Source of the DNA: Yuukianura sp. NJ FZ-2021 | Taxonomy: Eukaryota | Assembly (NCBI GenBank): GCA_046563655.1 | Contig: CM102285.1 | Location: 9,920,001-9,984,000 of the forward strand | Direction of reading: 5' to 3' | Length of the DNA: 64,000 bases | Shown here: one piece after another, positions 1 to 64,000 of the stretch | Position numbering within the stretch: position 1 is the first letter of the stretch | How the letters are laid out: every line of letters begins with the position of its first letter | Program-made: the position numbers and the translations under genes | Notes under the pieces: model-generated | Told to the model about the DNA's origin: nothing | Database searches by the model: none | What the model saw: only the letters and a program-made list of their open reading frames with translations

Positions 1-2
1 CG

Positions 3-392
3 CAATCGGTACTGAAAAATCACATGAAGGGAACAATGGGCCGGATCGTAACTGGATTTAAGCAGCGAGCAGCCGATGCTGGTTACATCACCGCCGTTCC
101 CGAAGATGACGAATGCAATGTCGCAAATGCTAGGAAGAAGGGTGTTTGCAAAGCGCTTCAACCGCTGTTCGACAAATCTCCATTTGCTTTTAACGAGTGC
201 ATCTTCCCCGACCCTACTCAAGAGCCACACCCATATTGTCGTCCGATTCAATGGAGCCCACAGCGTAGAAGCCTTGGACCATCTTTCATTTGTGATGCGC
301 CTCAACGTGTGTCAGAACAGCAACACCACTTTCTGCCTCCGTTGACACAACCGAGACGTTGTATTCGACCTGCCAATTTCACTGACGAATAA
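3..392 (+). CDS. Probable last coding exon of an unidentified gene running in from the left edge
   Basis: The frame is open from base 3 to TAA at 390-392, is GC-richer than its flank, and is followed by AT-rich UTR-like sequence. No motif was recognised. A minus-strand frame is also open to the window edge, so the strand is uncertain. Confidence 0.35.
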   Translation, partial: QSVLKNHMKGTMGRIVTGFKQRAADAGYITAVPEDDECNVANARKKGVCKALQPLFDKSPFAFNECIFPDPTQEPHPYCRPIQWSPQRRSLGPSFICDAPQRVSEQQHHFLPPLTQPRRCIRPANFTDE

Positions 393-824
393 TGGACAAC
401 TATACAACAATAATAATCAATACACACCATATACACATATGTATATTTAAAAATGTCGAAAGTGCGAATTTGGTTTCACAACAATCAATAATCTCCGAGT
501 TTCACAAGCTAAGTTATACGAAAATATTGTACAATTTTGGAAAAATAGTAAACAATCGAGAAAAAATAACAGAATTGGAGTTTTTTTTTGGGTGAAACTA
601 ACTTTCACCAAAAATATGGGTAAAATTAAAAATTCTGTTTTTCTTGAACTTTAAAATACAAGGGATCACGCACAAGTATGGACCCACCCCTTTCCTAACG
701 ATCAAGCTTTTCTCTGTGTGCCATTATTGTCTGCTAAGAACTTGGTTTGGTGTATGTCTAGTTCCTTTTAACGGATATTTTTCAAAAAATTTTAGAATAA
801 GTTAAGTTTCAATTGTTAATTAAG

Positions 825-2218
825 ATGGGAAAAAAGAAGGGAAAGTCAGGCGGAAAGAAAGGGAGGAAAGTCGTTGATGGGATTTCAACGGCGGAGATGT
901 CACGCGAACAACTGCTGGGTCATATCAAGCGTCTCCAGGTATTCAACATAGCAAGTATTGTACTACTTTTAAAAACTTATTGAAAATTATGCTAAAATTA
1001 CTGCCAATTTTATTTAAAACTAGAGTGAAATTGATCGCGAACGTGAGGAACGGAATTTCTTTATGCTTGAAAGAGAAAAACTATTTTCCTTATGGAGCTT
1101 GGCACTGGAGAAAATCAACGAAGAAAAAGACAAAGCCCGGCTAAGAGAGATACATCTCGACGATGTAAAAAATTGTTAATTTGCCTATTCAAAGTAATTA
1201 ACCATCTTGATTTAACTCAATATTAGTTATTTACCATAGGTTCGTGAAAGTAAAGAGGAAGACATGAAGTTGCAGAAACAGAAGGTTCGGTATCTTATGT
1301 CTGAGCAATTGAAGAAACTGGGTGAAACGCGTCTTGATTACTTGTACCGAATAAGAGATCATCAAATTGAATTCGGAAAAGTAGAGGCCACTTTAAGAGA
1401 GAAAGTACAAGAGGTCAAAAGTGAAGCCAGTACAACAAGAGCATGTCTTTTCCAAACAGTTCGAGACTTACAGATTCAAAAAATACAAGACGTCTCAATT
1501 GTCCGAAGAGACTATGCATCAGAAATCCGTCGATTGGAAGTTGAATCTGACTTGAGAGTGGTCAAATGTCGAGACAGATTTGAGCTCGAGTCGAAACAAG
1601 ATCTGATTCAGCTCCAAATTATCAAGGACGAACAAATTCATCAGTTGATCCAAGTTCATGCAGAACAGTTGAATCAGTTGAAAGACTACTACAATGACAT
1701 CATAACTAACAACTTAGCACTGATTACTACGCTTCGGGATGAACTTGCAGAAAGTAAATCAAGAGAGGCAAAGGTTAGTTCTGAATTGGAACGTTGTAAG
1801 GTCAACAAGCAACAATTTAAAGAGAAAGTTCAGCAATTGGAACTCAAGATGGTAGAATGGACAGAAGAAGAAAAGAAAACGGCTTCTAGAATTACCCAGG
1901 TCCAAAGAATGGACAAGAAAGTGAGACATCTAAACGTTTCCTGCTGATCTGTTTCAAAAATTTTGAAAAAAGAAAATTGGCTAATCTTTGTTTCAGGTTA
2001 ATCAAATGAACAAGGAATTGAAAAAGTTGGAGACAGTAAATGAGGCACTGTTTCAAAAAACTTTGGAAGAGGAGAAGGAGAAAGCTTTCTTGAAAAAATT
2101 TCTCGCAAAATCTTTGATGGAAAGTCAACGAAAGTCAGCAATGAGTCAAATTCTTCAGAAAGCATATCAGAAAAGTCAAAATACGATTGGCCCAAGGCGT
2201 ACCAGCTCCTTATTCTAA
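825..2218 (+). CDS. GAS8: Growth arrest-specific protein 8 / dynein regulatory complex subunit 4 (DRC4), divergent, ~385 aa
   Basis: Exons 825-938, 1024-1164, 1240-1920 and 1997-2218, all GT-AG phase 0. The N-terminus MGKKKGK...VVDGISTAEMSREQL...EIDREREERNFFMLEREK and the motif LKDYYNDIITNNLALITTL are GAS8 hallmarks. Coiled-coil composition. Confidence 0.9.
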
Positions 2219-2581
2219 AAAGAAATTTTCTAAAATAGGTATTCTTAAAAAAATGAAGTACTTCTCAAAACAAATGTAAAAAAACACTGTGTGCTCCTCC
2301 TGTCGAAGTGGAAGCACAAAACTTTCTCCTGCTTTCACTTTCGATGAATTTTGTTCCGAAGGATGGCACTCCAGGGTTCAGCTTTTTCAAATCTGAAAAA
2401 AATCAAAGATTCTGAATTCGAAATTTCATGGAAACTGAAAAGGATTGAATTGATGCCGCGTTCGATTTCAAAATCATTACATAAATAAACGAATGTAAAT
2501 GTAGAGGCTGGAGTGAAATAGTACTACTAAACCTCTGAGGATTTTTTTATGTATCGTACGATAACGTTCTTTTGAAGCGAA

Positions 2582-3115
2582 ATGGCGGACGTTAGTGCTG
2601 ATGTTGCAGTTAATGTTGCTGTCGTCGCAGTTCCTGTTGACGAAAATCAGCCAAAACGCTTAAGCGCTTCTACCCGAACGACTGGGCCACAGGAAGAAAG
2701 AAAAGTCAACGTTCCTACGTACCCACTGATTCGTGTAAGACTTTTAGCCAAAAGTTAAAGCAAAATGACCTTTGACATGAGTTCAATTTTGATTCCTCAG
2801 TATGTGGACTTGCCTGAAGCGAACAAACAAGACATTGTGGATTTCGTTGGAGAATTAATAGAACGTTATGGAAAAGATCCAGAAGTGAGTCGCTGTTAAA
2901 AATTGACATTTACAATTAAAAGTTCAAAAAAATTCAAAATCTATGCTATTTAGGAAGCGGCCAAAACAATCAAGGAAAAAATGGACAAAAATTATAACCC
3001 CAATTGGCATGTGATTGTTGGTGAAAATTTTGCTTTTGACGTAAGCTACGAACCGTCTAACCTGCTCTACATTTTCCACGGTTACTTGGCCACGGTCATA
3101 TGGAAAAGCGACTGA
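2582..3115 (+). CDS. DNAL4: Dynein axonemal light chain 4 (LC8 family, DNAL4/LC10-like), 132 aa
   Basis: Not in the ORF track. Exons 2582-2734, 2801-2884 and 2954-3115 give ...TYPLIR/YVDLPE.../EAAKTIKEKMDKNYNPNWHVIVGENFAFDVSYEPSNLLYIFHGYLATVIWKSD*. This matches the DNAL4 pattern (TFPLVR...AAKMIKETMDK..WHVVIGEGF..NLLY..WK). AATAAA near 3158. Confidence 0.88.
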
Positions 3116-3538
3116 ACTTGGCCCTGCATTGGATCAAAATTTTGAAAAACTTGGCCAAATAAAACAAACAAGAAGCAATTTAATGATATTTTTAATCAAG
3201 TTTGATTCACGTGACAGATTATTTTTCGTAAGGCAGAATACATGGCCTTATGTCCAGAGCCGAGAAGATTCCAAAGTGGGTGCTTCGTAAACAGTTTATT
3301 ATACTTAGCAGTAGTTTACTCAAAGTAGGCAATTAATCCCATCCGTTTCATAGCCAGTGATTCAACTAATTTCTTAACGTTCATGTTCCGTCTAATTTTA
3401 GTAAGTGTGAATTTTGGAACTTAGGATTTTAGGGCAAGCAGATTATTGTTAGGACTCGCAGACTTGAGATCCATGGTGGAAGACGCATTGTTGTGGAAAT
3501 GTTGTCTGTTGCGATTGCGTACTTGTTAAATATTAATC

Positions 3539-4978
3539 TCAGTCTTCAATTTGAATTCGGGGAGCTCGAAGCGTTTTGCCTTGTCCAACGAAGGCTTGGA
3601 ACGTTGAGGCAGCGTTGGTATGTTCTTTTTGTTGAGCAAAATAGGAAAGGTCTCTGACAAAGCTCAGAGTCCCGGGTTCGTAGTCAAAGTCAGGAACCCC
3701 ACGACTCAAAGTTGTCACCTTACGCACTTCCTGTTCTCCGAAATTTGTCTCCTTGCCATCCAATCTGAAATGGGCACAATAGTAGAACAGGCCGATAAGA
3801 AGGGACAAAATAATACATCAAAGCAACAGAAGAGAAGAATTACTTACCGTTGCCCTGCTCCGCTGAAGGCTCCGCCAATGTTGTTATCCGGAATTGGCGC
3901 GTAACTGCATGACATTGGTTCAGTCTCTTCCTTTGGCGTTGCGACCGGCTCAACGTATCCGACAGGCGGAGCAAAGTCAACCTGAGGTACAAGCGATCAA
4001 ACGATTATAGTCAGAAGAACTGTCACAAAAAAGCATGCTGATAAGAAGTAAGAAAGTGATCTTACGTCCATATCACATTCGATACAGCATACGGCTGGCC
4101 CTGGCTTTGTTTCCAAAACTTTAAGGTCATAGACTTTGTCGTTATAACGAATTGCAATCGTATCGCCAGTTGTAAGACACGCATAGTGTCGTAAAGCGTT
4201 TTCAAGCATGGCCTTTGGATTGGAAATATCCAAAAACTCCACGGATTGCGGTTGAAATTTTGAGTAGCTGGCAATCGGAAGAGACACACTTTCGATTTGT
4301 ATTTGATCTCCTTCTCCGAACAGTAAGTTTTGCATCATCTAAAGTAAATTGTTACATGATTGATTACGAAAAATCCTGTTAGTATTAAATAAATTTTTAC
4401 TAACCCAATATGGAAGGTAGCACATCCCTTCCTCGGCAACAAACTCAAGTACCCCGCAGTGACTGCTGCGCCCAAGAGAAGCGTTCGTGATTTTGAAGAG
4501 CATTGGGTAAACCGTGTTGAGCTGTGTCAAAGTCTCCAGGCAAGATGGCGGTAGAATAACTGCACACAAATAATTCACATGATTGGTTTACATGCACCTT
4601 TGAAATATTAAAGCTAGAAATCTTACTTTTTCCTCCGCTCTCAACGTTTTGTTTATCGTTTCCAGGCATCATAGCCGCCGAGTACGCTCGAAGATTAACG
4701 TTGAAGTGCCGAGAGGCCATATTTGACAGTCCAAAATAGTTGACAAAGTTCAAGGGTCGTGCATTGACAACGGATCTTGCTACACGCTGTCGATCTCGGC
4801 TTCGGTGCTGTATGGAAGTATCATCATTAAAAACAAAATGACTGGGTACGGTAACTGTAGATGACAGGGCCGACAGGGCAGCAGCCAAGAAACTGTCCGA
4901 ACTAGCAACATCTTCTACTTCATTTTCCGGATGATCGTCGCCCGCGGCATCGTCATTTCCAGGATTCGGGTTAGCCAT
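3539..4978 (-). CDS. UFD1: Ubiquitin recognition factor in ER-associated degradation 1 (p97 cofactor), ~379 aa
   Basis: Exons 4978-4627, 4559-4405, 4338-4066, 3981-3848 and 3764-3539. Motifs: [58 protein letters not shown] and two SHP boxes ([18 protein letters not shown]). The true start codon is uncertain. Confidence 0.95.
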
Positions 4979-7900
4979 TTCTAACTCAAAAATGTGTTTG
5001 ATTGTGGCTTGTCAACTGTTTTCTCGTCTAGTATTCCGAATTCGATCGGACTACCTATGAAGTGCAATACCCCAGGCGTCGTATTCAAACGTTCTCGCAG
5101 TCGCTTTACAGGCAGATGTCGTCGTGGCAAGCGAACTCTAGAACCAAGCGGTCTCTGTGTGCTGCGCCCGCCCTCGGAATTTTGTTCAAGCTGCGAATTC
5201 CTCACCCAAATAACTTACTCCTAAATAACTCCCTAGCTAGCAGTGAATGGAACAAACATTTGATTTAAGGATCGAGAACGGTTCGTTACCATAGCAACAG
5301 CAACAGCGTAGCAATGAACGTCAAGGCAAGGAGTTGGCTAGAGGTGAGGCCGAGGTCCAGTTATTTCAGAAATCGAAATCGATTGCCTCCTGTAATGAAA
5401 AAGTATGAAGATGTAGTTTTAATAACCGTGTTCCCGTGTATTATTTTTGTTCAGTGTCGCTTTTAGTCTTTTTTTTTTGTGAGTCCAAAAATCGTTTTAC
5501 CCCGAAAGCTAAGTGTGTAGATTTTTGGAGAATTGTCTTGACGTGACGAGATCCTGAATTATACTAAATTACCAATATTGAAACTGAAACTGAAGTAGGA
5601 CCGTCACGAAATTCCCTTCACGAAATTCCAAATCTAAATAGGTACTGAATTAATCACAATTTAACGATTTTAGTCGAAACACCGTTGTGTGTGATGATGA
5701 ATGAATGCGTTGGACAAGCAGAATCAGCTCAGAAGAGAAGAGCTCAGCTTTTCTTTTTAGCACTTTGTTTTACCCAAATCCAAAATCTACGTGTTTTAAA
5801 AGTATGGGTTGAAGTAAGGATTAATTATCGTAACTGTGTCCTGTCCGGAAACTTTGTGTGGCTACAACACAACAGGCGTAGGCGAACAGCCCTAGTGACA
5901 ACATTTGTAGCCCAAACGCAACCTACTATAGCGGCAACATGAGTAACCGCACAGTGAAGCCACCAATTGTAGTCACAAAATGGCTACACCATGTGGCTAC
6001 AATGACTATCGGTAAAACTTACCCCAACTAATAATTGCACTCTCAGCCTGAGATTTCCGGCTTTATAGTTTCAAATTATATAAAGTAGTAGACACTTGAG
6101 ACATGACAGAAATTTAGTTCAAACAATAACTTGTGCTGAATTTTGAGCTTGTAAAAAAAGTGAAAGCACTCCTAAAAGTGAAAGACGCGAAAATTGATGT
6201 TAATTCTCCAAATGTTAGTTACTGATCCGATTTACTAAAAGAATAGTAAGTCAAAATTAAAAGTGAATTAAAAAAAGAAGCATCTTGGTTAAAAAAAGTT
6301 TGTAAGTTAATAAAAATGAATTTTACGGCTAATTGTTTCATCAGAAGCGTATTTCTTACAGATTTTTATAAAACTTTCACTAAAACATGAAATTTCATTA
6401 GAAGAGTTACACCTGTCGCTGTCATTTGGGAAAAATATTGACGAATATGGAATAGAGAGAACAAAATGCTGTTTAATGCACTTTGTAAAATGTTTACAAC
6501 GCCTAAACAAAGATGTTATTTGAATGGCCAAACACAATTTCCTGCCAAATCCTTGCTACAATAAAAAGGTTGAGTTTCTTTTTCAGAAAAGTTTAATTTT
6601 GTTCTAAACACTGGATTGAAAAAAATTTGGGGGCGCATGTTCTCACGTTCAAGAACCCACAGTAGGATCAGGATGCACGAGGCCACAGATGGAACGCGGG
6701 AGGGAGAAAGCTGGAAGAAGCAGTAAAAGTGGGGCGAACGGTGAGCAGTCAAGTGAAGATTGCATTACCACCAAACAGTCTCCACCAATTCGTCACTGAA
6801 CGCCAACGGAATCAGACGTGAACCCTTGACACGCTTCAAAAACATATACAAATTCCAAAGTTAGTTACAGCGGTAAAGCTACTTCAAATTCCAAAGCGTA
6901 CTTTTGGTTACTAAAAGTCTTATGAATCCCCTTTCCATAAAAGTTTGAAAGTTCAAAAGTGAGAGTCACATTCGAGCTTAACAATGAGTGAAAGCTAAGC
7001 TTTTGACACTTTGTGCCAAAGTTTTTACCACAATATTCGAGGAACAGAACTGTGCTGCTTTTAAATTAGGCAAGAACTGACAATTGAGTTATTCTTTTAA
7101 TGTTAGTAGGTCAATTCCAAGTGGGTTAATTACTTGAGTTCTAAATTGGAAAATTACAACAGTTCGGATTTATTTGTTCAAGCACCAAAACCAACAAACA
7201 TTTGACTTTCACCACAACCTTTTGTTCCTGTGTTTTCATTGTAAGCCAACAAGGTAAATAGTAATCAACTTCTCGTTTGATAATTAGCATGGCTCTGAAT
7301 TTAAATTTAAATCGTTAATCATAAAGGTACAAATACTAATAACTTTTACTCTTTCCAACGAATTATCGGAAATTTTTCTCACGTGAAAAGCAAATTAAAC
7401 AGTTGCTGCTTGTTTTACGAAAGATAAAAAATTGTGAACTAAACCTTGGACTTTTTAATTCATATCTTAAAACGGAAATACAAAAAGAAAAACAGCAGGA
7501 GTTTTCAAGTTTTCTCCAATGAATTGTTTTTGGAGACCTTGAATGAGTCATTGCAAAGCGAAGCAAAGGAATTCACAATGTAGACCTTTTTATTGCATTT
7601 TTCTGCAAATTACATATTTCACGCAGGCTTCAATACTTTCGTCCTAATAAAAATAAAATTAAAACTGTTTTATTGAATTTTTGTAAACAAAAAGGCAATA
7701 CCTTTCTCTTCTTTTTAAATTCTTCAACTCTACCTTTCAGTTTCGCCAAAATTTTGCACTCTTACTATTCAAGCATTTTTCGCAGCCCCTTTTTCAAAGT
7801 AAACGGGAAAGTGGAAACTACTTACAAACTCGCTATTGTGTCAAATAAATTGTATGAACTGAATCGTGTCAACTGGAAAACTGCTGGAATTGCATCAACG

Positions 7901-8355
7901 CCCAAAAATATCAGCGCCTATTTTTGTCGACGACCCTAACCAATCATAACCTAAGCTCATGCACATTTTACACAGGTTGACACAATTGACCGGTTGAAGC
8001 AATTTTAGTAGACACAATTCTAGTTGATACAATTCAATTAACACTATTACAAGGGTAATGTTGAAATTCAAAAATAAATTTTCACTACATACCAACCCTG
8101 GGCGCCTCATAGCTCAAAGCATATTTATTGCCTTCATTGTTTCCATTTTAGACAGTTGCTAACATTTTATTAAACGCTAAAATTAGGGTTTCGAAATGTG
8201 GGTGCTGACGCTAATTAAACCAAAATATCACAAATCTAAAAATATGTTGGAAATTAACCAGAGTTAATAGGTTAATTATAATTAACCAAACATGTTTTGA
8301 AATTAGTCGTCACATGTTGTGTCATCTGTTTCAGGTAGACTTCTGGAGGCCCGAC

Positions 8356-11300
8356 ATGGACACAATTCTCATTGAATCCGGAGGGGATGAAAACATTACA
8401 GACGAAATTAAGTTTGTAATTGACGCCTACCAAAATAACCTTTTCATCTATGACCAACCACTCAACGCCATTTTAATTGCCACCTACGTCCCTTTGTTCC
8501 TCATAGCACTCACGAGCAACATCCTCATCATCATGGTCGTCGGACGCTACAGATGCTTACGAAGGTAAGGTTACGTTAGGTCACCAACCTAACAACCACA
8601 GCTTTACAGGTCACCGACACGCTATTTCAACTTTTCATTGTGCTTCATTTGTTTGAACAAGGACTTCTTTTGAACAGCAAATAAGCGAAAAGTGAATTGA
8701 ACAAAGTCTTTGTGTTTTTGGTTTTCATGTTTTTTTAACATTCAGTTCTCACGAGGACAGTTGAACGTTTTCGGCAAGACGCTCAAACAAACGTAGAACA
8801 TTTTCGAAACAAAAATCGATCGCGGTCGCATAGGCTTTTGATCTCGCTTCATTAATTTTAACGTCCTTTATAGCTTGTGGCGAAGCAAGTCTCATAACTC
8901 AGTCATGCACCAAATCTTTACGTCTACAGACTCAAATCAGGAGGAAAATGGAAAAAGTTCAACGCTTCTTTTTTCGGAAGAACGAAGAACAAAGTGATAA
9001 AAGAAAAAAGAAAGTTTCTACAAAGAAAGTAGATTTTTGGAGAGAAAAAAAAAGGATGAAATTGTAAGGTCTGTTCAGCAATAGGAAGCTCTCTGTCTGA
9101 CCTAATCAAAGATAACAATGGCTTTCCATCACTTGATTGATACCTGGCTATTCGCCGCTTGTCAGTAGTCCAATCACTTTCACTTCTCTTTCGTACTTTC
9201 TCTTACGAATTAACGGAACTCCCATTTCCAAAAATCGACAAATCCATTACTTAATCTCATCCTGACCTTTGTCTATTTTTTGCCCGTGGCTGACCTTTCC
9301 CTCTCTTTACTGGCTAAGGAACCTGAAACAAATTGGTCTCGTTCTATTCAAAATTGATGTGCAACCGCAAACCCATAGTTACACAAAGTTAGTTACATAA
9401 AGTTGGTTACATAAAGTTAGGTCATTCGCAGATTTTCCTGCTAAAAATTTTTTTCCCTGGCAAATTGCCTGATGAGCCCTGTCAGATTACATCACCTTCC
9501 AAAAAACGATCTTGATCTTCAATTTCGAAGTTAATTTTGTGTAACCAAACGTGTAAACCTTTTCTACCTTCTACAAATTGGATTCAATTCCATTTTATCT
9601 CCAATATTTCACGTGTGAAAGGTCATGAAACAAGATTCAGTCGTTCATAAAAACACTTGAAAGAAAGTTGTGATGCGTGATGAGAATAAAAATACTATAA
9701 AGCAAGAATGGAAAATGAAATTCCAAGACCAAACGTCACACATTGGGTTGACGCTTGGCTCTTAAGTTTGTAGTGGTGAAAGTGCTGCCGAATGCTTTCT
9801 TCAGTTGTTATTGCTCTCTTAGTTTATTATTATACCTGCTGCAGTCTGTTGCTTCTGCAGCATAAATCGGATGAATGGAGAAACAGAGTCAAAATCTCTG
9901 TATAATAAATTGGCTCATAATAGAGTCACTAACAGGGGAGTGCTTTTAACTTCGCTTTCACTTCAAAGGTCATCGTGTTCTACTAATAAACTAGAAAGTT
10001 AGGAGCGGCTCTAGGATGCTAAATCTTATTTGAGTTCAGCAGGGTAGGGTAAAAGTAATGCCACAATTCAATTAAAGGGGATGATGACGAGGATGAAGTG
10101 CGACAGAGATGACGACTTTCCAGATTGTTGATTTCTAGTGAAAGGAGAAAGTAGTCCTGAAATTAAAATTTGAAGTCTTTTAATGTAATGAAATGTTTGC
10201 TTGATTTTTTTAGTGTAACAAATTACTTCCTGGTGAACCTGGCAATTGCCGATCTTCTCGTGACCATCATCTGTATGCCGGTGGCCGTAGGGCAAGCAGT
10301 ACATTCACTCTGGCTCTACGGCAGCGTCATGTGTCGCCTCACCCACTACCTCCAAGGTAATAAACAGGAAATCCACATCCTCCAATAAATCCTCTGTCAG
10401 TCCGTCAATAAACCGAAATTTTAGTGAAAGTGGAGGTGGTGACCCCCAAGGTTTGATCTTTAACCTCCTCGAACTGCCGAACCCTGTTTTATTACATAAA
10501 CCATTAATTATAAAAGTTTTTGATGGATTTTGGTGTGACAAAGTTTAGGGTTTAAAGTTGATCTTTCCTATTACTGCTGTCTTGTTCAGTATGCTTCTGA
10601 GGATTGAGGATGCTCCAACAAAGTTTGGGCGTAAGCTTATTCTGCTGCTGGATATCCAGTGATTCCCACCACACCCACGTCAATTCACTTCCAGGACGAT
10701 TAATGATTAGTGAAACCTAATACTTCAACTGTAACCTGCGAATAACCAAATCCATAACCCTAGTGTAGGCTGATCTCAAAGATAAGCGAGAGTTACGAAA
10801 AAAAGATTAATTAGCAAAAGTGAAAGTTCAATTTTACTTTCACCGAGAATTTCTCTTGAAGAATAATCTGCTCCAGAAAGTAAAGTCCTTATCAAATAAA
10901 AGTTTCAAATTTTCGTCAATTCGTCTTGCTCAAGTGGAGTAAAATTTTTCGACCTAAAAAACTTTCGCGAGTTTTCTTTTTTCTAAATCATGTTAGATTA
11001 AACCTAACTGAACGCGGTAAAACAGAATTTTTTTTTCTTATTTTTTTTATTTACTGTGATAATTCAATGAGGCTTTTAGTTAAAAGAAGGCTTAGTATAA
11101 CACTAGTTTCTTTTGTTTTTGGAAATCCTTCAGGGAAAGGTGCTTGAGGAGAGTAAACAAGTTGAAAAGATGCATCCTCTCCTGTGATATTTTCGGATTC
11201 GAGTGAAGTTTCACTGTTGAGTAATCTTCTGAAATAAGAAAAGTACTATGGATCCAAAAATAAATTGAAAATAAACAGGTGAAGGGTATCCCACGTTTTT

Positions 11301-14300
11301 TAGTTCAGCACGGTATCTTTGTTCTAAACGCACGTTTTAGACCTGCTGTTCTAAAGGTTTTAAATGTTTGTTTAAAACAAAGGGTAAATTTTATGTTATA
11401 CAAAACATAATAAATTGGCAAAATTATAGGAAAATGTGCTAAATTTTCAAAAATCTTGAAAATAAAATAAGCTTTCACCGATTACTCTTTACGAGAAAGT
11501 GATCAAATTGATCGCAGACACTTTTTCGAAGGCCTACTAGGTACATCTTTGTGGAAAGGAGTGGCCCTTATCCAATCTTCTAGTTGAGTGGTTCTATGGC
11601 TCTCAAGGGTGAAAGTTAAAAAAAAACATTAAAAAAAACATTTTATGTCTCGTCTTTTTTTGTTTTAGCGAGAAAATAAAGTGTTAAGAACCCCTGTCAG
11701 GCAGTGACTTCAGCTCAATCAGTCTAAATCTAGGCTCCGTTCTCAATCGCTTCTTTCTTGATTTACAATGTTGACTCTAGAATTGTAGATTTAATGCAAT
11801 GAATCTAATTCAGTTCCACTTTCACTCGACGGCTACTACGTGGAACCACTTCTAACTTTTTGCATTTCCATTCAATTGGTACTAAAGGAGGAAAATAATG
11901 AAAAGAAATTCAGATCTTAAGATGAAAACTTTTAAAAATGACTTCTTTGAACAAACTCCTCTCATTGTTCAAGCTTCATTCATTCCATTTCATTCCGGCC
12001 CATTGTAACTGAACGTTTTAATGCACATTCTCTGCGTTAGTTCAACTAGAAACTTTTAATATTTGCGAATTTCGTTTCTCTGAAAACTGCAAGAGCATAA
12101 GCTGTAATGGGAAATCTAACCAAAGCGTTCATTTTAGAACGGAAACTTTTTCGGAAGAAAAAACAAAGTTCAAGATATTTTTTAGCTTTTGCAAATTTCA
12201 TAACTTGGTTTTCAATTCCCATCCTTCACTGGTCCCGGCTCACCAGAAGCAAACGTCGGAAAAGTCAAAAGAATTTGAAATTACATCAGAAGCGTTTTGT
12301 CATGTGTCAAAATTTGTGACAAAAAGCTGGAGGATATATTTCCCGGTTACTTTCAGAAGTGACGCAGTAATAAAAAAGTTTTGTATCTGATTCAACATAA
12401 ACTTTGCGAAAATTTGACGTATAAGCAATCTGTAAAACTCATGTCCGTTAGTCCGTTTGCGGTGAAAACTTTATTCATGTTACATGGTCACGCACGAGTT
12501 TCCGGACAGAGTTGGAATGAACAACCGGTTTCATTAATCGCGTTTAAAGGTCATGTGAAACCATGTGTCACAAACGAAGTGAAATTGTTACGTAGGTGGC
12601 CTGTACCTAGATTTGCACAATCCGTTCGCCTTGTTTCATAAGAGCTACAACGGAAACCCAGAATGTGCGGCAGGTTACACGGCCGCAACTTTCTCGACTT
12701 TCACTTTTGCATTTTTGATTAACAAAACTCCGCTTGTAATCAAGTCAGCCACGACGATGACCATCAATTTCATTAATTATTTCTACAATTATTCATTTTG
12801 TTCTGGTTCCTTTTAAATTTTGAATAGGCTTCGACCACACTCATCCACGTCACTTAACTAATCTTAACCCACTTCAACAACAATCAAAACATTCAGTTTG
12901 AATTCGTTTTTTTACAGGTGTAGCAGTCAGTGCTAGTATTTTCACTATTACAGCTATGAGTATCGATCGTTACTTGGCCATCCGACATCCAATGTCCAGA
13001 AAAATTATCAATCGAAAGACAACTCGAAAGGTAAGGAGAAAACAATTCCCACTGTGTATTCGATCTCTTTGTGAGAATTCTTCTTTAACATTAGAATTCA
13101 ATCCACCTAAAACGAATTTCTTATAAAAATTTCATTTCAAAAAACTTTTTAGAGAAAGTAAAGAATTTGTATAGCAGATTTTTTAAAAAATAAAAAGGAT
13201 TGTTCGTTTTTCTTATACCAAACGTACCTGTATAGAATGCTTTTTTGACGTACCTATCCGTTTCCTATGAACTATAAATCACGTCCGTAAATCTTGTTCC
13301 CGACTTTTATGGAATCAAAGAGAAGAGCGTTTTTGGGAGAAGCCTATCTGCAATTCCAAATTTAATAAAATATGTTCTAATAAAACAAAAGGAAGAGCTA
13401 TTGAAACTTTGATTTTTCAACTATACCCTCAATCTGCGTAACGTTTTTCAAAGGACATGGGGAGTTACATGACGCAGTTTAGATTTTGTTGGAATTGGGG
13501 AACAAGTTAGGCTTCCCTGTGCTCTTCAACTTTCCTTTACTTTTTAAAAATATATGAAAAATCTGTTTTTTTCTTTAGAAAATCCTTTTCGTTGTACGTA
13601 TTTTTAAATCTCATAAAAATGGTTGACATTTTGCGTCTGTTTCTTTTTATGTAGGTTATTTTTTGTCTTTGGATCTTATCCCTCGTTATATTTGCTCCAA
13701 TTCTTCTGATTCGGAAATTAGGAGGCTTTAAAATTGGAAACGCAGTTTTCACACATTGTATCGAGGTAAGTCCATTCTTATTTTTCATTCTCGTGTAGTG
13801 ACGCGTAGTACGGCATTCAATTCGCTTTTTCCTGTTTTCCAAATTCCAAAATTTTGATGTCTTATTCAATTTCAAACTTTTTTCAAAAAAAAAAGTAAGA
13901 AGAAAGCCATAACACTTTGTGAAGAGCTAGGTATGACGGCAGGGAACTTTTCTATAACAGTCCATCTTCGCTTCAGACTTTTTGAAAGAAGCGGGAAAGG
14001 ATGGATTTCATCAAAGACGATTCTCCCTGCAGGAACTCTTCGTTCCTCGTGTCAAATAAAAACCCTTTGAAAATCCTTTCGCCTCAACTAGATCGGATAT
14101 CCCTGTTTAAAGTGACAAATTAGCACTGGAAATTGAACTGGGATGGTCGATAGAAGAAAGCAGAATGGATCACGGGAAAATAAAAGTCAGTGGAGAACGT
14201 GAAAGGAATAAAATGCGCTGCAGGATTCCATTTAAATTGAGTACTTTCAGTTTAAAAAAATTCAATTTCATAAATTCTTCAAAGTCGAATTTCCTTTTCA

Positions 14301-17300
14301 GTTTTGCTCTAAATTTTGTCTTCTTCTTTCTCCTCTTGCTTATGCTTTTCCTAGAACTGAACTTACTAATTTGCAGTCGTTCCAGGATTCCATTTATCAA
14401 TCGTATGCTGCTTCTATCCGTTTTTTCAGCTTTCTAGCGTTTTTTCAGTTATTACGCAAAACTTTCTAGAACGGGTTCACAAGTTTTGCTTGATTTCTCA
14501 CCTTATTTTCTTAACAGTTTACGCCTTTACACTCCCTGGAACCAACTCGTCGTGTAGTTTCGAAGTTATTGTGTAATGCTCTCTTGAAGTCTCATTTCCT
14601 ACTTTCTCATATATTTTTATTTGAATTCAATGTAAAACTATTTTATAAATTCAATTGTAAAGAATCTCAACCTTCAAATGCTCAGTCGAGGCGGAAAGAA
14701 TTAAGCGAGAAGAAAGAAAGTGAAAAGCGGAAGCAGGAACTTTGCAATATTCACAATGTTGAACGGAATAATGAAATTGAAGTTATTGAAAGGAATATTC
14801 TAGATTTAAAATGAGATAATTTTCAATGTAAGACAGGGAGTTAGTTATGCTTACTATTTTGAAACATGTAATTCAAAGGTCAATTTATGCCATGCTTAGA
14901 ACTACTAGAGATTACATGCTAGCGAGTTCGATGTCGTAAAGAACAATAATGTTCCACGAAAGGTCAAATTTTTCTCTGGAGGGTTTTAGGAAAAAAGTGC
15001 GGTGAAAGTTTCGTTTAGGGAAACCATTGGTTGCCGATTTCGATTAGGCTAATACTCCCTAAAGACCACTCCATTCGTTGTGATCCTTGAACTACTCTTT
15101 ATTATTCTATGACGCAAGGTCCAATTATTGATGATGTAATTGCTAAACAACCATTAAAGTTAACTTTCCCTAATGGTATGGTACTTTTCCTTTTCATTTC
15201 AATTTTCTTGAGTACTACTTCACTCAATTGTTGTCATCTTTTCACCAACTTGTTCATTTTTTTTTCAGGAATGGCCTGACAGCTTGTCCCGGAAGACTTT
15301 TGGAACATTTTGCTTCATTGTGGTGTACGCCATTCCAGGCTTCATTGTAGTACTGGGTAAGTAGAAATCATGTTCAATTCTGAAAGTATTTTATACTTGA
15401 ATTCATCAATGTGTGTAGAATACAATGAGTTCTTAATGTTTTGCCTTATATGTATTAGTCTTGAGAGTGTATAGGAGAGAAGCGTTGTGCTTCTACGAGC
15501 ATGTTGATTATTGGAAACATTTTCGTTGAATAAAATCCAATTTTGAAATATATTTTTAATTTTCCAGTCGAAGAAGTTAGAATATGATGCAGTATGAATT
15601 ATTTACGCTTTCATGTTCAATACAGGGTGGGCGCGTAAAGTCCTTACCCTCTTTCTTTTCCTCTCACTCTTCTCATAAGAAACTCATGTGAGAGTTTCTC
15701 TTTCTTTCACTTGGGTACGGACTTTAAAGGCTCACTACTGGGTTTTTCTGTCATGTTAAAGTGAACCAACCTTTAGGGCACCCACACAAACATTCTCTAA
15801 AAAATGTTGCACCAAAGAGCAACTTTTTAGAAAAACTTCAAAGAAATGTTTGGATGTTGGAAATGAGAAGCCATAGAACATGATGTTCTCACTAATATAT
15901 AAGTAACATGAATCAAGAATTCCGAATTCACACGCTAATGGGGAAGTCATCTGTGGAAATGTTAGCAATGGTCGCAAATTCGTGGAGACCACAACCCAGT
16001 ATTACTTATTTTTACAATAATAATTTGGGCTACTTTGTCTAATTTGCAGCCTACTCCCTAATGGGACTTCGCCTCTGTTCAAGACAGTTGATTCCAGAGT
16101 ATCATCTTACACAAGGTCCTTCCAGCCCACACTCCCGAAACGGAGATTCTAGTAATTGCAGCGAGTCGACAAGTTCAGCTTGGCAGGTAAGTCGATACGT
16201 CCGAATCACCGAATCAGAACAAAGATTCTAGAACTATCGCGCAGTAGGAAAACACATAAAAATCCACCGTCTAGTTACGTAAAAACTTAAACAAAAAACA
16301 AACCGAAGCTCATTGTCAGTTTTCCAGAAGAATACTGCATGGGCTTAGTAAACGACCAACTTCAAAGGATTTCTTCGAGAAGGAAAGGAAGGGTGTAAAG
16401 GTTTCAAACAATAGATTCTCATTTACTGAGAATTGTCTCCATCTTATTTACTTTCCCCTTACACAGACTCGATTAAGACTGGTTCCTCGTTGAGCAAAAT
16501 AGAAACGCTGTGGGTTAATTAATTACTGTTTGTAAATAGTAGAAAGATGTTCTGTTGAAAACAGTTGCTAAATTGAAGACTTCTTAAGAATCTTCTTAAG
16601 ACATTTCTTAATCTGATTCGCCTTTACTAAGAGTTCTCACCGCTTCTGACGTAATTCTGCTTCACAACTTTTCTATTTGCACAAACACGAAAATTATTTT
16701 TAACAGCGTTTCTCATTTAAACTTGTTGCTGTTGGACAAAAAAGTGAATACTTTGAAGTATAATTTAAAGAAACTTCACTACTGTTACAGAAAAGTTTTA
16801 GGTGAATTGAAAACTTGTTTAACTATTAGAATTTTGTTAATTGAAATTCTGAAAAGTGGAATGAAATTATTCTGGAGAAAACAAATTGTTCAAAGTCAAA
16901 TTACGTACAAAGTTTCAAAGTGAAAGCTCAAAAACAAGTCCACTGTCAACAAAAATATTGTTGAGTTAGGTTAGGCTTTCAGTGTAGTAAGTTGCCAGTA
17001 CACAAGAATCTGAGAATGGAAAATGAGAAATGTTTCTGAGAATTCTTTTCGCTACATAATGAAGTATTTTATGTAAAGTTAATGTAATTTGTAAAAGTAC
17101 ATAATATATTTCTAGTATTTGCAATACAAAGCGACGAGAGGTTTCTGTTCTTCGTAAACAAGTTGCAAGAAATACGTCAACAACTCATCTTTGAATGAAC
17201 TTAAATTCTGGGAATTTTAATGGTCAACAGAATTTTGCTGCTTTCACCATGAACTTGAAAAACATATTTTCCTCAGTTTAATTTACACTTCAAGTAAACA

Positions 17301-20300
17301 CTCTGTGTACGCATGAAAAACAAATTGACAGAAAACAATTTTGAAAGGCAGCTTACTTATTAAATCAAGGCAGAGTAAATAACCATTTATTTTATATTGT
17401 AATTATAAAAACTAACCTGAATATTCAGTGCTGCTGATGATGCATGCCGTGCTTAGTAGCAATATATTTACCAAGTAATCCAATATTAACGCACTAATAA
17501 ACCCAAACCCAAAGAGCTTAACTGCGGTTGAGTAAAAACGTGAGATTTTGAAGTATGGCGAGATCTACATAGATTGTTAGGAATTTGGATCAAAATGAAA
17601 ATAAAGGTTTAGTTCAAAATGGAAAGCTCCGTTTCAATTAATAAGTGTGTATTTGAGAAAGTTAAGCTTAAATTAATAAGTGTATATTATTTACAAAGGG
17701 ATTCGTTATTTGAGGATAATCTCCTACTAAAATGAAAGTGTTTACACAACATCCTTGCTTTTTCACTTTTACCCAAACGTTTGCTAAAATCCACTTTCCT
17801 CTTTGCTTTTCAGGTCTCCTCAGCTGGTGGTCGATTGGTCAGAGAACGAAGGCGAGTAGCCAAAATTCTTCTGATTTTGGCTCTGGTCTTTGCATTTTGT
17901 TGGCTCCCGTATAGTGTCATCAGTCTCATCCTTGACCTCACTGCCAATGCGGAAAAAGACATTCGTCTCAACCAAGAGTCCGACGTGTCTGGAATTCTGG
18001 CTCTAGCGGGTGAAATGCTTCCATTTGCAATTCTGCTAGGACATGTCAATTCTGCAGTCAATCCACTTCTCTATTGTTTGCTAAGTAAAAACTTCAGAAG
18101 GAGCATTGCCGAAATGATTCGTCATCCCACGCGAGCCGCCCGAGGACGACAACACTGCAAGGTATAACTTTCTTTCAAACTTTCTCATTGAAACGGACAA
18201 GAACTTTTCAATTTACTAAGTCTAGGAACTAAGTACCGTAAGAATAAGTTATTCCAGGCTCAAGAAAACTTACGTACCCTCAAGATCCTGTAGGTGTTAA
18301 TGAACCTCAGACAGGATGGAGAGTTGTCTAGAGCTAACAGGTTTGTTAGCACTTTAGCTCAACGTTAGGGATTTCACTTCCCGCAGACAATTTACTTCCG
18401 TTCATTTCCAGAATGAACGATCTAGTTTCCTTTCCCTCATAAAACGTTTGGTAAACATGTTTTAGTAACCATAAAATTTGAAACATATTTCACCCAAAGT
18501 CTGCGGCTTGAGATTTGACTCTGCTAGGCTACTCTAATTTTCACTTTGAATAGAACTTGCATCTTTTTCATAACTTTGAACATGTGTTTACCCGCTCAAG
18601 CTACTGGCGACGGCCATTATCATTTTTGCGCGGCAACTTTTGTATTCCATTTCTCACTGTCTCCTGCCTTCTCCCTGAGCGTCTGTCTCCCGCTTTCTCC
18701 CAAAGTGTCTGTCTCCAGCTTTCTCCATGAGTGTCTACTCTTCTAACTTATTTCATCCCCTAAAAGTTTTTCCAAGGCTTAAGCACTAAAATGGCAACAA
18801 AAGACTTCTGACAAAGTTACGCTATTAAAAGCAACTTTCAAGTCAAAAGGAATACAAATCAGTTTTCTCATGCAGCTACACTCCTTTACCAACCAACGCC
18901 TCTGGGTTTCCGAAAGCATTTGGCTAAACTCCCAGGCAATACTTTCTATGCAGAATGAGCTTAATACTTTCTATGCAAAATGAGCTTCCTGAGAAGTGGA
19001 GGAAAGTTAGACAATGAAGGCTTTAGTAAGAGGGGGCGGAAAGTTGAATTTGAATTAGGAACTAAAATTCGAAACGACATTTTGTTCATGGCATTTGTGT
19101 TACTACTATTTAAAAGTAAATCCTGAATCCAAGCTGGACATTCAGTTCACTCAGTGAACTGAATGCAATCCTAGGAATACGAGTTACTTGAATAAACAAT
19201 GTTTCTTACAAGGTTAGTCGTAAATCAATTTTAAGTATTTAGAAAGTAAACATTGAAGTTCAGAAGAATTCTGAAACTTGAGAGAATTTATTTTTCAATA
19301 CGTTTGCTACATCGTCTCTGTCTAAGGAATGCTTAGGCATGACACTTTCCCGATGAAAGCTGAAAAGTCTTATAAAAATTACAAATCGAACTGTAAAACA
19401 TAAAAGACAGCAGAAATTGAAAATTAGGCAGTGTACTCACCATAAACAATTACAAACCTTGGCACCTTCAACCGACATTGTAGTCAGAAGTAAAAGTTAA
19501 CTTAAAATGCAATGGAAAAGGTACAACTGATCACAAAAATGAATCAAAAAGTGAAAATAGAAAGGGAAAAATACTTCAGTCATAAAGCCAATTACATGTT
19601 AAGGTTATTGACTTGCGAGCTTGTGCGGACATTGGCCCTACAACGCGTGGGTTGTATAACCTTAAGGGGAAAGTCTCTAGCAGTAAATAAGGTAAAGATG
19701 AGCTTGTTGTACTTTTCTCTTTTACTTCACTTCATGAACTTCTTGAACAAAAAACGAACAAACAGGAATTTCGATTTCAAAATGTTTTTATTATTAGACT
19801 GTGGGTTATAAACCTAGCTGTAAAAAAATACTCATGATATGGGCCATAACTTTATTTATATGCCAGAGGCATAAACTTTCTTCCCGTGGAAAAAGAAATC
19901 AAACAAAGGAATTTTTCATTCCAAAACTTTCTCAGATTTAGAAAGCAGCAGCAATCGGACTTTTTTTTTATCACAACTACCATAGATACGAAAGTATTTA
20001 ATTTAAAAGCTCATCTTTTTAAGCAATATTCTTTTGAAGTTCCGGTTTTAGTAGCATAACTAATACTACATTAAGCTTAGACTACTTTGGCTTACTTTGA
20101 AGAAGCCTTAGGAGGCCTCCTAATGGCGAAATAACTGCCGACATGATGTCCTTTGAGCAGTTCTGCTTTATTACTGTTACAATAAAGATGAAACACTGAA
20201 GCTTACACTGCGTAGATCTACAAAACCTTTTTTAAATCATCTTTAGTGAGTTCCTATGAAATATTTATTCTCCTCGAGAGTTAAGATGTCATAGCATGTC

Positions 20301-21412
20301 GTCGGAACAATTCAGTTCATAAAAATACTCGTGACATATTTGTATTCTGCAGCAAAATCAAAATTCACTACGCCGCAGAGTACGAAATCGATGTTTCGAG
20401 TTTCTAAACGGAAGAACTTCCGTTGGAAAGTTACGAGCAGTCAAATGCTTGTTTATGTGTTTGGAAAATACGAAAATTCTGAAAATTTGAGATTTTGGGA
20501 GCAATTTAGAGAGTAAATCCTCGCATTGCTCAAGGGAAGATCTGTTGCTTATCTAAAAATAGATTTTCCCAAACATGATTTATTTTCGCACTAAAATCAC
20601 AGTGTGAAAAGAAACGATGGGTGCGGGTGGGTAATGCACTTTGCAAACTGTTTCATAGGCGTGAGATTATTTTAAGACTGAACTAGGATAAACTTCAGAA
20701 ATTTAGTTTGAAAATCTCTGAAAACACAATTTTTGAGAAGAAAAATGTTGAATTTTGTTTTCAGATTCGAATGACCTTTAGAAAAGAGCCAGTTCCCAAA
20801 GAGAAAGTAAGTCAAGAGAACTCTGGCAATCTGCTTCGGCAAGCCCGAAATCATCACGCTCCAGACCCACCAGCACACTCGCAATCTGGTGGCTCTTGCC
20901 CCACCGCTGAACAAGCTCAGAACAACGGTGGTGGTATCACTGCAAAAGCCGCCAGTGTGGGGAACTCTAAAGGCAAAGAATCAACAGATATTTGTATCGT
21001 AGACTTAAAGTCTCTGAGTTGTCGCGACGGCTATTCTCCGTCAGGATCCAGTGGCTATAGTTCTTTACGACACTCAACTGACACGTTGGCCATCGCCATT
21101 TTATCCAAAGAAAACAACACGCATGTCCACGTGCATTCAGCCCAGTATCCATTCTTCGGGATTACGCCACTTGGATCAAACAGTGTTGACCTTGCGGGAT
21201 GTGCAACACAACCTCCCAACCGAATTCAAAATGACCTCTGGAACAATTGCCACGGACCAATTCTTAACAATTCAAATCTGCCTGGAGGAGGGGTCAAACG
21301 ATGTCCGAATGAACTCAAGAAGCTCCACGTTCCTTCGACAATTTGTGAAGAATCAGAATCTAGTCTGCGTTCTAGGTCATCAGAAATGCGTAGAGGGTAT
21401 TGCTTTACGTAA
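8356..21412 (+). CDS. Class A (rhodopsin-like) neuropeptide GPCR, orexin/allatotropin-receptor-related, ~598 aa
   Basis: Eight exons in consistent phase: 8356-8564, 10214-10356, 12918-13030, 13655-13765, 15269-15356, 16050-16186, 17814-18161 and 20765-21412. Seven TM segments with VTNYFLVNLAIADLL, WLYGSVMC, MSIDRYLAIRHP, CIEEWP, FAFCWLPY and NSAVNPLLY. Subfamily assignment is by motif resemblance only. Confidence 0.9.
9377..9418. repeat. 14-bp tandem repeat x3 (RGTTACAYAAAGTT)
   Basis: agttacacaaagtt / agttacataaagtt / ggttacataaagtt in GPCR intron 1. Confidence 0.8.
15623..15740. mobile_element. Short degenerate Tc1/mariner-type MITE (~118 bp)
   Basis: Starts TA|CAGGGTGG. It has imperfect terminal inverted repeats (AAAGTCCTTACCC ... 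GGGTACGGACTTT, ending CTACTG). The right-hand TA duplication is not intact. Confidence 0.5.
18938..18987. repeat. 25-bp direct tandem duplication
   Basis: aatactttctatgcagaatgagctt followed by aatactttctatgcaaaatgagctt (1 mismatch). Confidence 0.85.
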
Positions 21413-23067
21413 AAGTAAAGGTTTTTCGTCAAATCTTTACGTAAAACGCGCAATCCGTTGACAGACACTTCAGTAGAAAGTGTCACGAATGAGTAACTTT
21501 GGTTTCACGAAATGAACTTGAATTAGCGGCAAAGCACATTTAAATTCCATTAAAATAGGGTAACTACTGGGTATCTTTTGTTTCTTACAGCGTCAGTTCT
21601 ATGGGACAATCTTCTAACGAGAACTTGAATCTAAGTTCTCGGAATTTAGATTCAATTTGGCTGTAAATTGCATTTAGAACAGGATAGCGTACACTTAAAC
21701 GAATTCCTGTAGAACTTAGACGCTAAGACATATCTGGTAGTGTGTAGGGTACTACTTAGTACATAAAGTTACTTAAGCTGTGATTCGTGGAACTGAAGCA
21801 GAGTATCCGTTGTGTACAATAGACTTTGAAGGGAAATTCCCCATCAAAAGTAAAACAAAAGTGACAAGAGAAAAGAGAAAGTGAGCGCCGAAGTTTGGCT
21901 GTTAGAGTGCTTAATTCCCAGAAACTCCTTTTGTTTCTTTTCCAGGATGTCAGAATGTGATTCATGGACCTAAGCTAATTATGACCTGCACAAAAGAGAC
22001 TTGGATAAGTTAAAATCAAATTGAAGTTTATTCAAATGTGAAAGTAGTGAATTATTAAATTCTAATACTACTTGTTACAGGTTTACACTTGTGTTTTTTA
22101 AAATCAACCATATTTAAATCAATATTGTCCTTCCCATCGCACCAAGTAAACCCTGCTCGGGATAGAGACCACACTAGTCACCTCGGTAGTGTTTGCGATG
22201 GTGCTAATTTAACACGTTAATTTAATTACTGACGTAAGGAAAGAACGTTATAAATTTAACCCAGAATGAAATTGGTTGAAACTCTAGTTAGTTTTGGGGA
22301 GATTAGAAATACTAATTATTAAAATTAAACTCTAATTTTATTATTCGTTTGTGTTAGGGCGTCAGAAAATATCACGAATATTTGAAAAATAAATGGAATA
22401 AAACCAATTAAAGAGTGAATAGTAATTAAATGTCCATTCTCTAACAGAGAACCGAAAGAACACAAAAATCAAGAAGCACGTTGTCAAAGAACGTGCTTGG
22501 AAATAAGTACATAAGTTAATGGGTTGCTGGAAGTATAAAACCAGGATTAGGTTAGCCTTGACTTTTGTTCAATATGATTTGCACGAGTTACATGATTTAT
22601 TTTGGGAGAAAGCCCTTACCCCTATTAACACTTCATTAGCCTTTAATGACTGTTTCCGCTCACGTTCTCAAGTGGCTTCCTCTCCATTCAAATATAAAAT
22701 ATAACATCGTTCAGCATTCCAGGTTCTTAAAATCTAGAAACATTAACACTTTCTCTCGCTCATTTCACCACTGTTTTCTCCTTTCCTAGTGAGAATCTAA
22801 CCAACCGAAAAGTAAATTTTTACAAATGAGTCTCTCTTCAGATGTAAATGTTACATGAAATCACAAAAAAGAAACTTATTCGCTGAAAGCTAACTTATTA
22901 CATTATTCGCCTCCCTCTCTCTTGTCAAAACCTCAATTAAAACAAAGCTAGATATTACGAACTCCAATTTACATTTCGAATTTTTCGTTTCGAGTATATG
23001 AACAAATTGGAAGAAAAACAATTGCAGCCTCTGAATTACTTCAAGTACTACTACTATTATACTAGTA

Positions 23068-23268
23068 CAGGGCGGCTGCAACGCGTTCACCAAAAGTTGA
23101 TTTTTGAATCGTGCTTTTACAGGTAATTGCTAATTAAAATCCAAAAAGTAAAAGTATTGGCAGCATCTACAACACGAACCAGTTTCAGCTAGTACATTAG
23201 CGCTGAAAGTTTAGCAGTCCAGTACCTGTGGAAGCACGATTCAAAAATCAACTTCCGGTGAAAGCGTT
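23068..23268. mobile_element. MITE family A, copy 1 (Tc1/mariner-like non-autonomous element)
   Basis: Begins TA|CAGGGCGGC. Subterminal inverted repeats AACGCGTTCACCAAAAGTTGATTTTTGAATCGTGCTT ... AAGCACGATTCAAAAATCAACTTCCGGTGAAAGCGTT. The core is homologous to the copies at 23.9, 35.9 and 43.6 kb. Right end approximate. Confidence 0.8.
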
Positions 23269-23871
23269 ATAGCCTTTTTATGGCTCCCACAGCGTGTGGG
23301 AAATGGAGACGCTTATTTTCAATCTGGCTTCTGACTCATAGAATTTCAAATTTTCATCTCCTTCCCACCCACACAGATTTCATTCATCTCAAGAGACAAA
23401 TTAGGAACCCGATATATTAGTACTTGAAATGTAAAACCACTTTTACCTTAGGCAACACATCTCCATTGCCTCATCTTGGTGGTGAAAACAAACTTTCTTT
23501 TGCTGGAAAACCACATTGCAATTTGCAAAACTTTGTTCTCTTGACAAACCCACTGACACTGCACTCTCATCCTGTTTGTCTTGAAATTCCAAGACAGAGA
23601 CAGCTCAGAAGTTGGAAAGTAACTCGATCTCCTGTACATTTCCTTTGAAGTGGAATTCCAATCTAAACCCGCTCAACCTCCCGACGGAATTTGCCAAGAC
23701 TCTGTTACCCCACCTTTTGTAATTTATAATTGCTTTAAGTTTGCTATTATAGATTAAGAGTAACACGAATTCTTGGCACATCTGGAATACTTGGAAACTT
23801 GCTTCAGCATTTGTCAGTATTAAATGTCAACAAGCATAGGAGGGCTGTTCGGTTAGGTGAAGAGGAATGTA

Positions 23872-24100
23872 CACTGAGGTTTTCAAACCGGGTGAAACTT
23901 TCCCCGGAAGTTGATTTTAAAATTTGCCTTAAATAACCAGTGTTAATTAAAATTAAGGATCTATACATGTAATCGCAGTCTACAACAATAACTAGCTTCG
24001 GCAATGAGGTTAGATTTAAAATTGAACAGTCCAGTGATTTTGGAATCATGTTTAAAAATCAACTTCCGGTGAAAGTGTCACCCTATATAAAACCGCACTG
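23872..24100. mobile_element. MITE family A-related, copy 2
   Basis: TA|CACTGAGGTTTT ... AAAACCGCACTG|TA termini with a TA duplication. Internal inverted repeats CTTTCCCCGGAAGTTGATTTTAAA ... TTTAAAAATCAACTTCCGGTGAAAG are shared with family A. Confidence 0.75.
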
Positions 24101-24637
24101 TATAGTAACATTTGGTTGTGTTCATTCACTTGTGGAAGAGGAAGATGAAACTGGAATTCTGGAAACTGCGGACTTTTTCTTGGAAAATCCTTTCAAATTT
24201 TGAAATTGAGATGTCTTAATTCCCTTCCGCTGTTTTTGACACAAAGTGACAGAAAAATGACTTACGAGGAAACATTTATTTAAGTAACTATATTTCAGTT
24301 CTGATAAATCGGGTAAGACCTCAAATCTGTAAAAACATTTTCAATTTGTTTTCATTCTCAGAATTTGGAAAAATAGCTCGATTTAAACTTTCGTCAAGAT
24401 TTTTTTGAAATATTGAATGGGCAACTAAAAGTCTGCATCCCGGAGACGCCACACAAGGCGAGAAGAATGATATTGACAATCGAATAACGCTTTGTCAATA
24501 GTGACAGACCTACCAAACCACGGTAGTGTAAACGAAAAACGATTTCCCAAATCTAAGAAAAAGTATTCTGCAAATACATTTGTATTATTTGCAACACCTA
24601 TAAGTTTTAGAAGTAAATTCGTCTGTTTCTTGTAACC

Positions 24638-27497
24638 TTATTTCCCATGCTTTGCACAACAAAACTTGGTCCCACCGGCGTTGTAAACACGAGCATGTTT
24701 TGTTAGGAGGCTACTTGCACTTTGGACAGACACAGAAACGTTTTCTAGGTACGGCATAATGTCATCCAGCTTCCACTTGGACTTGGCAGCAAATAGAGCC
24801 TGGAATCGCTCAGGAACAGATTCTGGCAAAGTGCTTTCTGGAAAATACCATATCATGAGTGGAGACCCTTCAGTAGCATCCGTGACTGCCAAGCCTTCTA
24901 GGTGCTTCAAATTGACTTTCAGACCTACAACGTAACACAAAACGAAAATAGGAATTCCGAGTAAATGTGAATAAGACGGCAACAAAAGATCATAAAAGTT
25001 GAAGCAGGGCGTAAATCTTTGACGATCTGGAGCGAACGGGGAGAGCAAAGCAAAGTCAGTGTCTAGTGTCTCAGTGTTACTTATTACTGTAACCATCGCA
25101 CTCAAACTGGAGAGTATTTTATTGAATAAAAGCAAAGTTTCAGAACAGCGCATCTATGAAAAGTGAAAGTGAAGAAAGTTCTAACAAGGAAGCACTCCAG
25201 CAGCGAAGTTGGATCAAGAGACAAGCGTTTAGCAATAAAAGCTGACTAGAATACTTACCGCGTGGAACACTTTCACCCCAAGCCAGAACAAAATCGGAGA
25301 AAGTGAACTTCCCTCCTGCCTTCAGAATTGTCACGCCGAGGAATCTGCTGATCTCGAACTCGTTCATCTCATACAAAGCTGTGCCTAGTGAACAAGTTTA
25401 TAATTTAGACAGTGATTAAGGTTGATCTTTTACAATTTCTCTTTAGTTGGAAACCGAAATCGACATTTCTAATTACTTTTGAAAAACGATCGGAAGAACC
25501 TCAATATTTTTGCACTCTAAACTATTCCCGGAAATCATTTTACGGACCTTTTTGGCTAGATGCTGGTTGGTCGTGGTCGGAAGTCCCAGCATTTTTAGAC
25601 ACAAAGAACCATTGGAAAACTTTCTCCAGAACAAATTCTGGATGAAGTTCACTGAGATCACTCACGACAACGTCCTTCTGAATCTCCGTTGGGTTCCAGG
25701 AATATGATTCAACACAGTCCAAAACTTGTGACAATGTACGGAACAGGTAATCATCTCCGACCAATCGAATGTTCCCTGCAAAAAGAACCAGATATGCTAA
25801 CATTTTTATTTATACCTAGAACTGGAAACCTTAGGCAATGTAAAAAAAATATCATTGCTTGGAAATTGTGGACATGAGAAGCTAGAACGAAGCCTTAAGG
25901 GGTAACGATTTCCAGAACTAAAACCAATATCAGTGCGGATTATTTACGAACCATCAATCTCAAACGTCCTCAGGTTGCGAGTAATGTGATCACGCAGTTC
26001 CATTTCACTGCATGGAATTCGATCCAGCAGTGTCTCGAATGTTACAAAGTCTTTTTTGACGGTTTCGTTTTCATCAATCTAGACAAAAAAACAAGTCCGA
26101 ATAAAACATTGCCATTAAGAAAATGTCAACGACCGTTGAGCGAGCAATCATGGAACAGTAGATTACTTCAATTTCATCAAATGCCAACTAATATTTTCAA
26201 CTTAATTGAAAAGTTCAATTCAATTTTCCTGTTCACGACGGGGCTTCTCCGCAGCATGATTCGCGATTCAATCATTTTCATTTGTAATACTACAACAACT
26301 ACTGTAGTCTTTTTTTAAACTTTTGTTTCAGCGATACAGTATAATAGTGAACACAAGGAATTGCCTTGATCATGATTTTTTATACCTCAGGATCTTCCTC
26401 TGTTGGACCATTGTACGACGTCGTTTCCAGAATTCCTTTAATTCTAGACAGGTTTGGCTTAATTTTGGTGAGTTCGTAGTAAGAGTGGGCTATGTGCAGA
26501 ATCTAAAGCATCAATTAAACATCAATTAACTCAGCTTGACCCTCTCAAGGACATAGTCTTTCGCTTCGTTAGGAACAGAATGTGTTTAGAAATCCGGAAT
26601 CAAATGACAGACACTTGAGTACTACATCCGTAAGCTCCCTGATCCCGCAATACAATCCAAGTTGACACCCACGTGAAGGTGAAATACTAGAAACACTCAC
26701 AGGTCTCTTTCCAACAAATTGATTTCTGCCATCGTTGGTGAGCTGTGGTTGAACCCTTAATGCTGGATCAGAGCCTTCCGCTTCTTCGTCATCAATTACC
26801 ATCGGGTCTGGTTCAGGTTGCAATGACAAACTGTCCAACTTCGCCATATCCTCTGGGAAAGATAATTGCTTAAAAATCAATATCGAGTTAGATGTTTCCA
26901 CATTCTTCATCTCGAAACTGGAATTATCTGTGCACAGAACAGCATAGTCATCCTCTTCCCCTCGTATTACTAACCTAAAGAAGAAAACAAATGATACAGG
27001 TTAAATTCAAAATCAACGTATTTGCTTCTCGTTAAAGTGAAAACAGTTTAATTTGAAATTCAATATGCACAATTACAAAATGTATGAACTACGGACAAAT
27101 AATGCTAAAAAGGAAACACGAACCTGTCTCCGACCTTAATCGCATTTTCCACTTCCTTATTGAGTTCAAGTAACCGTAAATCGGATCCAGCGAACTCCTC
27201 CCCAAAAGTAATTTCCTGGTTAATCAAATACGAATCTTATAGAAAACCTAGAATAAATGAAACCTAGATCATGTAAACGTAAAGTTCTTTCGTTGTCCAT
27301 CGTCTGATACACTTTTCAGCAATTCATCGACGTCTTTCTACACTTATAAAACATGATGACATGACAAATGAAACCCTGACTGGGACTATCATTCTGAATT
27401 AGGTGTTACTCACCTGGCTTAATGGTAAAAGTTCATCCAATGACAATTTTGCACTTTTCAGGATTCCAGTAATTTCTTCAATGCTGCGGCTACACAT
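24638..27497 (-). CDS. DSCC1: Sister chromatid cohesion protein DCC1 (CTF18-RFC subunit), ~444 aa
   Basis: Exons 27497-27414, 27215-27124, 26974-26701, 26502-26386, 26078-25952, 25775-25548, 25384-25259 and 24924-24638 splice in frame. Motifs: AKLSLDELLP, LRLLEL, LVIRGEEDDYAVLCT..FEMKNVETSNSIL, WGESVP, LPESVPERFQALFAAKSKW..DIMPYL and LLTKHAR. Confidence 0.92.
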
Positions 27498-27815
27498 GAT
27501 GAAGTTATTTGGTAAGATCCCGAAAGTAGTTTGTAGTAGTAGTGTGTGGTTCTTCCAAAATCTGTAAAATTAACATAAAACACAATTAATTACAGACAAT
27601 TAAATTTCTCCAGATGACTCCATCCAGAAAGAATTTCGCTGAGGTGTCAATAAAAACTTGAAAATGACGCAAATGGAAATGAAATGACAAAAAATCAAAA
27701 CAGCACAAAAAAAACGTGCACTTTCGATATGCGCTTGCGTGCGGTCGTAATTCATAAATCGTATGAATGGAAGCGTAACATTCCATATTAAAAATTCCAC
27801 AACTGGTGTAAGTGG

Positions 27816-27931
27816 TTTTTATCAATGAACTTACGTTTATGAATGAACGAAAAATGGAAGAGCACATTAATCGAAACGGTATTTTTATGAATGAACTTAA
27901 GTTTTATGAATGAGCGTAAAATAAAAGCGTC
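27816..27931. repeat. Imperfect ~66-bp-period direct repeat (2 copies) upstream of DSCC1
   Basis: tttttatcaatgaacttacgtttatgaatgaacgaaaaatggaagagc versus tttttatgaatgaacttaagttttatgaatgagcgtaaaataaaagc. Confidence 0.6.
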
Positions 27932-30390
27932 CGCTGACGCGACGACGTAAACCACCCCTTAATTCGCCGTTACATTTACCGAAACTTATTAAATGATTCT
28001 GTTATTCACCAGGTACATTTAACCAAACTGCTTGTACCACCTAACTGTTAAGAGGTTCGTTAGTTCGTGTTCACTTGTCAAACAATTAATTAAGTTAATT
28101 AAAATCGGTGTAGAAAGAGAACGTTTTCTTAAATTTCAGAATTTCACAACAACCCTGCACAGCACACGTAACTTAAAATTAAACAAAACCCAGGGATGAT
28201 ATTTGGCGGTTTTCTAACCCGCGTTGAGTCGGGCATCTCAATAACACAGTTGGTTATGGGCTTCGCTGTATCCAAATTCAATTCAATAAGTAAAATTTAA
28301 GTAATTAACGTGATGTGATTGTATCTTAACAAACAAAGAAATCTAATTAAACAATGCATGTGGATTAAGCCACAATAACATGTCCATTGTCCAATATGTT
28401 TTGTCAGTGGAATTGCTACGTTAAATTATTTGTGTTCAACATATATTTTGGAGTATTTAACTTTTTTGTATAATGATAATTTTTCTGTAGAACTAGTTCC
28501 AGCGAATTGCAAACAAGAAATTACTATCCGGAGGGTCGAAGGTCATGCTGAAAAGGTTTTTTACATATATGACTGGAGAAATCAATGTAAACGAATTTAA
28601 GTAGTTTATGAATTTTTCCGTCAAAAATAAATCCTATTAAGATTACACAAGGGAGAAAAGTTTATGAGAAGAGAAAGTTGAATGAAGGGGTTGGAACGCA
28701 AATCTGAAAAAAAACATGTTTGGCTAGCTTCTCAAATTCTATTTTTAATTCGAATAAGAATGACAGCCTGTCATAAAAACTCATGCAAGTCAAAGCGGAA
28801 GAGGCTGAAAGTAAGAAAAATTGCAGCGGGTAAAACTCCCTTGTGGAATAAATTTAAATCCTATTATTACGGAAAAATTGGCAGAAAAATGAGGTAGGGG
28901 TGGATGGAGGAGAGATCTCTTTCCTTAATCCAGTTTCATCATCTCCAAGGATTCCAAAAGGATTCTACCCGCTTCCACCATATAATATTTTTATGAGAAT
29001 GTCAAACTTTGTGCATTAGACAATCTTACTTACGTGGGATGCGCCTTCCAGAACCACTGTTTCCTTCCTCGGAAGCTTTCTACGCTCCTAATGGAGGAAG
29101 AGGGTAAGTTTTTTTTTTGAATTTTGGGTGAAATGAATTGATCCGTGTAGGACTGAAGTAAAACTTGTGCCAGTGCTCTTCTGGAACCTCCAATGCGGAA
29201 GAACCCTCCTCGTGCCCTGGTATTGTATGGTATCCGAAGGCTAAAAACCGATTTTCTGTGGATCTGTATGTGCCCTTCTTACCATCTAAAAGGAAAACCC
29301 TCCCTTCCATTTTCGAATCCCGCTTTTTGAAAAGAACTTTTCATCCCCCTCAAAGCCTAAGCTCAGTTTCCCTCGGAAGTTGTGAACAGAAAGGTTATGT
29401 GGTGGTGGTAGAAACAACCACTGGCCTCACAGTGTCTTCAATTCCTTGAATTTTGTAACTAAGTTGTGACAGTGAAAAGCAATAAGAGACACGAGGAGCA
29501 GACGAAGACATTCCGCCTGGTGAAAGTTAAATATCGACTTTTTAAACAGGCTGGCTTTCTCCCAAGGCGTTCCTCTTTCTCTTGGTTCTGGTTCCTTTTC
29601 AACTGGAATTAATCTAAATTCGGGTTTCGGTTTCCCTCGAACCAATTCCTATCATGTGACAAGTCTATCCTCAAAATTCCAATTTCAATACAATTCAGCT
29701 TTCTCTAGCTCAGAAAACTTTCTTTTGCCCTCCGCGCCTTAGCAGCAGTTGAACAAATTGTTTCAAGGCTTTCGTGTTCTTTCGGTGTGTCATGTTACAG
29801 AGTTAGAACAATCTATAGCTCCAAGTAACCAATCTACTCATGCTGTAATACTTTAATCTTCTACTACTATTAAAAAAACATGAAGTTCGACGAAGCCTAA
29901 ATTTCAAAATTGAAGTTGGAGTGCCTTGACATTCAAGTTTGTTTATACGGATTCAAGAGACAGATTGGTTCCTTTCACGTTCAACATCAAAACAAACTCG
30001 TTCAATACTTAACTATGGTAAAAACTAAACGTAGAATGGTAAATTATTGACACAGTGAGAGAGATCTTGGCGAGTACTCAGCCTCCCACTTCATCTTCAT
30101 TTTCTTGCTCTGCCTAGAGCCAAGTGAAAGCCACAGTGAAAGTGAGCCATATCAAACTCCTGTCGGTCTATTGCTCTCTTTCGATTCCGCAGAAAATCCA
30201 TTTCGCAGCCCAAAGCCACCGGAATCTTCGTTCTTCCTGTCGGAGTTCTTTCATTTTCGTCCGGATGTGCTAGTGACTGGAACTCTTGGAGCCAAAGTTG
30301 ATGCTTAGCACTGGATGAGTCCCTGCCTCCCAAAACCCAAGTATTTTGGAGAAAGTGCTTAGAAATAATGGTTCAGCAGGTTCTTTGGAG

Positions 30391-33300
30391 ATGCCATTGT
30401 CTCCAGCACTCCGGCCCCTTCTAGCTCTCCTTCTTCTTCTCCTAATCCTAGAAATCAAGCCTCAGTTTGGTAAGTTTAAGGCTGAAAATGACATCAACTT
30501 TTGTTTTCTTCAAACTACTACGATTGTTCTTACTGGAAAGGACTTCATCGTTAGGGTGTTTGTAGTGTGTGCTTTTTCGGAAGATGACACGCAGTTACGA
30601 AGTTTCTTCCTAATGAAGTCCCTTGTTTGTTCCTAAATGTTAGTAAGAAACTTGTTGAAACTAGTTCAACTATCAAAATTGTATAGTATTTGATGGAAAA
30701 AAAAAGATGTGGGTATGTACTAAATTGCTGTTGGGAATTTTCTTTGAGGTGATGCTGAGAATTGTGAAAGTTTTGTTTTAATTTATCCCTGTTGAGGTGT
30801 TAAAAACTAAAGTTTTGTAAGATTATTTTTAGCAACTGCTTCGCGTTTAGGTTTTCGTCACCTCGAAAAAAGTTTTGGAACTCATTAATTTTCAGAACTA
30901 GGAATTGACTTTAGAAGTTTAGAATTGACTTTAGGAGCCTGCTTAAAGAGTTGCCTTTACAAGAATTGCTCTAGCTGTAGATTTTTCGCACGAGGGATTA
31001 ACAATCTTGAAAACGAATCTGAAGATTTTTTTTTTATAACAACCGAAGAAGAATAACGTAACTTAAGAGACTGACTTTTTTTTAGTTGTGAAGGAATTGG
31101 AAGCTTGCTGTCACCATTACATCCAGTTGAAGTGCAAAAGCACTGAAAAAATTGCCATTATTCAAAGTCGATACGTCTTGAGTCCCAGTGCACCGAGGGC
31201 AGATCCTTCCAGTTCCAGTGGAATTCCAGTCGCATCCAGAATCAAGGACTGGAACACGACGCAGTCAAATCACTCCGCAAATCCATACTTATCGTAAGAC
31301 CCTCTCAAATCAAATAACACAATCGAAAATATTAAAGATTTCTTTCGAAAATCCGTTAGGCTATGGGACATGGATGTGAAATTTAGTCATGACCTAAGCC
31401 ATTCACCAATGAAACACGACTACTCCAGGCTAAATACTCCAGAATGGGCAGTGGCCCACCGACCAGAACGTAGACCCCATAGCTACACTCCATCAGATCC
31501 CCTCCAGAACGGCCTAAGGTTTACTACTCAGCGTGTCCTTGAAATGCCTCCGTATGAAGAGAAAGCAGTTCTGGACAAGGATACTGTATGGACTCAACCT
31601 CTGTTCTCAGTGATTTCGGATGACAGTGAAATCAGTACTAGAAGAAGCGTTGGAGGCAGTTTAAGTGCAATTAGTGGCAGAGGTCATGCAGCTAGCCTGC
31701 CTAATATGCGACGTGCTGGAATTGGTCGCAGTCAGCCTAAAACGAAAGATCCAGTGTCATGTTGGCCTTACGAAAACTTGGAAGAGTCAAGTCCAGAAGA
31801 CTTCTTCGAAGTCAATGCTGCGAGAGAGCGGGGGAAGAGAAGGAGATTGCCCAGGCCCCAGTGGCACTACAAAGACCTCCGACCTGTCTTCAATAAAAGG
31901 TCAGTCCAAAATCTTCTTATTTTTTGTTTTGGTCACGTTTTGTCATTTTCAACGCATTTTTCAAATATAATCCCTTAAGTCCAGACTAATGATGCAGGGA
32001 GCACAAAAAGCGCCATAAATTGTTGTTGAACTAAAAATGTCAACTAAAGGCAAAACAATTTTTGATCTCTTTGAATCGGGGCCTATTTTCTATAATATTA
32101 GTTCCCAGGTTTACAATCCATTCGCTCATTTCTGGTTTTTGAAACTTTGTAGTTTTGAGCATTTGGGAGAGAAAGCTCTTTTCGTTAAAAAGAAAGTGTT
32201 GCACTTGAGCTTTGTGAAGACCTTGTAACCATCTCGTTAACTGCAATCTGTCATGGTTGAATTGAGAAGCCGATTAAAATGGCCACTGAAGTTTCAACTT
32301 CAAAAGACTTGTCTTTTGTACTCAACTGAGTTGCCAGAACCTCAAACGATTCACTAATGAATGCAAGTGCATAACTCTCCAAACTTGAAAAATTAGACTT
32401 TGGCAGCAAACGGGACTTTGAAGTTGGCCTAATTTGAAATTAAATTGGCTTCTTTCTGCAGTTTTCTCTTCAACTTTGACACATTGCAACTTCTCCGGGT
32501 TCAGTTAAGTTGTTAAGTCTAAATTAAAAGTTTCAATGCCGAAATGTGGCTAATAGTAAGCAACGGAAGAGGGATTTGGTTTTCGTTTTAAATTAGTCAC
32601 CAGTTGTTCTATTGTTAATTGTAGTTTTGAATTTATTGTTAGTCCTGATGCGTGGCTTGATAAACAATCAAAAGGCCTCATCTCCCCTTCCTTTCTCCTG
32701 CTGCAGCGAGATTTCAAAGTTTCCATTCAGATCATTTTGTGATCCCTTGAGCTAAAGGGCTCTCTTCCTGAACTACTGGATTCATTTGCAGCCCTTTTGT
32801 GGCTTTTGTGAACCAAGACTAAGGGTCTCTCCTCGACCTCCATTGTCCCTCCATAGAGAATATGATGGGAATCATAATGGAAGCGCAGGTCGTAACGTTT
32901 TTTCATGCATTTGTTAGTAAAAATGAAGTACAGGGTTCCCTTCCACAGCATCCAGACAGATCTTCGCTGAAAGGAAATGAAAGGGAGAACGGAAAAATTA
33001 ATATGTTATAATTTTCGTATTTCCCTTGGGTATCATATTAACAAAATTATTCACTTTTAGATTACGATATAAACGCAGACTAGTACGATCATTTTCAGCA
33101 AAGAATTGGACCAAAGAAGAGTCCAATCCTAATCCTAGTCGTGAGAGAAAACGTGCCAGGGTGAAGCAATCTTTTCGTAATTTTTGCAAAGCTTGTCTTT
33201 TTTGCACAATAGACTGCTCACAATGGCCTTTCAAAGTCATAACATTTTCTCCATTGAAAGCGACGTTTGTCAAAAATCGGATATGGCTGACTCATCGTCG

Positions 33301-36300
33301 TCAGCTCGATTGTGCAACCAAGCCGAAACGTAACGGACGACATAGCGTTAGTAGAACCTTGGGTTAAACTTTTCAGATGATTTAAAAGAGTTTCCGTTCA
33401 GCTCACACGAGCCCTAGAGTGAAATTTATGCAAAATATAAATACAATTTTGGTGCGTAAGCGTCTGTCGGATGTGGGATTGGAAAACACGGAGAAAGCAT
33501 TTCGCGGATGATCAAGCATGAAAAACTTTGAATTTTTAAATTTTCCTTTTTTCCAGAACCATTTCCATCCCAATTTCCCTTCTAGTACCAGCACTGTTGT
33601 ACTATAATGCTGTCACAATCTCCTAGTACGAATGTATTTAGCATTGTGATGTAATCATCCATTAACCGATGTTAGTCAAGTACGTTTATTATTTTAAGAA
33701 GACTTCTTTGGAAACTGAAAGTAAAAGTGCAAGTGAAAGTGGAGCAGGATTCTAGTTAAGTTAGGTTGGATTCTAATCCTCCAAAACCGCATCGTTTCTG
33801 TACTTGTAGTTGTTCCTACTTCAATTAACAATGATTTATGAAGACATTGCTCTAACCACCAAATCTTCCACGTGGAAATGCTTTTTCCGTATAATTTCTA
33901 GGACCCTAAAGTAAAGTAAAGTTATAAAGTTAGGAAGCAGAGAGGACTTAAGTGCACACACAAAGATTGTGTCCCTCTGCTTTCTTTCTCTCTAATGCTC
34001 AAGAGAATTCCAAAAAGTTATGGAAGCATGGGTTTACGAATTTAAAATTCTAGAATTTCCTCTAAAACCACACCACCACAAAGCATCCAGGCGAGGTTCA
34101 ATTCATTTCCAAAGAAGCGTCCTTAGATAAATCAAGAGGTCCGTGGCATATCAAGCCTCCATCTCACTGTTAAGTACTATACCTAAAGGTGAAGTGCCAC
34201 TTTTCCATTTCTGTTTCAAAATATTCTTGAAAATCTTTCAAAATGCTATTCAAGCAAGTATATATACATTTTCAAATTTTGGTTTGGAATTGGGATTGAC
34301 TCATCTCATGCTTCTGAATGGGTGAATGAGTAGTATGATATATGATGGGTTTGTCATTTCAAGAGAATTGGCACTGACGGAATGGCTTTCTCAAATACGA
34401 CACGTTACAAATAACGTGTCCCTGATGCTAAAGTGCTGACATTGACTATATGTTAAAAGAAAATTTGAAGACGACAGAATGTTTAATGGTTTCAGATGCA
34501 GTGGAAGATCCGAATGTGTTGTCAACCTCTTGCGGAATACACTAAGGGATCAAGACCTTACGAGCGTCTGTCAAAAGTGGCCAGAAGGACGGATCCTTGT
34601 CAAATATTTATGCTTCAGTTCCTCCTCCGGTGAGTTCTGCCTTAACTTAGCAGAGAAAGTACTGTGTTGACATATGGGATCAAGGCGTCAAAGTCGGTTT
34701 AACTTTGTCACTAACTTTCAAAAATTTGGGGCTTCATGGAAAAATGTTTCTCAGAATTAAAGAACAGGAACACTGTCACGGCCATGTGAACACAACACGC
34801 ATTGTAACTCGGGCCATGTCAGCACAACACAGTGTAATTGGCCAAATTCTGGAGAAAGTGAAATCATAATATGAGCCTTAGGAGAACTAATTACACTAAT
34901 AATGCCGCCTACTACTCAGAGACTAATATTGCCGTTTCACAGGGTTTCGAATTTCATTAAAAATAGCTTCAAAGCAGTCAAAATGAACCTAGTCTGAAAC
35001 GGCTTTAGAACATGAACTCATCAAAGAAGCTTCAACTAGAGAAGAAAAAAGCAAAAACGGTGGTATAAGAACCTTTTTCTCTGTAACTGAATTGAAAATC
35101 TACGATCAAATTACTACATAGTAATTCAATTTCTTTTGTAGAGGCTTCGAAATAAGACGTAGCACTTTCTTGAGAAAGTAGAGTGAAATGCACTAACTAC
35201 AAAAATTGAACAAGAGCATCCGATGCAATTTTGTTATGGCCAGTTTCCAGCGTTGGTCTCTCTCGTAGATGGTTCCCTTGATGCCATTAATATCTTGAAA
35301 TTGGAGGAGATTTATATCATTTTATCAATCGAAAGAGTGCCCTTAAAGTGCAGAAAAGAGGTCCCTCGTTGAGCATTTCCAATTCACTGTACCAAATCGA
35401 CTAACGGACAGTTATTGTTCCCCCAAGATACAAGGGAGCATCTTTTCAAAGGCAGTTGATGAAGAGCAGTGGGCATTCGTGTGCGTTTTGAAGAAGCTAA
35501 AAGCTAACACATTACGTTTGTCGGAAGAAAGTAGTGAAAGTTTCTTCCCTTTTGCTCCCGTGGGAAATCCAGTCCCTTTGGAAGAGAGTGGCGAAGACAC
35601 TCTGTTTCTGTCTCGCCCTTTAAACACAAGGCCAACTTTAAAATTTTCTTTTCAACAATTTGTAACTAAAGTCACGGAGTGTTCCCACTCACCGTCTTTA
35701 CTTTTTAGAAGTTTGTTGCCAAGTGTTAGCTTGACTTTGATATTTCTTGACAATTTACGGCAGTGCAACTTTGAAATGAATGGTATATACGCATTAGCTG
35801 AAATTTTTTTCACTGCAAAAGGAGAATTTTCCTTTAGGCCACCCACATTCTACATCAGGAGTCAGAAAATGAAGGCAACGCTTTCACCAGAAGTTGATTT
35901 TTAAATCGTGCTTTCACAGAAAATTGTTAATTAAAACCAAAAAGTAAAAGTATTGGCTGCATCTACTAAAGAACCAGCTTCGGCTATTGTATTAGATTTG
36001 AAAGCTTTGCAGACCAGTACCTGTAAAAGCCCGATTTCAAAATCAACTTCCGGTGAAAGCGTTCTCTATATCTGGATCGTTGTACAAAAAATAATTCTGT
36101 AACAGCTTTCAAAACTGAAATTTTTGATCACTTGCTGAGAATAATTAATTTCTTTGAGATGCAAACTTCTGTCTGAAAGTTCCTTAAATACATTTTCCGA
36201 GTGATATGTTTCTTGAGTGACAAATGAATTCGAAGAAGTCAGATATTCAGGAACAAGTTAAGGTTTTTGAATTTCGTGGAATTTCATTTCAACTTCGGCA

Positions 36301-39300
36301 CCTCTACCTACCGAAATTACTTAGAACCAACGTTCTACACTTCCAGTTCCTTTCTTCTTCAATTTTGCTAAAAAAGTTAATTAAAGTTCCTTTAGAAAAA
36401 GTTTATTCCAGAATCCTTCACACTGCTTTCGATCCGTCATGATGCTGATCTTCCATTTACAAGTAGTTTCTGAGGGAATGGCAAGGAAGTCAAGAATTGA
36501 CACTTGAGGTTGTTTGCGGAAAAACTTTCTCCCGCCACTCTCCCGTTACCACTTTGATCTGTTTGGCAGAATCAGAGTCAGTTTTCGTCTCAAAAGTTAA
36601 CTCAAATGTAACTCTTGTTCAGTTCAAACACAAGTTTCCAAGTTTCAGAAACTAAAGTTACTAACAGTACCAACGTCAGACTATTAACACCTTTTATGTA
36701 TAGCTAAAGTCACAAACGCTCAAGTTTTGCTCAACTAACTACGTCAATCCGCTTGACAAACTTTATTCTGCTGACCGAAATTTGACCCAGCCTGACCTTA
36801 TGGAGCTACAACGGTGGAATAATCTGCGCAGCTTCAGTGTTCAGTTTCTACTGTTCTTCAAGAAACTTGTCAACATTGCAAGGTTGCTTTTGGGCAAACT
36901 GGTAGACAGGTTTCTCCAGCATCAACGACGGTTTATCCGTCCAAGTAAGAAAAAAACGTTAGCTGAAAACTGTCCCGACTAGGTTAAGTTAGGCTGTCAC
37001 GGTCAGGGTGCAAAGAGTGAAAGTTATCGGAAATGGCGTATGATTAGGGTAGTAATAGAAGTGTCTAACACTGTCTCCGTGTTTCCGGAGCATGTCATCT
37101 GCTCGTTAGTGTCAAAATTCAAAGTTGTAAACAAACCTCGTCGTTCGTCGTTAGTCATGCCGGCACCAGTGTGACTTATGTTGTTAACGCAAGAAATAAG
37201 ACGCGGACGGGTAAACTTAATTCGTTAGTTGAAACTAATTTTGTCGGCGCATGCTAGAAATTCATTAGTTTTCAGTCCGGAACAAGCAAGACCTTGGCGT
37301 AGTCAGAAATTAAAAATAGTCCCAAGTACTCTGAGTAAAAATTGTTGAGACGTGGTGAAGAGTAGTGAAAGTTGGGTTGGGACGGCGAGAAACAAAGCTA
37401 ATATTAATAATAATTTGAAGTCCCAAATAGGATTTTTATACCAAAACGAGGCATGCTTTTGCTTATGCAAAGTTGCGACTGCGAGTATGTTTATTAAAAT
37501 TTACGAAGTTAAACGGAAATTTACGCAAACACTTCCAGCTTAGATACTAGTTTCAATAGGCTTTAGGTTGCCAGCCAGTGAGTAGCTGCGAATGCTCTCT
37601 CAGGACTTTAAATTATGTGAAATGTGAAGATGATTTTGGCCAAAGCAGCTAAAAAGATGATTCCACTGCGGCTTTTCAAAATTGTTTTAATTAGTATAGG
37701 GAGCTTTTTCATTTTCTGCTAATCTGTTAAGGACTTTCTCTTGTCTTGAATTTTTGAAATGAAATCTTCTTGTCCCCAAGGACATCCAGCACGTTCCAAC
37801 TTAAAGCTTTAAGTTTCACTTTCAGTTCAGGTTAGCTTTTGTCTAGTTGGTATTCAATTTCAACCGAAACACCAAAATTCACAAATCAAAAGGAATTATA
37901 AAATTTTAGTGTTATTGACAAATTTGGATAGGGACTAAAACACCAACTGACAAAATATCCTAAATGTAATTACCAAAATGGAGTTTGATTTATGGTAAAA
38001 GCATGAAAAACTACTTTTTTGTTTCCTGATTTCCGTTTCAAAGGCTCAAATAAACGCGATGGGTCTTCAGCACGGTTCAAGCAGAGTCTGTTCAGAACAG
38101 GATTATTTTCTAAAACAGAGTGTTGACCATCTGCCTAGAACCACAGGTCGTCTCATCCATTACTCCCTTCGATTTACTATTCCTACTGTAGTTTTTGAAA
38201 TTACTCTATCCGGATCAAATCGTATTTGAACTGAAAATAAAATACAAGTGAAAGCAAATGGTAATAGGCAGAAGGGGACTTATTCCCAAATGGTCTCAAA
38301 ACACGAAGGGCTCCTATGTCATATGTTTTCACTAGCGAAGGGTCCCCTCTTTTCAAATAAAAACAAAAACAGATTTCCCCAGGATGCTCCACTTTTCTCT
38401 ACCTCAAAAATTTTCCCCTGCGGGGTACGAACCAAGCGATTTGTTGACTAACTTTTTTCAATTCAATCATTGTCAGAACAGTGCATCTACTTTTTCCAAC
38501 ATTTTCAATTTATAGTATTGCGGAAAAAGTGAAATCAGAGTCACGCTTTTCAAAAAACAGAACGAAGTATTGGAGAGTTATATAGGTTAGAAAGAAAAAA
38601 AATCAAAAAGCAATATTCTTATCCATATTCGTCCCAACTGCATCCTCCATTTCCATTTCAGTATTGTAAACCCAAAAACGTCAGGGCTGTGACAAATGTG
38701 AAATGTTTCAGCCTTCAGGACGTGGTGATTTGGAAAGTTAGAGAAAGGCATGAAATTAGTTTCAGCTGAAAATAATGGCAAAACCTTTGTTACTTTCACA
38801 TTACATGGTAAACAACAGCAAGTTGTTACTGAAGGTTATGTTGGCAAAACAGGATTTTCTTCTGTGTTGTGTAACATTGAGCTCAAATCCGGCTAATGAA
38901 AAAGATCAAAAGCATCGGGATTATATTTTCCTTTGTTGTTTGTTTCACAGGCGATGTCCATTCAAAATGTAACGAAGATATAGGTGAATCTGGAGAAGGT
39001 TTTATTCTGAATCCAGGTTACCCGGATGTGTATGTGGGTGACAATCCTTGTCAGTGGAGGCTTTCTCTTCCAGAACCAAAACAAAAGCTCCTTCTTTTGT
39101 TCCTCGACATTTCACTACGTGGTAAGAAAAAGCTTCGGTTTTTCACTATAGTGTAAGTACTTAAGGGAAAGGGAAAGCATACAGTTTCTAAGTGTCACGT
39201 CACTTCCAACGATAACGAATATAAAGTAAAATACATTGTATGAATTTCTGTCACGGTCTACCGCTACATGTTTTGTCGTTATAAACACTTCCAAAGTCTT

Positions 39301-41741
39301 TAACAATGCTATAGACAGTAAGGTATGTTCAAATGAAATAGAACACAATAACTTTCCGCTTAGGAGTGAATATTTTGACAAGTAATTTACGGAAATCCTT
39401 TCACCATGACTGCTTTTCTTTTGTTGCTGTGGTTTTACCTAGGCGAAGAAAAATCGAGATGTCGAGATCAAGTTGTGGTGAGTGAGGGAGCCACAAAGTT
39501 GCTAAGTACCTGTGGAGACCACGGTTCAGCCATTGGGATCCTTTCTGTTACAAACCGTGTCAATGTCACTTTCATTCCGGAAAGTCGCCTTGCTTTCCCC
39601 AAACGAGGATTTCTTCTATACTTCAAAGGTAACAATTTCTTAGGTTCTCCTTCAGCGAGTATCAAACAAAACAAATTGGAAGCGAGATTTGCTGACTATA
39701 AGCTTCAGCTTTTTCTAAAAATAGAATCAGAGTTGTTCTTAGCATGAGAACACGATGAAAGCATTTTCTTTGAGGTGTTTTGAAATTGGCATAACCTTTG
39801 AAATAATAACGACACAAAAGACAAAAGAGCCATGCGAGGCTATTAGCTTTCGCAGAACTCGAAGTTCACAATTTATTCCCAGAAATGTTTATTTGCAATT
39901 TACTTTCTCTATTGACACAGATTTCAGAATTTAGTCTAATGGTGCATGTTCCCCAATGACACAAGTTTAGAATACTGGTTCCAAAAGTTTCTAAAGAAAT
40001 TTAGCCTTTTGGAATTAACTTTTTGAAAGCCAGATTTTAAAATTTTAACATGCTTGTCCCAGCACGTATCCACTTTCCAGAAGCTTTTCGTTAACGCTAA
40101 AATTCACTTTGCTTGTAATAGGCCTTGGCTGTTCAATTCGTTCTGTCCAACCCTTGAATTCTTACATTGTCTATCAAAATGGTTCTCATGCTCTCTATCA
40201 CTGCGTACCTGGCTACATTTTTCCTGGAAGCTTGTCACCATCGCAGTGGGTTGCATGCAATGCTCGCATGGTGCTTAACAATAAGAACTTTCTCCATTGT
40301 GAAGGTATTTTATTGATAAAATATAAAAGATTGAAATATAAAAGTAGGACTTTCTGAATAACGTTATATTAAAAGGCGTTGTGCCGACAAAACCTTAATT
40401 CAATCCTAAAATCTAAAATCTGACGACTTTGCTTTCACTTTGTAGAGACGGCACTGAATCTTGGAACTTTGGATCCAGAAAATGACCTGCGGTGGCGTAC
40501 AGACTCCAAAACTTTTGATGCTAAGCTGTTTCAAGGTGAATCTTTTCTTGAGAACAGCACAAAATGTTTCAGTTTCATTCACTTCCATTTAAGTTCTGCT
40601 TAAGTAAAACTAATTTAAGATTTGTTTAATGAGTTTCCAGATACGGGAGTTCCTATTCTTGTGCTTCTAGGCCTCTTCGTTTTGAACTTTGGAGTTTTCC
40701 TTTGGATTCGACACAAAAGACGACTGTAAGTGAACATCCAGCTCTGCTTGAATTTTTCGAACTTCCTCCCCTTTCTTCTCGACGTTTTTCTTTTTCAAAA
40801 AAAGAAAAAAGTGAAAGTTCTTACTTTAGTTTTTTCTTTCTCTGTGTGAAACCTGAGCTTTGTCTAAGGATTTTTTCGTATTGCTTACTTAGTAGAATTG
40901 ATCCTAATTTAATTGGAAAACTATTTGAGGAAGGATTGGAGCTTAAGCAAGGTCTACCAGTCCCTTTGACTCCCTTGCGTCTCTCAAACTATCCACTTCT
41001 GTGTTTTAGAGACTGTCATTTGTGTCTCTGGTTTTCGTAGAAGTTGTTGCAGCAGGATTAGGTCAAAGATTCAAAGATTATTTGAAATGGCCATGCCCAT
41101 TCAACAATCATAGTATGATCACTTTTGTGAGAGCAACTTACTTTCTTCTGTGAGAAACTTTCGTCCCTCGGTTTCATTGAAACTGTAGTGCCAATTAGTT
41201 CAAAAAGCTTCGGTAGTTTTTAAGCTGCATTGCACCCAAATCTAAAACTTTAATTTCTGGTTTATTTTCCAGTCTTCTGAGTCGACAGCTGAATGGAACC
41301 AGTCCAGAATTTGGAACGGATTCAGCCACCACGCCTGACGAAAGTACTTTCACCTTGTCAAGTACAGGTTTCGAAGATTTAAATAACAGCCGTGGAAGAG
41401 TAGAAAGGCCGAGAAGATTTGTTCAACAGGACGACGAAGTCAGAGGTCAAGATGATGTTAGAGGTCAAACGGAATCAACGAGCCCTAGGACAGGGGAAGA
41501 TGGCGGAGGAGGTGATGAGGTACTTGAAATTCAAGCCAACTCCGAATCGGATTTTGATTCTCAAGATCATGTCCTCACCAGAAGTGGGTATGCTCTGCTA
41601 CCTCAAAACGAACGAGTCAGTCCGAGTACGTCCAGTATGCCTTCTACAAGATCCAGTTTCGTTCCAAGTGGGTTAAGTCCAGCCAGTACTCCTAATACTT
41701 TAAGCCACTTCTCTGGAATACGTCGTTCTACTCCCGTCTAA
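30391..41741 (+). CDS. Type I membrane protein: signal peptide, SUEL/galactose-lectin-like domain (with large insertion), CUB, CCP/sushi, TM, Ser-rich cytoplasmic tail; ~701 aa
   Basis: Exons 30391-30469, 31086-31293, 31360-31899, 34496-34629, 38951-39121, 39443-39628, 40122-40304, 40446-40496, 40641-40725 and 41273-41741 splice in frame. Signal peptide MPLSPALRPLLALLLLLLIL. CUB motifs GFILNPGYPDVY..CQWRL..FLDISL..C.D....CG....RGFLLYF. Sushi motif C...ALYHCVPGYIF...C...C. TM segment VPILVLLGLFVLNFGVFLWI followed by RHKRR. The small 40446 exon is the least certain. Confidence 0.8.
34779..34844. repeat. ~32-bp imperfect tandem repeat x2
   Basis: ggccatgtgaacacaacacgcattgtaact followed by ggccatgtcagcacaacacagtgtaatt and ggcca. 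Confidence 0.6.
35862..36063. mobile_element. MITE family A, copy 3
   Basis: CAGAAAATGAAGGCAACGCTTTCACCAGAAGTTGATTTTTAAATC ... CAAAATCAACTTCCGGTGAAAGCGTT. The internal AAAAAGTAAAAGTATTGG..GCATCTAC..GAACCAG is shared with copies 1 and 4. Outer termini are eroded. Confidence 0.8.
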
Positions 41742-42701
41742 AATGTAAAGGTTTCACGAAGGACCCAAAAGTCTGATGCCAAGTCTTGCATTTCCGTGTG
41801 GGGAAAATCTAGACTTTAAATTTGGGAGACTTTAAATTTTAGTATTCAGGAGGAACCTTCGGAGTCTTGTCTTTACGGTGACACACTTAGCTTCAAAAGG
41901 ATTAAGGGAGCGTGAAAGCGTATAGAAAAGGCGGCTAGACAGGAAAGAGGAAATTATAAGTCAAAGGTAAGGAGATCAGTGGGACGCAAGTGGGTGTTGG
42001 AAAACAAAGAAAAATTATAAGAGAAGGCCATCAAAGATTGAGGAAGGGAGGCTTTTTCTCAGGCAAAGTTTATAGGGCGTGTGATGAAGAGAGGTCAAGG
42101 TTAAGCTACCTTTCAGGCTTTACATTTTGCAGAAGACGCCTTTTAGAAAGGAATATTTAATTCACAGTTTCTTATTAAGTTGAAAATGGCTTTAATTTGA
42201 GTTAGTAATTTGTGTTTGTGTAACAACTAATTATTTGGAACAAAGAAAACAGGAACAGCGGAACAGGTTTAGCAGACTTCTCAAAAGTTTTAGCTAAACG
42301 CAGGGAAAATTTCCACATTAATAGAAATTAGTAACAGTTAACATTCTTATCATAATTAAATCACTTTCACTTTAATAGAAACAATTATTAAAAACTGAGC
42401 TGTTGTTCATACAAAATCAGAAACCAAAAACTGAATCTTTTCTTACAGTCGAAGAATGCAATGCGACGAAATTAGGCAACTCAGAAACTAAAGGAAAACG
42501 GTTTTGAGCGCTGGAGCTTATGTTTTAAGTTTAAGTTTTTAAGGAAGCTTATCAAGAAACGCCAATGTTCAACCTTAAACTTTAGAAGTGGATTTTAGAG
42601 AAGCTGTTGATGGATTGAAGAGGCATGAGATATAATCCTTAGTGAAAGTTGGCTTTCACTTTTGCTTAACTTTGAGCTAAGGGGCGGCTCTTCTGTGGCT
42701 T

Positions 42702-45700
42702 CTACAAAGTAACATAGGTAGGTGAAGTGGCTACACCACAGTTGTTGTCCTTTCGAGACATGAGAACGTAACCATCGTTGCCCCAGTAGTTGGACCACGA
42801 ATTCTTAACGAGCCAATACGGTTCGTTCTTGAGCGTTCCGTAACCCACGGCCAACACGGCATGATCAAGTTGGTCTTCTTTGTTTCCTGAAATGACCAGT
42901 TTCAAATTTAGATTAAATTTAATTTTCGACCTACGTGCGTAGGTTTAGGAAACAAGTTCACAAAACATTTTGAAATCAATAATATTATAGAAAAGACGTG
43001 AGAAATTATTGGATCTGAATTCCAAACTTGTAGTTTTCTATAAAAATACTATTTTGTAGTTCTATATTTCTATAAATTTGAAGTTTTTATAGTATTTTGA
43101 AACTGGTAAATTGCATTGAGTGGAGAGTTAAGTGTGGTGATAATGAAATTATGAACCACTTGGTCCTGCAACCGTGTCAAACATTGCTTGAAACATACTA
43201 CTAACCCTAACCGCAAACCTTCACTTGCCAAATAACCTAGTGGTGAAAGTTAATTTGTCGAACTCACCACAAGTTGGTTCGAAGTAGACGCCGTTGGCGT
43301 AGAACGAAAATGACTTGTGTGAAGCATCGATGGCAACAGAAATAGGGCCTTTCTCTGCAATTGCCAACTTCAGAGCACCTTCATCTCCAGAAGTGACATT
43401 TACGTAACCTAGATCGAGAAAGAAAAATTGATCAAAGGAGGAAAAAACTTTATCATTTTTTTCACTAGAAATCAACGCCAGGAAACTTTCAACTCAATTT
43501 AACCCAACTTTATTAATAGTTCCTTTACCCGTTATTTTAGCGGCCATGTTCGTGTTATTCGCAACGTGACAGAAGCCATCCTAATGAAAGAAAAAAGAAA
43601 CAAATTGTAATTAACTCGGGTTCATAAATTTCACACAGGGCGGCAGAAAATGAAGGCAACGCTTTCCTAGGGAGTTGATTTTTAAGTCGTGCTTTCGCGA
43701 GTACTTGATAATTAAAATCCAAAAAGTATTGGCAGCATCTTCAACATGAACCAGCGCTTCGTCTAGTATATTAGATTTGAAAGTCTTGTGAAAGCAAGAT
43801 TTAACAATCAATTTCCGATGAAAGCGTTACATTTATATTTTGGCGCCCTGTGTAACCAATCTTAATAAGAATAAAGATAAGTGCAGAAAGTAACACAAGG
43901 AAGAAAAAGTAATTATGGTTAACCACAGAATTTCAGGTTTTAGATTGAAAAAGTTGAAAATTTTGATGAAAAGGAATCAATCATGCTCTGAATTCAATTA
44001 AAGCGAATAGTAAACAAAATAAAACGTTTATGAACTTTTCTCCCTCATGAGTCAGGAGTAAACAAAAAGTTTGAATGAACCTTCGTGACTATCGGGAGCT
44101 CCTTCTTGTTTTTCTGCTTTTGGCTTCCTTTATACGTAAAAAAGTAGTGAAAGTGAATTTGACACTTACAATGCCAAGGTAGGGTCCATAGGCGTCTGCT
44201 GCCGGGATTCCGCCATGCTTGAGCATCCACTGGTAGGCTCTGAAGTCCTCTCCGCCATCACATCCATTATTCCCTTCACCCCAAGAACAATCAATCAATG
44301 CCTGGAATTTATCAAAATAGAAAACTATAAGCGAATTTCTTCTTTTTTCTACTCTGATGGGCTACATATACCGCTCCACTACTTGTAGTACCTACGTTTG
44401 GCGCAGTGTTTCAGTACTTTCATTGGAGAGGTTATATTGTGTCTCGTTTTTAAGACGGCACTTTTTGCTTTCGTCGCTGTTTCGCTCCTAGTGCGAAGCT
44501 TATTGAAAAACTAAGTTTAAGCACTTTCTCCATTAGGTTTATATAAAAAATTTCAAAAGATTGATTAATTTCAATTCCTAAGGTTAATTAGGCAGATTTT
44601 TTTTTTTTTACAAATTTGAAAAGTGTTTTCTAAAAAATGCAGAATTTAACAATTGTCCGTTAAGCTTCTCGATTTGAAAAAGTTATTGATTGCGGCTAAT
44701 GTATGAAGTCGTACTTACGCCACTACTGCCTAGCAGTATGAAGAGTTTTCCTCTGCATAATTTTCTACTTTTTTAAGTTTGTTTTAATATGTTTTAGAGA
44801 GCAAAGGTATTTTGAGAATTTGGAGAGGAACATGGTTTGGTAGAAAGTCCAAGTTGATATGAGAGTAATATGCGTAAACACTAATTGTTCGACGGAATAT
44901 TTTTAATTGAAAATCGTGTTCCTCGTTTGTGACAATTTGATGAACGTGAACATGCCTGCCACGATGTTATGCGGGAAGTGAAAGTAAAAGTAGCTCACCT
45001 GTTGCGAAAGACGCACGAGTTCTCCTGTTTTCAAAAAGTGTGCTCCTTCCACTGCTCCAATTGTTCTATACATTTAATTAAGAAATACTTTCAAAAACCT
45101 TAAACAAACTTTTGAAAGTTAGTGACTGACTATCCACAAAAACATTTTCATTAAAATTGTTAACAAAAGGAAGGAAGTTACCCAAAACTCCAACAAGAGC
45201 CGCACACACTTTGATCTTAAAGGAAAACAAAAATCGGAACTTTAGTTCTCTTTTTGCAAACTTTCTAGTAAAAACTAAAGTTAAAGCAAAAGAAAGTCAA
45301 ATCTATTGTTAACTCAGATTCTTAATGCTTAAGGGTACCTTTAACGGGTGTGACAGCTCCATACAGTCTCCAGTCAATGCTTTCTGGTAATCCGGCAGAT
45401 TCAATTTCCTTGGTGGTGTAGGGAAAAGGATTTCCACCGTTATAGCCGCGGGAGTAGAGCTTTCCACGTAGAAGCTAAAAGGAGAAAGCCAAAAAAACAT
45501 TGAAATAATTAACAGGGAAACCGCTACACTTTCCTAAGAGATTGTATTCAAAACGCGTTGTGTAACCCAAGCATCCCCGGAGCCGCGGCTTTAATATCTA
45601 CATAACGCAATACGTAACATGTACCATAGCGTAGGTGTCAAAACCGGATTATCACGCACGCAGTTCTTCAGATCTCATCTCTCACTTTTTATTGAAGTGG

Positions 45701-48700
45701 AAGTTTTCAGAAAAGCTGCTCAGCTCCCCCAACTTTCTCAAAAAACAAATAATGCTTGTTGCAAGATTTTTTTTTCCGAGAAAATGTTTCCAGAAAGCTT
45801 TTCCATTTAGTTTTTCCACTGTTTCTTGGTTAAAATAATTGTCGTTTAAATCAGTTTAGGTGAGGTTTATGTAACATAAGCTTTGTTTCCAATTATGCAC
45901 TTACTCAGAATTTTTTTCATAAAAAAAGATTTACCTTTCTCTCTTCGTCAGTCTTGTCTGCAAGGTGATTGATTGCAAGTCGATAGCTGAGTCCTTGTCG
46001 ATTCTTGCTATGAACAAATCTAAAGTTGTGCCGAAAAATGTCACGTCGTTTTTCCATTTCCTTGTCATGTTTGTATCTCTTGTTATGAGTATTAATGAAG
46101 TCAACGAATTCATTTGCAATATGCTCATCATTCCCATGGATGAACTCTGCAATAGGATTGAATGAAGCCTTCGTCATGTGATGCTCTGCTCCTGGTCCAG
46201 GGAAGTTTCCACAGGATAAACCTTGATAAAGAAAAGAATGAACAAACAGATTGTTACTCAGCAATCAATTTTCAGCGAACGACACGAATTACGTTTCATT
46301 ACTTTGTCTAACTGAAAAGCGTATCATTTTTCTTAAGAATAAGGGACCCGCTTTTAGAAGGCTCACTTTCTTTAATACATGTTTACACGGGACAAAAAGA
46401 GGGTCGTATGACAACTTCAACAAATAGTGAAAGCCTAGGCGTCGAATTACTCCAGTCGAAGAAAGTATTTGGAAAGACAAAATAAAGGAAAGCGTGAAAC
46501 CAGAGAGCGAACAAACAGACGGCTAATTTGAGCCATTTCTGCTTCACATAAAAGGAAAACCGGGAAATACACGCAACTAGAGATGGAATCAGGAAGGGGA
46601 AGTAGCAATTCAAATTCCCGAGAAAGAAAAAGGCGCTGCATCTTCTTGCGACTGAGTTTCTTTATCTAATAACGTCTCTAACTTTTTTGGCTTTGCAATC
46701 CGAAATAAGGTTTCTGCTATCTTAAGATTTAGGTGTGCTAGTAACCCTGGCTAATGAAAAAAAAATCAATCAATAACGATAATAATTCACTGGAGTTCGA
46801 TTTTTTTTCCTTTGAAACACAATTTTTGAGACAGCAACTCTTCGACAAAAAAGCAATTCAAGACTGGAGCAAAATAACGCGGTTGAAAGTTTTAGATTTT
46901 CTTTCCGTTTGGACAGCTAATTGCATTTGCTACGGGAATTCGGTATTGGTTTCCCTTCTAGTAATGAGATACTGCTTACCCTCGAGGATAACTGAAATTT
47001 GGTTTTAATGAGATACTGCTGAGTCCCAGCAATACCTTAAATTTTGATTACAAACTACTACTCTAGTACTCTTGAAACAACTCCTACTTTTGAAAATGCA
47101 TAGGGTGTAACCATACTAAATTCAGTTTGCGCAGACTCTGTGCTCGCGCGTTATAAAGCAACGCTAGGGCCTCGAATTTCTCCGCGGATTGTGGATTAAC
47201 CCCAAATCCCCAGGCAGAGTATCAAATCCCCGGGAAAAGTCATACACTGATTTTCCAAGGAAACTTTTAATATTTGTTTAATAAATTGGAAAAGTTAATT
47301 TGTGAAGTGTAACTACCTGCAGGTACTCTGAAGATGTCTGGTGAAATGGGTTCTCCAGAAAAGTAGTTGTAGTTGAGGTAGTAGTGGTCGTAGTGTGATC
47401 CCAGCAGAGTGTTGTAACCTCTCATTTCATACTTCACTGGAATCCCAATTTCTTCACTCGGATCTTCTGCAGACGCCTAGGATGAAAGGAAAAAGAAAGC
47501 ACGAGGTGTCTTATTTAGTTTTCTATTTACTATTATTAAATTCCTTCTTCCTAGAAACTGAAGAGCACTCTCTTTGAAATTCATTTCAAGGAGGCTTTTT
47601 TAATATTCAGCACAGATTCTGTTCCAGAACACATTTTTCTAAGGGAGGTCAATTCAATTGAAGAAACCTTCTTCACGAAAGTGATTGGAACTGTGGCTAC
47701 TATTACGTGACTCACCACTGATCGAATCCAGTAAAAGTACTTGTTCACTTTCTGTCCCTTGGTTTCCTCCAACTTGTACTTTTTACAGACATGGCCATTC
47801 ATGAACTCCCTTCCGACATACTAAATCAACAAATCCAAATACAACATAAACAATAAAATTCATGCTCGAGCTAAAATTTTGTGTCAAAAACTCTAAAATT
47901 GCAAGTCTTGAAATAAAATAAAACGCAACTTTTTCAATTTGGAACAACAAAGAAAAGTGGAGAAAGTCTACGACTCAAAGATAAAAATGAGACGAGAGAA
48001 TTTTATAACATTGTTGACAGAGTTGGTGGTTCATAGAAATGTTGATTCTGTTACCGTAAACCCAGTGGGATTGGGAATAATGCTCTGGGCTCCAATTTTA
48101 TTATCCTTTGTACCGTTGACCTCGAAGCAAGTGAGTTGATTCGTGACAGTGTCTGTCGTCATTGGCACAATCTTCCTCATGACCCCAAAGTCACCTTCAG
48201 TTCCCAGTTGAAAAGTTTTCGAAACTCCTGAATTTGATGAGCAAAGCCAAACAAAATTTTGTTAATTCTCACTTTTTTCAAAAAAACAAAAGAAAATTTA
48301 TTATTGCCACCCACCGATTAGGAGAGGAGAAAGGAGAAAGCTACAAAAGGTGAGGATTTGTAATTTAAATGAAGAAAAAGATGCGATTAACCTTCAGTTG
48401 AATATTTTTGGTACCATATTTTGATTTGAATTTCAAAATTTTGAAAAGTATTTCCAAACATCACGAGTTGTATTACCTCCATAGAAATCAATTCGACTGA
48501 CGCCAGAATCTTGATCGACCCAAGCAGCAAATGGTTCTTCAATTTCAGCATATGGAATGTACAGGGTTCCACGAGTGATGTAGACTGAACTGATCTTTGG
48601 AAAATCATCTTCGTCAACAGAGTTGTTGTGTACACCACATTCAATGATCCCTGCTAACCAAAAGCCGAGGTTCACTAAAGTACTTTGATTAAAAGCTACT

Positions 48701-48881
48701 TTCAAAAGCCTACGGACTTCAAAGAAACTTTTAAAAAATTGACGCTTGTTTGCTACTTCAAATGCATTGGTGAAAGTGGAAAATATTTTCGCTGAAAACT
48801 AGCCAAATTCAAAGTATTTTTTAATGATGAAACCTTACCCAAGCCGAGGTAGAAGATTAGGAAACATGATTTCCAAATCAT
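42702..48881 (-). CDS. 26-29-p: 26/29-kDa proteinase (papain family C1A cathepsin-L-like with long N-terminal domain and I29 propeptide)
   Basis: Signal exon 48881-48839 ([14 protein letters not shown]). N-domain motifs [25 protein letters not shown] and [23 protein letters not shown]29 ERFNIN-like [19 protein letters not shown]. Mature domain: [29 protein letters not shown] (catalytic Cys), [21 protein letters not shown] (His) and YWLVKNSW (Asn). Stop at 42702. Confidence 0.93.
43636..43850. mobile_element. MITE family A, copy 4 (in cathepsin intron)
   Basis: Terminal inverted repeats CAGGGCG ... CGCCCTG, with the same subterminal inverted repeats and core as copies 1 and 3. Confidence 0.8.
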
Positions 48882-49552
48882 TTTCTTTCTGATGCCCGGG
48901 TAAAATCCCGTTCCAAAGTTCGAGATTTGGAAACCCTGGAACAAGTTACAAAAGTAAATCTAGTGAAAAGAATGGATATCTGGAGTAATGTTGAAAAGTT
49001 AAGACGAAGAAACTGACACTGAACTGGCTGAGTCAACAGGCAGCAAGCTTAGAGCTGTAGAAGGGGATTAGTATCATCAACGGAAGAAGTGGAGCTCATG
49101 AGGTCATAAACAAGGTTCTGCGGGGTCAAATGTCAGGGTCTTTTTGAGTGGTACATCTTAAGCCTTACTTCAAAAGTACTTGTTATTTCGAACTTGTTGA
49201 CTCGTAGTAACCTGAACTTCCTAATAACAAACAGCTTATATTCATAAAACCATTATCAAGAATTTCCATTTGAGTATAATGGCTATTTGCGTCATTTTTA
49301 TTTTTGCACTAACGTTTCTCTAATGACTTGACTTCTTAAATGTGACTATATATTTTAACTATTAATACGAGAGAGTTAAGATTTAACCCCTTGCAGTTTG
49401 GAAAACACAAACAAAATTTTGTTTATGAGAGTTTAACTAAGATTTGCTTGGGGAAAGGCAATGAAAATGATGATTCCTCTCTGATTAATGTTAGAATTCT
49501 TCTAGAAATCTTACTTAACCATGAATGTTAAATTCCTGTTTATAATTAATAG

Positions 49553-50526
49553 CGTAGCAGGTGAAATGGTCAAAACAATTTGGCCAAAAGTGAAATGATC
49601 AGAGGTGAAAAGGCCAGAAGTGAAATGGCCAAAAAGTGAAAATATCAGAATTGAAATGGCCAAAAAGTGAAAAGGCCAAAATCTAAAAACGCCAAAAAGA
49701 AAATGGCCAAAAAGTGAAATGACCAAAAAGTGATAACGCCAAAAAGTGAAAAGGCCAAAATATGAAAAGGCCAAAAAGTGAAAAGCCCAGAATTAGGAAA
49801 AAATTACTTTCAGTGGGTAACTCGCATTTTCTTTATTTTTTATTTTTATTTGCGAATATGACCCCCTGACCATGAAAAAAAATTTTTTTTGGCCCGCTCT
49901 CAAAAATTTCGAATTTTCGGAAAATTATGAAAAATGCAATTTCGCTATAAGGGCACACGTTAATTTTTTCTCAAAATAGGTCTTAGCTTATATTTTGTTA
50001 GGTTAGGTTACGTTTTTAAGTGCTTAAGCAATTGTGTTATAGCATTTAGGCTAGATTTGGTTAACTTACAAAAAATGGAATTTGTTTGTTTAGAAAAAGT
50101 TAACATGGAGTATTTCCCCATTTTTTACAAATTTTAAATTTTTAAATATTTATATTTTACAAATTTTTAAAAATTTGAAATATTTCAAATAGATCGCAAA
50201 AAATATATTTTCGTGGCAGAGGGTCATATTTGTATTAAAAAAATGTAGAAAACCGAGTTACCCACTGAAAGCATTTTTTTTCCTAATTCTGGTCTTTTCA
50301 CTTTTTGGCCTTTTCATATTTTGGCCTTTTCACTTTTTGGCGTTTTCACTTTTTGGTCATTTCACTTTTTGGCCATTTTCTTTTTGGCGTTTTTAGATTT
50401 TGGCCTTTTCACTTTTTGGCCATTTCAATTCTGATATTTTCACTTTTTGGCCATTTCACTTCTGGCCTTTTCACCTCTGATCATTTCACTTTTGGCCAAA
50501 TTGTTTTGGCCATTTCACATGGAATC
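49553..50526. mobile_element. Non-autonomous foldback DNA transposon (974 bp) with long, subrepeat-rich terminal inverted repeats
   Basis: About 270 bp of near-identical inverted arms, more degenerate out to ~330 bp, built from ~10/20-bp units such as GCCAAAAAGTGAAAT. The 8-bp direct repeat ATTAATAG flanks the element at 49545-49552 and 50527-50534. No transposase; AT-rich spacer containing GTTAGGTTAGGTTA. Confidence 0.88.
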
Positions 50527-51615
50527 ATTAATAGACACCTTATAATTTTTTTTTTTGAAAATCTCATTCAAAATCAAACCAGAATGAAATTTTAATTTCT
50601 GAAAATGACTTTTTAATCACTAACTCTGTACACTTTCTTTAAGGAAAAAAAAGCGAGAAACTTAAAACTGACATGTTGCTGTGAGTTTAAAGAATTTCGG
50701 GATGCAGTTGAAGCGTACAGGAACGATTGTTCAAATGGTTTCTTAAAAAATATTATTAAAATCAAAATAAAACGCTTACGCCTTCTTTCCTGTGAACTTT
50801 TTGGAAGTTGTGATTGGTCCAATAAGCTGCCAGCAGTTAACTCATATCCAAATATTGAAAGTGTGTAAATATTTTGAAACTTGGATAATGTGATTGAACT
50901 TTTCCTCTTAGAGCTCAGCTGTATGAATGAATGTGTAGCAGATGATGTTGGATGGAGATCTACTAAAAAGAAATAATTTTCAAGGTTGTTCATATATTTG
51001 TCTTTGGTACACAAAATTGCCTTCAGGCGATCTCCGTTTCATTCAATTTTTTCGCAGGCTTAAATACAACCACTTTGCGGAGATGTCCAAGATCTAAATT
51101 GTAGTGGATGGTAAAAACCAACATCATCTTTCAAATCATAAATTTTAAATTTCAAATCAACCAGAAACGGCATGGACATACACATAATTGTACTCGTTTA
51201 AGGCCAAAGTAAGCGCCCTTGCACGTGAATGAACGCTGTCGAATAACTGAATAATTTTTCAATTCTTTTTGGAAATCTCATTTTGTCAATTAAAAATTTG
51301 AATTCGATGTAACAAATCACGCTTAGTTTTGGAAGAGCGTGAATTTGTACTCGGGAATTATTAATTTTAAAATTACTTTTAATGATCTGTATTATTACGT
51401 ATTTACACGTTTATACGTAAAACGTATTTACACGTACGTAACGTAACAGAGTAATGTTTACGTGTGTTTTGTGAAGTTAAGGATGCAGTTGACAGAAGAA
51501 CGCCTTTTTCAGAATTTAAAATTACAGGTAGATTGTCATGATGAGGAACAAATGCAGGAAGGTGCGGCACAGCATAGTCGTCTTCAGCCAGTTTTTTAAA
51601 CAGCACTTTGTCTAG

Positions 51616-51990
51616 TTAGTTTCCTATTCTTCTAGCGATGAAGCTCTTGGTATGCGCCATGTAGCGATTGGTTGTGGAACGAAGGGACTGCAGGAGCATC
51701 GCATCTCTGGTGACCTTTGAGGCACTGGCACGATGATTTCGGTCCATGTAGGACTTAAGTGCTCGTTCTTCCCAGAGCATTGGTTTGGGCATCTCAGGAT
51801 GTCCACCAGTAGCCCGTTCATTCAAGTAGTCGATCATTGGTCGGTAGTAGTTTGACCCGTAATCGTAGTTGTACTCGTACAGTTGACTTTTCGGACGCTT
51901 CCAATGTACGTTTGCCCTCACAGTTCTCTTTGGAGCTTCTCCGGCAAATGATCCTGCTGAACTTTCCAATTCAACTCCTCCGTCACCCAT
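51616..51990 (-). CDS. Small protein (~124 aa) with flightin/miniparamyosin-type WYR-like motif; putative thick-filament-associated muscle protein
   Basis: Acceptor TTTTTCAG precedes 52002, with ATG at 51990. The motif HWKRPKSQLYEYNYDYGSNYYRPMIDYL...PKPMLWEERAL resembles the WYR domain (W.RP...Y...Y.Y..NYY...IDY....P.P..W.ER.L). A probable upstream UTR exon lies at 52808-52504. Confidence 0.8.
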   Translation of the reverse strand: MGDGGVELESSAGSFAGEAPKRTVRANVHWKRPKSQLYEYNYDYGSNYYRPMIDYLNERATGGHPEMPKPMLWEERALKSYMDRNHRASASKVTRDAMLLQSLRSTTNRYMAHTKSFIARRIGN

Positions 51991-54900
51991 TGCTAGTCGG
52001 ACCTGAAAAATAAGTAAATCAAAATATAAATAACAATAATCAACAGCAAAGTTTAGAGCTTTGTAATTCAATTTTGAGTGAAAGCGAAAAATTGATATTC
52101 GCTGAAGGTCGAATCTTATGGTAGCTTTATAAAATCAAAGCGCTGATTGTGTCTACCTTATACTTTAGAATTAAGTTAGCTTTCTAACTTTCTCCTCACT
52201 GTAATGGAGTGGTAATTGTGTTATGAGAATTTCATGCTTCTATTATTTGCACTACTTGTTAGTTTGGAAAAACTTCAACAAAGCAGAATTTGCTAGTTTG
52301 ATTGCAGTCTACAAATTACGTTTAACTTCTAAATTACAAATTGATCTCTTCTGTTTAGTCTTGTTAAAACTACCGTAACTCGCTGCTAATATTAAGGTTA
52401 AGCTTATCTCAAGTAAAGATGTTTGTTTTATGTGCATTTTTTTAGTTTTCAAAAATTTTTGCGAAATGAAAATTTAGTATGGTTTCCTTAAATTAGTACT
52501 CACCTGAGAGGATGTAGGTCTCGTACGAAGTCAAGAAGCGGATGAAGGATGTAGTTTTCGCTGTCTGTGAGATGGGAAGACGATTCGGATGAAGTAGAAG
52601 CAGAGACGGATGTATTTTCCACACTGCCGCGTCTTTTTAGTCCTCCGAGATTTATTGGGCTCAAATCTATGACTATTTCGACGAAGGATTTAAGCAGTAA
52701 AAGTAAAGCTGGAGGGAACCCGGGGGAGAGCCAGTTCGGATTCAGATCTACCGAGAAAGTTTATGGAGGCAGGCCATAACTAATAGGGGACATCTTCACG
52801 AGTACCATCTAAAACATAGAGATCAGCACAAAAAAAAGTTGGATAGAATTGGGAACTTTAGCATTACTTTTTCCAAAATGGCATCATGACTTTCCTAATG
52901 CCAAGAAACAAAAACTTGGGGAGAGTTGTGTTTTTTTATAAGTCTCGGATTAGATTTGGTTTTTTTAAGAAAAGAAGCGAAAGGAGAATGAATGCTCAGG
53001 ATTCCGGCACTGCTAGTAACTACTAACTTTTTGAAATGATCTAAAGAGATTCCTATCAGACTATAACATATTTCCCCTGTAAGATCCATGTCATCTCCAG
53101 TAGCGCCTTTGTTCACTAATGCCAAATTGTTTCAAAACCACACCAGAGTTGGTTTCGAACGTCACGGGCATCTTCTGGGCCAAGAAAAGTGTTTCAAGAT
53201 CACTTGAACTTAGGCTTTGTGCTAAAGCGGGTTTCAATTGTGGAAATGAACACCAAAAAATGTTACTTATAAAGTGGAATTTTTCATTGTTTAAAAAACG
53301 GTCCATTTGTTTGTTTTAAAACATTTGGCTTCACTCACTGCATTTTTCTTCCAACACGCGTCCTCCAAAAGTCGGGCAATATAAAAGCTTCAGTACAGAA
53401 CATAAATTCTGATTTGAACTTTAAATTTGTTACCATCAAGGCGAAAAACACAATTAGCAAATTTTTCATACGCTAAAAGCAGTCAAAGTCTTAGCCTTTT
53501 CATTTCATCTAGACAAAGAGAAGACATTTCACTTTTCAAAAGGAATGTAAAAAAAAAAAAATGAAAATCTTAGATATCGTTGCGAAATTTGTGAAAATAA
53601 AAGTAACCATTTTGAACAATGCCCTTTAGATGTTTAGTTTGAAGAAAGTTTGTAGTTGTCATCTCGTAATAGAGCATTAAAGCCCCAAAAAATTATAATG
53701 ACTTGTTTCCACAGGTTTTATTTCATAATTCATAGATTTTTACTTTTTAAAACAAAATATTTTTGAAATTTAGTTTTTGAAGTTTGTTTCAAAGCTAATT
53801 TGACTTACTCTAGCCGTCTAGACTGAATTCCAAGTTACATAACTAGAGCACAGAGGGATGGCAATCATGGAAGTCCTTGGAGCGTAGAGAAAACAAAAGG
53901 ATTACTGGAATTTTGGCAATGTTTTGTAATCCATTGTCTCATTTTAATTAACATTACCAAGTCTCCATGTCTTTGGACGCTTCAAAAGAAGAGAATAAAT
54001 CCGCAACTAATTGTGTTCAGGAGCCTTTGCCAATTGGACTCAAACAAGAATTTTGAAGGTCAAAGATCAAAAAGAGAGCTGTACAACTGGACGTGATGTA
54101 GTCTTGGTCAAACTTAGGTGCCTTCGGGTGATGCAGCAATTCAATTAATTGTTAAAAATAACAAATCAGATACAGACAATTATTTGACGCTTACACAATA
54201 CTCAAACGACACTAGATTATAATTTGCCTCCGGACTTTCCTTCCTTTCATACGCATTAAACATTCAAGCATTGGACCAGACGCATATACACTCGCAACAG
54301 TGTTAAGCAGTTGGAAAATTAATTCATCAGTTTCCCATTTTCGGCAATCCTGTACTGTACTCGGAAAGCCATTCATTTTGAGTATTTTTGTTCGTTTTGC
54401 TGCGAGCTGTTCAAATGATATGCTATTCAAACAGGAAAACAGGATTGACTTTAGCACGCTTTTAGAAAACAAAATTGATGTAACCGGATTGGCTTGACGT
54501 GTGGGACAGGCGGTTAGGTTTATTTCTAGATTTTCATTGAATTGGTTTGGTATATATTTCCGTTTTAATTTTTATTTCTTCAAAACGCCTAAGGACATGA
54601 ACTTCCGGGTACTTTAAACATTTAAGTCTGTGTTATGATTTTATCAATGATAAATAAAGAACTGCACTAAAGTTAGCATATCATAGACAGAGTTATGGTG
54701 GTAAATTGTTACGATAATTTAACATAGATTTCCCAATCGCCTATAGCTCATAACGTCAAGATTAATCTACGATGTACTTCTATAAATAAATTTACACTTT
54801 CTACACAGAGCTTCAGCTTTAGATTCTAAACTTTTTGGCAAGAAGAATTTAAGCACTATTCAGCTAATCTAACAGACTAAGAGCTTAAATTCAAATACGA

Positions 54901-55106
54901 AAATTAATTAAATTAATTAATAGACTGCCTCCCACATGCACTAGTTGTAACACATTTTAAGCGTTAAATTAGCCTTAAGCCTATCTTTCACCGGTAATCT
55001 GAGGTGCTATGCAAATGCAACTTGAAATCCTAAGAAAAACAACAATTCGCCTTTGCAGAATTTGAAAAGTTACTTTCATTGTGCTTTCTTTTGAAGTGTT
55101 GGTTGT

Positions 55107-56203
55107 TTAATCTGTATCAAACGTAGTTTTGACAGAGCGTTTAGAAATTCTGACGCTCTTGGTTCCTCCAGTAGTTGCTGGAGTGGAATCAAAATCATCA
55201 AAGTAAGATTTCGTCTGTGTGGGAGCCAGTTGGAAGTCATCTTCCATAGCTTCTGCAATCCTTGCCTTCGCTCTAGCTCGAATTCTTTCAATTTTTGCTT
55301 CTGTCGATTCCGGTAGTGCTTCATTAGCAGTTCCAAAATCCAAATCTTCCTGTCGATTCGTTCGAAGTTTTGAGCGAAGCTTTGAAGCTTCTCCAAACTT
55401 GTCCGCTTCACGTTTCATTTCATCCATTAGCTCATCTGCAGTGGCCGAAGCATCAAATCTGCGTCCGCTCTTTGTTTTAAATGAATCTTCATTCAGAAAA
55501 TCCTCGGCTGCTGCCCTGGTATTTCCGTCTTTTCCTAGCCTTTTCCCAGCTCGACTTTGAAAAAACTCATCATCAAATGGATCTTCCAATCCCCTGAATC
55601 CTCTTGGCTCACTTTCATTTCGTCCAGAACCAAATCTGGAACTACCTTGACCTCTAGCCCCAGCTCCAGCACCGGCAGCATCCAGTAGTCGATCTCCAAA
55701 AGAAAATCGAGATTTTCCAAAATCACTGAACTCATCATTCGGGTTGATCCGGGATCTTCCAAATTCAGTATCTTCAGATGGACCAGTACGCGTAGCAAAT
55801 CTTTCACTTGGACGACCAGATCTTCCGAACAACTCATCCGTCAACGACGTTTTTCTGGGTAATGTCCCATAACCTGCAGTTCCGTACGATCCGTACTAGA
55901 CAAACATGAAAATTTACAAAACATCGTTACTTTTTGTGGTTCAAAAATGTTATATAAAAGAAGTAGACTGTGAAATCACAAAGTCCAGAAGTAGAGAAAA
56001 GAGAAAGTTTGTTTGACAGTTCTCACGATGGGATCTTCCGCAAATCTTTCAGCAAAAGTTTTTGCCTTAGGTGGACTTCCGGCCCGACCGTGGGATCGTA
56101 GCTCAGCATGCTGCAAAAGCGGCTTGTAGTAATGCTCGCCTAAGTTGTAGTTGTAGTCATAGACACGGCTTGGTTTCTTGTAGGTGGGTCTGCTCCGAGA
56201 CAT
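55107..56203 (-). CDS. ~321-aa protein with N-terminal WYR-like motif and charged low-complexity/coiled-coil tail
   Basis: Exons 56203-56027 and 55895-55107 (GTGAGA donor, TCTAG acceptor, phase 0). The N-terminal YKKPSRVYDYNYNLGEHYYKPL...PPKAKTFAER aligns without gaps to the neighbouring WYR-like protein from the first YxYNY onward. Confidence 0.8.
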
Positions 56204-58296
56204 TCTTTACCTTCTATGTAACAAATTCCTTTCTAAGCAAAATGGAGGATTCAGTTGCCTTAAAAGCTTAAAAACTGAAATCTTTCTTACCTTTGTTGCT
56301 TTTGGTTTGCGAAATTCCAAATTCCAGAAACGCTGGATCCCTTTCGTACTGTACCGGCAAAAGAATTCGAAATTCCAAAATTTTGATGAGAAGCCCGGCG
56401 AAGATGAGCTTGTTCAATGAATCTTGAAATTTTTGGGCTTTGATATTTCTCCACCCACAGCCCACACTAGTTAGGCTAGAAATAGATTTTGATCAACCTA
56501 TCTATCGGGCCTAATGGCTTTTACTATATTGAACTTGCAGATTAAGCGAAAGAAACGAATTCCTCGAAGAATGTGTCGTGCGTAGAGCCTGCCTGTAAGC
56601 ACCGTGTCAAAAGATCTTGCTGGTTCAGATCTTAAAATAAGTCCGAGTTTCCCTAACAAGCTCTAGTCAAATTGGGCTTCCATTCAAGATTCTTCGTCTA
56701 GAAAAAAAGAGGACCGAAGGAAATGTTATTTTCGTTCTGTTCAACCCGTTGTTGGCGAAAAAGCGACGGAGAATCTGCAAAAAGTGTCTAGCTGTGCCAA
56801 GTTTGGGATCTTTTGAGCAAGGGCTTTGGATGTGTAGTGTATGAGACAGTGATATGGATAACAATCTATGTGCGAAAATACGGATTCGGATATTCCTTAT
56901 TGGAAGATTTCAAAAGTTTTCTTCCCCGATTCCATAATATCCCGTAGAAATTTCTTTTAAACATGCATGCAACTTCAACTTTCTTGGCCAAATGCTGTGT
57001 GCATCTAAAATCTCACTATTTAATGTACGGATTTGAATCAATTTTGGCAAACGTATCATTTTATGAGTGCTGTTGCAAGGCTCAGTGAGCCTTTAACAAA
57101 TCTTGGTAGTGGGCTGCTCGGTAGCTAACGTAGCTGCTACCGGCATCCTTCCTTCTGACTTTCTCAACCAGAATAATAAAGTTTGCCATTACAAGAAGAA
57201 GCCCTTGCTCCATGAGTACTTTTAGTAGGTTCTGCATTCAATTTGAAAAGACGGCACAAGACAAAGGGCTTTGGGTCAGATCCATGATATACTGGGCCAT
57301 TAACTCCCGGGAAAATTAGCCTAGTCTTCCTGTCCACGGACAAGATGAAATGTGGAGCAAGAAAGCCATCCGCCGTCATCTATCTCCCAACCGCTTTTGT
57401 CTGTGTCCTAGCGTTGGTTTTAAATTAAACTACAAAAGACATATCAAATGTCAGACTTGAAGATATTGGGAGCCAGAAGGAGAGGAAGAGTAATGGATTG
57501 ACATAACTAATCCTTATCCGGCTTCCATAACTTGGTGAATGACTGGGAACTTGCCAACAAATTGAAGGATATACAAGCGTATTTTCTTTTGCAAAACAAA
57601 CGTTACATAATCGTTTGTCAATTAAGTAAAGCTCAAATAAAAGTTTAACAAAGTTGAACTTTTGAAGTTGAGGAGAAAGTAGGAGAAAGGAAGACATTAG
57701 AAACGAAGCGTCTCTGCAAAAGATTGGAATTGGCAAGCCCGCCATCTATTGAAATTGTGAAACAACGAAATTCGAAAAAGGGCGGGAAGAAGAGAGCAGT
57801 CAAAATCATTTTCTGCACATGCAAAATTTCCAATTTGGAATTGAATTGGCAAATTTTCATGTTTGCTAATTCTTGCCCGTTCCTTTCCCTTTCGCCTTTT
57901 GGTTTGGAATTTGGTTTCGATCTTTAGATGCAATTGCTGTTGTTGGAGTTTGGTTGCAGGTCACGTCACGCTTTCCATACCACGAGGTCAAAGGGTCAGG
58001 TCGGGTAAAACAATTTGGGAGCTAACTTCTAGGAAGACGAGACGGATATTGTCAGTTTGTCACTTCTGCGTGTTCGGACTCTGAGTGACCTTTGTTTTGG
58101 TTCGATCACGCCAAAGACGAAAGACACGACAGGGCAACGAAAGAACGGTAAGACAGAAATCGATTTTGACTGCGAATGTTATTGAAAAGAAATTCCGAGA
58201 TGTACTAATTTGTGTGTTCAATTTAGTTTCAGGTTCCGTTGAAAGAGAACAAAAACGCAGAAGAGAAGGTGTGCGTAATACGGGTTACGCTAAGTT

Positions 58297-61039
58297 ATGG
58301 CTACACATCATCGTAGAGCCACGGTTGGACTTTGGTTGCCGAGTGTAACTAATATCAAAGAAGCCCTGCTGGAATTACGAGATCATGAGTAAGTTGTTAC
58401 TGCTTGTTTACAATTTATATCTTCCCGATTTGTAATATTGTGGAATTCGAGGAGCTGGGAAATTTTTTTTAGTAAAAGTGTAAATTCAATTGCTTAGATT
58501 CGGATACCTGTGCGTCAACATTGTTCAGCCAGAGAAGCTAGCAGTCCAGCTTAATGAAGATATCAACGCTCCTCTAAAGGAGGCTTTCAGCTGGAATGAC
58601 TTGGCAATATCATCTCATGGTCAGTTTTAACATCGGTTTACGTTTAATTTCGATTGGTAAATAGTTTTATGTACCTTATAGAGTGGAGGTCAGGAGTGGT
58701 CGGAATTCTTTCTGACGTAAACGAAGAGCTGCAAAGTGAAGATCAGCGACGATGGAAGAAAGCCTGCGAATTAATTAATCAGCAAACCAGTTACGCCCTC
58801 CATCTTACTCTTCCGGCGATAATTATAGATCTATCGAAACCAGCCGAGTTTGTCAATCTTGCCAACCTAATCAACACAAGGCTGAACAGCAGTATGAAAA
58901 CTACGACTGCGGTAACGCGCTTAACTAAACCAAATTGGCCCAAATAATACTACATACTATCACAATTTTTGCGTTTAGTTTTGGGTGAAAGTTCCGATCG
59001 GTAAACGACCAAGCCAAGAGGATGGAGGGGATAATGTGGAAGAACGGCATCCGTGGAACATGTAAGTGACAATTGACCTATCTGTATACATTGTTGACGC
59101 CTATATTTGACACAAGACAATTGGGAATTTATGTTGTTTGTAGATGGAATGACTTCCGAACTCTTTGCGAATTCCGGAAAGAAGTTGTTCCCGTGCTGGA
59201 AATACAAAGTGACCTTCCTAGTGCTGAAGTACTCGATCGATGGCTTGGTGAACCAGTGAAAGCGATTTTCATTTCAGCAGGTACTCATAACTATCACTAA
59301 CCACATTATAAGTTCAGAAAGTTCTGAGTTCACAACTAAGAAACTGACCGATAGTATGCGAACTTTACGATTTTAGATACCTTTCTGACAAATGCCGAGG
59401 GATTTCCATGTCTCAGTAAAGCTCATCAAAGGATCGTCAAGAAGTTTATAAAGCTAAAATGTCAAATTGTGATTCAAGTGAACGATTTCTTACCAAATTT
59501 GAAAGCATATTCTCGCTATGTTGACTTCCTTCATACTGCTGCAAGGGTAAGAGTGACACTATAAATCCGATACAATCAGCGAATCAGCCTACAAATCAGA
59601 TAATCTTTTCAATATCCATTTTTTCTCGCTTCAGGAGCAGCATACAAATGCACCGTACGATGTAGAAGCCTGTGCCTCTGGTTATGAGGACTTGCTTCAA
59701 GTACCATTACAGCCTCTTCGCGATCATTTAGAATCAGGCACATACGAAGTATTTGAGAGGGATCCAATCAAATATTCGATGTATGAAGATGCAGTTTACA
59801 AAGCTATTTTGGAACGTCCGGATACTGGAAAGCTGTAAGGCAAATGGAAATAATTGACATAAAAGACATCGAAATCGAATATCTTACAAAAATATACTCT
59901 AAATATTCTAGTATTATCATGGTTGTTGGAGCTGGACGAGGGCCACTCGTCGTACGTAGCCTTGCGGCTGCTGCCAAAGCCAGGCGTTCTTGCCACGTTT
60001 ACGCTGTCGAGAAGAACGCTAATGCTGCAAATACTTTGTTTCATAACAAAACAAGATTTTGGGGAACCTGTGTTACAGTGGTGTGTGCTGATATGCGGGA
60101 GTACAATCCACCGGAACTGGCTGACATGATTGTTTCTGAGCTGTTGGGGTCACTGGGGGACAACGAGCTTTCTCCAGAATGCCTCGACGGGGCACAACGA
60201 TTTCTGAAACGTATGACACTTCATATGCTTGTTGTAACTTTTTACAGCATGGAATTCAATTGCAGTAACTGCTACTTTAATACTTCTAGCCGACGGAGTG
60301 ATGGTTCCAAAGAATTACACATCTTTTATCGCTCCTTGTATGTCGATAAAATACTACCAGGACATTTCTGCTCATCCAGATATTTCGAAGCCCAAATTCT
60401 CCAGCTTCGAGACTCCTTATATCGTGCACATGTGCAACGTTTATAACATTGCTCCGCCACAAAAGCTGTTTTACTTTTCACATCCAAATTACGGTAATAT
60501 TAACTATCGTATGTCCTCAAAAATTGACTCGGAGCTGTGAAAACTTCTTACCAAGTTTTGAATATGTTCAATTTCGTTGTTCAAGAGTTGAATAGAGTTG
60601 AATTAGTGTGAATATGTTTTGTTTTTGTAGAAGCGAACCATTCCAATGACAGGGTCAAAACGCTTCAGTTCAAAGTCCCTCAAGACTGTATTCTCAATGG
60701 GTTTTCTGGATACTTTGAGTCCATATTGTACGGCAATGTTCGTATGAGCATTCACCCAAAGACTCACTCGCCAGGAATGTTCAGCTGGTTTCCACATTTC
60801 CTGCCGCTACGCGTATGTTCTGTAAAGTTGACATTGGATTAGTACAAAGTGTAACTGATACTAGGATATTTGATCCGCAGGAACCCGTGAAACTTACGAA
60901 GGGAGACACAGTGACGGCTACATTCTGGCGCAAATCTTCTAAAACTGGAGTTTGGTACGAATGGACAATCACCACACCCAAAGCGCTTGGAATCCATAAC
61001 GCAAATGGAAGATCTATATCTGGAGTGATGGAATTATAA
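58297..61039 (+). CDS. PRMT5: Protein arginine N-methyltransferase 5 (capsuleen/Dart5 ortholog), ~625 aa
   Basis: Eleven exons splice in frame: 58297-58388, 58498-58619, 58682-58911, 58979-59061, 59144-59280, 59377-59546, 59635-59834, 59912-60210, 60290-60493, 60631-60812 and 60881-61039. Motifs: [39 protein letters not shown], double-E loop [25 protein letters not shown] and VWYEW. Confidence 0.97.
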
Positions 61040-61677
61040 TTTGGAAGACTTAGCGTAACTAATCAAGTATTCTCTATCCAATTCGGGTTAGCTACATGAA
61101 CTACATGGTTTTCAGTTTTTTTTTACGAAGACGACGTACTGTTTTATTCTAGTATAACTTGTTTAACACATTATTATTGTTATTTAATAGTTTCTGTCAT
61201 TATGTACTAAATAAAAGATACCGGCGTTAGCTAGGAACCTGTCCTGAGCATGCATTATTTTTACAGCCAAAGTTTTTTTGAAAGGTAGTGCAAGGTTGTT
61301 AAAAGTTAAAGTTTGCCCTTGTTCTTAAGTTTTTCTGATTGATATGTAGCTTCAATAAGGCTTACGTCTGATTATAGTGGCAATTTTTTGTAGCTTAAGT
61401 GCTGCAAGCTCACAATAAACATGTCAAATGATCTGGCAATACTAAATAAGCATTACTAAATAAAAATAAAATCTGGATCAACAGGTTAAATTTTTGAAGT
61501 TAAAGTTCTAAAAAGAAATCTAAGTTCTAAGACTCTATTACTAGTAATATCGCCATGATTGGTTAAGTCTACTTTTTAGTCATTTGTCTATGATGAGAAA
61601 CTAAGTTCGTTACGTTTCACTACATCAATGACGCGACGGTCCTTCGATTTACGTTTCCAGTTTACAGCTTGTATCAT

Positions 61678-64000
61678 TTATAGCTTGGGCTTATGCTCCA
61701 GAAGCAATTGAATGACACTTTCATCAGCCAAGGTCGAGATGTCGCCTAAAACAAGACGCGCGTTTAGCAAACTATTTTTGACACCACTTAAATTGTTATC
61801 CAGCCATCCTTACCAAAATCGTCATCATCAGCAGCAACTTTCCTCAGAACTCGTCGCATTATTTTTCCACTTCTGGTTTTCGGAAGTGCTGGAGCCAGTT
61901 GAATCACTTCCGGAGTCGCAAACGCACCGATTTTCTCACGCACTGCACCACAATGAAATTAAACCTTTGAGTAATTATTAAAGTATATGTTCATTGCGTC
62001 AGCTCACCTTTGAGTTTTAGCTCTTCAACGACAGTGCTATTAAATTCAAATCCATTCCGGAGTGTTACAAAGCAGTAAGCCACCTCTCCTTTGACGTCAT
62101 GATAAGCAGCTACCACAGCACTCTCTGCCACAGCTTTGTGTTCGATTAGAGCCGATTCCACTTGTGCAGTGGAGAGCAAATGACCCGAAACATTCAGCAT
62201 GTCATCTACTCGGCCAGTAATCCAGAGATACCCATCTTCGTCTCGACTAGCACCTGAATATGAATATAAAAGACAGACATTATGATGAGTAGGCAATTCA
62301 AAGTGAATGCACGGTCAAACTGAATCCAAAGTTCCTACCGTCACCAGTCAGGAAGTATCCCGGAAACTTTGTAAAATAAATGGTTTCAAATCTGGCGTGA
62401 TCGCCATAGACGGTTCTCATGAGACTTGGCCAGGGTTGCGAAAATACAAGATAGCCTTCCCCTGAAAACACAATTCAGAAGATAACCAGAGAATTAAGTT
62501 TCTCTAAAACATTACAATCTATAGGATCCATACCTGGCCCTTCGATAACATTCCCCTCTTCGGTCAACAGCGCTGGAACAACTCCGAAGAATGGAAATGT
62601 AGCGGAGCCTGGTTTAAGGGGAATTGCTCCTGGAAGTGCAGTGATGACATGTCCCCCGGTTTCGGTTTGCCAAAACGTGTCAACAATGGGGCAGTTTCCA
62701 TTTCCCACGACATTATGATACCAAAGCCAACTGCAAAAGACGATTACACATGATATTTACAGAACACGAAGTGACATAAGAGTAAGAACGAAGTTTTAAC
62801 AGCACTATTCGACTTACGCTTCTGGATTGATGGGCTCCCCAACAGTGCCAAGGGTCTTCAGTGAGCTGAGGTCATGCCTGTAAAATAAAGCACATTTAAG
62901 GAAATGCGTAATAGTGAATTACTGCCAAAATGTACTTCTCTTGCATACTTTGTTACTGCCGCGTCTCCAAATTTCATTAAAGAACGTATTGCCGTCGGGG
63001 CAGTGTAGAATTGATTGACTTTGTATTTCTCGACGACTTCCCAGAATCTTGATTCCGTAGGGTGAAACGGAGTACCCTCAAACTAAAAGATAGAAAAATC
63101 TGTTGAAAGTGGGGTGAAAAAATTGGTAGTCAATTTTACCATTATGGATGTTGCGCCGTTGGCCAGTGGACCATACAATAAATAGCTGTGTCCTGTAATC
63201 CACCCCACATCGGCAGTGCACTGAAAATGAAATACGTTTAGGGGTAAGTTACGTACAATTCCAGCAAAGCCAACCTAAGCCACTAATATTTACCCAGTAG
63301 ATGTCTCCAGGATGGTAGTCGAAAACGTACTTGAATGTCGTTGCTGTAAAGATCATGTAACCAGCGGTTGAATGAAGAACACCCTGAAAAGCAATGTTTA
63401 GATTTAAATTAAACGAAGATAGTACAGTGTATTTACTAAGGTATCAAATCATACCTTGGGTTTCCCGGTAGAGCCGCTATAAAAGAATTAAACAAGATCA
63501 GTTTACTTTGAAATGAGAAGTATTTTTTAGATATTCTTCAATTAAAAGTAAAGTAATTAATTACCTCGTGTACAACATAAACAGTGGATCCTCCGCGTCC
63601 ATCCATTCGGGTTTACATTCTTCTTCAGCAGACTCCATTAATTCGTGATACCATTTGTCCCGAGTTTTATCAAATGGAGACTCATGGTCGTATTGCTTTT
63701 TCTTTCTTGGAGACTCGTTGCCAGCCTGCTTGCCAAGGTTCACTGCTAGACGAGGTAGATGCTTCACTACGACGCAATGCTCAATTGTGTGGCCTCCATC
63801 AGCACAAACTTTGATAGCCTATCAGAACAAAGGTTCGGAGTTTAACGATTAATCTATGAAAGCTCTTGGATTTTTTAAAAAGAGTGTTTGCCTGATCAGC
63901 TATTTCTTTCAGGATGATAATTTTATTCCCTCTCCAGACTCCATCTGCAGTGACAAGCACTTTGCACTTCGCGTCCAACATCCTGTCTCCAAGTGATGCA
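61678..64000 (-). CDS. ACSS2: Acetyl-CoA synthetase (ACSS2/AcCoAS-like), 5' part outside the window
   Basis: Multi-exon. Motifs: [83 protein letters not shown] and [16 protein letters not shown]. Stop TAA at 61680-61678. Confidence 0.95.

Follow-up and report, generated by a model that had tools for sequence, protein, structure and literature searches.

A non-flightin WYR-domain gene beside flightin in a springtail-like hexapod, and its probable place among thick-filament accessory proteins

Flightin is already known to occur in wingless hexapods. Moreover, WYR paralogues other than flightin have reportedly been found, and Soto-Adames et al. are said to have described, in 2014, a paraflightin of decapods and a WYR-like motif of chelicerates. 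In reviews flightin is defined by its WYR domain, which in Drosophila is established to bind the myosin rod. More specifically, the WYR domain alone was reported to co-sediment with the myosin rod (PMC8301185), and residues R87 and R124 of Drosophila flightin to form salt bridges with myosin (PMC10573858). The 64-kb stretch of DNA analysed here, referred to as the window, carries two genes of this type, A and B, both on the minus strand (as are all features given below) and separated by a gap of 3.1 kb. A tblastn search of the window revealed no WYR copy beyond these two. In the flightin/WYR listings and passages surveyed, neither gene B nor the pair is described.

The Tyr-rich motif that the initial annotation had recognized in these same-strand neighbours is indeed present in both proteins, with 25 residues from YY to ER in each. 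The spacing, which had been called identical, agrees from the first Tyr on but not ahead of it, where B has a gap of one residue. At the level of sequence the similarity is beyond chance: 18 of 52 positions are identical (BLASTP, E=3e-9 as a single comparison). In addition, a flightin-WYR profile from which the window protein had been left out gave exon 1 of gene B 38.2 bits, a value reached by none of 2000 shuffles (best 10.6), and gene A scored 37.1 bits on the B-family profile, again reached by 0 of 2000. BLASTP, the shuffle controls, profile-profile comparison and the tree bear out the proposal that the two proteins are paralogues of long standing, each with a domain of the WYR type. The tails of A and B are unrelated in the profile and tail comparisons, in line with the first description of the two proteins as otherwise dissimilar.

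By its sequence gene A, which also has the C-terminal element specific to flightin, is the flightin orthologue of a springtail-like hexapod. Its single coding exon (51616..51990) encodes 124 aa with a short N-terminus of 29 residues before the WYR Trp, and the protein stops there; its relatives measure 109-154 aa. The WYR domain (His29-Arg76; 51763..51906), Tyr-rich, some 50 residues long and delimited by Trp and Arg, aligns to H84-R131 of Drosophila flightin in the published numbering, and gene A scored 111 bits on a WYR profile built without it. The C-terminal element (about residues 95-120; 51631..51708), absent from gene B, scored 48 bits, a value reached by 0 of 2000 shuffles. The match to flightin in the PDB covers residues 21-122 (E=1.7e-17; Bombus flightin, E=1.1e-12) and so extends to residue 122. 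Homologues in Orchesella and Folsomia are named Flightin, and in the quick tree gene A falls together with these proteins inside the flightin branch of 14 rows (SH-aLRT 96). Pfam provided no family for gene A. An earlier suggestion was that A represents a miniparamyosin head standing alone, with no rod, and that the pair is an uncharacterised family cluster. The RefSeq name of the Folsomia homologue, 'paramyosin, short form', points that way, and similar automatic names are found on insect B-like proteins; the same Folsomia protein is, however, Flightin in UniRef, and the end-to-end match of A to solved flightins, C-terminal element included, contradicts the suggestion, which we regard as very improbable. 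Novelty, which had been said to fall with characterised orthologues, is thus lost for A, a known flightin, and kept for B, which appears uncharacterised.

Upstream of the coding exon we place a probable 5' non-coding exon of flightin (52504..52808, upstream limit uncertain) with its donor at 52503. The frame joining the ATG of gene A is stopped 10 codons upstream and offers no Met; in the one other locus recovered by synteny (L001) a donor is placed similarly to 52503, and a 57-nt match to 52638-52693 is found. As a separate observation, Orchesella flightin matched two flightin clusters (0.87 and 0.84) and a myofilin cluster (0.85) in a protein-cluster atlas, all below the bar of 0.9; the myofilin match is a lead only.

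Gene B (55107..56203) encodes 321 aa in two coding exons, of 59 codons (56027..56203) and 262 aa (55107..55895), around a GT..AG intron of 131 nt (55896..56026). An alternative second donor would give 324 aa. The two-exon model is supported because full-length relatives of 318-341 aa align collinearly to both exons; these relatives read through the junction, and the B-type extension motif ERFAxDPxYG spans the intron. The WYR-like domain (Tyr8-Arg53; 56045..56182) lies in exon 1 and retains the aromatic and the Pro, Glu and Arg positions. Drosophila flightin was the best of seven PDB rows for the B-family profile (E=9.8e-5), and the profile-profile comparison of the B family with flightins reached 97.5%. 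In these residue counts, as in the tree, the group labels were set by eye: the first WYR Trp is kept in 8 of the 9 B-group rows, with Tyr solely in the window copy, and Phe occupies the second Trp position in all 9 B rows and in 3 of 15 rows labelled flightin. The replacement of both motif Trp residues, as first noticed, is therefore correct for the window copy but is not a family trait. The positions equivalent to Drosophila R87 and R124 are both Lys in B, and within the B group they are basic in 9/9 and 7/9 rows, respectively. The flightin C-terminal element was not detected in gene B (-1.5 bits, with 53 of 2000 shuffles as high), nor did any of seven B-group proteins reach 10 bits for it, and B stands outside the flightin branch of the quick tree. 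By these matches gene B is a true WYR-domain paralogue of flightin, and an old one. A PKA-like RRxS motif after the WYR domain, present in 4 of 7 B rows, was set aside.

The predicted structure of exon 1 of gene B is a helix-loop-helix (pLDDT 76). With this model, based on a partly circular alignment, Foldseek returned a single, weak match, which was flightin (E=0.97; rmsd 5.1), and VIA ranked two flightins first among 48,161 chains (Z 5.3 and 4.6, the next being 3.4). The circularity arises because 14 of the 92 aligned rows are flightins and because the deposited flightin WYR model itself had an AlphaFold starting point. Modelled from the 7-row B alignment alone, the WYR part had a pLDDT in the 40s and the full-length protein one of 50.

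The second exon of gene B encodes a charged, mostly disordered tail with conserved islands and a high content of G, R, D, A and S (each 9.5-11%), in agreement with the Gly/Arg/Asp-rich tail described before. An alignment showed that the tail is conserved across unnamed relatives. The islands comprise a DRLLDxxG motif (55671..55694), common to B and an unnamed insect family; a predicted helical region that ends in RARxKARxxExED (55236..55442, hand-mapped coordinates), as seen in the tail alignment and in the model of relative P0029, which has helices at 208-243 and 249-271 in a block of pLDDT 74-87; and a basic C-terminal motif KSVRISKR (55131..55160), conserved within the B group and with a similar motif in insect members.

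The insect family amounts to 222 proteins at E<=0.001, with counterparts in beetles, bugs, wasps, moths, lice and damselflies. None of the matches listed carries a named function, and no Drosophila protein occurs among the 120 of 222 matches listed. With the WYR domain masked, hhalign compared the B-group and insect tails at 94.2% over 135 columns; at full length the two families compared at 99.4%. The DRLLDxxG pattern is present in 73 of 107 insect-family proteins. On the insect tail profile the B tail of the window scored no more than 7 bits, and on the same B copy the helical motif of the insects was not significant (407 of 2000 shuffles as high). In the WYR tree (66 columns, 52 of 97 inner branches open) the insect family and B do not form one group. 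The tail is thus what argues for orthology, which the WYR tree does not recover, and on that sequence evidence the insect proteins are likely counterparts of B. Pfam gave sub-threshold chance matches alone, both for B and for 18 insect proteins. In the protein-cluster atlas the clusters matched by an insect member (0.94) were unnamed ones from arthropods, and by query none of the fold matches exceeded TM 0.39.

The WYR-like proteins include at least six other groups, one of them in Penaeus. The extension ERxAxxPxYG is shared by B, the Penaeus-containing group (12 of 13) and an unnamed group, G67 (9 of 9), whereas it occurs in none of 26 flightins; moreover, the three groups form one weak branch (SH-aLRT 83). 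B could on these grounds be the orthologue, in hexapods, of a paralogue described earlier, decapod paraflightin or the chelicerate WYR-like motif, in which case the family would be known and merely unstudied. We consider this possible without favouring it: the tails of the Penaeus-containing group and G67 do not match that of B (hhalign 0.3% and 1.5%) and, to our knowledge, paraflightin has not been reported from hexapods. The underlying quick tree leaves most forks open and its deep forks unresolved, and 5 of the 105 rows had been dropped beforehand (P0156, P0164, P0179 and P0183, with long Ser-rich inserts, and P0159). P0155, labelled flightin by eye, lies outside the flightin branch.

A synteny scan reduced 88 candidate stretches to locus L001, which has a cathepsin-like downstream neighbour as in the window and ends 1.2 kb upstream of flightin, so that gene B could not be seen there. 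Flightin P0024 (60% identical to A) and the B relative P0034 (tail 30% identical to that of B) have the same longest-contig value of 12,165 bases, which suggests that both may lie on one contig of a distant relative and is the sole hint of a conserved adjacency. The neighbourhood might instead be lineage-limited or accidental and no relic of a founding duplication. No second locus was readable with both genes, L001 being too short upstream, and A and B are not mutually closest groups in the tree; nevertheless, the common contig value speaks against an accident, and two members of a small family would hardly come to lie 3 kb apart on one strand by chance. We regard this explanation as less likely than not.

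In the mechanism we propose, gene A would work in the thick filament like flightin, with its WYR domain and C-terminal element binding the myosin rod. The N-terminal WYR-like helix-loop-helix of B would most likely dock on the myosin rod, at the flightin site or in a similar manner, and the long, mostly disordered tail, with its three short conserved motifs and helical stretch, would replace the C-terminal anchor of flightin; the tail may recruit other partners or link filaments. We think it fairly probable that, next to the flightin A, the old WYR paralogue B is a second, non-flightin thick-filament accessory protein. The analysis demonstrates the gene models, the homology, the family assignment and the conserved contact positions; production of B in muscle, its binding to myosin and the role of its tail are inferred from them. 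With 3 on the plus strand in 3.1 kb, against 0.41 per kb, MEF2-like sites are not clearly overrepresented.

It is also conceivable, though in our judgement rather unlikely, that the WYR-like domain of B changed partner to paramyosin, another coiled coil or non-muscle myosin II, possibly outside muscle. Such a change would fit a tail that has nothing in common with flightin, insect relatives that retain the first half of the WYR domain alone, and the position of the WYR loop, which in insect filaments is nearest paramyosin. On the other hand, both the aromatic pattern and the basic residues at the myosin-contact positions are retained in the springtail-type B, and the characterised WYR proteins in the literature surveyed are all muscle thick-filament proteins. 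Binding of B to the myosin rod is the reading that we prefer. Going further, we would only tentatively entertain the idea that flightin is one branch of an older arthropod WYR superfamily, that B is an overlooked hexapod-wide thick-filament protein, and that flightin, B and the miniparamyosin head arose by duplication at the locus that the B-flightin pair still marks.

The new part of the locus is gene B, gene A being an ordinary flightin. A conserved non-flightin WYR protein adjoins flightin and has likely counterparts across insects to which no function has been assigned. Arthropod muscle filaments may have in B a part that has been overlooked. Should it bind the myosin rod, B would fill a gap in the parts list of arthropod thick filaments, a rod-binding protein of insects would have gone unstudied, and B could account for occupancy of the flightin site in muscles without flightin. 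The origin of flightin would then be recast as a duplication in an older family and not as a stand-alone novelty. Gene B is a testable candidate, of interest chiefly for specialists in muscle and gene families.

Compared with known flightins (Drosophila PDB 8u8h_A, Bombus 8ew5_A, Orchesella ODN04188.1 and Folsomia XP_021964245.1), gene A has the same WYR domain and C-terminal element and a shorter N-terminus, the 29 residues before the Trp standing against 84 in Drosophila. Gene B has the WYR-like domain alone in common with flightin; it is without the C-terminal element, carries Phe in place of the second Trp, and adds the ERxAxxPxYG extension and its own tail of 260 residues. For the miniparamyosin-specific head, a WYR-like motif is suggested by the automatic 'paramyosin, short form' names, although, judged from names and lengths, the homologue searches brought up no miniparamyosin; A and B both lack the paramyosin rod (no paramyosin or myosin-tail Pfam match). 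The Penaeus japonicus LOC122246372 group, which we take to be possibly the decapod paraflightin, has a complete WYR-like head and the B-like extension motif, and a tail unrelated to that of B. The unnamed insect family (Chrysoperla XP_044731856.1, Ischnura XP_046401390.1, Tribolium LOC657683), some members of which carry that same automatic name, differs from the B group in that the first Trp is lost (1 of 20 rows keeps it) and the second half of the WYR domain is missing, and therefore the full flightin-type grip is not kept throughout. Nevertheless, it shares with B the order of an N-terminal Tyr-rich half-WYR, DxLLDSVG, an RARL-type helix and a basic C-terminus.

Genes A and B both lie on the minus strand, separated by 3.1 kb. 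The coding part of gene A is a single exon (51616-51990) for 124 aa, whereas gene B is predicted to consist of two, exon 1 (56027-56203) and exon 2 (55107-55895), and to yield 321 aa via a GTGAGA donor, or 324 aa if a second possible donor is used. This is in line with the initial annotation, which had described same-strand neighbours of about 124 and 321 aa that share a motif with identical spacing. The 25 residues from YY to ER are indeed found in both, but B is one residue short before the first Tyr. In a pairwise alignment 18 of 52 residues are identical, and reciprocal profile scoring gave 38.2 and 37.1 bits, values reached by none of 2000 shuffles. The similarity between A and B is thus beyond chance. 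A third WYR copy was not found within the window. The pair is followed downstream by a cathepsin-like gene (about 43200-48700, minus strand), and upstream of gene B (within 58600-64000) Pfam identified PRMT5 on the plus strand and, on the minus strand, an AMP-binding enzyme that is probably acetyl-CoA synthetase. Other Pfam assignments were a GAS8-like gene (1240-1947), UFD1 (about 4000-4340), a rhodopsin-family GPCR (17736-18167) and Dcc1 (24638-25153).

Gene A is flightin and thus already known. The only PDB sequences that match it at E<=10 are the flightins of Drosophila and Bombus. The Drosophila match covers residues 21-122 (E=1.7e-17) and takes in the C-terminal element, which passages of the cryo-EM reports describe as the second anchor of flightin (PMC10573858, PMC9820631). 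On a profile built without A, this element of A scored 48 bits. Informative names were found for two of the 25 homologues: the Orchesella protein is named Flightin, and the Folsomia protein Flightin in UniRef and 'paramyosin, short form' in RefSeq. Going by these named relatives, the DNA appears to come from a springtail or a comparable wingless hexapod. The Folsomia double name is probably the origin of the earlier idea that A represents a miniparamyosin head without the rod, which is very unlikely considering the match to flightins up to the C-terminal element. In the WYR tree, A shares a branch with the Orchesella and Folsomia proteins (SH-aLRT 96). The start codon of A is backed by homologues with the same beginning and by the flightin of a second locus (L001), where a splice acceptor directly precedes the ATG. 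The likely 5' exon of flightin contains a conserved non-coding stretch of 57 nt that is 77% identical between the two loci (window 52638-52693, L001 706-755) and may be a promoter or UTR element.

Gene B is a genuine WYR paralogue, but no flightin. A profile of B relatives has Drosophila flightin as its best PDB match (E=9.8e-5) and scores 97.5% against the flightin profile, which bears out the proposal that A and B are both WYR-type relatives. The C-terminal element is absent from B on profile scoring, and B falls outside the flightin branch of the tree. Relatives of B include four unnamed proteins (318-341 aa) whose matches to exon 1 reach 62-79% and whose alignment extends along the entire tail; B is a conserved and apparently unstudied WYR protein. 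The replacement of both motif Trp residues, as originally proposed, holds in part: the second position is Phe in all nine B rows, but the first Trp is retained in eight of them, so the Tyr in the window's copy is peculiar to this species. In the structure, Drosophila flightin forms salt bridges with myosin through R87 (with E1554) and R124 (with E1577) (PMC10573858). The equivalent positions are basic in 9/9 and 7/9 B rows, respectively, and both are Lys in the window's B. The predicted model of exon 1 is a helix-loop-helix with flightin as first structure match; given its low scores and the partial circularity of the test, this match is consistent with a shared fold and not proof of it.

A single hint of A-B adjacency outside the window comes from a flightin (P0024, 60% identical to A) and a B relative (P0034, 30% identical to B's tail), for both of which the longest contig measures 12,165 bases. 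In L001, flightin adjoins the same cathepsin-like gene as in the window, and the sequence upstream of flightin stops too early to show B. It is plausible that the pair is an old cluster; the boldest reading, a WYR superfamily with its founding cluster preserved here, we consider doubtful. The cathepsin-like cysteine protease gene (L001 copy at 3268-5688) is multi-exonic, with an I29 propeptide and a long N-terminal extension. Between it and flightin lies a Foldback/MITE-like element (49558-50521) with inverted arms of 246 nt, 98% complementary and 472 nt apart, in each of which a 16-nt unit is repeated about 12 times; the array had no match in L001.

The WYR family extends beyond the pair. The B profile retrieved 160 representatives at E<=0.001, and 150 of these were sorted by eye: beside flightins there were the B group, one group of insect proteins, one around Penaeus LOC122246372 and at least five unnamed groups. 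The post-domain extension ERxAxxPxYG occurs in B (6/7), the Penaeus group (12/13) and three unnamed groups, and in none of 26 flightins. Several WYR-like paralogue groups with distinct tails were seen among P0085-P0186 (G76, G85), and the tail of P0124 has an ARAR..DLE.E helix resembling that of the insect family. In an unnamed group (G67: P0067, P0075, P0081, P0091, P0156, P0164, P0179, P0183), which we guess to be from mites or other chelicerates, some members carry long Ser-rich inserts inside the domain. In an Atlas search with the springtail flightin P0021, a myofilin cluster ranked second at 0.85, under the tool's bar; a remote likeness of the two proteins is a lead only.

The insect family has 222 members at E<=0.001, and the best 120 come from beetles, lacewings, bugs, thrips, lice, wasps, ants, moths, caddisflies, crickets and dragonflies. 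Among the matches listed, proteins go by 'uncharacterized' or 'hypothetical' or were named automatically ('paramyosin, short form', for example). When the WYR domain was masked, the tail of the B group could still be aligned with that of the insect family (94.2%, 135 columns), with three motifs in the same order; the Penaeus and G67 tails did not match that of B (0.3% and 1.5%). Orthology of B and the insect family is counted against by the loss of half of the domain in the latter, by its separate position in the short WYR tree and by the weak scores of the window's own B tail on the insect profiles.

The WYR domain on its own co-sediments with the myosin rod (PMC8301185), and flightin truncated on either side of WYR is still incorporated. 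The WYR-like head of B may likewise dock on the rod. In the absence of the second anchor, B would be unable to stitch myosin layers together in the manner of flightin, and would instead present a tail predicted to be disordered that carries short motifs for binding and a helical segment. The main rival is that the domain has changed partner, e.g. to paramyosin or another coiled coil. We consider docking on the rod, without stitching and with a presented tail, moderately likely as a whole, and B a good candidate thick-filament component.

In the literature searched, which took in few subscription papers, no description of B, the insect family or the A-B pair was found. Soto-Adames et al. are said to have reported, in 2014, flightin in springtails, a decapod flightin paralogue named paraflightin and a related motif in chelicerates. 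A WYR protein other than flightin would therefore not be the first of its kind. As for gene A, the main difference from fly flightin is the long N-terminal region of the latter, which is absent from A.
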